Position numbers and translations under genes: made by a program. The notes beneath the pieces were generated by a model that ran no database searches, had not been told where the DNA came from, and saw only the letters and a list, made by a program, of their open reading frames with translations. 64,000 bases of DNA from Candidatus Latescibacterota bacterium (GTDB lineage: Bacteria > Latescibacterota > UBA2968 > GCA-2709665): positions 3,840,001 to 3,904,000 of the forward strand of contig OZ242358.1 in assembly GCA_965208835.1 (NCBI GenBank). Direction: 5' to 3'. Below are positions 1-64,000 of the stretch, in pieces (the first letter of the stretch is position 1; each line of letters starts with the position of its first letter).

Positions 1-2
1 CC

Positions 3-956
3 GTACGCTTCATCTGCGGCACCCAGGATCTGCACCAGGTCCTGGAACGACGTATCTCAGGGTTTCTCAATACAGAAGATACGATACTCTATACGTCCTG
101 CTTCGACGCCAACGCAGGACTGTTTGAGACCCTTCTGGGCCCTGAAGACGCCGTGATCAGCGACACGCTCAACCACGCCAGCATTATCGACGGCGTCCGG
201 CTGTGCAAGGCGCGGCGCAGTATCTATCGTCACGCGGACATGGCGCATCTGGAAGGCCGGCTGAAGGACGCTGCGGACGCCCGTTTCCGGGTGGTCGCCA
301 CCGACGGCGTGTTTTCTATGCACGGCGACGTCGCGCCGCTCAAGGAGATCTGCCGTCTCGCGGACGCCCACGATGCGCTGGTTATGGTGGACGATTCCCA
401 CGCGACCGGTTTTATGGGCGCCAACGGGCGCGGCACACCCGAATTCTGCGGCGTCGAAAACCGGATCGATATCCTGACCAGCACGCTTGGAAAAGCCCTT
501 GGAGGGGCCTCGGGCGGGTTTACGACGGGACGGGGAGAAATCATCGAGTACCTGCGTCAGCGCTCTCGCCCCTACCTTTTTTCCAACACGCTGGCGCCCC
601 CCATTGTCGCGGGCGGATTGAAAGCGCTTGATCTCGTACAGACGCGGCCGGAGTACCGCCGCAACCTGATGGAAAATACACGGTACTTCAGGAAGACGAT
701 GGCCGAACGCGGTTTCCGCATTACAGAGGGCGTCCACCCCATCGTCCCGATCATGCTCGGAGATGAACAGAAGACGGTGCGCATGGCCCGGGCAATGAAC
801 GAACGCGGCATTTTCGTCGTGGGCTTCAGCTATCCCGTGGTGCCGAAAGGGGAAGCCCGCATCCGCGTCCAGGTCTCCGCGGCCCACACGCGGAAGCAGC
901 TGGACCACGCGGTCGATACGTTCGTGGACGTCGGCACGGCCCTCGGGGTCTTATAA
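3..956 (+). CDS. kbl: Glycine C-acetyltransferase (2-amino-3-ketobutyrate CoA ligase), 5' truncated by window edge
   Basis: Frame open from position 3 ([17 protein letters not shown]); [24 protein letters not shown] (PLP Lys), [11 protein letters not shown]. Confidence 0.93.
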
Positions 957-1048
957 CCCAATCCTTTGACCCCTTTTCTCTAAATCCCGAAAAAGGAAGC
1001 GGTTGCCGGCGCAAGGGCCGCAACCGTCAACAACAAGAGGACACGCCA

Positions 1049-1816
1049 ATGGATATGCCCCCGCAACAATCCCTCCAGGACCACGTCGCCATCGTGACAG
1101 GGGCGGGGCAGGGTATCGGCCGTGCCGTGGCTCAGACCCTGGCCGGGCACGGCGCGCACCTTGTCGTAAACGACCTCGACGAGTCCAATGCCGAACGAAC
1201 GGCCGAAGAACTCAGGTCGTCGGTCACCACGGCCTTTCACTTTCAGGCGGATGTCACCGATGCGCCCGGGGTGCAGGCCATGGTCGACTGGACCGCGGAC
1301 ACATTCGGCGCCGTCCACATTCTGGTCAACAACGCCGGCATCCTCTTTCCGACCAGCGTTGTCGACATTGACGAAGACGAGTGGGACCGCGTAATCGACG
1401 TCAACCTCAAAGGCGCCTTTCTCTGCTCAAAGGCCGTCCTCCCTCATATGCGGGAAGCGGGTTGGGGCCGCATCGTCAATTTCTCTTCCACCGCCGGCAA
1501 GAACATCAGCACCGTTGGCGGCGCGCATTACACGGCTGCCAAGGCGGGCGTGCTGGGGTTCACACGCCACCTCGCAAGGGAAGTCGCGCCCTACAACATT
1601 ACCGTAAACGCCGTATGCCCGGGACTGATCGATACCGAAATGGTCCGCGGAACCATTGATGAGGAACGAACACGCGCCTATGCGCGAGGCTTTCCCATAC
1701 CCCGCCTGGGCAGACCCGAGGAAGTGGCCAGCCTCGTGGCCTTCCTCGCCTCCGACCAGGCCGCCTACATCACGGGCGCGTCGCTCGACATCAACGGCGG
1801 AGATCTCATGATATAG
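1049..1816 (+). CDS. Short-chain dehydrogenase/reductase (FabG-like)
   Basis: TGAGQGIG, NNAG, YTAAK motifs; GAGGA RBS. Confidence 0.93.
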   Translation: MDMPPQQSLQDHVAIVTGAGQGIGRAVAQTLAGHGAHLVVNDLDESNAERTAEELRSSVTTAFHFQADVTDAPGVQAMVDWTADTFGAVHILVNNAGILFPTSVVDIDEDEWDRVIDVNLKGAFLCSKAVLPHMREAGWGRIVNFSSTAGKNISTVGGAHYTAAKAGVLGFTRHLAREVAPYNITVNAVCPGLIDTEMVRGTIDEERTRAYARGFPIPRLGRPEEVASLVAFLASDQAAYITGASLDINGGDLMI

Positions 1817-1833
1817 TGTTTCGCAGGGGTTAG

Positions 1834-1993
1834 CAGTCCGTTGATAAAGTCGCTCTGCAGGCGAGGCGGAGCCATTGTGGCCGAAGACAAGGCGCGCAAC
1901 CGAGTCCCATCCTGCGATTCGGCGGGGGCGCGCAACGCAGTATTTCGACCGCAAGGGCCGGCCGTAGCCCGGATGGACTTTTTCAACGGACTG
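1834..1993. mobile_element. 160-bp MITE (non-autonomous IS-derived element)
   Basis: 18-bp terminal inverted repeats CAGTCCGTTGATAAAGTC / GACTTTTTCAACGGACTG (17/18 match), flanked by TTAG direct repeats at 1830-1833 and 1994-1997. Confidence 0.85.
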
Positions 1994-2011
1994 TTAGGGG
2001 GTATTCACGGA

Positions 2012-3172
2012 ATGCGGATTGAGAGCGTAAGGACCTTTCTGGTTCATCCGGGCAGCGCGAAAAACCTGCTCTTCGTCAAACTGGAAACCGATGCGGGCAT
2101 CCACGGATGGGGAGAGGCCTATACGCAGCATGACAGGGACCGGAGCGTTCAGGTCCACGTGGAGGAACTGGGACGGTACCTGACAGGACGATCGCCGTTC
2201 GATATCAAGCACTTCACGTACGTGGCCTACACGGATTTCGCCGGCAAGCGGGGCGCGATGGACCTCTACGCCGCCATCAGCGCCATTGAACAGGCCATGT
2301 GGGATATTGTCGGCAAGTCTTTGAACCAGCCCGTCCATAACCTGCTAGGCGGCGCCTGCAGGACCAGAATCAAGGTCTACGCCAACGGCTGGGGGAGCTG
2401 GTACGATCCCGGGAAGGGATTGGATGAACTCGCCGAACGTGCCGCCTCGGTGGTGGCGAGGGGATTTACAGCGCTCAAATTCGACCCCTTTCCGGGCCCC
2501 TGGCGCAGCATCGTCGACCGGAAGGACGAACAGACCGCCGTGGACCGGGTCGCGGCGGTGCGCGAGGCTGTGGGCCCGGACGTGGATATCCTGGTCGAGG
2601 TACACCGCAGGCTCTCTCCTGCGCCTGCCATCCGCGTTGCCCGCGGCATGGAGCCATACAATCCGTTCTGGTACGAGGAGCCGGTTTCGTCCCGGGACCT
2701 CGACGGCCTCGCGGAAGCCAGACGAAACATCCGCATCCCGGTTGTCACGGGAGAAGAACTCTATACAAAGGCTGAATTCCGCGAGGTTTTTGAAAAACGT
2801 GCCGCCGACATCATCAACCCGGACGTCTGCAATTGCGGCGGCATCCTGGAACTCCGCGAAATCGCGGCGATGGCCGAACCCTGCCACGTCGCGGTCTCGC
2901 CACACAACTACAACAGCACCACCGTGGGGCTGGCCGCCACGATGCAGGCCGCGGCAGGAATGCCCAACTTTCTGATTACCGAGTACTTCGTGAATTTCGA
3001 ACCTGCGGGAAATGAAATCGCGGTGGATCCGTTCGTCGTAGAAGACGGTTACATCACGCTGCCCACCGTCGCCGGACTGGGCATCGACCTGGACGAAGGC
3101 GCGCTCGCCGAACATCCTTTCCGGTCGTTCCCCGAAAGAAACCTGCGGCGCCCGTCCGACGAGGGTCCGTAG
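2012..3172 (+). CDS. Mandelate racemase/galactonate dehydratase-like enolase superfamily enzyme
   Basis: GIHGWGE, WDIVGK, LLGG, KFDP, EVH, EEP, GEE, SPHN motifs; the ORF extension from 1841 is MITE sequence, so the start is placed at ATG 2012. Confidence 0.9.
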   Translation: MRIESVRTFLVHPGSAKNLLFVKLETDAGIHGWGEAYTQHDRDRSVQVHVEELGRYLTGRSPFDIKHFTYVAYTDFAGKRGAMDLYAAISAIEQAMWDIVGKSLNQPVHNLLGGACRTRIKVYANGWGSWYDPGKGLDELAERAASVVARGFTALKFDPFPGPWRSIVDRKDEQTAVDRVAAVREAVGPDVDILVEVHRRLSPAPAIRVARGMEPYNPFWYEEPVSSRDLDGLAEARRNIRIPVVTGEELYTKAEFREVFEKRAADIINPDVCNCGGILELREIAAMAEPCHVAVSPHNYNSTTVGLAATMQAAAGMPNFLITEYFVNFEPAGNEIAVDPFVVEDGYITLPTVAGLGIDLDEGALAEHPFRSFPERNLRRPSDEGP

Positions 3173-3268
3173 CCATCTGATGTTCTCAACCGCATACGGC
3201 GATTTTCAAATCTGTTTACTGGGCTCGGGTTCAGGATATCCCCGGTATTCACGCAAAGGAGATAGAAG

Positions 3269-4306
3269 ATGGATCGTGGTGACTTGAGAGATAGATTGGA
3301 CGTGCTGGAAGAAAGGCTGCGCTGGCAGAAGCGGGCGATTGCAGGGTTGCTGGTTGTATTCTTGTTCAGCGCGGCGCCGGCTATGACCCAGGCGCCGAAG
3401 TGGCTTAACCGGATGCTTCCGTCGAAGCTGACCTCGCTAAGCCTTCTACACGGCGAGACTCCAGGCGACGTGCGGTTTGGCGGTCTTGCCCATCTCCGGC
3501 CCGAACTCCCGTTGCCGGAGACTCGGGAGAGCGGGCCGAGCAAGATCGCTCCGGAGCAAATCATCGACGCGGGAGACACGCTGCGTGTTGGGACGCTTCA
3601 CATCGTAAATGCAAGCGGGGCGGTCGTCGCGGAAATCGGGTCGGAAGAATCGGGAGACGGTTCACTGTTGATAAGGAATAAAGACAGAGCCGTAGTTTCC
3701 GTTGTGGGCGTAGGCAGGGATGGACATGGCACCCTCGGCGTCCTCAATGCGGCGGGCCGGGTCGCGGCGGCCATGGGCGTGGATCGCTCGGAACAGGCCA
3801 ATGGATGGGTCGACGTCAGGAGCGCGACCGAGTCGGCGTCCGCGCTCTTCTTCGACAACGCGGGAGACGGCGCGATGGCGGTGTTCAACACAGACAATCA
3901 GCCGGTTTCCGGATTCAGTATTGACAACAACGGCGCCGGGGCCCTTCATATCGTGAATGCGGAGGGCGGGGTCGTTGCCGCCATGGGCGCGAATGATAAC
4001 GGGCACGGTCTCGTCGGGTTTCTCAATGCCTCCGAGCGTGTTGTCGCCGGCATGGGGGCGGATTCCACGGGCGTCGGCGGGCTGGGAATTGAAGGAGGCA
4101 GGTTCAGTGCTTTTGTCGATGAGAACGGCAATGGAGTCGCACGTACTCGCGGCGCGGATGAGGAAATCCGCTGGTCCTCTGAGGCGCCTCTCATCGGGGA
4201 CACCGGCACGTCGACCGGGCTGATCGGGGATTTCGACGGGGACGGCGACGTGGACTTCGACGACTTCCTCACCTTCGCGAGGAATTACGGCAAAACGAGT
4301 GGGTAG
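3269..4306 (+). CDS. Membrane-anchored/secreted beta-repeat protein with C-terminal dockerin-like EF-hand
   Basis: AAGGAG RBS; N-terminal coiled-coil plus hydrophobic segment; about 7 repeats of ~23 aa; C-terminal GDFDGDGDVDFDDFLTFARNYG. Confidence 0.8.
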   Translation: MDRGDLRDRLDVLEERLRWQKRAIAGLLVVFLFSAAPAMTQAPKWLNRMLPSKLTSLSLLHGETPGDVRFGGLAHLRPELPLPETRESGPSKIAPEQIIDAGDTLRVGTLHIVNASGAVVAEIGSEESGDGSLLIRNKDRAVVSVVGVGRDGHGTLGVLNAAGRVAAAMGVDRSEQANGWVDVRSATESASALFFDNAGDGAMAVFNTDNQPVSGFSIDNNGAGALHIVNAEGGVVAAMGANDNGHGLVGFLNASERVVAGMGADSTGVGGLGIEGGRFSAFVDENGNGVARTRGADEEIRWSSEAPLIGDTGTSTGLIGDFDGDGDVDFDDFLTFARNYGKTSG

Positions 4307-4471
4307 CCACCCCTCCCCGGCGCGGGAAGGGGAGGAATGATCGGGTCAGTCGCCGGCAAAAATTCAGATCCATCGTATCAATCTTCCCGATTGGCCCGGA
4401 AATCTTCCGCATATCATCACTGAATTCCCGGTCCGATCCAATGCGTTTCATTGACGTCAGCTGAATCGTCC

Positions 4472-5743
4472 ATGTCCCAACGATCCGAAGAACCCTCCGA
4501 AACCCCTTCCAATCTGCACGGCGCGCTCGCGCCGCTGAACATCCCGGACTATCGCCGGCTGCTGGCCAGCAACGCCCTCTGGTGGCAGTTCATGTGGATG
4601 GAAATCATCGTCGCCGGCTGGCTGGTGCTGGAGCTGACCAACTCGGCCTGGCAGGTGTCGCTGATCGGCTTCTACCGCATGGCGCCGCTGCTCCTGGTCG
4701 GCTTCGTGTCCGGCCCCCTCACCGACCGGTTCGGCCGCCGGAAGATCATCATCTTCTCCCAGATCGTCAACCTCGTCGTATCCCTCCTCATCGCCCTGAT
4801 CATCCTCACCGACAGGCTGGCCGTGTGGCATCTGGCCGTGGGCGCGCTGGTTCTGGGTACCACCTGGGCGGTGGATTGGACCGCGCGAAGGTCGCTGCTA
4901 CCGGACCTGGTTGGCAGAGCCCGAACCATGGACGCCATGCTCCTCGAGGGAATCTCCCAGAATATCACCCGGGTTGCCGGACCCTTTTCCAGCGGCGTCC
5001 TGTACGCGACCCTGGGACCGCTTGGCTGTTTTCTGATCCTGACCGCGATGGCGCTTGCTTCGCTGCTGATCCTCGTGCGGCTCTCCAGACGACCCGTCCT
5101 CGAGGGAACCCCCACAGATGCTTCCCACTGGACCCGGACCGTGGAAGGGCTGCGCTATATCCGACGCAACCCCACGATTCTGGGCGTTACGCTCATTACC
5201 GTTGCCATGAACTTCCTGGTCTTTCCCTACCAGACCCTGTTACCGGTGTTTGCGAGAGACATCCTGAATCAGGGCCCTGTCGGCTTCGGTGTACTCGCCT
5301 CCGCCAACGGCGTCGGCGCGTTCGTCGGCCTCTGGCTTGTGAGCAGGCTCAGGCGTAATCTCAGCACCAGCTGGCTCTATGCGGGCGGCTCGTTCCTGAT
5401 GGCCGCCGCTGTGGCTGTATTCTCAATGTCAACCGATTTCTATCTTTCGCTGGGCCTTCTCGTCCTTTCGGGCATCGGCCACGCGGCATTCGGCCTCCTC
5501 CAGAGCACCATCGTCCTGCTGTCGGCGCGAGACGACATGCGGAGCCGCGCCATGGGCGGCATCGTACTCGCCATCGGGACGGGTCCACCGGGCCGCCTGA
5601 GCGCCGGCGCGGTGGCCGAACGCCTTGGCGCGCCCTTCGCCGTTGGCCTCACGTGCGCGATCGCGGCCCTGGTCGTCGTTGCGGTCACGGTGGCCATGTC
5701 GGGGTTCCGGAACGCATCGGCCGCACGGGAAGCCAGGGCATAA
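4472..5743 (+). CDS. MFS transporter
   Basis: About 12 hydrophobic segments, motif A GPLTDRFGRRKI. Confidence 0.9.
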   Translation: MSQRSEEPSETPSNLHGALAPLNIPDYRRLLASNALWWQFMWMEIIVAGWLVLELTNSAWQVSLIGFYRMAPLLLVGFVSGPLTDRFGRRKIIIFSQIVNLVVSLLIALIILTDRLAVWHLAVGALVLGTTWAVDWTARRSLLPDLVGRARTMDAMLLEGISQNITRVAGPFSSGVLYATLGPLGCFLILTAMALASLLILVRLSRRPVLEGTPTDASHWTRTVEGLRYIRRNPTILGVTLITVAMNFLVFPYQTLLPVFARDILNQGPVGFGVLASANGVGAFVGLWLVSRLRRNLSTSWLYAGGSFLMAAAVAVFSMSTDFYLSLGLLVLSGIGHAAFGLLQSTIVLLSARDDMRSRAMGGIVLAIGTGPPGRLSAGAVAERLGAPFAVGLTCAIAALVVVAVTVAMSGFRNASAAREARA

Positions 5744-5745
5744 GA

Positions 5746-5768
5746 AAACCGCCCTGTAAAGGCGGTTT
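5746..5768. terminator. Hairpin between convergent genes (probable bidirectional terminator)
   Basis: AAACCGCC-ctgtaaa-GGCGGTTT just after the MFS stop. Confidence 0.55.
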
Positions 5769-5818
5769 CTCCATCATCCATATTATTTTCAGCTACTTAA
5801 AAGGGAATTAGCACAAAT

Positions 5819-6808
5819 TCACATCGCCAGTATCCGCTCGACCTCATCCCTGAGCGATTCATCCAGCCTGGGGCCGAACTGCGCAACCACGCGCATCGAC
5901 GCGTAGTTCGCCAGCCTTGCCGAGTGTACCGCGTCGAATCCGTGAGTAATCCCGAACAGATAGGCCCCGGCGAACATATCTCCCGCGCCATTGGTATCGA
6001 CCGCATCGACGCTGAATCCCGGCGAAAGGAACCGTTCGGCTCCGTCCCATACAATGGCGCCATTGGCCTCACACGTGACCGCGTATGCGCCCACCATCGT
6101 CTCCAGTGCAACGCAAGCCCCGTTCGTCTCGCCCGTTTCGGTAAAAGCCCGCGCTTCGTCCTCGTTACAAAACAGCAGGTCCACCCCGCGGGTTACGAGC
6201 GCCCGCATCCGGTCTCCGAACGCGGCTACGATGGTGGGATCGCTCAGCGACAGCGACACCCGGGTTCCCCCCGCGCGTGCTTCGGCCTGGGCGGCCAGCG
6301 CCCCTTCGAACCCGCTGTCGGACGCCACGAGATACCCTTCAATGTACAGATAGTCGCTGTTTTGTATCACATCGGGCTCGAGCTGTTCCGGGCCGAACGT
6401 TGCGGTAATGCCCAGGTACGTATTCATCGTGCGATCGGCGTCGTCCGTGATCATAACGAGGCATTTCCCCGTGATGCCTTCTCCCTGAAACCGGTTGGAA
6501 GCCACGCCGGCCGCCGCCAGGTCCTGGAGATAGAAGTCCCCGTACGCGTCCTTCGCCACCTTGCAGGCGTAGTGGGACCTTCCACCCAGATTCACCACGG
6601 CGATCATGGTATTCGCGGCGGACCCGCCGGACGAGCGTTTCAGTAGGTCATCACCCAGGTGTTCGAGGAGTTCGTGATGCCGGGCCTCATCTATCAACGT
6701 CATCACGCCCTTTTCGATTCCGGCCCTGGCGAGAAAGTCGGGCGTTACCCGAAATTGAATATCCACCAGTGCGTTGCCGATGCCGTACACACTAAATGCC
6801 CTGGCCAT
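5819..6808 (-). CDS. PfkB-family carbohydrate/adenosine kinase
   Basis: GIGNALVD, GGSAANT, NEDE, DTNGAGDMFAG. Confidence 0.92.
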   Translation of the reverse strand: MARAFSVYGIGNALVDIQFRVTPDFLARAGIEKGVMTLIDEARHHELLEHLGDDLLKRSSGGSAANTMIAVVNLGGRSHYACKVAKDAYGDFYLQDLAAAGVASNRFQGEGITGKCLVMITDDADRTMNTYLGITATFGPEQLEPDVIQNSDYLYIEGYLVASDSGFEGALAAQAEARAGGTRVSLSLSDPTIVAAFGDRMRALVTRGVDLLFCNEDEARAFTETGETNGACVALETMVGAYAVTCEANGAIVWDGAERFLSPGFSVDAVDTNGAGDMFAGAYLFGITHGFDAVHSARLANYASMRVVAQFGPRLDESLRDEVERILAM

Positions 6809-6953
6809 AAGCGCTCCTTGCATTATCGGTCTGATTCCTTATCATATTGGCGTTCCCAGTCTGCACGAATTCGACGGATCGTGGGCGCGGAACGGCACGT
6901 ACCGTTGACACTCGCCAGCAGTGACCCATATCACACGGCATCTCTCGACACAG

Positions 6954-6980
6954 GTAGGGGCAGGTTTCAAACCTGCCCCT
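6954..6980. repeat. GTAG-type REP-like palindrome
   Basis: GTAGGGGCAGGTTTCAAACCTGCCCCT: GTAG tetramer plus 12-bp inverted repeat, intergenic. Confidence 0.7.
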
Positions 6981-7052
6981 GCGAACGGGGTCATTTTCGC
7001 GACCAAAATACAATGACTTTGATAAGAATACTACCATTTTGAGGAATCAAAA

Positions 7053-7811
7053 TTGAGCAAGACCATTACCTGCAACGTTCGGGAACTGACCGTCCTCATC
7101 GACGTAGAAGGTGACAACGAGGGCTCGCGCAACCACGAACTCTGGCGGGCGAACACCTTCAATGAGAAAGAACCCGACACCCTGGACTGGATCGACACGT
7201 GGTTCAAATCCGGCGAGACGATTTACGACGTCGGCGCGAATATTGGCCAATACGCCCTGTACGCGGCGCGAAGGCTGGACGAGCGCGCCCGGATCCTGGC
7301 GTTTGAACCCGAAGCCCTGAACTACGCCAAACTGAACCGGAACATCCTGCTCAACGGCCTCGGGGAGGTTGTCACGGCCTATCCGTTCGCCATTTCGGAC
7401 CGGACGTCCGTTCAGCATTTCTACTCCAAAACCTTTGCTCCGGGCGCCGCGCTCCATGCGCTGGGCGAACCCGTAACGCAGGGCGCCGTGCCCTTTGCGC
7501 CGCAGAACCGCCAGGGAACGCTGGCCGTGTCACTGGACGATCTCACCGGCCGATTCGGCCTTCCGTTTCCCGATCACGTGAAAATTGACGTCGACGGCAT
7601 CGAGGACAGGATTGTCGCCGGCGCGTCGCGAACACTTGAGGATACCAGGTTAAAAACCGTGCTCATCGAAGTCTACATGTTCGAAGACATGGCTCGCAGG
7701 ATCGAAACGGCGTTCTTCGAACGGGGTTTCGTCCTGGCCAACGTCAGCCCGGTCGACTACTCGGAGGGCATCGTTCAGAACCTGATCTTCCGCCGCGAAA
7801 ATCTGATCTGA
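7053..7811 (+). CDS. FkbM-family SAM methyltransferase
   Basis: YDVGANIG, AFEP, HVKIDVDGIE. Confidence 0.9.
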   Translation: MSKTITCNVRELTVLIDVEGDNEGSRNHELWRANTFNEKEPDTLDWIDTWFKSGETIYDVGANIGQYALYAARRLDERARILAFEPEALNYAKLNRNILLNGLGEVVTAYPFAISDRTSVQHFYSKTFAPGAALHALGEPVTQGAVPFAPQNRQGTLAVSLDDLTGRFGLPFPDHVKIDVDGIEDRIVAGASRTLEDTRLKTVLIEVYMFEDMARRIETAFFERGFVLANVSPVDYSEGIVQNLIFRRENLI

Positions 7812-7820
7812 GAAGACCCC

Positions 7821-9095
7821 ATGGCCATATTTGAAAATGACGTGCTGAAACGCCGGCAGCAGCGTGCGGCAGACGCCTTTGGTGACGACCCGCCCATTGT
7901 GCTCTTCGGCGCCGGGAAGCCCGTTCAGATTCCCGGCGGACAGGACCAGACCTATCCGTTCATTCCCTACCCCGAATACTACTGGCTCACTGGTTCGAGA
8001 CGCTGGGGTGGCGTTCTGGCCTACGATCCGCAGGATGGCTGGAGACCCTTCGTGCGGCCGGTTTCTCAGAACGAAAGGCTGTGGGAAGGCGGCGGTGAGG
8101 ACGTCGAAGGCGACGACGTCGCCGGACTTCAGGGCTGGCTGGATCAACGTGCAGGCCACCCCGTCGCGGTCATCGGCGACGACGTGGATAACGTTAAAAC
8201 CGACCTTCAACGGGCAGCGGCGCTTCAGGTATCCATCGATGGCGTCCGCCGCCGGAAAGACGCCGCCGAGGTCGCACTGATCGAACGGGCGGCCGCGGCA
8301 ACCGCAGCCGGCCATGCGAGAGCCCGCGAGACCATCCGGCCGGGTGTCAGCGAACGCCGCATCCGCGTAGAACTGGAATCGGAAATGTACCGGCAAGGCG
8401 CCGACGAAGTCGCCTTCGACACGATCGTCGGCGCCGGAACTCATGCGGCCGTGCTCCACTTCGAACCAGGCCCCAGAATGGTGGAACCCGACGACCTGGT
8501 CCTCATCGACGCCGGCGCGTCCATCGCAGGCTATGCGGCCGACGTCACCCGCACCTACCCGGCTGCAGACCGCTTCACGCCGAGGCAGCAGGCCATCTAC
8601 GACCTCGTCCTCGCCGCTCAGCTGGAAGCCATCTCCACTTGCCGCAAAGACGTCGAATGGCACGACGTTCACCGTGCCGCGGCCGCCGTAATCGCCCTGG
8701 GGCTTTGTGACCTGGGCATCCTGAGAGGCGGACCGGACGTTCTCCTCGACAGCGGCGCGATTTCTCTCTTCCTGCCGCACGGCGTCGGCCATATGGTCGG
8801 CCTTGGCGTTCGGGACGTGGGCGGCCTCGCGGCCGGGCGCGAAGTCAGCGTCCATTGCGGCATCCGGATGCGCGTGGACCTTCCGCTCGAGGAAGACTTC
8901 CTGATGACCGTCGAGCCCGGTGTGTACTTCGTTCCCGCATTGCTCGACGACCCCGAACGGCGCGAACGATTCGACGATATGGTCAACTGGGACGTTTTGG
9001 CGTCCTGGCGGCCCGTGGGCGGCGTCCGCATCGAGGACAACGTGCTCATCACCGCCGGAGATCCGCGTATCCTGACGGCCGAAATCCCCAAGTGA
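7821..9095 (+). CDS. Xaa-Pro aminopeptidase (M24)
   Basis: LIDAG, YAADVTRT, HGVGH, TVEPG, GGVRIED. Confidence 0.92.
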   Translation: MAIFENDVLKRRQQRAADAFGDDPPIVLFGAGKPVQIPGGQDQTYPFIPYPEYYWLTGSRRWGGVLAYDPQDGWRPFVRPVSQNERLWEGGGEDVEGDDVAGLQGWLDQRAGHPVAVIGDDVDNVKTDLQRAAALQVSIDGVRRRKDAAEVALIERAAAATAAGHARARETIRPGVSERRIRVELESEMYRQGADEVAFDTIVGAGTHAAVLHFEPGPRMVEPDDLVLIDAGASIAGYAADVTRTYPAADRFTPRQQAIYDLVLAAQLEAISTCRKDVEWHDVHRAAAAVIALGLCDLGILRGGPDVLLDSGAISLFLPHGVGHMVGLGVRDVGGLAAGREVSVHCGIRMRVDLPLEEDFLMTVEPGVYFVPALLDDPERRERFDDMVNWDVLASWRPVGGVRIEDNVLITAGDPRILTAEIPK

Positions 9096-9175
9096 ACGCT
9101 ACGGTTATCGGCGGAGAAGGCCGGGCCGAAACGCGGTACATCGCCACAGCAGCCCGTATGAGGGTCGTGAAGGTC

Positions 9176-10537
9176 ATGTCTGATACATCCCCTGCCTCGT
9201 CGCGCGCGCCCGGACCGCGCGGGCTTCCACTTCTGGGCTGCGTCCTTCCGTTCCGCAAGGATCCAATCGGATATCTGATGGATGCCTGGACCCGGTACGG
9301 CGACGTGGTCCGACTGGAAATCAGGGGGAAGACGGTACACCTGGTTACCCGCCCGGAACACATCGAACACGTTCTCGTGCACAGGAGGAAAACCTATTTC
9401 AAAGGCTACGGGTACGACGACCAGAAGCTGCTGCTGGGCGATGGGCTGATAACGAGCGAGGGTGAACTCTGGGAGCGCCAACACCGGATCATGCAGCCGT
9501 TCTTCACGCCTAGGGGAACGATGCGTTTCCTGGAGGTAATGGTCAGCGCAATCAGCGAGATGCTTATGCGATGGGAGCCCCTCGCGGATGGCGAACGCGT
9601 GATTCAGGTCGACGAGGAGATGGCGCGCCTCACGGGAAACATCATCGTTCGAATTCTCTTCAGCAGGGACTTGAACGACGAGACAGGTCGGATCGACGAA
9701 GCATTTCAGTACTGCGTCGGATTCATCGACCGGCGTTCGGCGGATCTGATCGCGCTGCCCATGTTCGTCCCCTCGTCCGCGAACCGGCGATTCAAACAAT
9801 CCCTCAGCGAAATCCACCGGTATATCGACGAACGCATCGACGAGCGGCGCGACCATACCGGGGAAGAGGATCTGCTCTCGGTACTCATGCACGCCCGGGA
9901 CGACGAAACGGGTGTGCGTATGGACCGGCGGCAGCTACGGGACGAACTGGTCACGCTGTTCGTTGCGGGATATCAGACAACGATGCATGCGCTGACGTGG
10001 ACGTGGTACCTGCTGGATCGACATCCACAGGTTGCGGGAAGGCTGTGGGAGGAACAGCGTTCAATCCTGAACGGGCGTCTGCCCGGCCTCGAGTCCATCC
10101 ACGAACTGAGCTACGCCCGAATGGTATTCCAGGAAGCGATGCGCCTATACCCGCCGATCAAGGTGATCGTCCGGGAGGCTGCGGGCGACGACGAGATTGA
10201 CGGGTACCGCATCCCCGTGGGCTCACTGGTGCTGGTGAGTCCCTATATCACGCAACGCCATCCTGCCCTGTGGGAAAATCCGGAGACATTCGACCCGGAA
10301 CGATTCAGCCCGGAGCAGGCGGAACGACGCTCCCGCTACGCCTACCTTCCCTTCAGCGCCGGACCCCGGATCTGCCTGGGCGGAAACTTCGCGATGCTGG
10401 AAGCCGTGCTGGTGCTGGCGATGGTGGTCCGGCAGTACCGGCTTCAGCTTGTGCGCGGGCATCCCGTTACGCCGTCGATGGACGTGAAGACGTGGCCGCT
10501 GTACGGCATGCCGATGACGGTCCACCGGCGCGAGTAG
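9176..10537 (+). CDS. Cytochrome P450
   Basis: PGPRGLPLLG hinge, I-helix AGYQTT, EAMRLYPP, FDPERF, heme motif FSAGPRICLG; start could be 9158. Confidence 0.95.
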   Translation: MSDTSPASSRAPGPRGLPLLGCVLPFRKDPIGYLMDAWTRYGDVVRLEIRGKTVHLVTRPEHIEHVLVHRRKTYFKGYGYDDQKLLLGDGLITSEGELWERQHRIMQPFFTPRGTMRFLEVMVSAISEMLMRWEPLADGERVIQVDEEMARLTGNIIVRILFSRDLNDETGRIDEAFQYCVGFIDRRSADLIALPMFVPSSANRRFKQSLSEIHRYIDERIDERRDHTGEEDLLSVLMHARDDETGVRMDRRQLRDELVTLFVAGYQTTMHALTWTWYLLDRHPQVAGRLWEEQRSILNGRLPGLESIHELSYARMVFQEAMRLYPPIKVIVREAAGDDEIDGYRIPVGSLVLVSPYITQRHPALWENPETFDPERFSPEQAERRSRYAYLPFSAGPRICLGGNFAMLEAVLVLAMVVRQYRLQLVRGHPVTPSMDVKTWPLYGMPMTVHRRE

Positions 10538-10568
10538 GAATCATTCCGATTCTAATTCCTCGACGGGA

Positions 10569-12245
10569 CTAACTTTCCTCCACCGTCTCGATCGTATTCA
10601 GAATCGCGTCGGCGTCCTCGTCGGCGGGTTCGTCGCTGAGAATCCGCCATTTGTACTGGATATCCCGCTTCCCCGCGCCCGCCGCGCGCAACACCTCGGC
10701 TTCCGCCCAGCCCGGACGCATCAGATGGAGGCACGGCGGCGCCAGCCTTCGGGAACCGCGTTTCTCTGCGTATTCCACGTTGACCCCCGCCAGCGCATGG
10801 TCCAGATGGGGAATCACCTCGTGTAACAGGAAATCCCGCGAGAACTCTCCCTTTATCTCCGCGTAGATCTCGTACCGGCGGGCCTCCACGCTCGCCACCA
10901 CCCGGAACTGCTCGACCACGGAGACGTCAAATCGCCGGCGAACCTCTTCGAGCGCCAGCAGGAGATGGTTCACGTGCATTTTCTCGCCCGTGATGCTCGT
11001 CATGTCGCGACCCTTGCGGATGAAGGCCAGCAGCGGTGCATTCCGGTAGAAACCGGTCACCTGAACGATGTCGTGAATATCGTAACGGTAAAGCCCTCCG
11101 GGGGTGGTCAGCAGCACCGCATAGTTCACGCCCGACTCCAGTTCGTGACTGGACAACACCTGTGGATCGGCGTCATCCAGCGAAGTCTCGGGGATGAACT
11201 CGTAATAGTTACCGTTCAGCGAGAGAATGCCCGAAGCGGTATTGTCCTGGTTCGGAAGGGTGAAATGTCCTTCGCTGGCCAGAAAGCCCAGGTCGCGCAT
11301 GGGGACATCGCCGTAATATTCCGGCAGCTTCCGGGCCTGAACGCCGACACTGCCTCCCAGCCAGCACGCGATGAGTTTCAGGTCCGGCCAGCAATCCGCC
11401 GGAAGGAGCGAACCGGTCCGCTCCAATATGCCCTCGAGGACCCCCGCGCGGTCGGGATCCGGCACCATTAGGCCGGAGAGTTGTTCGGCAAGTTGTGGCT
11501 GGTCCGGCAGGTCGATACCGGGCGTGCCGTCGTGGACCGCGCGAATGACGGCATCGGCATTCTTGAGTGCGGTTTCCGCGAGGCGAATGAGTGTGCTTGG
11601 ATTGGGTGTGCCGATGTACGAAACGCGCCTGGCCAGCGCCAGGCGCGCGGCCACAAAGTAGCGGCGGTCGTAGTCCTTGATTTCGGAAACCGCGTAAGGG
11701 ACCGCGTAGGTGCTGCGGATCGGCTTGGGGATACGCTGGTAGAGCATACCGGACGCGCTGCCGTACGGAAGTCCGGAGGGTGTGTAACCCTCGACCGCCC
11801 TGCTGACAATCCCGACAAATGCGCCGTCCAGAAACCCGGGATGGTCCTGAAGCGCGCGATAGATCCATTCCAGGGAAAAACTGGACGCGAGCTTCATGGA
11901 CTCGGGCGTGACGGGAATGTACTTCGGTTCTCCCGTGGTCCCGCTCGTCATATTCAACATCCGGGGTGCCGCGGCGGTGAGGACTGTCTGCTCGCCCGCG
12001 GTGATCCGGTTGACGTAGGGCCGCAACCCTTCGTAGTCCCTGATGGGAACCTGGCGGCGAAAGTCGCCCTCCGTGCGGATCGACGCAAAGCCATGGTCCT
12101 TTCCGAACGCGGTGTCGGCGTTGGCCTTTACCATACGGCGAAGCAAGTGGTTTTGCACGTTTTGCGGGCGTTCGGCCGCCCGGTCGAGCTTCCGGGCCAG
12201 GCCGGATCCCTTTATACGAATAATCGTCTTGACGAGCTTTCCCAT
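10569..12245 (-). CDS. GH3-family acyl-acid amido synthetase
   Basis: TAFGKDHGF, VPIRDYE, TSGTTGEPKYIP, LASEG, YYEFIP, GLYRYDIHD, GEK. Confidence 0.92.
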   Translation of the reverse strand: MGKLVKTIIRIKGSGLARKLDRAAERPQNVQNHLLRRMVKANADTAFGKDHGFASIRTEGDFRRQVPIRDYEGLRPYVNRITAGEQTVLTAAAPRMLNMTSGTTGEPKYIPVTPESMKLASSFSLEWIYRALQDHPGFLDGAFVGIVSRAVEGYTPSGLPYGSASGMLYQRIPKPIRSTYAVPYAVSEIKDYDRRYFVAARLALARRVSYIGTPNPSTLIRLAETALKNADAVIRAVHDGTPGIDLPDQPQLAEQLSGLMVPDPDRAGVLEGILERTGSLLPADCWPDLKLIACWLGGSVGVQARKLPEYYGDVPMRDLGFLASEGHFTLPNQDNTASGILSLNGNYYEFIPETSLDDADPQVLSSHELESGVNYAVLLTTPGGLYRYDIHDIVQVTGFYRNAPLLAFIRKGRDMTSITGEKMHVNHLLLALEEVRRRFDVSVVEQFRVVASVEARRYEIYAEIKGEFSRDFLLHEVIPHLDHALAGVNVEYAEKRGSRRLAPPCLHLMRPGWAEAEVLRAAGAGKRDIQYKWRILSDEPADEDADAILNTIETVEES

Positions 12246-12248
12246 TGC

Positions 12249-13409
12249 TCATCCCGCAGCAAGAGTGGTTGTTGTTTCCGCGTGGGCGCGCAGGATGTCA
12301 TCGCGTACGTTGACGCCAAGCCCCGGACCCCGCAGCAGCGGCGCCAGTCCGCCGTGGTTGAACGCGATGGATTCTTCGGTCACGTCTTCGACGAGCAGCA
12401 TGTTTCCGTAGGACCCCTCCACAAACGAAACCCGGTCGATATGGGCGGCCACGTGACGCCCCGCGGCCGAGAGGATGGCGGATTCTCCCACCTGGCAGCC
12501 GAGCTGCAACTGCAGCCCTGCACGGTCGGCCATCCGGGCGATCTCCAGCGTGCGGACCAGACCGCCGCACTTGGAGACGCGCAGATTGAAGAAATCGCAT
12601 GCGCCTGCCTGAATCAGCGCCTCCGCGTCAGCCAGGGTGACAAGGGATTCGTCGGCCATGATCGGAATCGGCGACCGGGACCGCACATTCGCCAGCACCT
12701 CCGGATCGCCCCGGGGGATGGGCTGCTCGGCGCACGCGATGTCAAGGGGCGCAAGAGCCTCGAGGGTTTCGACAGCCGCATCGGGGGTGTAGGCGCAGTT
12801 CGCGTCGACCCGGAGGGAGACGGAGGGTCCGACGGCCTTGCGAACGGCTGCCACGCGGTCTCGCGCGTCGTCCCCGTCGATCTTGATCTTGATGTTCTGA
12901 AGTCCGTATGCCGCACAGACCCGCGCATGGCGGACCGCGCGATCTATGGAACCGCCGCTGATGACGCCGCTGTAAGTGACCGTTGTCCGCCGGGGGCGCA
13001 CAAAGTCGCTCAGTGACAGTTCCCGGCAACGCAACAGGACGTCGAGCAAAGCCAGTTCGCAGGCCGCTCTTGCGGCGTGCCACGCAACGACACCGTCGTC
13101 ACCGCCGTCGGGCAATGTCCGTGCCACGGGTTGCAGAGTAAGAACGGCTTCCGGGCCGGGTTCCAACGCCCCAAAGTCTAAGTCCGCAATGGCGGGCCAG
13201 AGACAATTCGCGATGCGATCGACGCAGGTCTCGACCGTTTCACCCGTCACGTACGGACGCGGCAGCCCTTCTCCGTAGCCAACCGTGCCGTCTTCGGCAG
13301 TCAGGCGCACGACGACCGAGTCCGAGCGGGACCTAACCGAAGCGCTGTGACCGAAGGCCTCGACGAAAGGAATCCTGAGAGAGAAGCACGTTGCGCCGAT
13401 GATCTTCAT
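12249..13409 (-). CDS. Muconate lactonizing/dipeptide-epimerase-like enolase superfamily enzyme
   Basis: GYGEG, KIK, RVDAN, EQP, ADES, NLRVSKCGG, GPGLGV. Confidence 0.88.
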   Translation of the reverse strand: MKIIGATCFSLRIPFVEAFGHSASVRSRSDSVVVRLTAEDGTVGYGEGLPRPYVTGETVETCVDRIANCLWPAIADLDFGALEPGPEAVLTLQPVARTLPDGGDDGVVAWHAARAACELALLDVLLRCRELSLSDFVRPRRTTVTYSGVISGGSIDRAVRHARVCAAYGLQNIKIKIDGDDARDRVAAVRKAVGPSVSLRVDANCAYTPDAAVETLEALAPLDIACAEQPIPRGDPEVLANVRSRSPIPIMADESLVTLADAEALIQAGACDFFNLRVSKCGGLVRTLEIARMADRAGLQLQLGCQVGESAILSAAGRHVAAHIDRVSFVEGSYGNMLLVEDVTEESIAFNHGGLAPLLRGPGLGVNVRDDILRAHAETTTTLAAG

Positions 13410-13417
13410 CACGATCC

Positions 13418-14122
13418 TCAAAGCGGGGCCAGGCCGCAGCGTCCCGGCCGCAGGCGCATTGCGGACCGCATGCGCCGGAGTTCCCTGATAGACGAAATCG
13501 TGAGATCGGGAACTTCGGCGGCGCGGCGCGGCGTCTGAAACCGTGAAAACCCCTGCAAAACACGCATTGTCAAACATCCCTGAGATCTGGCAGGTCCGAT
13601 GTCGTTATCGAGCCGGTCTCCGACCATCAACACGCCCTCGGGTGCGCACCCCGCCCTGGAAATGGCGGCGCCGAAAATCCTTGAATCGGGCTTGGAAAGG
13701 CCGAGTTCGGCGGATGCGAGAACAACAGAGAAATGGTCCCTGATACCCCAATCCGAGAGCCGCTTCTCAGTCCCTTCGGACTGGTTGGCGATGATGCCGA
13801 GCCTGAATTTCCGCGAAAGCGTCTCGAGCATCCCAGGCACACCGGGGTACAATGCTTCCAGTTCTTTTACATAGCGAACAGCGCTTTCAACCGCGCGCCG
13901 CTGTTCCTCCGTCAGATCGAGCCGCGCCAGCATGGCGCGAAACGGGCTTGGCGCGAAATCCGTCGCTGCCTGTTCACACAATTCCATGAGTTCGTCGACG
14001 GAATGGCGCAATCCGAACCTCCGGACACGCTCGCATACGCCCTTGAGACGCGCCCGGTGCGCCCGGGTTTCGTCAACCAGCGTCCAGCCCAGGTCCAGGT
14101 ATATCCATTCGATGTTGGTCAT
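13418..14122 (-). CDS. HAD-superfamily hydrolase
   Basis: LDLGWTLVD, IIANQ, KPDSRIF, MVGDRLDNDI. Confidence 0.9.
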   Translation of the reverse strand: MTNIEWIYLDLGWTLVDETRAHRARLKGVCERVRRFGLRHSVDELMELCEQAATDFAPSPFRAMLARLDLTEEQRRAVESAVRYVKELEALYPGVPGMLETLSRKFRLGIIANQSEGTEKRLSDWGIRDHFSVVLASAELGLSKPDSRIFGAAISRAGCAPEGVLMVGDRLDNDIGPARSQGCLTMRVLQGFSRFQTPRRAAEVPDLTISSIRELRRMRSAMRLRPGRCGLAPL

Positions 14123-14204
14123 TGGGGTGAAAGCTCTCTGCAGCCGCACATACATATCTTCAGCATAGAGTATGGGCCTCTGCGTCCACAGAACCTCCTG
14201 ACGG

Positions 14205-14233
14205 TTGACAGTCTGGTACGATTGCAATATACT
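14205..14233 (+). promoter_or_regulatory. sigma70-type promoter of thermonuclease gene
   Basis: TTGACA-17 nt-TATACT. Confidence 0.7.
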
Positions 14234-14273
14234 GTTGCGTTTCCGTTTCTCAAGCCATATTCAGGAGCGCGTT

Positions 14274-14672
14274 ATGGTATGGATTTTCGTTTTTTTCGGC
14301 CTGTTTTCGCCGGTCGATGGAAAGCAGTCCTTGTACCCCAGGCATGAGGCGACGGTGGTTTCCGTGTACGATGGCGATACGATGACCGTGGACGTGGAGC
14401 TCTGGCCGGGTCTGACGTGGCGCGGAAAGGTGCGCGTGCGGGGCGTGGACACGCCGGAAATTCAGACGAAGAGCGATGCCGAAAAAAGACGCGCCCTGCT
14501 GGCGCGCGACTTCGTCAGGGAAAGGATCGGGAAGACCGTTTACCTGGAGAACGTGAAGCTGGGCAACTTCTCCGGACGCGTCGTGGCCACGGTCAGGCTG
14601 CAGGATGGATCAAACCTCGCGAAGGTGCTGATCCGGGAGGGACACGGGAAGGCGTACAAACGGCGAAGATAA
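14274..14672 (+). CDS. Thermonuclease (SNase-like) family protein
   Basis: VYDGDT, VRVRGVDTPE, GRVVA, LIREGHG; hydrophobic N-terminus; AGGAG RBS. Confidence 0.88.
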   Translation: MVWIFVFFGLFSPVDGKQSLYPRHEATVVSVYDGDTMTVDVELWPGLTWRGKVRVRGVDTPEIQTKSDAEKRRALLARDFVRERIGKTVYLENVKLGNFSGRVVATVRLQDGSNLAKVLIREGHGKAYKRRR

Positions 14673-14855
14673 AAAGTGGGAAAGAAGAAGGAAGAAGGAA
14701 GAAGTATAAAGGGAGAAGCGTGGGAAACTTTTCAGTATGTGACGCCCGCGAATGGTTTTTCGATGTGTGAATCAAGAATTGGTGCGCTAAGTGAATCGTG
14801 GAACCGGCGGGGCGCGGCGCGGTCCTCTTCCTTTTTCCTTCTTCATTCCCGTTTT
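14671..14855. repeat. Inverted pair of purine-rich heptamer (GAAGAAG) tracts
   Basis: (GAAGAAG)x3-TATAAAG-GGAGAAG at 14684-14718; complementary CCTCTTC-CTTTTTC-CTTCTTC-ATTCCC at 14824-14850. Confidence 0.65.
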
Positions 14856-14877
14856 CAATGAGCCCGGCGCGTGGTTT

Positions 14878-15621
14878 TTACTTGAGAGAGATTATATCCC
14901 GCTGAGACGGGCTGAGGCGTTCGGCCAGGCCGGGGCTGAATCGCAGGTGCTGACCTCCCCAATCGGGCATATAGCCAATGCTGTAACAATAGTAAAGCGA
15001 GCGACGCGGACGCCCGGACACGTTCACCGTGGACCCGTGTGTGAGCGCTTCGGTGAACAGAATGGCGTCCCCCGCGCGCGCCGGAACGGCCTGCAAGGGA
15101 GGGTTATCGTTGGGATGGCCGCCCCAGGGTCTCGGGAAATTGCTCTTGTGCGCCCCGGGGATCACAGCGAAGCAGCCGTCTTCCGGCCCGCAGTCCAGCA
15201 TCGGGAAGACCGCTTTCGTCAGCGTCGACACCATCTGTCCGTTGCGGCAGTGATACTGGCACTTGGGGAGGATGGGCGTGCCGTGCATGTGCATCCCCGT
15301 ATAACCCCCGCCCCATCGATAGATCGTGTACGTGTGGTTTAGACGATAAGGCCCGCCGGTAACGCATTCCACGGCATCCAGCAATCCGGGAAGTTCCATC
15401 AGCGGCAGAAATGCGTCGTCGCCCTCCATGATATTCGAAATATAGAGGTTTTCCGGCGTGCGCTCCTGGCCCAATACCACCGGTGCAGGGTAATCCATCG
15501 GGTCCACGGCCTCGAACCGGTCGAGCGCGGCATTGCAGGCCGCCACCATTTCCGGCGGCACGATCTGCTCAAGGATGATATATCCCTGCAGGTCGAATAG
15601 ATATTTCTGTTCCTGGTCCAT
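14878..15621 (-). CDS. Phytanoyl-CoA dioxygenase (PhyH)-like Fe/2OG enzyme
   Basis: YLFDLQGY, IPGAHKSNF, AGDAILFTEALTHGS, RRSL. Confidence 0.88.
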   Translation of the reverse strand: MDQEQKYLFDLQGYIILEQIVPPEMVAACNAALDRFEAVDPMDYPAPVVLGQERTPENLYISNIMEGDDAFLPLMELPGLLDAVECVTGGPYRLNHTYTIYRWGGGYTGMHMHGTPILPKCQYHCRNGQMVSTLTKAVFPMLDCGPEDGCFAVIPGAHKSNFPRPWGGHPNDNPPLQAVPARAGDAILFTEALTHGSTVNVSGRPRRSLYYCYSIGYMPDWGGQHLRFSPGLAERLSPSQRDIISLK

Positions 15622-15671
15622 ACCGCCTCCTCATTCACCGAATCAGTTCACCATCCAACACGGGTATTCCA

Positions 15672-16853
15672 ATGTCCAATCCCAACGTTCAACCGCTCGC
15701 CCAGGACTTCGTCATTGCGGCTCAGGTGCCGGATCCGGTGCGACTCTTCTTCCACGACCCCGACCTGACCCGCCTGGACGACGGCACGCTGCTGCTGGCC
15801 GCGCCTCAATGGCATCGCCCCGGCTGGGATTATTCCCGCCGTCTGCGACTCCTGCGAAGCGACGACGGAGGACTCACCTGGGTGGAGCTCCCCGGCCTGC
15901 CCTACGAAGAAGCCACCCCTTTCGTGCTGGACGGCCGCCTGCTCATGTTCGTGCAGGAAAAATGCCACAAGGACTTTCTGGTCGTGGCCAGCGACGACAG
16001 AGGAGAGACCTGGAGCGATCCCCGGACGGTGATCGAAGGCCCCATCTGGAACATATCCACCTCGAGGGTTCTCCGCCCCGAAGCCGTCTACTGGGCAATG
16101 GACTGGGATCTGCCCGATCATGGGCACGGCGGGAAGACGATGCTCCAGCTGGACAGGAGCATGTCGCCCCTTGACCCGGGAGCATGGACGCTGTCAAATA
16201 TCGTTCGCCAGCCGGAGATTCCCGCTGCAATGACCCGAAACCTCTTCCCGGACGGAAACCGCCCGCAACTGTCCGGCGGCTGGAGAGACCCTCTCGTGTG
16301 GCTGGAGCCCAATACCGTCGAAGTCCGCGGCCGCATCCGCGCGTTCTGCCGCTGTGTTTTCGACGAGTACGCGGCCGCCCACATTGCCGCCGTCTTCGAC
16401 TACGATCCAGACGCCAACCGCCTGAGCTTCACGCAGTTCGCGGCCTGGCCGGGCGCACAGTGTAAATTCTACATTATTCACGATCATTCAGCATCAATGT
16501 ACTGGATGCTGAGCAACCTCATCACGAACTCACAGGACCTGCTTGGCTGGGCAGAAAAAATGCGGGAGTCAGGATATCACGGAGGCCCGGGAAACGAACG
16601 GCGGTGGCTCTATCTCCACTATGGAATCGACTGCCTCAACTGGTTTCCGGCCGGTTGCGTGGCCCGCTGGCCCGACAACGTCTACCGCAGCTTTATGTAT
16701 CCCAGCGCCGTCGTGGACGGGGACGATATCGTGGTACTCTCGCGCACCAGCCGGGACTCGGGCGACCAGCATGACGCCGACCTCTGCACCATCCACCGCA
16801 TTCGAAACTACCGCAGTCTGGCCATGGACCTCCACGCTGGAGGCCTTCACTGA
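15672..16853 (+). CDS. BNR/Asp-box (sialidase-like) beta-propeller protein
   Basis: Asp-boxes SDDGGLTW and SDDRGETW; FMYPSAVVDGDDI, HDAD. Confidence 0.75.
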   Translation: MSNPNVQPLAQDFVIAAQVPDPVRLFFHDPDLTRLDDGTLLLAAPQWHRPGWDYSRRLRLLRSDDGGLTWVELPGLPYEEATPFVLDGRLLMFVQEKCHKDFLVVASDDRGETWSDPRTVIEGPIWNISTSRVLRPEAVYWAMDWDLPDHGHGGKTMLQLDRSMSPLDPGAWTLSNIVRQPEIPAAMTRNLFPDGNRPQLSGGWRDPLVWLEPNTVEVRGRIRAFCRCVFDEYAAAHIAAVFDYDPDANRLSFTQFAAWPGAQCKFYIIHDHSASMYWMLSNLITNSQDLLGWAEKMRESGYHGGPGNERRWLYLHYGIDCLNWFPAGCVARWPDNVYRSFMYPSAVVDGDDIVVLSRTSRDSGDQHDADLCTIHRIRNYRSLAMDLHAGGLH

Positions 16854-16859
16854 TTGCGG

Positions 16860-17588
16860 TCACGTTTTGGCCAGGATATCCAGGTACGCCTCTACCGTGT
16901 TCGCCAGCCCCATTTCCAGCGCTTCGCCGATCAGCGCGTGGCCGATAGAGACTTCCAGGACGCCGGGAATGGAACAGAACCTGCCCAGGTTCTCCAGGTT
17001 CAGATCGTGCCCCGCGTTGACGCCAAGGCCCGCATCCTGAGCGATCGCGGCAGCCCTTGCGTATCCCTCGAAAACCGCCTCCAGATCCTCGTTCTCTCGA
17101 AACGCATCCGCATAGGGTTCCGTGTAGAGCTCAATCCGATCGGCCCCCACAAGCGCGGCTCGCGGGATCTCATCCGAATCGTAGTCCATAAACAGGCTCA
17201 CGCGGCTGCCTAAAGCCTTCAGTTCCTGAATGATCGGCATCAGGCGGTCGCCGTCCTTCGAAAGGTCCCAGCCATGATCGGACGTAAATGCGTCCGGCGT
17301 ATCAGGTACCAGCGTGCACTGCGTGGGCTTCACGCTCCGCACGATGTCCAGGTATCCGGACTCAAAGGGGTTCCCCTCGATATTGAACTCGACGCCAGAA
17401 ACGAGCGCGTTCAGTTCGTACACGTCTGATGGCCTGATATGCCTCTGGTCGGGCCGGGGGTGGACGGTGATACCGTATGCTCCGGCATCGATACAGATCT
17501 GAGCCGCCCGGGTCACGCTCGGAATGCCTAGGGTTCGCGTGTTACGTAGCAGCGCCACCTTGTTTACGTTTACGCTGAGTCTGGTCAT
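16860..17588 (-). CDS. pdxJ: Pyridoxine 5'-phosphate synthase
   Basis: LSVNVNKVALLRN, ITVHPRPDQRHI, IELYT, VNAGHDL, EVSIGHAL. Confidence 0.96.
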   Translation of the reverse strand: MTRLSVNVNKVALLRNTRTLGIPSVTRAAQICIDAGAYGITVHPRPDQRHIRPSDVYELNALVSGVEFNIEGNPFESGYLDIVRSVKPTQCTLVPDTPDAFTSDHGWDLSKDGDRLMPIIQELKALGSRVSLFMDYDSDEIPRAALVGADRIELYTEPYADAFRENEDLEAVFEGYARAAAIAQDAGLGVNAGHDLNLENLGRFCSIPGVLEVSIGHALIGEALEMGLANTVEAYLDILAKT

Positions 17589-17870
17589 TTGAGCCGCCTT
17601 TCGCGGAAGCCGGTTTCCGGTCGAAGCCGGCACGACATGAGTGTTCCAGTCAATCGGAAATATAGCCTCTCGGATATCCGTTTTCAAGGGTCAATCATCA
17701 CATCGACCCGGCGGCGCTCTCCGTCAAATTTCACGGTAGCGGCCCACACAGCGAGGTTCTTCAGTGGGCAAAACCCTTGCAGAATGGCAATGCGCTCCGT
17801 TATATTGCCTGACGCGCCTGCGTGGGAGGCGAACAGAAGTTTTCTCCATTTGCCTGACACTGATACAGTT

Positions 17871-18449
17871 ATGTCGAGTCCGCAGCTTGTCCTTATCGGA
17901 GGACCGAATGGCGCCGGAAAGAGTACGGCCGCTCCACAGCTATTGCGAGATACGCTGGATGTGGCCGAATTCGTCAATGCGGACACCATTGCATCGGGAC
18001 TGTCGGGTTTCCACCCGGAGTCAGCTGCCCTTCAGGCAGGCCGCGTTATGTTGGCACGGCTCCGTGATCTGGCGTCGAAACGCGCGGATTTCGCTTTTGA
18101 GTCGACGCTCGCGAGCCGCAGTTTTGCACCGTGGATACGCCGACTGAAGCAAATCGGTTATGTTTTTCATTTGACATTCCTATGGCTTCCCGATCCGGAC
18201 ATAGCAGTCGCTCGAGTGGCGACACGCGTTCGAGATGGCGGCCACGATATCCCCGACGCAACTATTCGACGGCGATACTATTCAGGACTCTGTAATTTCT
18301 TCAGGCTGTACCGTCCGATTGCGGATCATTGGCGTTTTTACGACAACACGGGGACCAGCGGACCCAGATTGATTTCGACGGGCAGCGGTACCGTTGACTT
18401 GGAAATACGGGACCTCAGACTTTGGACACACATTACGAAAGGTGCGTAG
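17871..18449 (+). CDS. Zeta-toxin-like P-loop ATPase/kinase (COG4185-like)
   Basis: GGPNGAGKST, FVNAD, FAFESTL, RVRDGGHDIP, RRY, YDN. Confidence 0.88.
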   Translation: MSSPQLVLIGGPNGAGKSTAAPQLLRDTLDVAEFVNADTIASGLSGFHPESAALQAGRVMLARLRDLASKRADFAFESTLASRSFAPWIRRLKQIGYVFHLTFLWLPDPDIAVARVATRVRDGGHDIPDATIRRRYYSGLCNFFRLYRPIADHWRFYDNTGTSGPRLISTGSGTVDLEIRDLRLWTHITKGA

Positions 18450-18453
18450 GATC

Positions 18454-18663
18454 GTGAGAAGATCATCGAGCAAAGATGTTAGCAGGATCTTCAAGGAAGG
18501 CACATTGATCGACGATGCTTTGAGAGAAGCCGTTCGAAAGGCGCTATTGCAGCACAAACGCAACGGGAATCCCATTGCAACCTGGCAAGACGGAAAGGTC
18601 GTGTGGATCCCCGCCGATCAGATCCAGGTAGACATGGATACCGATCAGGAAGCCAGCGGATGA
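18454..18663 (+). CDS. Small partner protein of the zeta-like ATPase
   Basis: 69 aa; ALREAVRKALLQHKRNGNPIATWQDGKVVWI; stop overlaps the next ATG. Confidence 0.7.
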   Translation: MRRSSSKDVSRIFKEGTLIDDALREAVRKALLQHKRNGNPIATWQDGKVVWIPADQIQVDMDTDQEASG

Positions 18664-20102
18664 ATCCCAGCAATCTGTTGTTCATCCTCTCCGACCAGCA
18701 CACGCGGGACATCACCGGCTGCTACGGCCACCCGGTTGTCAGGACACCGAACATCGACAGTCTCGCCCGGCGAGGCACCCGCTTTTCCAGCGCCTATACC
18801 AACTGCCCCATCTGCGTGCCGGCCCGCGCCTCTCTCGCCACCGGGCGATACGTCCATCAAACGGGCAACTGGGACAACGCGTTCGCCTACGATGGCAGCG
18901 TATCCAGTTGGGGCCACCTCCTCCGGGAGCAGGGATTTCAGGTCGCCTCGATCGGTAAACTGCACTTCCGCGCCGCAAAGGACGATAACGGCTTTTCACA
19001 GGAGATCGATCCGCTGCACGTCGTGGACGGCGTGGGCGACATATTGAGTTGCATCCGGGGTAACCCGCCGTTCCGCGACAAGCGTTCCGCTATCCTCTGC
19101 GCGGGCCCCGGAGACTCGACCTATCTGCAGTACGACGTTTCGAACGCCGACCGCGCGTGCGCATGGCTGGCAGAGCATCGTGACGACGAGAAGCCATGGG
19201 TGTTATTCCTGTCGTTCGTCTGCCCGCATCCGCCCTACATCGCGCCGCCGGGACTCTTTGAATCCTACCCGCCGGAATCCCTCCCCCTGCCCGCCCAGCG
19301 GCATTCGGACGACTGGCCAGATCATCCCGCCATACGGCGGTTCCGCCGGTTTTTCCACTACGACCGTGGCTTTGCCGAAAGCGAACTGCGAAACGTCACG
19401 GCGGCCTATTACGGGGCCTGTACGCATCTGGACCGACAGATCGGCCGCGTCCTGAACGCGCTCGCGGACAACAATCTGTTAGACACCACACGGGTCCTCT
19501 ACACGTCGGACCATGGCGAATCCCTTGGTGCGCGCGGACTCTTCGGGAAATTCACGATGTACGAGGAAGCCGCTTCCGTCCCGCTCATTCTGGCCGGGCC
19601 CGACGTTCCGCAGGGCCGGGCAGCCCATACGCCCGTTTCTCTGGTCGACTGCTTTCCCACGGTGCTGGAATGCGCTGGCGCTACGAGGGAAGGCACGCAC
19701 CTCCCCGGACGTTCTCTATGGCAGATCGCCAGGAATGCCGACGAGAATCGGACCGTTTTCAGCGAATACCACGCGGTCGGTTCCCGCAATGCCGCGTACA
19801 TGCTCCGTGACCGAACGTGGAAGTACATTTACTACGTGGACGAGCCGCCGCAACTCTTCAATCTCGAAAACGATCCGACTGAAACAACGGATCTCTCTGG
19901 TCTTCCGGACCATCAGTCCACACTGGCGGCGTTCGAGCGGCGGCTGCGCGACATTCTGGATCCCGAAGCCACGGATGCGCGCGCCAAAGCGGACCAACTG
20001 GCGAAAATCGCGTCTTTCGGCGGCGAAGAAGCCGTTCGGAACAGGGGCGCCTTCGACAACTCTCCGGTTCCCGGCGAGACGCCGGCATTCCGGGTCCATT
20101 GA
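18660..20102 (+). CDS. Sulfatase (choline-sulfatase-like, FGly type)
   Basis: NLLFILSDQH, CVPARASLATG, GKLH, PHPP, TSDHGE. Confidence 0.93.
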   Translation: MNPSNLLFILSDQHTRDITGCYGHPVVRTPNIDSLARRGTRFSSAYTNCPICVPARASLATGRYVHQTGNWDNAFAYDGSVSSWGHLLREQGFQVASIGKLHFRAAKDDNGFSQEIDPLHVVDGVGDILSCIRGNPPFRDKRSAILCAGPGDSTYLQYDVSNADRACAWLAEHRDDEKPWVLFLSFVCPHPPYIAPPGLFESYPPESLPLPAQRHSDDWPDHPAIRRFRRFFHYDRGFAESELRNVTAAYYGACTHLDRQIGRVLNALADNNLLDTTRVLYTSDHGESLGARGLFGKFTMYEEAASVPLILAGPDVPQGRAAHTPVSLVDCFPTVLECAGATREGTHLPGRSLWQIARNADENRTVFSEYHAVGSRNAAYMLRDRTWKYIYYVDEPPQLFNLENDPTETTDLSGLPDHQSTLAAFERRLRDILDPEATDARAKADQLAKIASFGGEEAVRNRGAFDNSPVPGETPAFRVH

Positions 20103-20167
20103 ATTTCTTCACAATACGATCCTGGTCTCGTCATTCAACTCCGAATACACCAATGGGAGCCTGTACC

Positions 20168-20911
20168 GTGACCGACGAAGAAAAATTCAGCTTCGACCTG
20201 GAGGGCTACCTGGTTGTAAAGGACGTACTCACGCAGGACGAAATGAAGCCATTGAACGCCGTTGCGGACAGGTTCGCTTCCGAAAACGGCGACCCGGGCA
20301 CGAGCACAATCAGCCGCGTCTCTCAATGGAGCCCCGGATTTCAAGCACTGATGGACCACCATAAGATCGTGCCGTACCTGGTCGAATTGCTGGGCCCGAA
20401 GTTCCGCATAGACCATGACTACTGCATCTTCATGAAAAAGGGAGCCGAGCGCGGCGGCCTGCACGGCGGTGAGACGGACACCGAGGCGGACCACTGGTAC
20501 AATTACCGCGACGGCGTGATGCGCAACGGGTTAACCGTGGTCACCTACTTTCTCTCTCCCGCACGGGCAGGAGACGGCGGGTTTGCCTGCATCCCCGGAA
20601 GCCACAAATCCAACTTCATCGACCGCCTTCCCCGGGACGTACGGAAATTCGAGCGTGACGCGCATTACGTGGTACAGCCCGAAGCGGACGCCGGCGACGC
20701 GCTCATCTTCACGGAGGCCCTTATCCACGGGACGAAGCCATGGTCGGCCGATCACGATCGCAGGGCCCTGCTATACAAATACAGCCCCGGACACTCCGCC
20801 TGGTCCCAGGGATACTACGACCCCGGTGAATACGCCGGCCTCACAGATCAGCAGCGGCGACTCATGGCGCCTCCGTCGGTCGGGCGACGACCGGATACCG
20901 TTGAGACGTGA
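20168..20911 (+). CDS. PhyH-like Fe/2OG dioxygenase
   Basis: FDLEGYLV, LHGG, IPGSHKSNF, FTEALIHGT, RRALLYKY; start uncertain. Confidence 0.88.
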   Translation: MTDEEKFSFDLEGYLVVKDVLTQDEMKPLNAVADRFASENGDPGTSTISRVSQWSPGFQALMDHHKIVPYLVELLGPKFRIDHDYCIFMKKGAERGGLHGGETDTEADHWYNYRDGVMRNGLTVVTYFLSPARAGDGGFACIPGSHKSNFIDRLPRDVRKFERDAHYVVQPEADAGDALIFTEALIHGTKPWSADHDRRALLYKYSPGHSAWSQGYYDPGEYAGLTDQQRRLMAPPSVGRRPDTVET

Positions 20912-21016
20912 GACAGCTTTCACGACACATCATTGGCAAACTGCCCCGACGGACGACAATTCCAGGTCCATCCGTTCCCGCGTCCTGAGAACACGTTACC
21001 AGCAGGAGATTCAACA

Positions 21017-22477
21017 ATGCCCGCCCACGAACCCTGTCCGCTGTTTATCAACGGAGAATGGGTCGAATCCGACCGCACCGTGACCGAACCGGTGTACAAC
21101 CCTTCGGAAGGGATACAGATCTCCGCAACGCCGATGTGCGGCGCCGATGAGGTTGACCGAGCCGTCAGAGCCGCGGGCGCAGCCTTCCCGGACTGGGCCG
21201 AAACCCCGGCAGTCGACCGCGCCCGGCTCATGTTCCGCTTCAAGGAACTCCTTGAAAAACACTTCGAAGACCTCTCCCGGATCGTCACCCGCGAACACGG
21301 AAAAACCCTCGACGAATCCAGGGGCTCCGTCCGGCGCGGTATCGAAGTCGTGGAATTCGCATGCGGGGCACCCTCACTGCTGATGGGCGAGGCCCTGGAA
21401 AACATCGCGACAGATATCGACTGCGACACGATCCGGCAGCCCCTGGGCGTGTGCGCGGCCATCACACCGTTCAACTTTCCCGTCATGGTGCCCCTCTGGA
21501 CCCTGCCTGTCGCCCTCGCCTGCGGGAATACCTTCGTTCTCAAACCCTCCGAAAAGGTCCCGCTCAGCGCCATCCGCATGGTGGAGCTCCTGGCGGAGGC
21601 CGGACTCCCCCGAGGGGTCCTGAACCTCGTGCATGGCGGCCGTGACGCCGTGGACGCGTTGCTGCATCATCCGGACGTACGAACCGTGTCCTTCGTCGGT
21701 TCCACGCCCGTCGCACGGTACATTTACGAGACTGCGACGCGCAACGGCAAGCGGGTGCAGTCTGCGGGGGGCGCCAAGAACTTTATGATCGTCCTTCCCG
21801 ACGCCGACCCGGACGCCACGATCGATGCGGTTATGGGTTCCGCGTTCGGCTGCGCCGGTGAGCGGTGCATGGCCGGCAGTGTTCTCGTGTGCGCTCACGA
21901 CGCCGCCGAACGGTTTCTCCCGCGCCTCAGCGACGCCGCGCACGGTTTGCGCGTCGGTCCCACGGACCGGGATGCGGATGCGGAGATGGGTCCTCTCGTT
22001 ACCCCCGATCATCTCGAAAAAGTGAGGAGCTCCATCAACACCGGGCTTTCCGAGGGCGCCGAGCTGGCCGTGGACGGACGCGACGTGGTTGTGGATGTCT
22101 GCCCCAACGGCTTTTACCTGGGGCCGACCCTATTCGACCGGGTAGAGCCCGGAATGCGGATCGCCCGCGAGGAGATCTTCGGGCCGGTCCTGTCGGTGAT
22201 GCACACGGATGACCTGGATGGCGCCATCGAGACCTGCAACAACAGCGGTTATGGCAACGCCGCCGTCCTCTTTACCGAAAGCGGAGGCGCCGCGCGCAAG
22301 TTCCGCCACCGCATCAACGCCGGCATGGTGGGCATCAACACCGGCGTTCCTGCGCCTATGGCATTCTTTCCATTCTCCGGCTGGAACAACTCCTTCTTCG
22401 GCGACCTGCATGTTCAGGGCCATGAAGGGGTCTCCTTCTTTACACGTCAGAAGGTGACGATCAGCCGCTGGGGATGA
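21017..22477 (+). CDS. mmsA: CoA-acylating methylmalonate-semialdehyde dehydrogenase
   Basis: ITPFNFP, KPSE, SFVGST, GGAKN, AFGCAGERCMA, EEIFGP, FFGDLH. Confidence 0.92.
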   Translation: MPAHEPCPLFINGEWVESDRTVTEPVYNPSEGIQISATPMCGADEVDRAVRAAGAAFPDWAETPAVDRARLMFRFKELLEKHFEDLSRIVTREHGKTLDESRGSVRRGIEVVEFACGAPSLLMGEALENIATDIDCDTIRQPLGVCAAITPFNFPVMVPLWTLPVALACGNTFVLKPSEKVPLSAIRMVELLAEAGLPRGVLNLVHGGRDAVDALLHHPDVRTVSFVGSTPVARYIYETATRNGKRVQSAGGAKNFMIVLPDADPDATIDAVMGSAFGCAGERCMAGSVLVCAHDAAERFLPRLSDAAHGLRVGPTDRDADAEMGPLVTPDHLEKVRSSINTGLSEGAELAVDGRDVVVDVCPNGFYLGPTLFDRVEPGMRIAREEIFGPVLSVMHTDDLDGAIETCNNSGYGNAAVLFTESGGAARKFRHRINAGMVGINTGVPAPMAFFPFSGWNNSFFGDLHVQGHEGVSFFTRQKVTISRWG

Positions 22478-22480
22478 GCT

Positions 22481-23569
22481 TTGAACAAACGCCTCCGGAA
22501 AATCTTCCACGACGTCCTTTCTCTGCCCACGGCGCCCTTTTATGAAGACGCCGTTGCGGCATTCATCCGGAAATTTGCCGGGCGGCGCGGAATTCCGGCA
22601 GAAGCAGACCGGTACGGCAACATCGTCCTTAGATACACGAAGGGGGACCGGGCGGAATCCGTAGCCCTGGCCGCACACATGGACCACCCGGGCTTCGAAA
22701 TCCTCGAAGCCGACGGACGGGACCTCTCGGCGCGCTGGCTGGGGGCATGCGACGAACGCCACTTCCCCGGCGGCCGACTCACGATCGTCTCGAAAGGGAA
22801 CGAGATACGCGGCCGGGCCACGTCGGCGCTGGACGACGACAAGACCTTCACCGTCCGTGCCGCGAGTCCGCTCCCGAGTCCTGAAAACGCGTTCGGTTAC
22901 TGGGGCCTCAGGCCGGTCGCGTTCGACGGCGATCTCATCCGGACGAAGGGCGCGGACAATCTGGCAGGCTGCGCGGCGATCCTGGCCGTCATGGACCGGC
23001 TGCATCGCGAGAAGGCAGACGCCGACCTGTTGGGCGTATTCACACGCGCCGAAGAGGTGGGTCTGCTCGGCGCCGGCGGAGTTGTACGCGCACGAACCGT
23101 CCCCAGGCGGGTGCCCATTGTCGTACTCGAGACCAGCAAAGCCCTTCCCGGCGCCGAAATCGGAGGTGGACCCGTCATCCGCGTGGGCGATTCCATGAGC
23201 GTCTTCGATCCGCGCGTTGAGTACGCCATACACAGCACCGCGCGTGACCTCGCCGGGAAAAAACGCAAGTTCGGATTTCAGCGCCAGTTGATGAGCGGCG
23301 GCGTCTGCGAAGCCACCCTGTACATCCTGCATAACATGGTCGTTGGAGCCCTGGCATTTCCCCTGGGCAATTACCACAATCTGGGCAAACGCTGGCCCGC
23401 GGAAGAGATCATCTCCGCGTCCGATGCCGCGAACATGGTCGACCTTTGCTTCGCGCTGGCCATCAACCCGCCCGTTGGCGAAACCCGAGGTCCTATGAAG
23501 AGACGCTTTTCCGCATCCTTCAAATCCAGGGAAGAACGCCTGCTGGTGTCCTGTCCCGAAAATATCTAA
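22481..23569 (+). CDS. M20/M42-type metallopeptidase/hydrolase
   Basis: AHMDH, ADNLAG, AEEVGLLG, GGVCE, NYHN. Confidence 0.82.
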   Translation: MNKRLRKIFHDVLSLPTAPFYEDAVAAFIRKFAGRRGIPAEADRYGNIVLRYTKGDRAESVALAAHMDHPGFEILEADGRDLSARWLGACDERHFPGGRLTIVSKGNEIRGRATSALDDDKTFTVRAASPLPSPENAFGYWGLRPVAFDGDLIRTKGADNLAGCAAILAVMDRLHREKADADLLGVFTRAEEVGLLGAGGVVRARTVPRRVPIVVLETSKALPGAEIGGGPVIRVGDSMSVFDPRVEYAIHSTARDLAGKKRKFGFQRQLMSGGVCEATLYILHNMVVGALAFPLGNYHNLGKRWPAEEIISASDAANMVDLCFALAINPPVGETRGPMKRRFSASFKSREERLLVSCPENI

Positions 23570-23599
23570 CCATTCGGCCGGTCGCGGTCCTTCGAATCC

Positions 23600-24865
23600 A
23601 TGCAATCCTACCTGCAAACCCTGCGCCTCTTCAACCGTGACGTCCGGCTGTATCTCGCCGCAACGATCCTCTTCGGCTTCAGCCTGTTCGGCGGCATTTC
23701 GTCCCTGTTGCTCAACCTTTACCTGCTCCGTCTTGGTTACGGACCCACGTTTGTCGGGTGGGTAAACGCCACAGGCGCGTTTTCCTTTGCGGTCTGCAGT
23801 CTTCCGGCAGGATTCATGGGGGCCCGATGGGATCCGCGTCGGGTTATGATCGCGGGTATAGGTATCGCCATCATCGGCAACGGTCTTCTCTCCCAGGCCG
23901 CGCTCGTCGCCCCCGGCAACAGAGAACTGTTCATCATAGCCACCAACGCGCTCGGACTGCTGGGTGTGGCCCTCTACATCGTCAACGGCGCCCCGTACCT
24001 GATGGGAGTTACAGGCGCGCGCGAACGCAACCACGTTTTCTCCATGCAGGCCGCCCTCTTTCCGCTGGCCGGTTTCTTCGGAAGCTTCGTAGGCGGCATT
24101 CTACCCGGCCGGATCGCCTGGCTGATGAATGTCGCCCCAAACCACCCGACGCCCTTCCGCTACACACTGCTGGCCGCGTCCGCGCTGCTCATTCCGGCTC
24201 TTTTCCTTCTCATCTCCATGCAGAGGCCTCAGGTCCGTCAACCACGTGAGAGCGTGGAAGAATCCGATGCGCCGTTCCCGGTGGGACTGATTGCGCTGAT
24301 CGGGGTGGTCTCCCTCCTGCACGTTGCCGGCGAGGGCGCCGTTCGTACCTTTTTCAACGTCTACATGGATGCCGGCCTTCAGATACCCACCTCTCTCATC
24401 GGCACGCTGATGGCCACGGGACAGCTTCTGGCGGCGCCCGTCGCCCTGACGTTGCCGTTTTTCACCGGACGTTTGGGCAATCATCCCACGGTCGTGTTGA
24501 GTGCCGTCTGTACGCCCCTGATGCTGATACCCATGGCCCTTCTTCCGCACTGGATTCCCGCCGGCTTCTGCTTTATGAACATCGTGGCTCTGGCCGCCAT
24601 CCGCCGCCCCGCCTTCGTTATCTACAATCAGGAAATCGTGCCCCCGCGATGGCGCGCGACGATGTCAGGCGCTTCGTCCATGATGGCGGGCATCGGCTAT
24701 TCCGTGATCGCGATGGGCGGCGGTTACATCATCTCCACCGCCGGATACCCCGCCCTCTTTTTGACAAGCGCCGCGTTTACCGCGCTCGGCACCCTGATTT
24801 TCTGGGCTTATTTCCGCACCCCGCGCGGCGAGTTTGCCCGACCGACATCAATGAACCCGTCCTGA
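23600..24865 (+). CDS. MFS transporter
   Basis: About 12 TM segments; NLYLLRLGYG, PAGFMGARWDPRR. Confidence 0.88.
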   Translation: MQSYLQTLRLFNRDVRLYLAATILFGFSLFGGISSLLLNLYLLRLGYGPTFVGWVNATGAFSFAVCSLPAGFMGARWDPRRVMIAGIGIAIIGNGLLSQAALVAPGNRELFIIATNALGLLGVALYIVNGAPYLMGVTGARERNHVFSMQAALFPLAGFFGSFVGGILPGRIAWLMNVAPNHPTPFRYTLLAASALLIPALFLLISMQRPQVRQPRESVEESDAPFPVGLIALIGVVSLLHVAGEGAVRTFFNVYMDAGLQIPTSLIGTLMATGQLLAAPVALTLPFFTGRLGNHPTVVLSAVCTPLMLIPMALLPHWIPAGFCFMNIVALAAIRRPAFVIYNQEIVPPRWRATMSGASSMMAGIGYSVIAMGGGYIISTAGYPALFLTSAAFTALGTLIFWAYFRTPRGEFARPTSMNPS

Positions 24866-24877
24866 AGGAGATCAGCC

Positions 24878-25771
24878 ATGGAATATCGAACCCTCGGAAA
24901 AACCGGACTGCGCGTATCGGAAGTCGGCTATGGCGCGGCCCAGATCGGCAATATCAATATGCCCGAAGACCGCGTCGAGGAGGTTCTCAACGCCGTTCTG
25001 GACGCCGGCATCAATTTCATCGATACGGCCGCCATGTACGGACAGAGCGAAACCCGTATCGGCAAGTTCATCTCCCGCAGACGGGACGAATTCATCCTGG
25101 CCACGAAATGCGGCGACTACGTGGGGGAAACCGACGGTCAATACCACATCGTGAGGGACTACAGCCGGGACGGTATTCTGCGGACGATTGACCAGAGTCG
25201 CAAGAAGCTGAATATGGACGTGATCGATATCGTCCAGTTTCACGGGCTGCCGGACCCGGACGACGACGACGAGGTGGCCTTCGAGGCGCTGCTCGACGCC
25301 AGGGAAAGGGGCTGGACGCGGTTTGTGGGGGTTTCGGCGGACGGAAACGCGGCCGCGGCGGCAGCCCTGCGGTGGCCCCTCGACACGCAGGAATTCACCT
25401 ACAACATCCTCTATCAGGAATCCGCCGACAATCTCATGCCCGCCTTGAAGTCACAGGGGATGGGTACCATCATCAAGCGCCCCATTTCCAATGCCGTATG
25501 GCAGCAGAAGGAACGTCCCGAAGGCGACTACATGGGTGGTCCCTGGGACCGGGCGCAGTCCATCCCGCTGGCCGAACTGGCAGGAGAGATGCCCATTCTC
25601 GAATTCGTACTGCGCTTCACGCTCTCACACCCGGACGTTTGCACCGCCATCATCGGCTCTACCAATCCCGATCACATCCGCGCCAACGTCGGGATCGCAG
25701 ACGGAGTGTCGCTTTCGGACGACGTCGTACGGAGAGCCAGAGCGGCGTTCAGGGAGCGATTCAGCGGTTAA
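24878..25771 (+). CDS. Aldo/keto reductase
   Basis: RTLGKTGLRVS, GINFIDTAAMYG, ATKCG, IIGSTN. Confidence 0.93.
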   Translation: MEYRTLGKTGLRVSEVGYGAAQIGNINMPEDRVEEVLNAVLDAGINFIDTAAMYGQSETRIGKFISRRRDEFILATKCGDYVGETDGQYHIVRDYSRDGILRTIDQSRKKLNMDVIDIVQFHGLPDPDDDDEVAFEALLDARERGWTRFVGVSADGNAAAAAALRWPLDTQEFTYNILYQESADNLMPALKSQGMGTIIKRPISNAVWQQKERPEGDYMGGPWDRAQSIPLAELAGEMPILEFVLRFTLSHPDVCTAIIGSTNPDHIRANVGIADGVSLSDDVVRRARAAFRERFSG

Positions 25772-25803
25772 TTCTGAATGTGGATGTCAGAGATTGGAAC
25801 TGG

Positions 25804-25836
25804 ACGCCCGGTATTGCAATACCGGGCGTTTTTCTT
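25804..25836 (+). terminator. Rho-independent terminator
   Basis: Perfect 26-bp palindrome ACGCCCGGTATTGCAATACCGGGCGT followed by TTTTCTT. Confidence 0.85.
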
Positions 25837-25902
25837 AATAACTGTTTTATTTAATGTTAAGGCACATTTCTACCATAAATCCCGAATTTTTTCAGATTTT
25901 GG

Positions 25903-25962
25903 TTGACAGAAATGCGACATATTCGTATTATAGGCCACGCGATAGTTTTATCTATAAAACAA
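25903..25962 (+). promoter_or_regulatory. sigma70 promoter P1 plus operator copy 1
   Basis: TTGACA(25903)-17 nt-TATTAT(25926); CACGCGATAGTTTTATCTATAAAACAA at 25936-25962. Confidence 0.8.
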
Positions 25963-26215
25963 TCATTATATATTCATTATTTTCGCACTGCATGCAATAC
26001 AATTGATGCCTGAATCGCGTTCGCTTGTCTCTTCCGAAATCGAGGGACCGATCGTGCAGACAGGAAGAGGCCGGACTCGAGACATTGCTGCTGGCTTCGA
26101 TGAATCCGAGACGCCAGGTGTTCTAATCGTTCAGACTGCGACTGTGGGAGCAACCCGCCAGTCGCTACCTCCGGACTGCGGCGTTTTCCGTTTTTTCGAA
26201 AGTGAGGGATACCAC

Positions 26216-26611
26216 GTGGAAAGATCCCATATTCTCGCACACGACGCCGGAAACCGGCAGCCCATATGCGTTTATCGCTGCGACAAGGGCGGCGTGCACG
26301 TCTTCTATGGTTATGTAAACGTCGGTATGCCGCCCGAGCACTTCCGGCGGTTCACGCAAGCGGTTCTCGATGTCCTGAAACGCATTACGGAGGGCGATTG
26401 GGACGGCTATGTGACCCTTCACTACGGATCGACTTCTCTCGTTCTGGCTCAAGAGGATTTCGTACCGTTTGCCGGGACGATACGTGAAGCTGCTCAAGCC
26501 CTTGAGGTCTGCGAGGCAAACCAGGTGAACGGGCAATGCGGACCCGAGGTCCTGCCAGACAACGTCCACGATTTTATCTTTCAATCATACGATCGGAGTC
26601 GTCTGAATTGA
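26216..26611 (+). CDS. Hypothetical protein with internal duplicated ~35-aa module
   Basis: GAGGGA RBS before GTG 26216 (frame is open from 26003); two modules GGVHVFYG..EHFRRF and GYVTLHYG..EDFVPF. Confidence 0.65.
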   Translation: MERSHILAHDAGNRQPICVYRCDKGGVHVFYGYVNVGMPPEHFRRFTQAVLDVLKRITEGDWDGYVTLHYGSTSLVLAQEDFVPFAGTIREAAQALEVCEANQVNGQCGPEVLPDNVHDFIFQSYDRSRLN

Positions 26612-26703
26612 ACTGGTAAAAGGCTGTCGACATCGTATGGGGGAGAGACGGATCCGCATCGGATTGACGTGATACGCTTCGCTGGATGTCCGAGAGATTT
26701 TAA

Positions 26704-26763
26704 TTGACATATCTGCCATCGAAGTGTATTATTTTTCATGCGATAATTTTATATATAAAACAA
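26704..26763 (+). promoter_or_regulatory. sigma70 promoter P2 plus operator copy 2 (heme operon)
   Basis: TTGACA(26704)-17 nt-TATTAT(26727); CATGCGATAATTTTATATATAAAACAA at 26737-26763. Confidence 0.8.
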
Positions 26764-26915
26764 ACGCAGGTTCTACAAAACGATCGACGAATATGCAAAA
26801 CGGTCGCCTTGTATAAAGATCCACATCCAGACCAATGCTGATTCTCAACTGTGGAATCGGCAAACCACGTGGTTTGTACAGTTCCCATTAGCGCGCCGTT
26901 GTGCAGGAAATACCA

Positions 26916-27809
26916 ATGGTCGGACGCAGTCTTATCGTTCTGGTGTGGCTCATCCTCAGCGTGGCCCCGGTCACGCGGGCCGGCAATGTGGACGGCGAAG
27001 GCAGTCGCTCCACTGCCTCGCGCGTCGTATCTGTCGGCGGTTCGCTGACTGAAATCGTCTATGCCCTGGAGGCGACGGACGGATTGGTGGGAACCGATAC
27101 GTCCAGCGGGTACCCGGAAGCGGCTACCCGGCTGCCACAGGTGGGTTATCAGCGGCGGCTCTCCGCCGAGGGAGTGCTGTCACTCAACCCGACGCTGGTG
27201 TTGGCGACCGCCGACGCCGGCCCACCCGCGGCGATCGTGCAGATCAGGTCGGCCGGAGTGCCGGTCATGGTGGTGCCGAACGCACGAACCACCGATGGCG
27301 TCAAAGAGAAGATCCGTACAATCGCCAGGGCGCTGGACCGCGAGGAAAAAGGAGAGGAACTGGCGAGGAATCTCGAAGCGGACCTGCTGCTGGCGCGGGA
27401 GTTTGTCGCCACAGCGGAGGAAAAACCAAGAGTGCTCTTTATATACGCGAGGGGTCAGGGCACGATGATGGTATCGGGATCCGGTACGTCGGCACACACG
27501 ATGATCCAACTTGCGGGGGCGGTAAATGCCGTATCAGGATATGAGAATTACAAGCCGCTGACCGCTGAGGCGTTGGTGGCTGCTTCGCCCGACGTGATTC
27601 TCATGCTTACGTCGGGACTCGAAAGCCTCGGCGGCGTGGACGGCCTTCTCAAAACGCCGGGGCTCGTGCTCACACCGGCCGGACAAAATCGCCGGATCGT
27701 GGCCATGGACGGGCTTTATCTGCTTGGATTCGGCCCGCGTACGGGAAAGGCTGTGCTGGAACTGGCACGGAAATTCCATTCGGAGACAGGTGTTTCCGAG
27801 GATCAATAA
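26916..27809 (+). CDS. hmuT: Heme ABC transporter periplasmic binding protein
   Basis: Signal peptide; VSVGGSLTEIVYAL, VGYQRRLSAEGVLSL (heme Tyr), YKPLTAE, LLGFGPR. Confidence 0.92.
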   Translation: MVGRSLIVLVWLILSVAPVTRAGNVDGEGSRSTASRVVSVGGSLTEIVYALEATDGLVGTDTSSGYPEAATRLPQVGYQRRLSAEGVLSLNPTLVLATADAGPPAAIVQIRSAGVPVMVVPNARTTDGVKEKIRTIARALDREEKGEELARNLEADLLLAREFVATAEEKPRVLFIYARGQGTMMVSGSGTSAHTMIQLAGAVNAVSGYENYKPLTAEALVAASPDVILMLTSGLESLGGVDGLLKTPGLVLTPAGQNRRIVAMDGLYLLGFGPRTGKAVLELARKFHSETGVSEDQ

Positions 27810-27810
27810 A

Positions 27811-28941
27811 GTGAGCGTCACCGACGAGATTTCGTCCCGCCAGATTCCAGAAACAGCCGATGGGGGTGTTGCTGCGGACCGACCGGACTGGCGGAAAAAT
27901 CGCGCAGCCATGGTTCTGTCGGGGTTGGGCGTGCTGCTGGCCGGGATGACGGTGGCATCCGTCGGTACAGGCGCGGTTGCCGCATCTCCGGGGCAGATTC
28001 TGGCCATCTTAGGCGAACGGATCGGCCTGTGGCTGCCCTGGACCTATCAGCCGCAGCAGGAAGCCGTTGTAACAGCAATTCGCCTTCCACGGGTGTTGCT
28101 GAACGTGCTTGTCGGCGCCGGACTATCAGTTTCCGGAGCGGCAATGCAGGGTCTCTTCCGCAATCCGCTTGCGGACCCTGGCCTGGTGGGCGTGTCCAGC
28201 GGTGCGGCTCTGGCGGCGGTCTCAGTAATTGTGCTGGGAGCTACCGTGCTGGAGGGTTTCTCTTCGGCGCTCGGACTGTTTACGCTTCCCCTTGCGGCGT
28301 TCGTCGGCAGCGGCGTAACCACGGTGATCGTTTACAGGCTCTCCAGCGTACAGGGACGTACCGTGGTTGCCACCATGCTGCTGGCAGGTATCGCCGTGAA
28401 CGCGCTGACCGGTTCGGTTACCGGCCTGCTGACCTTCGCGGCGACCGACGAGCAACTTCGAAATATCACCTTCTGGAGCCTGGGTAATATGGGTGGTGCT
28501 ACCTGGACATCGTTGGCCTCCGTGGCGCCCTTTATCCTGATCTCTGTCTGTCTTCTGGTCCGGTACGCAAGGCCTCTGAACGCCTTTCTGCTGGGAGAGG
28601 CCGAAGCGGGGCATCTCGGTGTGCCGGTTCAGCGCATGAAACGCGAGATCGTGGCATTAACCGCTTTGGCCGTTGGTGCGTCGGTCGCAGTCACTGGCAT
28701 TATCGGCTTCGTGGGCCTGGTCGTACCCCACCTGCTTCGCCTCACTGTGGGTCCCGATCACCGCTACGTGATGCCCGGTGCGGCTCTGCTCGGGGCGTCT
28801 CTCCTGATGGGGGCCGATCTCGCCGCACGCACGGTCGTAATGCCTGCCGAACTGCCCATCGGAATTGTGACGGCTATTGTCGGAGCGCCCTTTTTTCTGT
28901 ATCTGCTGCTGCGAAACAAACAGAAGATGCAACTGTTATGA
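27811..28941 (+). CDS. hmuU: Heme ABC transporter permease (FecCD family)
   Basis: IRLPRV, QGLFRNPLADPG, LGEAEAGHLG, IGFVGLVVPH, ELPIG. Confidence 0.92.
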   Translation: MSVTDEISSRQIPETADGGVAADRPDWRKNRAAMVLSGLGVLLAGMTVASVGTGAVAASPGQILAILGERIGLWLPWTYQPQQEAVVTAIRLPRVLLNVLVGAGLSVSGAAMQGLFRNPLADPGLVGVSSGAALAAVSVIVLGATVLEGFSSALGLFTLPLAAFVGSGVTTVIVYRLSSVQGRTVVATMLLAGIAVNALTGSVTGLLTFAATDEQLRNITFWSLGNMGGATWTSLASVAPFILISVCLLVRYARPLNAFLLGEAEAGHLGVPVQRMKREIVALTALAVGASVAVTGIIGFVGLVVPHLLRLTVGPDHRYVMPGAALLGASLLMGADLAARTVVMPAELPIGIVTAIVGAPFFLYLLLRNKQKMQLL

Positions 28942-29801
28942 TCGAAGCCGACGAAGTTTCTGTACATATCGGACGAAAAGCACTGCTGAATCGCGTCAGC
29001 ATCCAGGTACGACCGGGTGAAATCGTCGCCGTCGTGGGTCCCAACGGCTCGGGAAAGACCACGCTGTTCCGGGTGCTGTGCGGCGACCTGTCGCCTTCGA
29101 CCGGCTCGGTCTGGCTGGAGGGATGGTGCCTCGAGGACTGGGCATCGACCGAACAGGCCCGAAAACGCGCGGTGCTCCCGCAGACCGCCACACTCGATTT
29201 CCCGTTTACGGTTCTGGAGGTCGCGGTTATGGGCCGAATGCCTCACCTGGAGGGTTCCGAGGGCACGCGAGACTACGCGATTGCGCGCTCCGGCCTCGAC
29301 ATGGCGGGCGTCGGTGAACTGGAAGACAGGATATACCCCACGCTTTCGGGAGGTGAGCAGCAGCGGGTGCAGTTCGCGCGGGTTCTTACGCAAATCGGAG
29401 AGCAACCCTCGGACGGCCGGCGATATCTTCTGCTCGATGAGCCCACATCCAATCTCGATCTGGCGCACCAGCATCGGATTCTGTCCACTGCCCGCAACTT
29501 CGCCTGTGAGTCGACCGGCGTATTGGCGGTGGTCCACGACCTGAATCTGGCCGCCCAATACGCGGATCGCATCCTTGTTCTGAAGGATGGCGAAGAGCTC
29601 ACCACAGGTGGACCGGCGGAGGTGCTCACGGAGGGAGTCATTGAGCAGGCCTTCGAAGTCGGAGTACAGGTGATTCCGCACCCCGCACTGGACTGCCCGC
29701 TCATCGTTCCGCTTCCCGAGACTTCAGCGAAATCTAGAACCGCCCAAATTGCGGGCAGCGCGATATTCGGTCCTCAGGCAGGGACTTCGTTCGATAACTG
29801 A
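28938..29801 (+). CDS. hmuV: Heme ABC transporter ATP-binding protein
   Basis: GPNGSGKTT, LSGGEQQRVQFARVLTQ, LLLDEPT, HDLNLAAQYAD, HP. Confidence 0.93.
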   Translation: MIEADEVSVHIGRKALLNRVSIQVRPGEIVAVVGPNGSGKTTLFRVLCGDLSPSTGSVWLEGWCLEDWASTEQARKRAVLPQTATLDFPFTVLEVAVMGRMPHLEGSEGTRDYAIARSGLDMAGVGELEDRIYPTLSGGEQQRVQFARVLTQIGEQPSDGRRYLLLDEPTSNLDLAHQHRILSTARNFACESTGVLAVVHDLNLAAQYADRILVLKDGEELTTGGPAEVLTEGVIEQAFEVGVQVIPHPALDCPLIVPLPETSAKSRTAQIAGSAIFGPQAGTSFDN

Positions 29802-29869
29802 CACGATTGACATATGCCGGGATCAGAAGTCTTGAAGCGAAGACAGCTTTGCTTTAATGGAGAAAATCG

Positions 29870-32281
29870 ATGTCACGCGTCAATTCGTCAGGTACGAAGA
29901 ATCAGGCCGCGCCATCGGAAACGGACGCCAGGCCGGGTGCGTGTCTTGTGACACGCTGTCTACTTAAGGGACTCAGGTATTCGGGATGGTTCGTGTTCCT
30001 GTGCTGCCTGTGCGGTTACGGCGTGGCGAACGACGATACCGGGCACATCGACGGCGTGGTGCAGACAGCAGGCGGCGTGCCCCTGGCCAATGTGAATGTG
30101 ATCGTCGCGAATACTCCGGCGGGAACCGTTTCTTCCGCCACCGGGCGGTTTTCAATGGTCGGCATACCTTCGGGTGAACGTACGGTGGTCGCAAGCCTCG
30201 TCGGCTATCGGAATGCCCGCCGCGAATTAAGCATTGTCGACAACACCGTTTCAAGGATTACAATCACTTTGACCCCGGAAACAACCGCACTCCCCGCGAT
30301 TGTCGTAACCGGAACCAGATCGGCGCAGCGCACTGAAGACACCCCCATCCGGACGCAGGTCGTCACCAGACGTGAAATTGACGACACGGGAGTGGTCGAT
30401 CTGGGAAGTCTGTTGTCCGAACAGACCGGGCTTGCCGTCATTTCCGATCACGGCACCGGCGTTCAGATGCAGGGGTTCGATCCCGATTATACGCTAATAC
30501 TGGTCGACGGCGAACCCATTATCGGACGCACAGCCGGAATCCTCGACCTGGACCGCTTCCTGGTGAGCAATCTCGAACAGGTCGAGATCGTAAAGGGTTC
30601 CACCTCCTCGCTCTACGGCAGCGAAGCTCTGGCGGGTGTGATCAATCTGATTACGCGCCTGCCTGAAAAGCCGTTCTCCGTTTCCATTCGCCCTCGATAC
30701 GGAACCTTTGGCGCCTTGAATTTCACCGGCGAACTGGAATCAAGGCAGCGGGAAGTCGGGATATCTCTCTTTGTGGACAGAAGCCGCAGCAACGGATACG
30801 ATCATACGCCGGAGACAGTCTCGCCGACCGCACCGGAATACGTCACCTATACCGCAAGTCCCAAAGTCGTCTATCAGCCGAACGACCTTGTAACGTTGTC
30901 CCTGACTGCCAGGGCTTTCCGCGAGAACCAGTACAGTCCGGAGGAGATCACGTCGCGCAGCGGAACCGTGCCCATTGACCGGGACGCACGTCTCACAGAC
31001 TGGAATATCAAACCCGGAATCGTCTTCCAATGGACGCCGAGCCTTCGAATAACCGGTAAGCTCTATACGGCAGGATACCACACCAGAAGCGAGCGGACCC
31101 GAAGCGATAACGGCGAAGCGTACGACCTGGCGACCTTCGACCAGGCCTACCACAAGGCGGAGTTACATGCCCGCTCGCTGATCGGGAAGACCAGCATTGT
31201 GACCCTCGGCGCCGGAGCGGTGTGGGAATCCGTAGAGGCCGACCGCATCACCGGCGGGCGCCAAACCTCACGGAACGCCTTCGCCTTTCTCCAGGAAGAG
31301 TGGTTGCCGGCGACATGGCTCGACGTTGTCGTCAGCGCGCGTGTGGATGCGCACAGCGATTATGCGACCCGAGTGAGCCCGAAAGCCGCCCTGCTCGTTA
31401 AGACACTGCCGTGGCTGCATCTGCGCGGGTCCATAGGTAGCGGCTTCAAGGCGCCTACGTTTCAACAGCTGTACCTGGATTTCACGAATCCTTCGGTCGG
31501 ATACTCCGTACTCGGTTCCACGTATGTCCGCGAGGGAATGGCCGCGTTTCAGGACGAAGGTCAGATTGCCGGCGTTCTGCAGAACGCCGAAACCCTGGAG
31601 CAAATTCGCGCGGAAAGCGCCGTCTCGTTCAACACGGGCATTGAAATCGCGCCTGGAAGACGCGCGTCCGCCAGCTTCAACTTCTTTCATAACAACATGA
31701 AGGATCTCATCGAGGCTTCGCCGATTGCGCGAAAGAAGAGCGGCCAGAGCGTATACACGTATTTCAATCTCAACCGCGTCTTCACACGCGGTATGGAAAG
31801 TGAATTCAAGATACGCATTTCCAGGGAGGCCGGGTTTTCGGCGGGCTATCAATACCTGGTTACCGGAGACAGGGACATACTCGACAGACTCCACGAAGGC
31901 AAGGTAGTAACGGTGGATTCGGAGACCAACAAGCTCCGCCGCGTCGAGACCTCCGAATATGGCGGCCTCTTCAATCGCTCGACCCACACTGCCACGCTCC
32001 GCCTGGCCTATCGGAGTGATAAAACCGGCTTCGGCGGCAGCCTGCGCGGGGTATATCGAGGACGATACGGTTATGGGGACCGTAATCTGACGAGCATTCT
32101 GGATGCGCCGGAAGAGTACGCGCCAGGCTACGACCTCTGGCACATTTCATTTTCTCATCAAATAAAGGATGCCGCAACGATTCGACTGGGTGTACGGAAC
32201 ATCTTCGACGAAAAACGGCTGGACTACGTTCCCTCGCTGTCCGGCCGAACGCTGTACGCAGACCTTACGAAGGTCTTCTGA
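29870..32281 (+). CDS. TonB-dependent receptor (HmuR-like) with N-terminal carboxypeptidase-regulatory-like domain
   Basis: IVVTGTR TonB box, LILVDG, VEIVKG..SSLYGSEALAGVINLIT plug, GFKAP, NIFD, terminal Phe; start uncertain. Confidence 0.93.
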   Translation: MSRVNSSGTKNQAAPSETDARPGACLVTRCLLKGLRYSGWFVFLCCLCGYGVANDDTGHIDGVVQTAGGVPLANVNVIVANTPAGTVSSATGRFSMVGIPSGERTVVASLVGYRNARRELSIVDNTVSRITITLTPETTALPAIVVTGTRSAQRTEDTPIRTQVVTRREIDDTGVVDLGSLLSEQTGLAVISDHGTGVQMQGFDPDYTLILVDGEPIIGRTAGILDLDRFLVSNLEQVEIVKGSTSSLYGSEALAGVINLITRLPEKPFSVSIRPRYGTFGALNFTGELESRQREVGISLFVDRSRSNGYDHTPETVSPTAPEYVTYTASPKVVYQPNDLVTLSLTARAFRENQYSPEEITSRSGTVPIDRDARLTDWNIKPGIVFQWTPSLRITGKLYTAGYHTRSERTRSDNGEAYDLATFDQAYHKAELHARSLIGKTSIVTLGAGAVWESVEADRITGGRQTSRNAFAFLQEEWLPATWLDVVVSARVDAHSDYATRVSPKAALLVKTLPWLHLRGSIGSGFKAPTFQQLYLDFTNPSVGYSVLGSTYVREGMAAFQDEGQIAGVLQNAETLEQIRAESAVSFNTGIEIAPGRRASASFNFFHNNMKDLIEASPIARKKSGQSVYTYFNLNRVFTRGMESEFKIRISREAGFSAGYQYLVTGDRDILDRLHEGKVVTVDSETNKLRRVETSEYGGLFNRSTHTATLRLAYRSDKTGFGGSLRGVYRGRYGYGDRNLTSILDAPEEYAPGYDLWHISFSHQIKDAATIRLGVRNIFDEKRLDYVPSLSGRTLYADLTKVF

Positions 32282-32355
32282 TTGGATCGGGATTGATCTA
32301 TTAAGGACACGATGAGAACCCCGACAATATCCACCAATCACTTGGCGGGAGGTGT

Positions 32356-33597
32356 ATGAAAGGAATCTTCTCATGTAGTATTTTTCTGTTGTTCGTGCTG
32401 CCTGTGAACGTCACGGGCGAAAATGAAAAGTCGGAACCGAGAATAAAGCTCACGGGATACGGCGAGCTCATCTATTCGCATTTCGACTACGGCCCGGATC
32501 AGAAGAGCAGCCCGACGGGTTCACCGCCTGACAGCCGCGCGATTATCGACGTTACGCGACTGGCGCTCGAGCTGGAAACCCATCTGCTGCACGGCGTCGA
32601 ATTTGAAACTGAAGTGGAAATCGAACACGGCGGTACCGGGGGTGCCCTCGAAATTGAATACGAGGAATTCGGTGAGTACGAATCCGAAGTGGAAAAAGGC
32701 GGTGAAGTCATCCTCGAAGAACTCTACATTAAACGCGAGTTCAGCGACGCCTTCAACGTCCGTCTGGGCCACTTTTACGTTGCCGTGGGACTCACCACGG
32801 AGCTTTACCACCCCACGAGTTTTTTCGGAACGCGACGTCCTGAGTCGGAAACCTCGGTCATTCCCGCAATATGGCACGAAACCGGCATTGAAGTCAGCGG
32901 CCACGGCGATCGTCTGAGCTACCAGATTCAACTCGTCAACGGCCTGGACGCTACGGGTTTCAGTTCACAAAGCTGGATTGTTGGCGGCCACCAGACGCGC
33001 TTCGAGGAAGTTCAAGCATCGAACATGGCCCTCGCGGGCCGGCTGGACTACCGTCTCGCGGATGGTCTCACCCTCGGAATTTCGGGCTATCGCGGCAATA
33101 GCGCCGACAACCGGCCCAAGCCCGATATGAAGGGCATCAGTGCCACGATATCCATATTCGATGTCCACGCCGTACTGCGATACAAGCGTCTGCGTGCGCA
33201 GGGCATGTATCTCTACGGACAGCTGCAGAACGCTGACATCGTAAGCCAGCGCAACCGATCGCTTTCCAATAATCTCGATGTGTTGCGCACGCCGGTCGCC
33301 AGTGGCGCCTATGCGTCTTATGCCGAAGCCGGCGTTGATATTCTGCCCACTCTCACGTTGCGGCCGGAAGATCAACTCTACGTGTTCCTGCGATTTGACC
33401 GCTACGACACAATGGCGAGTGTCCCGGAGAACTTTTTTGACAATCCACGATTCGAACGAACAGTATTCACCTTCGGTCTAAACTACGTTATGGACAACGC
33501 TGTCGTTCTCAAAGGCGACTACGCCATGCGTCGTCTGGGCCATTCAAAATTCAACGGAGAAAATACCGCCAGCTTCGGCGTTGGTTTTCAGTTCTAA
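32356..33597 (+). CDS. Outer-membrane beta-barrel/porin of iron-uptake loci
   Basis: Signal peptide; LTGYGE, EVEIEHGG, acidic EIEYEEFGEYESEVEKGGE loop, WHETG, terminal GFQF. Confidence 0.8.
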   Translation: MKGIFSCSIFLLFVLPVNVTGENEKSEPRIKLTGYGELIYSHFDYGPDQKSSPTGSPPDSRAIIDVTRLALELETHLLHGVEFETEVEIEHGGTGGALEIEYEEFGEYESEVEKGGEVILEELYIKREFSDAFNVRLGHFYVAVGLTTELYHPTSFFGTRRPESETSVIPAIWHETGIEVSGHGDRLSYQIQLVNGLDATGFSSQSWIVGGHQTRFEEVQASNMALAGRLDYRLADGLTLGISGYRGNSADNRPKPDMKGISATISIFDVHAVLRYKRLRAQGMYLYGQLQNADIVSQRNRSLSNNLDVLRTPVASGAYASYAEAGVDILPTLTLRPEDQLYVFLRFDRYDTMASVPENFFDNPRFERTVFTFGLNYVMDNAVVLKGDYAMRRLGHSKFNGENTASFGVGFQF

Positions 33598-33617
33598 ACC
33601 CTTTCGAGGAGACACCC

Positions 33618-34694
33618 ATGAAATTTACGAGGATTTTACTCAGCTTCATGCTCGCCTTTTCGCTCGCCGCCTGCAGCGACAAGGATGAAAACCCGGTTGC
33701 ACCTGAACCGGAACCGGATCCCGGATTCGACTTTTCATCTATTTTGACCGATTTTGCGGATAAGACGGTTATCCCGATCTATAAGGATCTTGCCGACAAG
33801 ACGTCCGACCTCCTCGTCGCAGTCAACAATCTCCGGACCAATCCATCGCCCGCGACGTTGTCAACCGCCCGTGCGGCGTGGGTGGCCTCGCGCCAGCCCT
33901 GGGAGAGAAGCGAAGCGTTTCTGTTCGGCCCTGTCGACTTCAAGGGTTACGATCCGGCACTGGATTCCTGGCCCGTAAACCGCGCGGACCTGGAAGCCGT
34001 ACTCTCGAGCGGCGATGCCTTAACCAAAACGTCCGTCAATAACCTCGAAAACACGCTCAAGGGATTTCATACGGTTGAATTCCTGCTCTATGACGACGGC
34101 GGAAGCAAGGCCGTCAGCGATTTCACGACTCGCCAGTTCGATTATCTGATAGCGGCGACTGAACTGCTCGACGATGCAGCCAACGCGATGTACACCGACT
34201 GGAGCGCATCGGGCGGCAACTTCCGCGACCAGGTTGTCAATGCAGGCGGGGGCAGCAACACCTACACCACGCAGAAAGCAGCCGTCCAGGAAATGATCAA
34301 TGGCATGGTTGGCATCGCCGACGAAGTCGGAAACGGTAAAATTGCCGACCCCTTCAACGAACAGGACACACGGCTTGTCGAATCGCAATTCAGCTTCAAT
34401 TCTCTCCTTGACTTCCAGAACAATATTCGTGGTATATGGCACGTGTACACCGGCGGATACAATGTCCAGGCAGTGGGCCTCGACTATTTCGTCAGGAGCA
34501 GGAACGCGTCTCTCGACCAGCGCCTGAAGGATGAAATCGAGACGGCCATCGAGGAGATCGGGAAGATCTCCTTCCCGTTCCGCGATGCTCTGGCTACCGA
34601 TGCAGCGCAGATCACGGCAGCCCAGCAGGCCATCGCCACGGTGCAGGCGACCCTCGAAGGCGATGTCTTGCGCCTGGTGAACGCAGAGCCATAA
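33618..34694 (+). CDS. Imelysin/IrpA-like (peptidase M75) lipoprotein
   Basis: Lipobox LAAC; WERSEAFLFGP, LDSWP, GFHTVE (GxHxxE), ESQFSFNS. Confidence 0.9.
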   Translation: MKFTRILLSFMLAFSLAACSDKDENPVAPEPEPDPGFDFSSILTDFADKTVIPIYKDLADKTSDLLVAVNNLRTNPSPATLSTARAAWVASRQPWERSEAFLFGPVDFKGYDPALDSWPVNRADLEAVLSSGDALTKTSVNNLENTLKGFHTVEFLLYDDGGSKAVSDFTTRQFDYLIAATELLDDAANAMYTDWSASGGNFRDQVVNAGGGSNTYTTQKAAVQEMINGMVGIADEVGNGKIADPFNEQDTRLVESQFSFNSLLDFQNNIRGIWHVYTGGYNVQAVGLDYFVRSRNASLDQRLKDEIETAIEEIGKISFPFRDALATDAAQITAAQQAIATVQATLEGDVLRLVNAEP

Positions 34695-34790
34695 GAGCCG
34701 CCCACGCGACTGCAGGCGAGCCGACAGGGCAATCTATAGAAGATGCCCTGTCGGCGCAGTTAAGGCAGCCGTCCGCTTTTTCCACTGTGC

Positions 34791-36191
34791 ATGAGACCCG
34801 TATACGTGACAAAAACCGGCAAGACTCCACTGGCTATCGCCGCCTTGCTGCTCATTTCGGCGTGTGGCAGTGAAGAGACGATTTCTCCAGTTCCCGACGA
34901 AACCAGACCGCTGTCTGGCGGGCAGGCGACCGTTTTCGACGCCTCCAGTCAAGCTTTCGAAATGCCCATTCCGACGCTCTCGGCCAGCGAACTTGAGAAG
35001 TTTCTCGCTGGTGATGCCACCTTCGAACAGGTTTTCGTCACGCCGCCCGCGGAGGTGAATCCCGGGGCGGGTCCCGTATTCAGCCACACCTCCTGCGTGG
35101 GATGTCATTTGCGCGACGGACGCGGGCGCGGCTCATTCGGCACCGAGCCGCCCTTTGTCGGCTCCATGCTCTTGCGCATCAGTCTTCCCGGCTTCTCTCC
35201 GCACGGCGGTCCGGCGCCTGTACCGGGTTTCGGGATACAGCTCGGCGACCGCGCGAACTATGGCGTTAAGCCCGAAGCACGCGTCCAGGTCAGTTCTTTC
35301 GAAACGGTGGAAAGACTCGCGGACGGCGAGGAAGTCTACCTGAAACACCCCGTCTACTACATAGTAGACACGTATCAACCTTTGCCAGCCGGCGTGCTCC
35401 TGTCGGCGCGCATGGCGCCGCCCGTATTCGGTCGCGGTCTTCTCGAAGCGATTTCCGAGTCTGACATTCTCGCCCTGTCGGATCCCGCGGACGCCGACGG
35501 GGACGGCATTTCGGGCCGTCCCAACTACGTGCATAATTTCCGGACGGGCCAGACGGAACTCGGACGTTTCGGCCGGAAAGCCAACAATCCCGATATATTG
35601 CAGCAGGTCGCGAGCGCGTACAAAGAGGACATGGGCGTTACCAGTCCATACTTTCCCATTGAATCGGTATGGGGGCAGACTCAATACGACGGCCGCGACG
35701 ACGATCCGGAGATTACACAGGATATTCTGGACATCACGACGTTCTATATCCAGACGCTCGCCGTACCCGCACGGCGCAATTGGGACGATCCCCAGGTCAT
35801 TCGCGGTGAGATACTCTTTGAATCGACGGGTTGCGCCGGCTGCCATACGACCACGTTCCGGACGGACAGCCACCCGATCGCGGCATTATCCGGCCAGATC
35901 ATCCATCCCTATACCGATCTGCTGCTGCACGACATGGGCGACGCCCTGGCCGACGATCGACCGGACTTCGAAGCCACGGGGCGCGAATGGAAGACGCCGG
36001 CGCTCTGGGGCCTTGGGCTCACGGAAACCGTCAATGGCATTCCGCCGGGATTCCTGCACGACGGCAGGGCGTTGACCCTGCTGGAAGCGATTATGTTTCA
36101 CGGCGGCGAAGCCGAACGGTCGCGCGAAGCCGTGCGCCGGCTTTCCACGGAAAATCGGGAAGCCCTGCTCGCGTTCTTGCGATCGTTGTAG
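34791..36191 (+). CDS. Di-heme oxidoreductase (DHOR/DUF1111) lipoprotein
   Basis: Lipobox ISAC; CVGCH and CAGCH; GRGLLEAI, DGDGISGR, PYTDLLLHDMG, EWKTPALWG, LHDGRA. Confidence 0.92.
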   Translation: MRPVYVTKTGKTPLAIAALLLISACGSEETISPVPDETRPLSGGQATVFDASSQAFEMPIPTLSASELEKFLAGDATFEQVFVTPPAEVNPGAGPVFSHTSCVGCHLRDGRGRGSFGTEPPFVGSMLLRISLPGFSPHGGPAPVPGFGIQLGDRANYGVKPEARVQVSSFETVERLADGEEVYLKHPVYYIVDTYQPLPAGVLLSARMAPPVFGRGLLEAISESDILALSDPADADGDGISGRPNYVHNFRTGQTELGRFGRKANNPDILQQVASAYKEDMGVTSPYFPIESVWGQTQYDGRDDDPEITQDILDITTFYIQTLAVPARRNWDDPQVIRGEILFESTGCAGCHTTTFRTDSHPIAALSGQIIHPYTDLLLHDMGDALADDRPDFEATGREWKTPALWGLGLTETVNGIPPGFLHDGRALTLLEAIMFHGGEAERSREAVRRLSTENREALLAFLRSL

Positions 36192-36315
36192 AAAGCCAAC
36201 CTGGCGCGATGAAAATCGGCTGGACGAAACATCCTCGGCACCCTGCCGGACGCCTTGCGCCGAGTAGATCGGTAGACGCCGATCTACTTCCACAAACCTT
36301 CATAGGGAGGATGTT

Positions 36316-37590
36316 GTGAATTTGCGACGCTTGTTTTACGCCTGCATTGTCGTCCTTGCAACCGTGCCGCTTCTCGCCCAGATGGCTGGCGACGCCGATT
36401 TCGACGGCAACGGCGAAGTCGATTTTCAGGACTTCCTATTGTTCGCCCGCGCTTTCGGGTCCACGGATCCTCAATTCGATCTGGACGGGAACGGCGAGGT
36501 CGACTTTCAGGACTTCCTATTGTTCGCCCGCGCTTTCGGCGGTCCGGCAGAGCCCGACATGGCGCCCATTACGACGTTGACGGAGGTCGTGGTACGCGAC
36601 CTTCCGTCCGACCCCGACAGGCTGGACGTTTTCACCTATTACAGCCTGAGGGACAGCGCCATCGTCGCCCGGACCGATTCCAATTCCACGAAGTGGGACC
36701 TCGCATTCAAGTCGACAACGGTCCTGATCAACGGCGGCAGCAGCGGACCGGGCGATGGCGGCGCGATCGTGCTGACGGAAACGGACTACGATACCCTCTC
36801 AATGGCGCCCGATTCTGAATATGCGGTTGACATGGAGGGACAACCGGCGATTTCTGGGCAATGGTATACCTATACCGGTCCGCCCGACCATCACATCCTG
36901 ATCAACCCGGGCGTAGTGCTGGTTGTCCGCACGGCCGACGGGAGATACGCCAAGCTCAAGTTTACGAGTTATTATAAAGGTGGGGAGGCAGTTCCTTCGT
37001 CACCCGAAGCGAGGGGGCGCTTTCTGAATTTCACCTACACGTTCCAGCCGGATGACTCCCGTTCCCTTGTCGGACCATCCATGGAAATCACAACGCTTAC
37101 GGAAGTCATTGCCCGCGACGTCGCCGCAGACACGGGTAACGTGGGCGCCTTCACCTTCTACAGTCTCCGCGACAGCGGTCTTGTCGCCAGTGCGGACTCC
37201 AATTCCACGAAGTGGGACCTGGCTTTCAAGTCCACGACCGTACTCACGAACAGCGGCAGCAGCGGGCCCGGAGAGGGCGGCGCGATCGTGCTGACCGCGA
37301 CGGATTACGATACACTGTCGATGGCGCCCGATTCGGAATACGCCGTCGATCAGGAGGGACAACCGGCGATTTCTCGGCAATGGTATACCTATACCGGGCC
37401 GCCGAGCCACCAGATCCTGATGAACCCCGGCATCGTGATCGTGGTTCGTACAGCCGACGGGCGATACGCCAAGCTCAAATTCACGAGCTATTACGAGGGA
37501 GGGGAGGCGATTCCGGCTGGGGACGCAAGATCCCGCTTCTATCATTTCACATATACGTTTCAACCCGACGGCTCGCGCTCGTTTCGTTGA
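36316..37590 (+). CDS. Secreted protein: N-terminal dockerin-like domain plus two tandem HmuY-family heme-binding domains
   Basis: Signal peptide; 2x D[FL]DGNGEVDFQDFLLFARAFG; 2x YSLRD..WDLAF..NxGSSGPG..WYTY..H..VRTADGRYAKLKFTSYY. Confidence 0.88.
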   Translation: MNLRRLFYACIVVLATVPLLAQMAGDADFDGNGEVDFQDFLLFARAFGSTDPQFDLDGNGEVDFQDFLLFARAFGGPAEPDMAPITTLTEVVVRDLPSDPDRLDVFTYYSLRDSAIVARTDSNSTKWDLAFKSTTVLINGGSSGPGDGGAIVLTETDYDTLSMAPDSEYAVDMEGQPAISGQWYTYTGPPDHHILINPGVVLVVRTADGRYAKLKFTSYYKGGEAVPSSPEARGRFLNFTYTFQPDDSRSLVGPSMEITTLTEVIARDVAADTGNVGAFTFYSLRDSGLVASADSNSTKWDLAFKSTTVLTNSGSSGPGEGGAIVLTATDYDTLSMAPDSEYAVDQEGQPAISRQWYTYTGPPSHQILMNPGIVIVVRTADGRYAKLKFTSYYEGGEAIPAGDARSRFYHFTYTFQPDGSRSFR

Positions 37591-37616
37591 TTGACCATCT
37601 GAAAGGGAGGTACACG

Positions 37617-37946
37617 ATGGTCTCCGTTGCGAATCGGATCTACATCCACCCGGACTATGCCGCGAATTTCGAGGAGCGGTTTCGCAACCGCGCGCATCTG
37701 GTGGACGGTATGCCCGGGTTCATCTCCAACAAGGTACTGAGACCCATGAAGAGTGGGGATCCCTACGTGGTGCTGACCCTATGGGAGTCCCGCGAGGATT
37801 TCAAGAACTGGGTGAATTCGGAGGAGTTCCAGAAGGGCCACTCCAGATCGGGAACGCTGCCGAAAGAGGCGTTCACGGAACCCAGCCACCTTGAAATCCA
37901 CGAGGTGTTTCTGGACACGGAACGGGAGCACGCGGACGCGGTTTGA
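37617..37946 (+). CDS. IsdG/HmoA-like heme-degrading monooxygenase (ABM family)
   Basis: GGGAGG RBS; VANRI, FEERF, MPGF, WESREDFKNWVNSEEFQKGH (N-W-H triad). Confidence 0.88.
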   Translation: MVSVANRIYIHPDYAANFEERFRNRAHLVDGMPGFISNKVLRPMKSGDPYVVLTLWESREDFKNWVNSEEFQKGHSRSGTLPKEAFTEPSHLEIHEVFLDTEREHADAV

Positions 37947-38000
37947 CTAACCTCTTCCGAGCCACACCCGCGGTATAGGGATGATTGCGGCGGAACACAC

Positions 38001-38039
38001 AAGGGGCTACGAGCCATTACTCGTAACCCCTTGTTTTTT
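38001..38039. terminator. Bidirectional terminator between heme operon and tRNA
   Basis: AAGGGGCTACGAG-ccatta-CTCGTAACCCCTT followed by GTTTTTT. Confidence 0.7.
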
Positions 38040-38040
38040 A

Positions 38041-38117
38041 TGGTCGGGGAGGCGGGATTCGAACCCGCGACCCCCTGCTCCCAAAGCAGGTGCTCTGCCG
38101 GACTGAGCCACTCCCCG
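38041..38117 (-). tRNA. tRNA-Pro (TGG)
   Basis: Reverse complement CGGGGAGTGGCTCAG...CCTGC-TTTGGGA-GCAGG...GGTTCGAATCC...CCCCGACCA, 77 nt with encoded CCA. Confidence 0.97.
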
Positions 38118-38416
38118 TACCAACATCCTGGATATCACAATTCCGTTCGGAATATCTACAATTCACAGATATTGGGCAAGCAAAAAAGCCGAAACATGCA
38201 CGCGTACCGCGTAGACCTGAGACAAGCCTCGAATCATGCCCGGCTGTTTATGACACGTATACCCGTCAACACAATCGATCCCGGTTCTCAACATCCACAG
38301 CGCCCGCCATTCCGAGGTCCATGGATTTCACTTGCCCGGACTGACGGCGCAAGGTAATTTGGCGTGCGGTTGTAACCGAGTCGTCTTGCAAACCGATTTC
38401 GAGAGAATCTTTCCCT

Positions 38417-39550
38417 ATGCCCGACAAACCGGTACTCATTATCGACGGCCATCTGGATATGGCCTTTAATGCGCTCTTCTACCGGCGCGACCTCACACAG
38501 CCGGTACATGTACTGCGCGAACGTGAAGACGTCGTTCGCGCCGACCTGTCGACCCATAAGGACTCGCTGGAACGACGTGCTGGCCTGGAGGACAAGCGCT
38601 ACACGGTGACCGTAACCCTGCCAGAGATGCGAGAGGGCCACGTCGGTATCATGCTTTCAACGATCATGGCACGCGTTCAGGCCCCCTCCATCGACTCCCA
38701 CAACTCCGTTCGCGCCCAGTCGGTCGCATACGCAAGAGGCCAGAGCCACCTCCACTACTACAACGCCCTCGCCCGCCGGGGTGAAATCACGTTCATCAGA
38801 AACACCGGCGACCTGGATGAATGTGTCGCGTCGTGGGAGCATCCAACGGATACCACGCCGATCGGCCTGATTCTCACCGCCGAAAGCGCCGACCCCATCC
38901 TGGGGCCCGACCAGGTGGGAGATTGGTGGGACGCCGGACTGCGCTCGGTATCCCTTACCCACTTCGGGGCCAATACCTACGGCCACGGGACCGGCACGGT
39001 CGGAGGGCTCTATCCGCCCGCCTATCCCCTGATGGACGCCTTTAAAGACGTGGGCATGGTCATCGACCTCACGCACGCGTCGGACCTCACGTTCTGGCAG
39101 ATCATGGACTATTGGGACGGACCGGTCCACGCAAGCCACTGCAACTGCCGGGCGCTCCTTCGCGGCCAGAGGCACCTGAGCGACGAGATGATTCAGGCCA
39201 TCGTCGAACGCGGCGGCGTCATCGGAGTGGTCTTCGCAGAACAGATGCTCAGCCCCTCCTGGGACTGGGACGATCCTTCAACGCATTACACCACCGCCAC
39301 GCGGCCGATGAAGGCCGTTGTCGAACACGTCGACCACATCTGCCAGCTCACAGGCAACAGCCGTCACGTTGCCATCGGAACGGATCTGGACGGCGGGTTC
39401 GGACTGGAGCTCTCACCCACGGACTACAACACGATCACCGACCTCCAGCGGTTTCCCGGCATCCTGGAAGCGCAGGGATACGATTCTGAAGACATCGACA
39501 ACATCTGTCATGGAAACCTGATCCGATTCTTCAAGGAGGCGTGGTCCTGA
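38417..39550 (+). CDS. Membrane dipeptidase (M19)
   Basis: DGHLD, ESAD, DLTH, ASHCN, HVDH, IGTDLDGG, GN..RF. Confidence 0.9.
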   Translation: MPDKPVLIIDGHLDMAFNALFYRRDLTQPVHVLREREDVVRADLSTHKDSLERRAGLEDKRYTVTVTLPEMREGHVGIMLSTIMARVQAPSIDSHNSVRAQSVAYARGQSHLHYYNALARRGEITFIRNTGDLDECVASWEHPTDTTPIGLILTAESADPILGPDQVGDWWDAGLRSVSLTHFGANTYGHGTGTVGGLYPPAYPLMDAFKDVGMVIDLTHASDLTFWQIMDYWDGPVHASHCNCRALLRGQRHLSDEMIQAIVERGGVIGVVFAEQMLSPSWDWDDPSTHYTTATRPMKAVVEHVDHICQLTGNSRHVAIGTDLDGGFGLELSPTDYNTITDLQRFPGILEAQGYDSEDIDNICHGNLIRFFKEAWS

Positions 39551-39614
39551 CGACCGCCGTTTCGTTGCCTGCCCACGCGCCAGACCGCCGCGTCAATCAA
39601 GCCAGGGGTTTCGA

Positions 39615-40697
39615 ATGCCCGACCGTCCGTACCTGATCGCAGACAGCCACCTTGACCTGGGGTTCAGCGCTATTCAGGTCAACCGGGACCTCACGCAGCC
39701 GGCCGCAACCGTCCGCGTCCACGACGCCGAACCCGTGATGCGCAGCTTCGGTAGCTGTACCGTGACCTTTCCGGAACTCCGCCGGGGCAACGTTGGCATC
39801 ATATTCGGCACGATGATGTCCCGAACCGACCCGAATGACCGCTGGACCCGCACGGGCATGTATTGCCAGGACCAGTGCCACGGCGTAGGCAGAGGCCACC
39901 TGGCCTATTATCAGGCGATGGAACGCGAAGGCGTGGTTCGATTCATCCGCAATTCGCGGGACCTGGACGAAACGGTGGCCGCCTGGGAAGACCCAGCTCC
40001 GGACACGCCTATCGGCGTGGTGGTGGCCATGGAAAGCGCCGACCCCATCCTGGACCCGTCCCAGGTTCCCGAATGGTACGATCTGGGGCTCCGCATCGTG
40101 AGCATTTCACACTACGGCGTCAGTTCTTATTGCCACGGCACCGGCACCGAAGGCGGCCTCCTCGAACGCGGCAAACCGCTGCTCGACGCATTGAAGGAAG
40201 CGGGGATTATCGTCGACCTCACCCACACCACGGACCGGGCCTTCTGGGAAATCCTGGACGTCTACGACGGCCCGGTGGCCGCCTCCCACCACAATTGCCG
40301 GGCACTCACCCCCGGACAGCGCCAGCTAACCGACGAGATGATCGCCGCCATCGTCGAACGGGGCGGCGTGATCGGCGCCGCATTCGATGCCTGGATGCTG
40401 GATCCCGACTGGAATCGTGAGATTCCCTGCTGGGCCCAGAGTACAAAGGCCACCCTCGAAACCGTTGCCGATCACATCGACCACGTCTGCCAGCTTGCGG
40501 GAAACGCACGGCACGCCGGCATCGGAACGGACCTGGACGGCGGTTTCGGACAGGAACAGGCCCCGCGCGACCTGAACACCATCGCCGACCTGCAGAACCT
40601 GGTCGGCATCCTCCAGCGCCGTGGCTACGGCGAACCCGACGTTCGCAACATCCTCTCCGGCAATTGGGTCCGTTTCCTCAAGGAAGTGTGGGAGTAG
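39615..40697 (+). CDS. Membrane dipeptidase (M19), tandem paralog
   Basis: DSHLD, MESAD, DLTH, ASHHN, HIDH, IGTDLDGG. Confidence 0.9.
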   Translation: MPDRPYLIADSHLDLGFSAIQVNRDLTQPAATVRVHDAEPVMRSFGSCTVTFPELRRGNVGIIFGTMMSRTDPNDRWTRTGMYCQDQCHGVGRGHLAYYQAMEREGVVRFIRNSRDLDETVAAWEDPAPDTPIGVVVAMESADPILDPSQVPEWYDLGLRIVSISHYGVSSYCHGTGTEGGLLERGKPLLDALKEAGIIVDLTHTTDRAFWEILDVYDGPVAASHHNCRALTPGQRQLTDEMIAAIVERGGVIGAAFDAWMLDPDWNREIPCWAQSTKATLETVADHIDHVCQLAGNARHAGIGTDLDGGFGQEQAPRDLNTIADLQNLVGILQRRGYGEPDVRNILSGNWVRFLKEVWE

Positions 40698-40796
40698 GAG
40701 ATCCACGGGACGCGGGAGCAAAGAAACGCGTGGAGTCGGGAACGTTGCCTCGCGACCATGCGATTTCCCATCACTGCCATTGAAGGGCGCCCAGAC

Positions 40797-41525
40797 ATGT
40801 CCGAAACGGTAGAATCGACGCCATCCTCGCTGAGCGAGTCGCCGGATCGCGCGGCTCGCAAGGCGGGATTTCTCTTGCTTCTTACCGTAATTTTCACGGT
40901 TGCGCTCATCTACACGCGGGTCGCCGCCGACGCCGACCAGCCAACGCTGCTCGAGTCGCTGGCAGCCATTTCACGGCGTCCGGCCATGTACATCCTTTCA
41001 GGAGTTGCACGGCTGTTGTCCGGCATTGCGCTCCTAGGTGCAGGCTTGCTCCTGTTGCAAACCTGGATCATTCGAGGGGGCTGGGCGACATCGGCCGTCC
41101 CCCGCCTGTTCGTGTTATCGGGCGCGCTCACCGCGGTGTCGGGAGGGATCGCAGTCCTGATCGCCCTGCATCCCGCGCTCGAGGCCGTATCAGTTGGCGG
41201 GGCCTCACCTGTTCCCGGCATGTCCGTGCTGGAGTCGATGTCGGACCTGCGCTGGCTCACTGGCGCGGGAGGATTCGCCGCAGCGGGACTCGCCCTGGTC
41301 GTGGCTTCCAGGTATCAGTGGAAAGTGGGCGGCGCGCTGCGAAGGGTAGTGCCCATCTCGGCAGTACTGGGCGTCGCGATGCTATTCATCTGGTTTGACG
41401 GCGCGGCGGCTTTCCACATGGTAGTAGGAACGGTCTTCCTGATCTGGCTCATCGTCATCGGATCCATGCTTGCCAGCGGACGCGTTGAACGGCAATATAC
41501 CACGACTTATCTGAGGGAAAGTTGA
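40797..41525 (+). CDS. Integral membrane protein (DUF4386-like)
   Basis: About 6 hydrophobic segments. Confidence 0.65.
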   Translation: MSETVESTPSSLSESPDRAARKAGFLLLLTVIFTVALIYTRVAADADQPTLLESLAAISRRPAMYILSGVARLLSGIALLGAGLLLLQTWIIRGGWATSAVPRLFVLSGALTAVSGGIAVLIALHPALEAVSVGGASPVPGMSVLESMSDLRWLTGAGGFAAAGLALVVASRYQWKVGGALRRVVPISAVLGVAMLFIWFDGAAAFHMVVGTVFLIWLIVIGSMLASGRVERQYTTTYLRES

Positions 41526-41558
41526 CCCGGGATTTCCCGTCTATCTACGCGCGTGTGT

Positions 41559-43028
41559 ATGCCTCCCAGACCTAACCTGCTTCTCATCACGACCGACCAG
41601 CAGCGCGGCGACTGCCTCGGGTGCGACGGCCATCCGGTTCTCGAAACCCCCTACCTGGATGAACTGGCGGAGGGCGGCGCGCGTTTCAACCACGCCTATA
41701 CCTCTGTCCCTTCCTGCACCCCCGCCCGCGCGGCAATCCTGACCGGAATGGACCAGTGGAACCATGGCCGTCTCACCATGACGGGCGCCGACTCGCTCGA
41801 ATACCCGGCAACGCTTCCCGGAGAACTCGCCAGTGCCGGCTACCACACCCAGGCCGTGGGCAAGATGCACTTCCACCCCCAGCGCAGACTCCACGGGTTT
41901 CATCATATGGTTCTGGACGAGAGCGGACGACGATTGGGCAATTTCATCAGTGACTACCACGTATTCTTCGAGAAACACAAGGAGGGCGAATACGGCTACC
42001 GCGACCACAGTGTCGACTGGAATTCATGGATGGCCCGTCCATCGCATCTGCCGGAACACCTTCACCCCACGCACTGGACAGCATCGGAGGGCATCAGGTT
42101 TCTCGAGAATCGGGACCCCACCAGACCCTTCTTTCTCTGGTTGTCGTTTGCCCGCCCCCATTCACCTTATGACGCGCCGCAGACCTACTACGATTTGTAT
42201 ATAGACAATCCCGAGGTGCCCAAGGCGGCCGTGGGTGCATGGTCCGCCCGGTACGACCGTCGAATCGCGGATGTGAACGCCCCGCGCACCCGCCGCACCG
42301 ACGCGGAGACCCATCGCGCACGCGCGGCATATTACGGCAACATCACGTTCATCGACCATCAGATCGGTCGTGTCCTGCACGAACTGCGCCGTCGCGAACC
42401 CGCGGCGTCGGCCAACACCCTCATTCTGTTCACTTCGGACCACGGCGACATGATGGGCGATCACCACCACTGGCGGAAGACATACGCGTATGAAGGCTCA
42501 GCCCGAATCCCCTTCATCGTCAAGTACCCGGATGTCTGGGATATACCCCCAAACCGGACGCTGACGGAGCCTGTCGAGCTGCGAGACGTCATGCCCACGT
42601 TTCTCGACGCCGCGGGCGTAGCCGTCCCCGAATCCGTAGACGGCCTGAGCCTGCTGGATCTGTCAAGGGGCCGGACCGACGGCTGGCGAAATTTCATACA
42701 GGGTGAACATACCACCTGTTACGATAAGGAACACGGCATGCAGTACGTAACCGACGGACGGGAAAAGTTCATCTGGTTTCACCACACGGGCGCCGAACAG
42801 TTCTTCGACCTGGAAGCCGATCCTCTGGAGTGCAACGACCTCGCGACGGATCCCGCCTGTCAATCGCGCATCGACGTCTGGCGGGAACGCCTGGCTGGAA
42901 TCAACGAACAACGTGGCGACCCCCGCGGCCGGAACGGCAGACTCGTGCCCCAGCCCGACAGCGCGCTGTCTCTTTCACCCAACTATGAGAAATGGAAACA
43001 GCGTGCGAAAGGGCTGAGAGACGCCTGA
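41559..43028 (+). CDS. Arylsulfatase (FGly type)
   Basis: PNLLLITTDQQR, CTPARAAILTG, GKMH, PHSPYD, TSDHGD. Confidence 0.93.
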   Translation: MPPRPNLLLITTDQQRGDCLGCDGHPVLETPYLDELAEGGARFNHAYTSVPSCTPARAAILTGMDQWNHGRLTMTGADSLEYPATLPGELASAGYHTQAVGKMHFHPQRRLHGFHHMVLDESGRRLGNFISDYHVFFEKHKEGEYGYRDHSVDWNSWMARPSHLPEHLHPTHWTASEGIRFLENRDPTRPFFLWLSFARPHSPYDAPQTYYDLYIDNPEVPKAAVGAWSARYDRRIADVNAPRTRRTDAETHRARAAYYGNITFIDHQIGRVLHELRRREPAASANTLILFTSDHGDMMGDHHHWRKTYAYEGSARIPFIVKYPDVWDIPPNRTLTEPVELRDVMPTFLDAAGVAVPESVDGLSLLDLSRGRTDGWRNFIQGEHTTCYDKEHGMQYVTDGREKFIWFHHTGAEQFFDLEADPLECNDLATDPACQSRIDVWRERLAGINEQRGDPRGRNGRLVPQPDSALSLSPNYEKWKQRAKGLRDA

Positions 43029-43078
43029 ATTAAAAAAAGCGCGGATTGCGCCGCGCCCCAATTGTATACGAGGAGATT

Positions 43079-43552
43079 ATGCCGACAAGATACTGGCTGA
43101 TGAAGTGCGAACTCAGCGAGTGCAGCTTCGACGACCTGAAGAACAACCGCCCGGACAGCACTGGAAAGTGGCGCGGCGTTCGTAACTACCAGGCCCGGAA
43201 TTTCATCCGGGACGACATGCAGACGGGCGACGTCGTCCTCTTCTACCAGTCGAACTGCGACGAACCCGGCATTGCGGGACTGGCGGAAATCGTGCGTGCG
43301 GCCTATCCTGACCCGTCGGCCTTCGATCCCGACAGCAGCTACTACGATGCGAAATCAACACCCGACGATCCCCGCTGGTTCTCCGTGGACGTCAAATGGA
43401 AAAAGGCCTTCAAGACGTATGTTCATCTTAAAGACCTCAAAGCCAATCCCGCGTTGAAAGAAATGCTGGTTGTTCGCAGGGGCCAGCGACTTTCCATCCA
43501 GCCTGTGAAGAAGAGTGAATTTGAAGCCGTCAGCGAAATGGGAGGGGTCTGA
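43079..43552 (+). CDS. EVE domain protein
   Basis: YWLMK, WRGVRNYQARNF, AYPD, PRW, RLSIQPV; AGGAG RBS. Confidence 0.92.
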   Translation: MPTRYWLMKCELSECSFDDLKNNRPDSTGKWRGVRNYQARNFIRDDMQTGDVVLFYQSNCDEPGIAGLAEIVRAAYPDPSAFDPDSSYYDAKSTPDDPRWFSVDVKWKKAFKTYVHLKDLKANPALKEMLVVRRGQRLSIQPVKKSEFEAVSEMGGV

Positions 43553-43612
43553 AATAATCCCGTCACCCCACAAGACATCCTCATATTCCAACACACACCC
43601 GTCCCGATTCAA

Positions 43613-44449
43613 CTACGGCGCCTCCGGAACTTCCACCGGCAAGTCCAGCCGGTCGCCCCATTCCTTCCACGACCCGATATAGTTGCGCACATTTTGATAG
43701 CCCAGCAGGCGCAACGCCAGGTACGAATGGGAGGAACGGTACCCGCCCTGTCAGTAACACGCCACCGTCTGTTCCGGCATCACGCCTTCACGCTCGTACA
43801 TCTCCTGCAACGCTTCTGCCGGCTTGAACGCACCCGACTTGTCCAGATTGTCCAGATACTCGATATGCACGGCGGCGGGAATGGCGCCGCCCCGGGCGGA
43901 CCGCGCCACGCGACCGAAATATTCGTCGTCGCTCCGAGTATCCAGCGACACGAAATCCGCCTTGCCCAGCGAATCCCGAATCTCTTCGAAGCCAATGTGG
44001 CGTTCCTCGACGGGCGCCATTTCGAAAGAGGCCTGGTCCGGTACCGGGACTTCAACTGTGGTCTTGAATCCCGCCGCCGTCCAGGCCTGAAGCCCCCCGT
44101 TCAGAACATGCACGTCAGGGTGGCCCAGGTATTCACAGATCCAGAAACCACGAGCCGCGCGCATCCCGGAGTCGTTTTCGTAAAACACCACCGTCGCATC
44201 GGAGCTGATTCCCCGGCTTCCCATCAGGTAGGCCAGGGTCCACATGAACGCTTCGAATGCCTCGCGTCCGGTGTTGTTCAGACTAATTCCGTAGAGGTCC
44301 AGGTGCAGCGCCCCCGGAATGTGCCCGGAAACGTATTCGTGCGTCGGCCGGACATCCACAATGCATATCGATGCTTCCTGGAGGCGAACATGCAATTGCG
44401 CGGGCGTCATCAGCAGTTCGGGATTCGCATATCCCTTATCATCCATCAA
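43613..44449 (-). CDS. Tandem-domain rhodanese/sulfurtransferase, probable selenoprotein (UGA at 43753-43751)
   Basis: GHIPGA, VLNGG, LDTRS, GAIP; reading through TGA gives [36 protein letters not shown] up to TAG at 43615-43613. Confidence 0.88.
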
Positions 44450-45510
44450 TGTCCCTCCTGACCGTAATAGGCGTTGACTTCAATACATCGCCCGCCCAGG
44501 CGGGCCGAATCCCATCCCGCCAGGATTGGCGCCAGGGAATACAGGCCGTCGCGATAGTCGTTCAGTATACCCCCCCGATGCCCCGAACGCACCGCCTCCA
44601 CAAAGATCCGATCCTGCTCGAACCAGGGATCGAACTCCCCGCCCCGATAGACGGTCTCTCCGTTCAGATCGATTCGGTCGTAGTTAAAGATCTCCAGTCG
44701 TCCACCCTCGAAGAAAAACGTGAACCACGGCTGTGGCGTACCGGACGGGTCCGCACGCACGAACGTCATCGTCATTGTCGCTCCGTTGTCCAGCCGGAAA
44801 TGGAAGGAGGACGAGAGCGGATCGCTGAAAACCTCGGACTGCTCGAAATAGAACGCCTGGACTTTATCGACTTCCAATCCGGTTGTAAACCGGACGTAGT
44901 CCACGGCGTGCACGCCCCAATCGAGCGCGGGACCCCCCGATTGGTCCATCTGGCGCCACCAGGAAGCCCCTTCCATTCCCTCCTTACGCGGCGGCGGTCC
45001 GCCCACGGATCGAAACACGACGTGCACGATCCGCTTCTCCGCAAGAATCCGCCGCGCCTCGCGGAACAGCGGTCGATATCGTTCGCGAAAACAGACCGTG
45101 CTCAATACCTCCGCCTTCCGGACCGCCCGGTCGATCTCCAGAGCCACGGCCATCCGAGTCGCCTGCGGCTTTTCGCTGAACAGATGAATTCCGCGTTCCA
45201 CGGCTCTGATTTCGACGTCCGTGCGGGCAAAGGCGGGCACAATCGAAAAGAGCACGTCAAACCGCTCGTTCTCTACCATTTCGCGACCATCGGCATAGAC
45301 CGCCGGGATCTCAAAACGCTCCGCCGTACGTCGCAGGGCCGCGGCATCCACGTCGCATGCCGCTACGACGTCCACGCCCAGCTTCTTCAGGTTCGGAATG
45401 TGGGTCTGGTTTGCCCACGACCCGGTACCGTATATCGCAGCCCGGACGGCTCGCTCGGATGCGTTCGCCGAATCCGACCGCGCATCGTTTTCTCTGTGTT
45501 CGTTTGCCAC
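44446..45510 (-). CDS. Gfo/Idh/MocA-family oxidoreductase
   Basis: IYGTG, SEKP, DWGVH; start GTG 45510 or ATG 45522. Confidence 0.88.
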   Translation of the reverse strand: MANEHRENDARSDSANASERAVRAAIYGTGSWANQTHIPNLKKLGVDVVAACDVDAAALRRTAERFEIPAVYADGREMVENERFDVLFSIVPAFARTDVEIRAVERGIHLFSEKPQATRMAVALEIDRAVRKAEVLSTVCFRERYRPLFREARRILAEKRIVHVVFRSVGGPPPRKEGMEGASWWRQMDQSGGPALDWGVHAVDYVRFTTGLEVDKVQAFYFEQSEVFSDPLSSSFHFRLDNGATMTMTFVRADPSGTPQPWFTFFFEGGRLEIFNYDRIDLNGETVYRGGEFDPWFEQDRIFVEAVRSGHRGGILNDYRDGLYSLAPILAGWDSARLGGRCIEVNAYYGQEGH

Positions 45511-45514
45511 GTCC

Positions 45515-46792
45515 CTACCCATTCGCCAGGGACTCCGCTGTCTGAACGATGGTTTGCTCCTCGTCCTGGAACCTTGCCGGTTCGCCGTAATAGGGGTACG
45601 CGTTGGGCTCGTACCCGCCCTCCTCGTAGTGCCGATCAGTACAGAGGTATCCGATTTCGTCGTTCGCATATCCAACCGGCCAGACGTCATCCGCGTCGAC
45701 CAGTCCCCTCAGTCGCTTCTCGATGGCGTGACCGATCTCCTGTACCGGCTCGCCCGGTATGGTGACACACGTCAGCGGGCCTACCGCCATCAACTGCATT
45801 TCCGTTGCGCGGCTGTCGGGAATGCCGCCCCTGGCGATCATCTCAAGAACGCCGCTGGCCCACGGCCCGGTCAGCAGGCGGCCTCTCGCGCTCTCATCAG
45901 CCGCCTTCTCCCTGAGGTCTTCTACGGGATCGTGTTCGCCGAATGCGATTCGCACGTCGGTTCGCCGCGCATTCAATTGCGAGGACCGCCGGGTCTTCAG
46001 ACTCCCTGCCACGCGCACCACTTCTCGGCCCAGTTCTTCGCCGCAGGCGTCCAACTCGGCCTTGGTGGCGGATTTGAACCCTCCTGTTTCCCGATTGATT
46101 ACCGCGGGCCGGACATTCCCGAAACACCCTGCCAGAAACAGCGCCCTACACCCCATCGCATCTTCTATCACGCGACGGGCGATACCCGCGTAGTCGGGCG
46201 AAATATAGCCCTCGGACCCACTTTTAGTGGTGGTATGGCACGAATAGTGAAACAGTACCGCCTGCGGCGTTCCGTCCTCCGCCTCGACCAAAAGCACGCG
46301 GGCCCGCCGATCCACGATTCCGCCGAAATTCTGCATCATGCCCGACGTACCGGGCAGCGGCCTTCGGCTAATGTTGAAATGCGCCGACCCACAGCCCAAC
46401 CCCATCCGTACCGGCTTGATGTCCGCCGCCGCGCGGACGATGCTCTCCGCGGTTTCTTTCTCGATCGTATCCATCCACCCCTCAGGCGGTTCCATTCCCA
46501 GCGACGGAAGCGTTGCCGGGGCTGAATGCGTGTGGCTGCACGCTACCATAACGTGATCCCCCGGAATACCGCACGCCGCGGTCACCCGTGCACGAATCCG
46601 GTCGGTTGTCTCTTTCGTCACGCCGATTACATCCAGGGTGGCGATCGCCGTCCTCACGCCTCCCTCATCGAACACGATTGCGCGGACTTCCAGCGGGTAC
46701 AGTACCGAGTGCGAGGGATTCGAACTCCAGTGCCCCTGCAGAACGGGACCCGGTTCCGGCGTTATGTCTGACGATGCGACGCCGCTCTTCAT
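45515..46792 (-). CDS. Neutral/alkaline ceramidase-like amidohydrolase
   Basis: DITP, SHTHSAP, YSCH, SPDY, GCFGN, PGEP, GYAN, GGYE. Confidence 0.8.
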   Translation of the reverse strand: MKSGVASSDITPEPGPVLQGHWSSNPSHSVLYPLEVRAIVFDEGGVRTAIATLDVIGVTKETTDRIRARVTAACGIPGDHVMVACSHTHSAPATLPSLGMEPPEGWMDTIEKETAESIVRAAADIKPVRMGLGCGSAHFNISRRPLPGTSGMMQNFGGIVDRRARVLLVEAEDGTPQAVLFHYSCHTTTKSGSEGYISPDYAGIARRVIEDAMGCRALFLAGCFGNVRPAVINRETGGFKSATKAELDACGEELGREVVRVAGSLKTRRSSQLNARRTDVRIAFGEHDPVEDLREKAADESARGRLLTGPWASGVLEMIARGGIPDSRATEMQLMAVGPLTCVTIPGEPVQEIGHAIEKRLRGLVDADDVWPVGYANDEIGYLCTDRHYEEGGYEPNAYPYYGEPARFQDEEQTIVQTAESLANG

Positions 46793-46814
46793 GGTTTTCT
46801 CCTTTTAAAGGAAC

Positions 46815-47042
<228 letters not shown>

Positions 47043-47164
47043 TCAGGCTAAAATGACATCGGGACGATTGAAATCGTCCCGATGCCGACATAACGATATG
47101 TATCCGGCCGCAGTTCATGCGGCCCCAAAGCCAGTGACGACTCTGCTATAAGCGACCCGCTCTG

Positions 47165-47920
47165 CTAGAGTGCGAAACCCAGACTGACGCCGCCCCAGAC
47201 CCTGTTTTGCTCGTCCTTGGTCCGATGGAAATCGAAATCCATAGTCTCTATTTCTTCGGTCCGGCGTATGAAACCGATGACGGGCGACAACGAGAAGTAG
47301 CTATGGCTGACACCGAGCGAAACCGACGCACCGGCATGGTTGAATTCGAATTTACCGGTGGTGTCGCTGTATCCGATATCGGCGGAAACGCCCAGCGTGA
47401 CGTTCCCCTCCGGTGTTAGTTGAACTTCGTGACCGATGCTGCCATTGACATACCAGTAATCGAATTGGCCCAGGTCGCGATAGACCGTCAGTGACGGGGA
47501 GGCCGAAACGTCCAGGCTCATTCCCGCAAAAAACTCCGTAGTGAGTCTGTCGCCCTTCGGAAGGCTTGGAAAGGTGTATTGAATTATCCCGACGGTAAGC
47601 CCCACATTTTCGTACTGTTCGCCCAGATTGCGGTCGTACGTAACCGTAAAGTCGAGTTCATCGCCCGCTTCCTGAATGCTCCTTTGCTTCAATGCCCAGG
47701 AACCCCAGATGTTGAACGAGAAACCGGAATCGCCGAAGCCCAGGGTAAGAGAGGGCTGCGCGGAAGGCTTATCCGTGAAGGCCACGCCGCGGAAAATGTA
47801 ATGCGTGACAAGATCCGTGCTGCCCTCTACGGAAATATCCTCTATCTGGGCGAATGAGGGACTGGCAAGCAGACTAAGCGTAACGACAAGAACGAGCGTG
47901 CGAGTTGGCATGTTCTTCAT
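47165..47920 (-). CDS. TorF/TIGR02001-like outer-membrane porin
   Basis: Signal peptide; THYIFRG..PSAQP, ELD, YTFP, alternating beta-strands; GGAGG RBS. Confidence 0.7.
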   Translation of the reverse strand: MKNMPTRTLVLVVTLSLLASPSFAQIEDISVEGSTDLVTHYIFRGVAFTDKPSAQPSLTLGFGDSGFSFNIWGSWALKQRSIQEAGDELDFTVTYDRNLGEQYENVGLTVGIIQYTFPSLPKGDRLTTEFFAGMSLDVSASPSLTVYRDLGQFDYWYVNGSIGHEVQLTPEGNVTLGVSADIGYSDTTGKFEFNHAGASVSLGVSHSYFSLSPVIGFIRRTEEIETMDFDFHRTKDEQNRVWGGVSLGFAL

Positions 47921-48113
47921 TCCTCCATTCTTTATTAGGTGATGTCCACGGTGGATCTCACCCTAACCGGAAGTTGACAACACTTTCGTGAATGCGTGAT
48001 GAGAGCTGATATCGGGGAGGCTGACGTGTTGAGGCCGGAAATCGACGCGGAGACCATCCGGCATGTCGGATCGGGTTCACTTTGAACACTCCTGTCGAAT
48101 AACAGGACGATTA

Positions 48114-48142
48114 ATCTTAGGGTCGCGACGGTTGAATGTCAA
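48114..48142 (-). promoter_or_regulatory. sigma70 promoter of porin gene
   Basis: Minus strand TTGACA-17 nt-TAAGAT. Confidence 0.7.
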
Positions 48143-48330
48143 GCTGAATTTTCGCAAGTCGGGTCGTGCTGAGGGACGGGCGGCCGGCACGGGTATTTCC
48201 GCTTTGCCCCCGGCGCCTGCTGTCGGAACGCATTCGGCCGACCGTTTGGTGTATCTTCTGCCGCGAGCCCGGGGTTCGCGCCGCGGGACTCTCGAAGAAA
48301 AAGCGGTACCTGGAAGGGCCTGGTGGTTAC

Positions 48331-48861
48331 CTATTCGGTCGGGTCGGCTATTCGCGTATGTTGAGACCGGATGTCCAGCAGCAGGTTTCCCTGGCTGTCT
48401 TTCAGAATTAGAGTCGATTCGTATTTGGCATCGCCACTGAACCGATTGACGATGTTTCCCCTAATGCCCAGGCCGAAATCGATGTATTTCCACCTCATCG
48501 TTTCTGTTTTCCCCTCCCATGCGCCAACCCAGAATGAGTGCCCGCCGTCGGAATCGAACACCCATTTGTGATACTGACCGCTATCGGCGTCAAAGCGGTG
48601 AATCTCCCGTGTTTGCCAGACGCCACTCTGACCGGTTACCTGCAGAAAGTGGTCTTCCAGGATCCACTGGGCCGTTGACGTACCGGTAATTTCGGTTCCG
48701 ACCAGCGACCAGGCCGCAGGCCTGACAACGGTGCGATGCTTCCAACTCGCGTCCCACTTCTTCAGAACCTTGCGGCTATGCGTCTCTTTCGAGAAACACG
48801 GATCCGCGACCAGGGCCGTTGCAAAGGCCATTACGGCCGACGCTATGCAGATAGCTCTCAT
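48331..48861 (-). CDS. Secreted DUF1579-like beta-barrel protein
   Basis: Signal peptide; WILEDHFL, FDADSGQY..WVFDSDG. Confidence 0.65.
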   Translation of the reverse strand: MRAICIASAVMAFATALVADPCFSKETHSRKVLKKWDASWKHRTVVRPAAWSLVGTEITGTSTAQWILEDHFLQVTGQSGVWQTREIHRFDADSGQYHKWVFDSDGGHSFWVGAWEGKTETMRWKYIDFGLGIRGNIVNRFSGDAKYESTLILKDSQGNLLLDIRSQHTRIADPTE

Positions 48862-48977
48862 ATACCGTCCCTTTCGACAAGAGACCATCAGCGCCACTCT
48901 CGAACCCGGATCCAATGAGCCGTCGAAGTGCAGGTTTCGATACAGAACCTGTGCATTCGTCCGCATTGACACACCAT

Positions 48978-51170
48978 CTACCTTACGAACAGCATGTCGC
49001 GGTACGTCGGCAGCGGCCACAGATCGTCCGGGATCACTTTCTCCAATCGGTCAGCAACCTCGCGCACCGCATTCATCGCCGGGATCACGTTGTCGCGCAT
49101 GTGAACCACCTTGGACGACATCTCGTCTCCGCCCAGCTCTTCGTTTTGCGTGTCGAGCTCGTCCAGCGCATCGCTCAATTCATCGACCATGCCGGAAACA
49201 CGGTTGATGTTTCTCTCGAGACCTTTTGTGGAGCCGCCTGCGTTCTTCGATCCGTTCCACGCCGACGTAAGCTGCGTCAGGTAGGTGACCGCCGCAGGCA
49301 GGATCATACAGCGGGCCATGTGCGCCGCCGTTTCGGCTTCGATGTTGATCTTGATGAAGTACTGCTCGGTGAGCACCTCCAGCCTGGCCGCCAGTTCCCG
49401 TGGCGTCATAACACCGTACTTGTCGAAAAGCTCCTCGTTCCTTGGAGAGTCGAGCGCAACCAGCGCGTCGACAGCCGATCCCGCGTTGTACAGCCCGCGG
49501 CGGGCGGCCTCCTCCACCCACTCGGTCGCGTAATTGTCGCCGTTGAAAATGATCCGCTTGAAGGACGGGATCTCGTTGGCCAACAGCGTCCAGAGCGCGT
49601 CCTCGATCGTGGTACCGGCTTCGACGATCGGCTCCAGCAGTTCCGTCCAATTGTCGATTGCTTCCGCTACGATCGTGTTGAGGACGGTTGCCGGCAGCGA
49701 GATATTTGCCGACGAGCCGACCGCGCGGAACTCGAACTTGTTCCCGGTGAATGCAAAGGGAGACGTGCGGTTCCGGTCTCCGGAATGGCGTGTAAGGTCA
49801 GGGAGGACATTGACGCCCAGGCCGAGGAGCCCGTCGTGTTCCCGCTTCTCCGCCTTTCCCGATTCCTCAAGCTGGTTGAATATGTCCTCGAGCTGGCTGC
49901 CCAGGAACACCGAGATGATCGACGGAGGGGCTTCGTTCGCGCCCAGACGGTGATCGTTCCCGGCGCTGGAGACGCTGGCCAGTAGCAGGTCCTGGTGCTG
50001 CTCGACCGCGCTCATCACCGCGGTGCAGAAAAACAGGAACATCAGGTTGTCGTGCGGCGTGTCCCCAGGATCCATCAGGTTACGTTCCGAAGTGCCGAAA
50101 GACCAGTTCAGGTGCTTTCCGCTCCCGTTTATCCCGGCGAAGGGTTTTTCGTGCAAGAGGCAGATGAATCCGTAGCTGCGCGCGCTTCGCTCGAGGATCC
50201 GCATCATCAGCTGCTGATGATCCGACGCCACGTTCGCGTTCTCGTAAACCGGCGCCATCTCGTATTGCCCCGGCGCCACCTCGTTATGGCGCGTCTTCAT
50301 CGGCACGCCCAGCCGGTACAGGTCCATCTCGATGGACTGGATGCACGCAAGCACGCGCTCGTGGATCTGTCCGAAATAGTGGTCGTCGAGTTCCTGCCCC
50401 CTCGGAGGCTTTGCCCCGAATAGTGTTCGACCCGAGGTCATGAGGTCGGGTCTGCGGTAGTAGAACTCGCGGTCGACGAGGAAGAACTCCTGCTCGGGAC
50501 CGAGGCTGGCCGTTACCATCCCGGCGTCGATACCGAAGAGTTTGAGCGCTCGTCGTGTGACCCGGTCGAGTGCGTCCATTGAACGGAGCAGCGGAATCTT
50601 GGCATCAAGACTCTCTCCCGTCCAGCTCGAAAAGGCAGTGGGAATGCACAGATACGTTGCCGACTCGCCGCCCATGATAAAAGCGGGTGAGGTAGGATCC
50701 CAAGCCGTGTAGCCACGTGCCTCGAAGGTTGCCCGTAGGCCTCCCGAAGGGAACGACGACGCGTCCGGTTCACCCTGAACCAGTTCATCGCCGTTAAACT
50801 CGGTGATGGCGCGTGCATCAGCGTCCACCTTCAGGAAGGAATCGTGCTTTTCGGCTGTATGCCCTGTGAGCGGTTGGAACCAGTGCGTGTAGTGGGTCGC
50901 ACCCATCGAGAGCGCCCAGTCTTTCATCGCCGCAGCCACCGTGTCTGCGATATCGGAGTCGAGTTGCTTTCCGTGGCGAATCGTCTGAACGAGCCTGTTG
51001 AAGACGTTTTCCGGGAGCCTGGACTGCATTTCGTTGAGTCCGAATGTGTCTTTGCCGAAGATGTCAGGCAGAAGGTCACGGTCGCCCGATCGGGACTCCG
51101 GCTTTCGGTCCCAGGTTTTAGCGGCACTGACGGAATCGAAGCGTCTTTGGATCCTCATTGTGAATGCCAT
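48978..51170 (-). CDS. glnA: Glutamine synthetase type III
   Basis: GATHYTHWFQPLTG, AEKHD, GEPDASSFPSGG, HNEVAP, HEKPFAG, HRLGANEAPP, DRNRTSPFAFTGNKFEFR, WPLPTY. Confidence 0.96.
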   Translation of the reverse strand: MAFTMRIQRRFDSVSAAKTWDRKPESRSGDRDLLPDIFGKDTFGLNEMQSRLPENVFNRLVQTIRHGKQLDSDIADTVAAAMKDWALSMGATHYTHWFQPLTGHTAEKHDSFLKVDADARAITEFNGDELVQGEPDASSFPSGGLRATFEARGYTAWDPTSPAFIMGGESATYLCIPTAFSSWTGESLDAKIPLLRSMDALDRVTRRALKLFGIDAGMVTASLGPEQEFFLVDREFYYRRPDLMTSGRTLFGAKPPRGQELDDHYFGQIHERVLACIQSIEMDLYRLGVPMKTRHNEVAPGQYEMAPVYENANVASDHQQLMMRILERSARSYGFICLLHEKPFAGINGSGKHLNWSFGTSERNLMDPGDTPHDNLMFLFFCTAVMSAVEQHQDLLLASVSSAGNDHRLGANEAPPSIISVFLGSQLEDIFNQLEESGKAEKREHDGLLGLGVNVLPDLTRHSGDRNRTSPFAFTGNKFEFRAVGSSANISLPATVLNTIVAEAIDNWTELLEPIVEAGTTIEDALWTLLANEIPSFKRIIFNGDNYATEWVEEAARRGLYNAGSAVDALVALDSPRNEELFDKYGVMTPRELAARLEVLTEQYFIKINIEAETAAHMARCMILPAAVTYLTQLTSAWNGSKNAGGSTKGLERNINRVSGMVDELSDALDELDTQNEELGGDEMSSKVVHMRDNVIPAMNAVREVADRLEKVIPDDLWPLPTYRDMLFVR

Positions 51171-51318
51171 CCTTATGAAACGGTGTGGGTGTGGGTATGC
51201 GTGTGGTTTACAGCCGCGTCAGCGCGGCGAGTGGTTTATGCTCTTCGGCAGCGGTCGATATCGCGGATCTTCCGTACGGATTCATCCCTATTCGTCCGTT
51301 CCAATATCCGATAATTGC

Positions 51319-52782
51319 CTAGGCGAACCAGTACGAATAAAGATCCGCCTGCCTGAGGTAGAACTTCAGCCTGATTTCCTTACCCTTCAGCGGATCCAGA
51401 TCCGTCCGCTCAATCCACGTCAGCCGATGGGAGATCGCGTCTCCGTCCAGCGTGGCGCACCGGACCGCGGCGTATTCCGGCGCGTGGTATCCATCCTGTT
51501 CGATAACGGAGACCGCGAGTTCACCGCCTCTGGCATCCGCGTTCACATGGAGTGAGCCTCCCGGACATATCATCGGCTTCGTCAACACCCACCCCGCCTG
51601 TTCCCCCGCAGCCAGACTCACGAATCCGTCCCTGCGAAGTCGCGCAAGCCCCGGAAGTTTCGTGTAGGACAAGCCGTGGCCATGCACGGCCATTCCGAAG
51701 TAAAACCAGAGTTCGTCCCCGACGACCACCGGCGAGTTGCAGGGCCAGATGACTCCGGAGTCCAGGCCTCCCGGAGTGGTATCCAGAAACGGCACGCGAC
51801 CCTCTGGCCGATTCCAGTGAACCCCGTCACGGCTCGTTACCAGCTCAATGTAGCACCGGCCCAGCATCGCGGAATGTGCCGGCCAGTCCGGCAGCCGGTA
51901 GGGGAACCGCTTGGGGCGCTCTTCGGCAAACCCTTCGTGCACGCATAGCAGCCCGACGTACATCCTTTCGTAGAAGAACACGCCGATCGTCTGGAACTCC
52001 GTACCGGCCGGATCGTCGACGTTCGGCGCGAGTACCGTTTCGAGTTCGGTCCACCCGCTCAGATCCTCGCTCTCGCTTCTGGCGATCAGACGCATCGCGA
52101 GGCCTTCCGGATCGATCACTTCGTCAGGACGAGCGACCTGCGGGCGGAAATAGGCTACGTAGCGTCCGATGTTCTCGTCCCACCCCGCCATGCAGTTCAG
52201 CCCGTCGGAATGCCCGATACGGCTTGGTACGCGTGCCTTTTGCACGCCGGACCACGACACTCCGTCGGACGAAAAGCTGATACTGTGGGGGTAATACAGC
52301 ATCTTGTATCTGCGGGCGTCGTCCGATTCGTGTTCGTCGATAACGACGCTCGGCAGGGATCCCGGCGGCTCGAATAAGACGTTGTTTTCCGTACTCCCGT
52401 TGATGTCGACACGATTCAATGCCGGAAGCCGCCAGTGAATGCCGTTCTGGGACTCCGCGTAGGCCACCACAGGCGTCCCGCCCCCGTATCCGAAGTCCCT
52501 GATTCCCGGGGGTTTCGTCTGGTAATACATCTGAAACACGCCGGACGGGCCGCGAACCACCGACGTGGGCGTCAGGGCAGGGTTGAGCTTCGGGACGCCG
52601 CCCTCACTCGGTACCCGGTCCTCCTCGTACCGCACGCCCTCCCGCGCGTCGTGAAACTGATTGCCGACGAGCAGAGGATTCCCGACGTATTTGACCGGCG
52701 AGTGGTATTGCCGCGAGACACGAAAAGTCTCCGCGACCCCCTCGTCATCCAGAAACAACTGACGCTTGTCAATTGCCGACAT
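51319..52782 (-). CDS. GH32/GH43-like five-bladed beta-propeller protein
   Basis: QLFLDD, YAESQNGIHW, SSDGVSW, SRDGVHW, LRRDGFVSL, LHVNAD, LYSY. Confidence 0.72.
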   Translation of the reverse strand: MSAIDKRQLFLDDEGVAETFRVSRQYHSPVKYVGNPLLVGNQFHDAREGVRYEEDRVPSEGGVPKLNPALTPTSVVRGPSGVFQMYYQTKPPGIRDFGYGGGTPVVAYAESQNGIHWRLPALNRVDINGSTENNVLFEPPGSLPSVVIDEHESDDARRYKMLYYPHSISFSSDGVSWSGVQKARVPSRIGHSDGLNCMAGWDENIGRYVAYFRPQVARPDEVIDPEGLAMRLIARSESEDLSGWTELETVLAPNVDDPAGTEFQTIGVFFYERMYVGLLCVHEGFAEERPKRFPYRLPDWPAHSAMLGRCYIELVTSRDGVHWNRPEGRVPFLDTTPGGLDSGVIWPCNSPVVVGDELWFYFGMAVHGHGLSYTKLPGLARLRRDGFVSLAAGEQAGWVLTKPMICPGGSLHVNADARGGELAVSVIEQDGYHAPEYAAVRCATLDGDAISHRLTWIERTDLDPLKGKEIRLKFYLRQADLYSYWFA

Positions 52783-53091
52783 GAATTAATCCAACAGGAA
52801 TGGATATCAATCAGAAAAAGCGGCCGAGGTCAGGATATTTGTTCCACTCGCTCCTGCCGACATGCAATTTGGCGTCTAAGTTGAGACTTGTCAACGGGTA
52901 TCGCTTCCAGATAATGAAAAAAGGTCGGGAGATCCCGACCTTGGACACTATCTGCGACCCGTTAAGTTGTGAACGAAAGACAATCGTCAAGAATACCAAA
53001 CTTTATACGGGACAGTCTGATGGTCAAGCGCGACAGACTGGCGCCAATCCGCTTGAGTGATTCCGTGCCGTGTACCGGAATAGGTCTTGTT

Positions 53092-55647
53092 CTACCCCCC
53101 CGCAGCCATCCCGAAGACTGCGGCGAAGAGGATGAAATCGGCGAAGCTGATCTGCTCATCGCCGTTCAGGTCCAGATTCGCCTTGAAATTCGGATCGCCG
53201 GAACCGGCGCCGAAACTGCTGGCGAAAATCACGAAGTCACCGAACCCGACGATCCCGTCGCCGTCGAAGTCGGCCCGTCGCGGATCGGTCACGGGGGCGT
53301 CTTCGTAGACCGGCCGCCCCCGAACGGCGATGCCCCGGGGCCCGTCTTCCAGCGTGAGCGTCTTGCGGATGAATCCCGATGCCGCATCGATAAACAGCAG
53401 TTCGTTCGAGTCCTGGTTGGCCGCGTACACGGTCTTGCCGTCGGCGGACACGGCGACGTCGCGCGTTTCCCTCCCGCGCGACGCCCACTTGAGAATAACG
53501 CGATTCAGTTCCGTGTTGATAACGAGCACCCTTGCGTTGGTCCGGTCCGTGGCATAGAGGCGTTTCCCGTCAGGCGAAAGGGCAAGCCGGAAGACGCTCG
53601 CGGCTGGCTGGTCGATTTCACTGACGACCTCGTTCGTTTCGGTATCGATTACCGAAACGCCGGCCCCGTCACCGCTGCGTCCGAACCTGGAAACGTAGAG
53701 GCGGTCTCCGGACGGAGAAAGCAGCAGGGAGCGCGGCGAGACCGGCACGTCGATGCGGTGGGCCACCTGCCCGGATTCGATATCCACCACCATGACCTGA
53801 TTCCCGTCTATATCCGCTGCGTATAGCCACTCTTCATTCGGGCCGACCGCGATGCCGAATGGACCCCGTGACTGTTCTCCTCCACCTGAAACGGGCGTGG
53901 AAATGCGCCTCCGCTCCCGGAGGCTGCCGACTTCCACCACCGATACCGTCTGGTCCGCGGCATTGCTCACATATACTTGCGACCCGTTTCGGGACATCGC
54001 CAGATCCAGCGGTTCACGCCCCACCCGAATGACCTGGACTTCATGCGTGGCCGTATCAATTGCCATCAGCTTGTTTTCAGATCCGTCCGTATCAGCGCCG
54101 TTGTTCGCGACGTAGACATACCGCTCGTCGGGCGTCAACAAAACGCTCAAAGGGTCGCCTCCCAGCGGTATCCGGGCTACTTCCCGGTCCAGACCCGTAT
54201 CGTACACGACCAGTTGCCGCGAACGACGCAGCGCCACGTACACGACCGGCTCGCCTGAGAGTGCCAGCACTTCAAAGCGGAGTTCCGGCAGTTCCTCGGC
54301 GGGATAGACCGTTTCATTGCCCTGACTGTCCTGTGCCCGGAACCGATAGGTAAACACCGTACCGCGCTTCCGTCCCGGAAACTCGGCGGAGTAAAACCGT
54401 CCATGTTCCGGCTGCAACACCAACGTCTGGACCGGCCCGCCGTCGATCCGGTAGTCCGCCTCGACCAAAACAATCGGGTCCTCATCCAGAATGCGGACGT
54501 GTAGTCGATACGGCCCCGAGGGGCTCGGCGTGTTGTTCGGCAGTACGGTCGGTTGAACATCCGGAAAGCCAGGTAGGGCCGTTCCCAGCGTAAAGTCGAC
54601 CGAAGCCACACTCCTGCCTGGGGCAACGCGAACCACGTCGGCAACGTCCCGGATCGCCCGATTGTCGTAGTATTCCTCAGGGAAGCCGGCTTCGAACTCG
54701 CTGTAAATGCCGCTGAAATTCCGCGTGGTTACCGATCCGCTCACCGGTTCGATGCCCACCTGATATTCACCGGGCGGCAGGCCTTTGATTTCGTATTCTG
54801 CGTCTCCGCCGATCCCCCTGTTTTCACCTGTGGTTCCCGACAGGACGCCGGCGGCGAACTCACCGGTATCCGCGCGATATGCAACCACGTGTACGCCAAA
54901 TGCTCCGGTGCCGTCACGGCGCGTCACCCGTCCGGAAATTGCGCCGGTGGATGTGATCGCCTCCGTCGACGGATACAAAGCCGAAACCCCCGCACGGTCG
55001 TCCGTCGTAAGGGTTCGTTCCTCTCCAAAGTAAAAGGGATACATCGACGGGCGAACGGTTCGATCTCCCGCCAGCGGCGAATGTGCAAGTCCCAGCAGGT
55101 GGCCGATCTCGTGGACCAGCACATCCTGCATATCCACCAGTCCGCCCTCCTGATCCGGATTTCCCGCCGAATAGGAATAGTCTCGACCGTTGAAGACGAT
55201 ATCCACATCGGTTATGTGTCCCTGGACGTCCCAATTCATCCGCGCGAACGCAATTACGCCTCCACCACCGCGTTCGGGGAAATTACTGGCGCTCCGGTCA
55301 TAGACAATTACGTTTTTCCCGTCGGTGGTTGACACTTCCAGATTGCCGACGCCCCGGTTCCTGAACGAGGCGAATGAAATGGGAACCTCCTCCCAGGCTG
55401 CGAAGCTGTCGTTTACCAGGCGTCTTACATGTCTGTCCAGGAAAGGAAACTGGTCGATCTTAAGCCAGAATTCGATCGCGCGCGCTTTTCCCGCCGACCA
55501 TCGCACCGTGACAATCTGGCCCTGGCTGTTCCGGTGCATCTGAAACACGTAGGAAAACGCAGGAGTTGCCGGAAAGCACCCCGCCAGTACTGACGCGACA
55601 AGCCAGACGTACAATCGACGCGTCCTGTTTCCAATATTGTGTCTCAT
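53092..55647 (-). CDS. Secreted matrixin-type Zn metalloprotease with YVTN beta-propeller and C-terminal dockerin-like domain
   Basis: Signal peptide; HEIGHLLGLAH plus SMYP Met-turn; YVAN/YVSN/YATD repeats; DFDGDGIVGFGDF and DLNGDEQISFADF. Confidence 0.88.
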   Translation of the reverse strand: MRHNIGNRTRRLYVWLVASVLAGCFPATPAFSYVFQMHRNSQGQIVTVRWSAGKARAIEFWLKIDQFPFLDRHVRRLVNDSFAAWEEVPISFASFRNRGVGNLEVSTTDGKNVIVYDRSASNFPERGGGGVIAFARMNWDVQGHITDVDIVFNGRDYSYSAGNPDQEGGLVDMQDVLVHEIGHLLGLAHSPLAGDRTVRPSMYPFYFGEERTLTTDDRAGVSALYPSTEAITSTGAISGRVTRRDGTGAFGVHVVAYRADTGEFAAGVLSGTTGENRGIGGDAEYEIKGLPPGEYQVGIEPVSGSVTTRNFSGIYSEFEAGFPEEYYDNRAIRDVADVVRVAPGRSVASVDFTLGTALPGFPDVQPTVLPNNTPSPSGPYRLHVRILDEDPIVLVEADYRIDGGPVQTLVLQPEHGRFYSAEFPGRKRGTVFTYRFRAQDSQGNETVYPAEELPELRFEVLALSGEPVVYVALRRSRQLVVYDTGLDREVARIPLGGDPLSVLLTPDERYVYVANNGADTDGSENKLMAIDTATHEVQVIRVGREPLDLAMSRNGSQVYVSNAADQTVSVVEVGSLRERRRISTPVSGGGEQSRGPFGIAVGPNEEWLYAADIDGNQVMVVDIESGQVAHRIDVPVSPRSLLLSPSGDRLYVSRFGRSGDGAGVSVIDTETNEVVSEIDQPAASVFRLALSPDGKRLYATDRTNARVLVINTELNRVILKWASRGRETRDVAVSADGKTVYAANQDSNELLFIDAASGFIRKTLTLEDGPRGIAVRGRPVYEDAPVTDPRRADFDGDGIVGFGDFVIFASSFGAGSGDPNFKANLDLNGDEQISFADFILFAAVFGMAAGG

Positions 55648-55650
55648 AAC

Positions 55651-56043
55651 TCAGTCCTGTTGTATCAGCACCGGTTCCGGCGTCTCCTGATCCACGTACC
55701 ACACCTCTTGCCGACCGTCTCCGTTCAGGTCCGCACGTGCTTCCGCAACGAACGTCGACCCTTCCACCGTCACTCGATAACGGAACCTCCCGGGCACCTC
55801 GTTAAGCTTGAGAACCTCACCGCTTTTTTCACTGTCTATGGGCAGATAAGTTCCATGTTCCTTCAAGTGCGCATGCTCCAGCCCGTAGATCAACTCGAGG
55901 TGCATTCGGGCCCGGGCGCGTTCGCTGTCGTCCGGAGACCGAGCCGTAAGCCGATAGATCATCAGCCCACAAAACAGCACCAGTATCAGGACCGGCGTGA
56001 GATGTTTCCCGATGGAGAGTCCTCGTTCAGATACATCGGGCAC
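55651..56043 (-). CDS. Type IV pilin-like protein
   Basis: ERG|LSI followed by a hydrophobic helix; ARMHLELIYGLE..H..HGTY; FVAEARADLNGDG..W. Confidence 0.6.
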   Translation of the reverse strand: MPDVSERGLSIGKHLTPVLILVLFCGLMIYRLTARSPDDSERARARMHLELIYGLEHAHLKEHGTYLPIDSEKSGEVLKLNEVPGRFRYRVTVEGSTFVAEARADLNGDGRQEVWYVDQETPEPVLIQQD

Positions 56044-56045
56044 CG

Positions 56046-57794
56046 CTATTTCTCCCCTTCGAGCTTTGAAGACGTCCAAACGTAGAAATTCAGACGCTCC
56101 TCAGCGGTCGTCTCCCATCGGGAAACGACACTTATTGTATCTTTAAGTGCGAACAAGGGTTCGGCGGCAACGAACGGTCTGACCGCACCCGGCGTCCACG
56201 AACGGTTGCCGTCGAAGTCGACGAAAGCCAGCACCCGGTAATTCCCGGGTGGCAACCCTTCCAGAGCGTATGAAGAGTCACCGGGCGCGACGGTGAGTGT
56301 ATGCGTTTTTTCGGACGCGGAAATCGGCCGCGCCCGCACCACGACATGCGTCTTTGACACGACAACCGACCCACTCAAGATGCCCTGGTCCTCGGGCGAC
56401 GCAACCGAAAACCTGAACACAATCTCGCCTTCGGCAGGGTTACCGGAAACATCCCTAACCAGGTCGGCCCGTGCCCGCAAAGCGTATGACTTCCCGGAGT
56501 CCCAGGCCTGAAGGGGCCGGAATGCAAGCCGGTTGGGTAACGGCCATGAAAACCGTCCTTCAGGTGCGTCAGTGCTGTCGGAAACGACCCAGAACCCAGG
56601 TTCCGTAACGGCGGACATCGCCTCGCTGAAGTCAATACGTAACGCGGCATTCTCCGAAACGTGCCGTGCTTCAATTCCAGGATCGACGCGAACCGGAACG
56701 GGCGCCCGCCGGTCAGGCCGTCCCTCGCCGCGGACTCTCGCCGCCTCGCCGGGTGCGATCGGATTCCCGAATCGATCTTCGATCCCGCCCAACTCCACCC
56801 TGTATTCCGTTCCGGCAGTCTGCGGGCCGGTAACCAGCCACACCCGGCTGGAGTCCTTCACGTCCGGGTAGATCGCTTGCACCTCGAGCAATCCGTCGTC
56901 GCCGGTTATCCGGGGTGGCGAAAACAAAATCACGGGTTCGTCGAACCGCAGCGACAGGCGCCGCCGGTCAGGTGTCCGCGCAGAAATAAAACGCGGCGGC
57001 ACGCTGTCACGCACCGCCATCTTCAGCAGGCTCAATTGCACCCGGCCGTCGCCTGATCCAAGCGGGATGTCCCCCGGCGGCACCGCCAGGGGCTCGCCGG
57101 GATTGTACGCCTGGTCGCGGTCGCCATCCTGGAATGCGAATATCCGGTACCGACCCGCCCCCAATCGTACAAATCGGTACGTCCCGTCGGCACCGGGTTG
57201 TGTCACGTATGCAGGAGGGTCGGCCGCAGGATCGGGATCACCGGCGCCGGTCAGGTCATACGCCCATACGTAGACCTGTCCCCGCTTTCCGGTACTCGGC
57301 TGGACGCTTCCGTAGATTTCGCCACCACTCAACCGGTCGCCGGTTGAGAACGCGAAGCTGTAGGACGCCACCATACGGTTGAACGACTCGTCTGAACTGC
57401 CGGCGCCAACCGACACGACGTAGGTACGATCCTCGCGGAGGCCTTCGCGTGGACGAATTTCAAGCTCCCGTCCGCGCCATCTGAATTCCGGCTCGGTGGA
57501 AAAGCGCGGCGAAATGAATATCGCGCGCGTCACCGATCGGCGGTTCATGGATTCACTGAACCCGATTCGAATGCGGGTATCCGTTCCCACGCCCACGGAA
57601 TCGGCCGCCGGCGTCGTGTGGACAACCCGCGGCGGGGTCGCATCCGGTGGACCGCCGGGCGGCGGTCTGGGGTTCGCGCACGCGGCTGCGAGAAGCGGCA
57701 AGAGGCCCACCAGAACACGAGCCGTCTTCTTCCGGATGGAAAAAGACAGGCGTACCGTGAATGGCCATCCGCCTACCTCCTTGTCCGTTCTCAC
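56046..57794 (-). CDS. Ig-like (Big_5) domain lipoprotein
   Basis: Lipobox LAAAC followed by ANPRPPPGGPPDATPP; F.E motifs; DGDRD and DFDGN; start uncertain. Confidence 0.82.
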   Translation of the reverse strand: MRTDKEVGGWPFTVRLSFSIRKKTARVLVGLLPLLAAACANPRPPPGGPPDATPPRVVHTTPAADSVGVGTDTRIRIGFSESMNRRSVTRAIFISPRFSTEPEFRWRGRELEIRPREGLREDRTYVVSVGAGSSDESFNRMVASYSFAFSTGDRLSGGEIYGSVQPSTGKRGQVYVWAYDLTGAGDPDPAADPPAYVTQPGADGTYRFVRLGAGRYRIFAFQDGDRDQAYNPGEPLAVPPGDIPLGSGDGRVQLSLLKMAVRDSVPPRFISARTPDRRRLSLRFDEPVILFSPPRITGDDGLLEVQAIYPDVKDSSRVWLVTGPQTAGTEYRVELGGIEDRFGNPIAPGEAARVRGEGRPDRRAPVPVRVDPGIEARHVSENAALRIDFSEAMSAVTEPGFWVVSDSTDAPEGRFSWPLPNRLAFRPLQAWDSGKSYALRARADLVRDVSGNPAEGEIVFRFSVASPEDQGILSGSVVVSKTHVVVRARPISASEKTHTLTVAPGDSSYALEGLPPGNYRVLAFVDFDGNRSWTPGAVRPFVAAEPLFALKDTISVVSRWETTAEERLNFYVWTSSKLEGEK

Positions 57795-57798
57795 GTCG

Positions 57799-58704
57799 CT
57801 ACGCTCTCGGATGCGCCTGCCGATAGGCCTTCTTTAGTCGTTCCACGCTCACGTGGGTATAAATCTGCGTTGTGGACAGGCTCGCGTGCCCAAGCATCTC
57901 CTTTACCGCATTCAGATCGGCGCCCCGGTCCAGTAAATGGGTAGCGAATGTATGCCTGAGTGTATGCGGCCCCAGACGGCCCCTGCCCGTCGCCTCTTCG
58001 AGATGCCCCACCACCCGGTCCTGAATCCCGCTTGCGCTCAACGCCCTGCCGGAACGGCTCAGGAAGAAACGACGGCGGTCAACCTGGGGCGCATCGGCAG
58101 GCAACAATTCCGACCGGCGTGCGAGATATCTGCGGAGGGCCTCCCGGGCAGGCCTTCCGACGGGCACGAGTCGCTCCCTGCCTCCCTTCCCGGTCACCCG
58201 GACGGTCCCCGTGTCCAGGTCCAGGCTATCCATACTGATTTCCGCGAGTTCCCGCAAACGAATGCCGGAACTGTAGAACAACTCGAGAATCGCCCGGTCT
58301 CGCAAACCCAATGCCGTATCCGGCGACGGATTTTCCAGCACGCGACGCACTTCTCCAATGTCCAGATGTACCGGCAGGGTCGTCTCCTGCCTTGGCGGAC
58401 GGACCTGAAGTGCCGGGTTCTTCCGCAGGCGGCCCAGGCGGCACAGAAAGGCAAAAAACGTCCGCAGCGAAGCCAGCTTCCGTGCGATTGAACGCCGGCC
58501 GAATCCCGCGCCATTGAGATGCCCCAGGAACGCCCGTACGTCCTCACGAGCAACGCTCCTCGCCTCCGGATCTTCCGAACACGACCTGACCTGCAGGAAA
58601 GAAAGGAACCCTTCCAGGTCCGTACGGTAGGCCCGAGACGTGTGCGGCGACAGACGACGTTCGTTGGCGATATGGCGCAGAAATTCCGCGATCAATTCGT
58701 GCAT
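57799..58704 (-). CDS. xerC: Tyrosine recombinase XerC
   Basis: SPHTSRAY, RDRAILELFYSSGIR, GKGGRER, HTLRHTFATHLL, LGHASLSTTQIYTH, HPRA; downstream of topA. Confidence 0.9.
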   Translation of the reverse strand: MHELIAEFLRHIANERRLSPHTSRAYRTDLEGFLSFLQVRSCSEDPEARSVAREDVRAFLGHLNGAGFGRRSIARKLASLRTFFAFLCRLGRLRKNPALQVRPPRQETTLPVHLDIGEVRRVLENPSPDTALGLRDRAILELFYSSGIRLRELAEISMDSLDLDTGTVRVTGKGGRERLVPVGRPAREALRRYLARRSELLPADAPQVDRRRFFLSRSGRALSASGIQDRVVGHLEEATGRGRLGPHTLRHTFATHLLDRGADLNAVKEMLGHASLSTTQIYTHVSVERLKKAYRQAHPRA

Positions 58705-58814
58705 AAACAGGGCACCCTTATTGGAGCCGATACCTGCCAAGGGAACGGGGTACGCGGACATAACGGCAGGGCCGGCGGCGATTGCCGGTTTCAAACCGAC
58801 TTCCGCAGGCGGTC

Positions 58815-61070
58815 TTACGCCCTTTCCTCCTCCGGGGCGGGCATCGCATGCCTGCACTTCAGGCAACGGAGGGACGTGCGGCCATTGCGACCGGCATGTT
58901 CAGCCAGAAACGGTCCTTCACACATTGGGCACGGCAGGTTCAACGGCCGGTCCCAACTCGCGTACGTGCACTCCGGAAAATTGCCGCAACCGAAGAACGT
59001 CCTGCCCCGCCGACTGCTGCGTTCCTTGAGTTGTCCGTTGCATTTTTCCTGCGGACAGGGCACTCCCGTCGAAATCGACCGGGTATTTCTGCACTTCGGG
59101 TACCCCGAGCAGGCAAGAAAACGTCCATTGCGTCCAGTACGAATGGCCATTTCCGACCCGCATTTCTCGCAGACTTCGCCCGACGGTTCCGCCTCGGAAG
59201 CCTCGAGCGGATGGGTATTGCGGCATTCAGGAAATCCGGAACAGGCCAGAAAGCGGCCGTTGCGACCCCACTTGATCACAAAGACCTTTCCGCACTTCTC
59301 GCAGATTCTGTCCGTCTCCTCCTGGAGCGACGCCTTCAGTTCCTTGCGCTGCCCTTCCGCTCTTTGCAGATCCGTGGCAAACGGACCATAGAAGTCTTCC
59401 ACCACCTTCACCCAGCCTGCCTCGCCGTTTTCCACCTGGTCGAGCTCGTCTTCCATCCTCGCGGTGAAATCCACATTGAAAACATCGGGAAACGCCTGGA
59501 CCAGAATTCCGTTGACGGTACGCCCCAGATCCGTCGGCACGAACCGTCCGCTCTTTCTTGCCGTGTAGTCCCGGTCCTGGAGCGTGCTGATAATCTGAGC
59601 GTATGTACTGGGGCGTCCTATTGCGCGTGACTCCAGCTCCCTGACGAGGGTGGCCTCGGAGAATCTCGCGGGCGGCTTCGTGAAGTGCTGCTCGGGAAGC
59701 AGTGACATCATCGTCAGGACATCTCCCTTCTTCAAGCCATCCGGGAGACGCGTCTCGTCCTTCTCGGGATCGTCGTCCTTGCCCTCCGCATATAGCGCCG
59801 TAAAACCGGCGAATTTCAGCACCGACCCGGTTGCCCGCAATTCATACTCGCCCGCACGGATATCCACAGCCGTCCGATTGAACACCGCCGACGACATCTG
59901 GCAGGCGATGAACCGATCCCAGATCAATTGATAGAGTTTCGACTGATCGGCAGTCAGTTGCGCCTGGACAACCTCCGGAGGGCGCTGAATGTCCGTGGGG
60001 CGTATCGCCTCGTGCGCATCCTGCGCCCCCTTTCCCTTCCGGTAGGATCTTGCCCGGACGGGCAGATACGCCTCCCCGAACCGCTGCCGGATATAGTCTC
60101 TCGCCGACGATACCGCGTCGCTCGCTATCCGGGTGGAGTCGGTTCGCATATAGGTAATCAAACCGGTCGTTTCGGTCGCACTTTGCGTTCCACTTCGTAC
60201 CTCAATGCCTTCGTAAAGTTGCTGGGCCACCTGCATCGTCTTCCGCGCAGTAAATCGCAGCCTTCGAGACGCCTCCTGTTGCAGTGTACTCGTAATGAAG
60301 GGCGGCGCCGGATTGCGCCGTTGCACCTGTCGTTTTACGTCGGCGATCCGGTATCCGGGATCGGAGGCTGCCGCGCGCAGATCCAGAAGGATACGGTCCA
60401 CCTCCTCCCGGTCCTTCAGCGCCAGCTTTTCACCCTTTAGCCGGACCAACCGCGCCCTGAACGGTAAGGTATCCTCACGCTTCACCTTCGCGTCGACGGT
60501 CCAGTATTCTTCGGGAACGAACGCTTCGATCGCCGCCTCCCTCTCGCAGATCAATCGGAGCGCGACGGACTGAACCCGGCCGGCGCTCAGACCGCCGTGA
60601 ACCGTCTTCCAAAGTAGTGGACTGACCTTGTACCCCACGAGGCGGTCCAGAACCCTGCGGGCCTGCTGAGCGTCCACCTTCCTCAGATCGATTTCTGAGG
60701 GGTTGGCCACCGCCTCCCTGACCGCCCGTTCCGTTATCTCGTTGAACATGACCCTCTGGGCATCGTTAACCCGCTTGAGCGCCTCGGCCACGTGCCATGC
60801 GATGGCTTCCCCTTCACGGTCGGGGTCCGTCGCCAGAATCAGCCGCCCCGCCGAACGCGCAGCCGCGCGAAGCTCCCTGACGAAATTGTTCCGATCGCGG
60901 ATAGTACGATACGTGGGCTTGAATCCGTTAGCGACGTCGATGCCGAGTTCCTTCTTCGGCAGGTCACGGACGTGTCCCATGCTGGCCATTACCTTGAAGT
61001 CTTTTCCGAGTATCTTGTTGATCGTCCTCGCCTTGGCCGGCGACTCGACCACCACCAGCGCATCCGGCAT
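58815..61070 (-). CDS. topA: DNA topoisomerase I
   Basis: VVESPAKA, ATDPDREGE, SAGRVQS, LITYMRTDS, QDAHEAIRPT, IGRPSTY, three C4 Zn ribbons. Confidence 0.97.
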   Translation of the reverse strand: MPDALVVVESPAKARTINKILGKDFKVMASMGHVRDLPKKELGIDVANGFKPTYRTIRDRNNFVRELRAAARSAGRLILATDPDREGEAIAWHVAEALKRVNDAQRVMFNEITERAVREAVANPSEIDLRKVDAQQARRVLDRLVGYKVSPLLWKTVHGGLSAGRVQSVALRLICEREAAIEAFVPEEYWTVDAKVKREDTLPFRARLVRLKGEKLALKDREEVDRILLDLRAAASDPGYRIADVKRQVQRRNPAPPFITSTLQQEASRRLRFTARKTMQVAQQLYEGIEVRSGTQSATETTGLITYMRTDSTRIASDAVSSARDYIRQRFGEAYLPVRARSYRKGKGAQDAHEAIRPTDIQRPPEVVQAQLTADQSKLYQLIWDRFIACQMSSAVFNRTAVDIRAGEYELRATGSVLKFAGFTALYAEGKDDDPEKDETRLPDGLKKGDVLTMMSLLPEQHFTKPPARFSEATLVRELESRAIGRPSTYAQIISTLQDRDYTARKSGRFVPTDLGRTVNGILVQAFPDVFNVDFTARMEDELDQVENGEAGWVKVVEDFYGPFATDLQRAEGQRKELKASLQEETDRICEKCGKVFVIKWGRNGRFLACSGFPECRNTHPLEASEAEPSGEVCEKCGSEMAIRTGRNGRFLACSGYPKCRNTRSISTGVPCPQEKCNGQLKERSSRRGRTFFGCGNFPECTYASWDRPLNLPCPMCEGPFLAEHAGRNGRTSLRCLKCRHAMPAPEEERA

Positions 61071-61399
61071 ATTGTCTCCCAAAAGAACGAGCCACGTCGA
61101 AAGAATTCATCGAGTGACTCACCCCGGTTACGATAGGTTGTAAGAAGCTGTTTTAAAATTACCGGTGAGTTCTCGAGCGCGAGCGAAAAAGTGGCGGTCA
61201 AGGCGGGAGAATCCGCACATATTTGTCTATACGGGTGGGTTTGACCAACGCCGACCGGCGCTTTTGCAGCCGCGCGAAGACCGCTGGGGATTTTAAGACA
61301 GCTTCTAAGATTCGGAAAGACAGGATTGCATCCCTAGAAAAGCGTCGCCTGACGATCTCTGCGGGTGCCTCGTGTGTCACGTGCAACGCGTCCGATTCA

Positions 61400-61428
61400 A
61401 AAATACGAGCGCCCCAGTCAAAAGTCAA
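61400..61428 (-). promoter_or_regulatory. Putative sigma70 promoter for topA-xerC
   Basis: Minus strand TTGACT-17 nt-TATTTT. Confidence 0.45.
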
Positions 61429-61476
61429 GGCTAAACTAATAAGATATTGTAATGCATATATTTATACCATGCAATA

Positions 61477-63597
61477 TCAGGCGCCGCCGCGAGGCGGTTT
61501 GATGGACTGTGGTCGCGTCTCGGATTGGTCCTGTCTGCCCTGCCGTTCCGATTGCGCCACGATGGCCTCCGCGACCATGAACACGAGCGCCAGGCCCAGC
61601 GCAAGCCGCCAGAGTTCCCTGCCCCCTCGCGCTTCCCGGACTGCGGCCGCAGGGGATGTTTGCGGCTCAACAATACGCAGACGTGCCCCCGCGAACACTT
61701 TTTTGAGCCGATCCGATGACGCGGGTGTTGGATCCCCTTCCCCCGCATCGATACGAACTGCGAATCGGTCCGTCAGACGGTCCCGGGCGTAGATTTCCCA
61801 GACTCCGGGTATATCCACCTTCCCAACCGGCCAGACCGAGTGTACGCCGCGTTGCTCGGGCCAGATGGTTCGGGACTCGCCGGCGGGAGGTTTCAGCAGG
61901 GCCTCACGGGCTTGAACGTCAGACCGGTTCCTATACACCCTTTCGCCCACGGAATAGTCTGACTGACCGGGAGACCCCGCCGCCAGATACCGGCTCAACC
62001 GATGTATGAGCGGAACGAAGATTCCCGTAAGTGGCAGGTCGGTCCATCCCAGATCGGAATCCAGGCCTGCGGCAAACAGCGCCACGCGACCGGCGCCAAG
62101 GCTGGTCTCGGCCAGTGCGGGGTCACCGCTGCGAAACAGCAGAACAGGCTGAGATGAGTCGCCCAGCCGCAACCGGCAGTACGCGTAAAAACGGGGCGTT
62201 CGCAGTCCTTCAGCCGGACCGAAGTCCCTGAAAACCGCATGGTCCGGGAGCGCTTCACGCAGTCGGTGATAGGTCTTGTTTTGCCCGGGAGAACCTTCGA
62301 TGCCCACGAGCGACGCCGAAAACAGGCCCGGAAGCAATACAGCATTGTAGAACCGGAAATCCACTTGATCCCCCAGGACGATCATCAGTCCCATTCCGCT
62401 CCGCACCCGATATTCAATGATCTTCACGGTACCGGCTGACAACCGCGACACGTTGAACAACAGGGCCACGTCCGTTTCATACAAGAGATCCGCGTTCAAT
62501 TCACCAGGCCGAACCGATCGGACCGATACCGCCTGCCCCGACCCTGCTTCCAGGGCCTTTGCGACGAAATAGGTTTCATCGTTATTTTCGGCCACCAGAA
62601 GCACCCTCACGCGCTCAGGGATGTTCAGGACCGACGTGTACACGTTATCCGCCGCCAGGTCGTCGTCACCCAGTTCGACGCGCAAGGGAACCTGTCCTCC
62701 CCTCTCGGGAACGAACCGGAAGTGGAGACGCCGGGAGGTCCCTGGCTCGGTACGAATCACCTGCTGACCGATCCGACGTCCGTCAAGATAGACCTGTACC
62801 GGCGCGCGCAGCCGGACGGGGCCGCCGTAGTCCGTTAACGACACCCTCAGCGTCGAAACGCTTCCGGCGGAAAGGATCCCTTCGACGGGGGCCGCATGCC
62901 GGATGCCCATATTGTTAGGCTCGGACGGCCGTACCGGTACGCAAAATACGGTAAAACCACTTTCCTCGAAGAGCGTATCGGGTACCTCCGACCAGCCGTT
63001 TCTGGCAAAATCCGAAACGACGTAGAGCTCCCTGTTCGGAATCTCCGTCTGTGAGGCACGCGTCAGTGCAGCCTCCAGCGCGGGTTGAAAATCCGTCCCG
63101 CGGTACGTGTGCCGCATAACCTCGAGCCTTGCCGCAAGACGGTCGGGACGCCCGGGCTCGACCTCCTCCACGCGGTCATCCACATGAAACAGGCGTACAT
63201 CGTCCTGTGCATTGAACAGTTGCAGGACCTCTTTCGTCCGGTTTCGAGCGCGGTCAAAGAGGGTACCCTCGTGTACCCTGTAACTCATGCTCAGAGAGCG
63301 ATCCAGCAGTAGCGCAGCAGAAGTTCGAACCGCGCCGCCGCCATCTACTCCTTTTATCCGGGGACGCGCAAATCCAAGTACCAGGAACACGATAACCAGT
63401 GTGCGGAGTATCAGAGCCAGAATCTGCTTCAGCCTGAAGCGTCGCATTCGATCCTGCTGAAGCGTTTCAAGGAGAGCCACGTTGCTGAATGCGACGGTCA
63501 CGGCCCTCCTGCGGTTTAGCAGGTGGATCGCCAGCGGCAGCAACGCGGCCCACAACCCGTGCAGTACGGCAGGAGATGAAAAGGATAGACCGAACAT
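61477..63597 (-). CDS. BatA N-terminal/vWA domain membrane protein
   Basis: PLAIHLL..FS..LL, ARP, MIDAS DRSLSM, SDF, DN, C-terminal LWR..L..E. Confidence 0.88.
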   Translation of the reverse strand: MFGLSFSSPAVLHGLWAALLPLAIHLLNRRRAVTVAFSNVALLETLQQDRMRRFRLKQILALILRTLVIVFLVLGFARPRIKGVDGGGAVRTSAALLLDRSLSMSYRVHEGTLFDRARNRTKEVLQLFNAQDDVRLFHVDDRVEEVEPGRPDRLAARLEVMRHTYRGTDFQPALEAALTRASQTEIPNRELYVVSDFARNGWSEVPDTLFEESGFTVFCVPVRPSEPNNMGIRHAAPVEGILSAGSVSTLRVSLTDYGGPVRLRAPVQVYLDGRRIGQQVIRTEPGTSRRLHFRFVPERGGQVPLRVELGDDDLAADNVYTSVLNIPERVRVLLVAENNDETYFVAKALEAGSGQAVSVRSVRPGELNADLLYETDVALLFNVSRLSAGTVKIIEYRVRSGMGLMIVLGDQVDFRFYNAVLLPGLFSASLVGIEGSPGQNKTYHRLREALPDHAVFRDFGPAEGLRTPRFYAYCRLRLGDSSQPVLLFRSGDPALAETSLGAGRVALFAAGLDSDLGWTDLPLTGIFVPLIHRLSRYLAAGSPGQSDYSVGERVYRNRSDVQAREALLKPPAGESRTIWPEQRGVHSVWPVGKVDIPGVWEIYARDRLTDRFAVRIDAGEGDPTPASSDRLKKVFAGARLRIVEPQTSPAAAVREARGGRELWRLALGLALVFMVAEAIVAQSERQGRQDQSETRPQSIKPPRGGA

Positions 63598-63654
63598 GGC
63601 GATCAGACCCGGAAACAGAACCTACAAGTGAACCCGTGGGTCCGGTTCATATAC

Positions 63655-63687
63655 AAAAAAAGCCTGCTTCTCAATTGATCGCAGGCT
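63655..63687 (-). terminator. Rho-independent terminator after PTS IIA gene
   Basis: Minus strand AGCCTGC...GCAGGCT-TTTTTT. Confidence 0.75.
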
Positions 63688-63710
63688 GACGTTCTTACCG
63701 GAGCGTTCTA

Positions 63711-63998
63711 TCAGGAATGAAGTCTCTCTTCTTCCTCAATGCAGGCAATCAGTGACTCCCGGTCTTCCGATTCAATGAGATGCCGTCGAAACGCCTCGCC
63801 TTTGAGCAGGCGCGAGATTCGCGCCAACGCCTTGATATGCGGTCCTGAAACATCCATTGGCGAAACCAGCAGGAAGAAAATGAAGGTTGGCTGGTCGTCC
63901 AGGGCGTCGAAGTCGACGCCTTCCCGCTTGATGCCAAGTACACCGCCCAGTTCGCTAACGAACTCGGATTTGCCATGCGGAATGGCGATGCCATGACC
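63711..63998 (-). CDS. ptsN: PTS EIIA (Ntr/fructose type), 5' truncated by window edge
   Basis: Manual translation GHGIAIPHGK..GVDFDALDDQP..FFLL..HIKALARISRLL; not in the ORF track. Confidence 0.85.
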   Translation of the reverse strand, partial: GHGIAIPHGKSEFVSELGGVLGIKREGVDFDALDDQPTFIFFLLVSPMDVSGPHIKALARISRLLKGEAFRRHLIESEDRESLIACIEEEERLHS

Positions 63999-64000
63999 GA

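Follow-up and report, generated by a model that had tools for sequence, protein, structure and literature searches.

To our knowledge, work on HmuY proteins has dealt almost exclusively with lipoproteins from Bacteroidota of the mouth and gut. The closest described relatives of the protein reported here are HmuY of Porphyromonas gingivalis (PDB 3H8T, 6EWM), with which it shares Pfam family PF14064, an all-beta fold and pairing with a TonB-dependent receptor, and BfrB (HmuY-Bf-2) of Bacteroides fragilis (8B6A), a single-domain lipoprotein. According to the available text of PMC12106395, which defines the ligand pairs of the HmuY family, BfrB prefers protoporphyrin IX over heme without coordinating iron, and BfrC binds neither heme nor protoporphyrin IX.

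A second set of comparisons is offered by the dockerins. These consist of two tandem repeats, each made of a calcium loop of 12 residues with a single helix behind it (an F-hand), and have Asp or Asn at loop positions 1, 3, 5, 9 and 12. The canonical EF-hand is a helix-loop-helix unit in which each loop is preceded by an entering helix and has Glu at position 12. Peer and colleagues are said to have found, in 2009, dockerin-like modules without cohesins in many genomes. In-silico work has described a cellulosome-like system, the 'planctosome', in the diderm Planctomycetes (PMC6461901), and a Cloacimonadota scaffoldin with a type-IX tail (PMC8542988). In the available portions of these two papers, dockerin-tagged secreted proteins, namely peptidases and glycosidases, are proposed to sit on cohesin proteins outside cellulose degradation, and no iron- or heme-capture protein is described. 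For Latescibacteria, the available text of PMC7081726 holds one sentence on cellulosome-affiliated enzymes, citing Farag 2017, and Youssef et al. 2015 makes no mention of dockerin, cohesin or cellulosome. Our literature search did not find HmuY combined with a dockerin, and among the matches listed for dockerins with hemophores, heme or iron acquisition no paper contained the word 'dockerin'.

Here we describe a member of the known HmuY family from an uncultured phylum, in which the anchor has been traded for a dockerin-type module that the phylum uses on many secreted proteins. The gene lies in a 64-kb window (the whole stretch of DNA that was analysed) of Candidatus Latescibacterota, and not of a member of the Bacteroidota, the phylum of the described family. 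Our favoured account, which we hold with roughly even confidence, is that the protein is a Sec-exported, non-lipidated accessory of TonB-dependent heme or porphyrin uptake that is tethered by its dockerin to a partner in the envelope. Its two tandem HmuY beta-sandwich domains would bind a tetrapyrrole, most likely heme, and hand it to a putatively co-transcribed TonB-dependent receptor; an ABC transporter would then import it, and an HmuQ/IsdG-like enzyme may open the ring. The N-terminal module would act as a non-covalent tether, most likely to a cohesin-type domain, because cohesins co-occur with this type of module in other proteins.

The double-HmuY protein and its gene cluster

The secreted protein, with its dockerin-like module and two HmuY domains, is encoded by an open frame of 424 residues (36316..37590; this and all following features are on the forward strand unless stated otherwise). 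Its GTG start has a GGAGG Shine-Dalgarno sequence 5 nt upstream and agrees in position with the starts of homologues, and the AF2 model of the protein has a mean pLDDT of 87.9. Pfam HmuY matches in two stretches (E 3.2e-31; 109 bits against a cut-off of 27). Domain 1, at about residues 85-252 (36568..37071; Pfam stretch 105-224), carries the motif WYTYTGPPDH and is rich in strands in the model, where Foldseek aligns it with 8b6a and 3h8t. Domain 2, at about residues 258-424 (37087..37587), carries WYTYTGPPSH, and its residues 270-422 are matched to 8b6a by phmmer. The two domains are 77% identical in protein sequence (129/167 residues, E 5e-89), and the duplication can be read in the DNA as well (36568-36867 versus 37087-37386, 77% identical).

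The all-beta HmuY fold is recovered by Foldseek, as PDB ranks 1-11 are all HmuY-family structures (target-normalised TM 0.45-0.71; 3h8t at 5e-10). BfrB is the best match both in sequence (E 9e-15 for the protein, 1.4e-18 for the profile) and in fold (2e-13, 30% identity). The first-pass annotation had already recognised the HmuY identity and the two highly similar domains, and both stand. Its premise that HmuY proteins are typically single-domain, which would make bivalency special, does not: two or three core motifs occur in 52 of 148 representatives, so multi-domain HmuY proteins are common and the two-domain architecture is not distinctive.

The HmuY gene sits in a predicted heme-uptake cluster, in keeping with the iron and heme context proposed earlier. 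Ahead of the cluster lies a promoter-like site (26704..26732; TTGACA-17-TATTAT, 11/12, a consensus match only) with an AT-rich stretch on its 3' side. It is followed by genes for a periplasmic binding protein (26901..27809, start codon uncertain; Peripla_BP_2, 139 bits, with NCBIfam BtuF and IsdE matches both below their cut-offs), a FecCD-type ABC permease (27724..28941; Pfam 307 bits), a heme ABC transporter ATPase (28938..29801; NCBIfam NF010068, 314.5 bits against a cut-off of 261) and a TonB-dependent receptor (29870..32281; Pfam Plug, barrel and CarbopepD_reg_2), which has an N-terminal CarboxypepD_reg-like domain and lacks FRAP and NPNL boxes, two receptor motifs. An inserted cassette begins with a BBP2 (OmpL-like) beta-barrel (32356..33597; Pfam 26.6 bits against 26.2) and continues with an imelysin (Peptidase_M75) lipoprotein (33618..34694; 224.6 bits) and a di-haem oxidoreductase (DHOR) lipoprotein (34791..36191; 345.5 bits). 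Directly 3' of the HmuY gene, an ABM-fold protein of 109 residues (37617..37946; Pfam ABM 74 bits) is a candidate HmuQ/IsdG-like heme-degrading enzyme, with HmuQ as its best NCBIfam match at 57.8 bits, below the cut-off of 130. The cluster ends at a tRNA-Pro (TGG) on the reverse strand (38041..38117), and we reject the overlapping ORF 38031-38357 as spurious because the tRNA lies on the strand opposite to it. A scan of the window for the consensus of an E. coli-type Fur box, allowing up to 3 mismatches, gave 0 matches.

The arrangement is conserved. The receptor lies upstream of the HmuY gene in 13/13 loci, directly adjoining it in ten and standing three genes upstream in the other three, as it does in the window; the only loci with BBP2 between these two genes are that of the window and L003, L004 and L007. 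All 11 Latescibacterota-type loci keep the order receptor-HmuY-ABM, with the ABM gene immediately after HmuY.

The probable ligand of the HmuY domains

The pocket of the double-HmuY protein differs from that of P. gingivalis HmuY. By sequence alignment, no axial heme-iron ligand pair (His-His, His-Met or Met-Met) is found in its pocket loops, which are shorter: His166 falls in a gap, the stretch equivalent to that of His134 is about 30 residues shorter, and neither histidine can be aligned. BfrB resembles our protein in its shortened pocket loops and in having no iron-coordinating pair, as far as the available text of PMC12106395 describes it. The porphyrin-contacting Tyr89 of BfrB is replaced by Thr134, and the BfrB segment around Met144 is absent.

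The missing axial ligands, the preference of the best-matching relative BfrB for protoporphyrin IX and the inability of BfrC to bind either ligand would all fit a reading, which we consider improbable, in which the HmuY domains carry no heme and instead hold either a porphyrin without metal or some other tetrapyrrole, for instance a corrinoid, or are structural only. The transport genes could be taken in the same direction, as the best NCBIfam matches of the receptor are to heme/hemoglobin and B12 receptor families, none of them reaching its cut-off and the two kinds tied at 132 bits each, and those of the permease are to BtuC. However, the ATPase passes the cut-off of a heme ABC equivalog, an HmuQ/IsdG-like enzyme is conserved beside the HmuY gene, and a search of the 64-kb window yielded no cobalamin riboswitch. 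Within the domains themselves, H192, with H365 as its counterpart in domain 2, is conserved in 51 of 63 members of the subfamily at a place 4-5 residues downstream of the His166 position, and Tyr184, 186, 219 and 220 show little or no variation in the subfamily alignment, which also argues for heme. We continue to regard heme as the most likely ligand that the protein would bind, and the WYxY...PxH signature of the subfamily, unaccompanied by the usual ligand pair, suggests a porphyrin-binding mode that is as yet unstudied.

The N-terminal module

Between the signal peptide and the first HmuY domain, the DNA contains two direct repeats of 63 nt (36396-36458 and 36477-36539) that are 92% identical at a spacing of 81 nt, as noted in the first reading of the sequence. 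Tandem Repeats Finder reported nothing in this region, which holds fewer than two full copies of the 81-nt unit. Both repeats encode D-x-D-G-N-G-E-V-D-F-Q-D-F-L-L-F-A-R-A-F-G. Repeat 1 (residues 28-48; 36397..36459) has the 12-residue calcium-type loop DFDGNGEVDFQD and a helix at residues 37-46 of the AF2 model, and repeat 2 (residues 55-75; 36478..36540) has a helix at residues 64-73. The loops, D-F-D-G-N-G-E-V-D-F-Q-D and D-L-D-G-N-G-E-V-D-F-Q-D, fit the two-segment dockerin pattern and would be expected to bind calcium. Across 19 homologues, 19 residues of the module are invariant, including exposed Phe residues of the helices: D28, F29, G33, V35, F37, D39, F40, F43 and F47 in repeat 1, and D55, L56, D57, G60, V62, F64, D66, F67, F70 and F74 in repeat 2. 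Judged on sequence, the repeats and both HmuY domains are real and far above chance, because 12 full-length homologues of 62-93% identity keep them all.

The module had been proposed to be a dockerin, and here fold and profile thresholds give different answers. In the models, each repeat is a loop followed by a single helix, with no entering helix. A model of the module by itself (pLDDT 90.4) retrieves dockerins at PDB ranks 1-18 (TM 0.54-0.77), as opposed to TM 0.2-0.34 and an rmsd above 9 Å against EF-hand proteins, and the whole-protein model retrieves dockerin 2y3n_B at Foldseek rank 13. When HmuY-family matches are set aside, the best PDB sequence match of the family profile is again 2y3n_B, over both repeats (E 1.2e-6), and Pfam Dockerin_1 gives 322.9 bits for a library protein in which 15 stretches match the module. 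The dockerin fold thus stands, but the module stays below the cut-offs of both dockerin HMMs, Dockerin_1 (PF00404; 19.0 against 22.9) and dockerin_GC (NF041540; 25.8 against 29). It passes that of EF-hand_1 (28.1 against 25.4) and falls below those of EF-hand_7 and EF-hand_6. A canonical EF-hand pair was considered and rejected, given that no helix precedes loop 1, only a 7-residue linker precedes loop 2, and loop position 12 is Asp in both. In the predicted structure, the N-terminal segment of about 50 residues is a calcium-loop dockerin fold and not an EF-hand pair.

Dockerins 2Y3N_B (Pseudobacteroides cellulosolvens) and 2OZN_B (Clostridium perfringens NagH) share the two-fold calcium loop and helix with the module (TM 0.77 and 0.72, rmsd 2.8 and 1.7 Å, respectively). 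Unlike these, the module is N-terminal and directly follows a signal peptide. Its inter-repeat linker (27-residue period) is about six residues shorter than those of known dockerins, and its signature DFxDFxxFAxxFG is rich in Phe. It also differs from known dockerins in its diderm host and in its cargo, a nutrient-binding protein instead of an enzyme.

Anchoring, location and possible docking partner

The protein starts with a signal peptide of the signal-peptidase-I type (residues 1-21; 36316..36378; helix 2-20 in the AF2 model), the N-terminus being MNLRRLFYACIVVLATVPLLA followed by QMAG, with the cleavage site between LLA and Q assigned by eye. The lipobox of P. gingivalis HmuY is absent, as first suspected: the sole Cys of the N-terminus, residue 10, stands too early for one and is not kept in orthologues. 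Instead, the tandem domains are preceded by the dockerin-like module. Of the best 150 representatives, a lipobox-like Cys occurs in 116 and Por_Secre_tail, the type-IX C-terminal domain, in 12 (one below its cut-off). The dockerin-type module is present on the HmuY proteins of four (two full-length, two fragments), another two match through their dockerin repeats only, and for the remaining 16 either no anchor was recognised or the sequence is a fragment. As the module is limited to the clade of the double-HmuY protein among these 150, the lipid or type-IX anchor has, on this census, been swapped for a dockerin-type module in this clade, which bears out the replacement proposed in the first-pass annotation. 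The imelysin and DHOR neighbours retain their lipoboxes (LAAC and ISAC).

In a diderm cell, a type-I signal peptide alone brings a protein to the periplasm only. No route of export to the cell surface was identified for the double-HmuY protein, and its signal peptide is accompanied by no recognisable surface-export signal. This would suit a protein that takes ligand from the receptor and shuttles it through the periplasm to the ABC binding protein, with its module docked on a periplasmic face such as the N-terminal extension of the receptor, which is a CarboxypepD_reg-like beta-sandwich. We give this arrangement only a slight chance, since the cluster already encodes a dedicated periplasmic binding protein, the relatives are either lipoproteins or surface-exposed substrates of type-IX secretion, and the module also occurs on M10 protease and heparinase-like proteins that are likely extracellular. 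Presentation of the double-HmuY protein at the cell surface is the location we would predict.

The module is not peculiar to the double-HmuY protein; it also sits on two others encoded in the window, which makes three module-bearing proteins there, and on dozens of unrelated secreted proteins. An M10 protease/beta-propeller protein (ORF 53092-55647) ends in a two-repeat module (53095..53283, reverse strand; Dockerin_1 20.2 bits, below 22.9), and an unknown protein (ORF 3269-4306) matches in sequence at its C-terminus with a single loop and helix of this kind (4229..4264). ORF 51319-52782, which adjoins the protease, was considered as a cohesin and rejected, having no Pfam match and no signal peptide.

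Docking of the double-HmuY protein on a scaffold is plausible. Fold and profile group its module with cohesin-binding dockerins, the invariant residues include exposed helix Phe residues, and the module occupies the exact slot of a lipid or type-IX anchor. In addition, Pfam Cohesin scores above its cut-off in 6 of 61 long module-sharing proteins from other contigs (P0136, P0140, P0162, P0165, P0172 and P0175); in P0136, a short-linker module with 67% identity to that of the window directly follows the cohesin. Set against these observations is a reading, somewhat unlikely in our view, which keeps the heme-related role and makes the module a calcium-dependent stabiliser, a sorting tag or a binder of something else in the envelope. 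It could draw on the missed dockerin cut-offs beside the passed EF-hand_1 cut-off, on the reported genomes with dockerin-like modules and no cohesins, and on the great diversity of module carriers, some of which, such as FGE-sulfatase-like proteins and cytochrome-D1-like propellers, are possibly periplasmic. It could also draw on the lack of a cohesin at these loci. Pfam detected none among 54 scanned ORFs of the window, 12 of which were rescanned at E up to 5, and a custom cohesin HMM that recovered 9 proteins as a positive control had no match in 2548 six-frame segments from the window and the 13 loci (best E 2.9). No scaffoldin was seen in the 64-kb window. When the cohesin region of P0136 was used in a word-based search, only the query itself came back, so that no cohesin was linked to a Latescibacterota chromosome. 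Co-folding of the window's module with the P0136 cohesin gave a score of 0.05 against a mark of 0.32, which counts neither for nor against binding. Candidates for a partner other than a cohesin are the N-terminal domain of the receptor, the BBP2 barrel and polysaccharide; alternatively, the protein might be a free hemophore.

Should docking of the module on a cohesin prove right, as we favour, cohesin-dockerin assembly would reach from polymer degradation to iron and heme acquisition, and lipid, type-IX and dockerin anchors would be evolutionarily interchangeable. More tentatively, Latescibacterota and their neighbours may possess a general cohesin-dockerin network for surface display into which nutrient-capture proteins and degradative enzymes are plugged. 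Were this the case, the double-HmuY protein would provide the first example of a heme or porphyrin binder tethered by a dockerin, and the dockerin would be a third interchangeable anchor beside lipidation and type-IX secretion within one family. Three of the cohesin proteins, P0162, P0165 and P0172, combine cohesin, module and type-IX tail, which parallels the Cloacimonadota and planctosome models.

Architecture and origin of the HmuY protein

The HmuY gene (36316-37590, +) encodes a 424-aa protein in which an N-terminal dockerin-like module precedes two HmuY domains. This architecture, and the anchor swap that it entails, is the solid part of our analysis and is unreported: a literature search for HmuY together with dockerin found no paper, and the in-silico proposals of cohesin-dockerin assemblies in diderms concern peptidases and glycosidases (PMC6461901, PMC8542988). 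The gene starts with GTG, 5 nt 3′ of a GGAGG site, and homologues share the same start residue. The N-terminus has a basic tip and a hydrophobic core followed by LLA-Q, without a lipobox; the single Cys, residue 10, lies too far N-terminal to form one and is not conserved among homologues. The sequence D-x-D-G-N-G-E-V-D-F-Q-D-F-L-L-F-A-R-A-F-G occurs twice, at residues 28-48 and 55-75. Their 63-nt DNA copies (36396-36458 and 36477-36539) are 92% identical and 81 nt apart in our repeat search, a repeat that Tandem Repeats Finder did not report. A larger DNA duplication lies 3′ of these copies (77% identity, 519 nt spacing), and the two HmuY domains, each with WYTYTGPPxH, share 77% protein identity (129/167 residues). 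The ORF, repeat and translation data thus bear out what the first-pass annotation had read from the sequence, namely no lipobox, 81-bp repeats and two similar WYTYTGPPxH domains. HmuY-family identity, which it had also proposed, is confirmed by a Pfam HmuY match in two stretches (109 bits, E 3.2e-31). For an AF2 model of the whole protein, built from 63 homologues (mean pLDDT 87.9), Foldseek PDB ranks 1-11 are HmuY-family structures throughout, led by B. fragilis BfrB (8b6a, 2e-13) and P. gingivalis HmuY (3h8t, 5e-10).

The only profile cut-off that the module passes is that of EF-hand_1 (28.1 bits, cut-off 25.4); it falls below those of Dockerin_1 (19.0 bits, cut-off 22.9) and NCBIfam dockerin_GC (25.8, cut-off 29). 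In the whole-protein model, as in one of the module alone (28-row alignment, pLDDT 90.4), each repeat consists of a loop and then one helix, and entering helices are absent. Dockerins occupy PDB ranks 1-18 for the module model; 2y3n_B matches with E 4.7e-4 and TM 0.77, and the non-cellulosomal C. perfringens NagH dockerin 2ozn_B lies at an rmsd of 1.7 Å. An EF-hand reading was rejected, troponin/calmodulin-type proteins giving TM 0.2-0.34 and rmsd above 9 Å. With a 19-homologue profile, the best match outside the HmuY family is 2y3n_B across both repeats (E 1.2e-6), and the module is matched in 15 stretches of a 2148-aa library protein (Dockerin_1 322.9 bits). Given these structural and profile matches, we treat the module, with its signature DFxDFxxFAxxFG, as a divergent subtype of dockerin-fold module; the inter-repeat linker is ~6 residues shorter than in 2y3n_B. 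The 2148-aa representative (P0201) contains 16 tandem Dockerin_1 stretches and matches a phage baseplate-wedge family at its N-terminus; it is in effect a poly-dockerin protein.

The 11 closest loci (67-92% identity) are recorded as Candidatus Latescibacterota, one of them as Gemmatimonadota, and two distant loci are from Sphingobacteriia; the host is thus wrongly placed by the Bacteroidota frame first suggested. In each of the 26 listed close homologues (P0002-P0028 minus P0017, which has an N-terminal extension) the loops come directly after the signal peptide, at about residues 28 and 55, P0007 having one loop only, and 19 residues of the module do not vary among 19 aligned sequences. Homologues come in two-domain (~424 aa) and one-domain (~250 aa) forms. 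In a domain tree with midpoint rooting for drawing only and several poorly supported forks, the two domains of the homologue P0013 pair together (support 90/90), whereas in the query clade the first domains cluster together (100/99) and the second domains group with a single-domain protein. From these sequences, the HmuY domain appears to have been duplicated in tandem on more than one occasion. Bivalency is ordinary, as 36/148 representatives have two core motifs and 16/148 have three.

Gene cluster and candidate ligand

A near-consensus promoter-like site, TTGACA-17-TATTAT (26704-26732, +), lies 5′ of the cluster. Next comes a stretch with GATAAT that is very rich in AT for a genome of 60% GC and may be an operator, site and stretch together covering 26704-26790 (+); no Fur box of the E. 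coli type was found in the window. The cluster encodes, in order, a periplasmic binding protein, a FecCD permease, an ATPase scoring above the cut-off for heme ABC ATPases (314.5 bits vs 261), a TonB-dependent receptor, a cassette of BBP2 barrel, imelysin and DHOR genes (32356-36191, +), the HmuY protein and a 109-aa ABM protein whose best match is heme-degrading HmuQ (57.8 bits, short of the 130-bit cut-off). The cluster ends at a tRNA-Pro (TGG) at 38041-38117 (-); the 108-aa ORF 38031-38357 (+), which overlaps it on the opposite strand, was discarded as spurious. Receptor, HmuY and ABM genes come in this order in 11/11 Latescibacterota-type loci. Within the cluster the cassette is mobile: the interval from receptor to HmuY contains it in the window, L003, L004 and L007 alone. 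Most of the other loci (L001-L011) have it several kb upstream, and the fetched parts of L001 and L002 lack it. Downstream are two tandem M19 dipeptidase paralogues (38417-40697, +; ~50% mutual identity across loci) and a sulfatase with an SGSH_C domain (41553-43028, +), a second such sulfatase lying at 18603-20102 (+); gene order in this M19/sulfatase region is conserved in L001-L003.

Cluster content and synteny, together with the finding of no cobalamin riboswitch in the window, support a role in heme or tetrapyrrole uptake. By phmmer and profile alignment, His166 of HmuY is placed in a gap between T187 and G188 of the query, and the region expected to hold His134 is ~30 residues shorter. 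BfrB Tyr89 corresponds to a nearly invariant Thr, and BfrB Met144 sits in a segment missing from the query. PMC12106395 describes BfrB as preferring protoporphyrin IX over heme, without iron coordination, and BfrC as binding neither. On the other hand, one His, H192 (its domain 2 counterpart being H365), persists in 51/63 subfamily members, and Tyr184, 186, 219 and 220 show little or no variation. Taken together, these observations make porphyrin binding likely, with heme as a candidate ligand. A ligand other than heme would fit the lack of alignable HmuY His ligands and the BfrB/BfrC precedent; set against the uptake context, we consider it unlikely.

Anchor swap and a possible link to cohesins

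The best 150 matches from a HMMER search of 1.84 billion representatives were classified by anchor. A lipobox-like Cys, by our own rule, was present in 116 and a Por_Secre_tail in 12 (one below its cut-off); four were HmuY proteins with two loops (two full-length, two N-terminal fragments), all of Latescibacterota type, two matched in the dockerin repeats only, and 16 were fragments or had no recognised anchor. The neighbouring imelysin (LAAC) and DHOR (ISAC) genes encode lipoboxes, indicating that the organism makes lipoproteins and that lipobox absence in the HmuY protein is a real change. These data support the proposal that the module stands in for a lipid anchor. An exported protein without a lipobox might instead act in the periplasm, a role we judge very improbable.

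The module is a general tag and not HmuY-specific. It also directly follows the signal peptide in heparinase-like, FGE-sulfatase-like and propeller proteins, and ends varied proteins of 743-2120 aa (61 matches). Pfam Cohesin scored above cut-off in 6/61 module-bearing proteins (P0136, P0140, P0162, P0165, P0172 and P0175; 30.2-71.8 bits vs 24.1), and a custom cohesin HMM detected three further ones; this co-occurrence argues that cohesins and this module type belong together somewhere. Cohesin and module are adjacent in P0136 and P0140, the P0136 cohesin (residues 1061-1169) leading directly into a short-linker module 67% identical to that of the query. A type-IX tail follows cohesin and module in three (P0162, P0165, P0172). 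With cohesin and module in one polypeptide, the six may be self-assembling or surface-anchored scaffolds. No cohesin was found by the Pfam scan of the 54 window ORFs or by the custom HMM in 2548 six-frame segments from the window and 13 loci. That the module does not dock to a cohesin is a serious but lesser alternative, overlapping in part with the other-ligand and periplasmic readings. The most likely mechanism, in which we place middling confidence, is that the protein would be exported via Sec, bind porphyrin or heme and serve the TonB-dependent receptor, with a Ca-dependent dockerin interaction holding it at the envelope in place of lipidation or type-IX attachment. What is striking here is the putative use of scaffold docking to capture heme.

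Within the window, the two-repeat module recurs at the C-terminus of the ORF at 53092-55647 (-; Dockerin_1 20.2 bits), whose secreted 851-aa product combines an M10 matrixin domain with a beta-propeller of the YncE/lactonase type; its module has a period of 33 residues. Proteins of similar M10-propeller-module make-up occur in other genomes too (P0137, P0143, P0148, P0150, P0178). In the Ig-like-rich proteins P0125-P0132 (~915 aa), one such loop comes straight after the signal peptide and a full two-repeat module forms the C-terminus; they could be adaptors with a dockerin at each end. A single loop-helix repeat stands at the extreme C-terminus of the 345-aa product of ORF 3269-4306 (+), a protein of no Pfam family with an N-terminal hydrophobic segment and Gly-rich repeats G..G.L.V.NA.G.VVA.MG.
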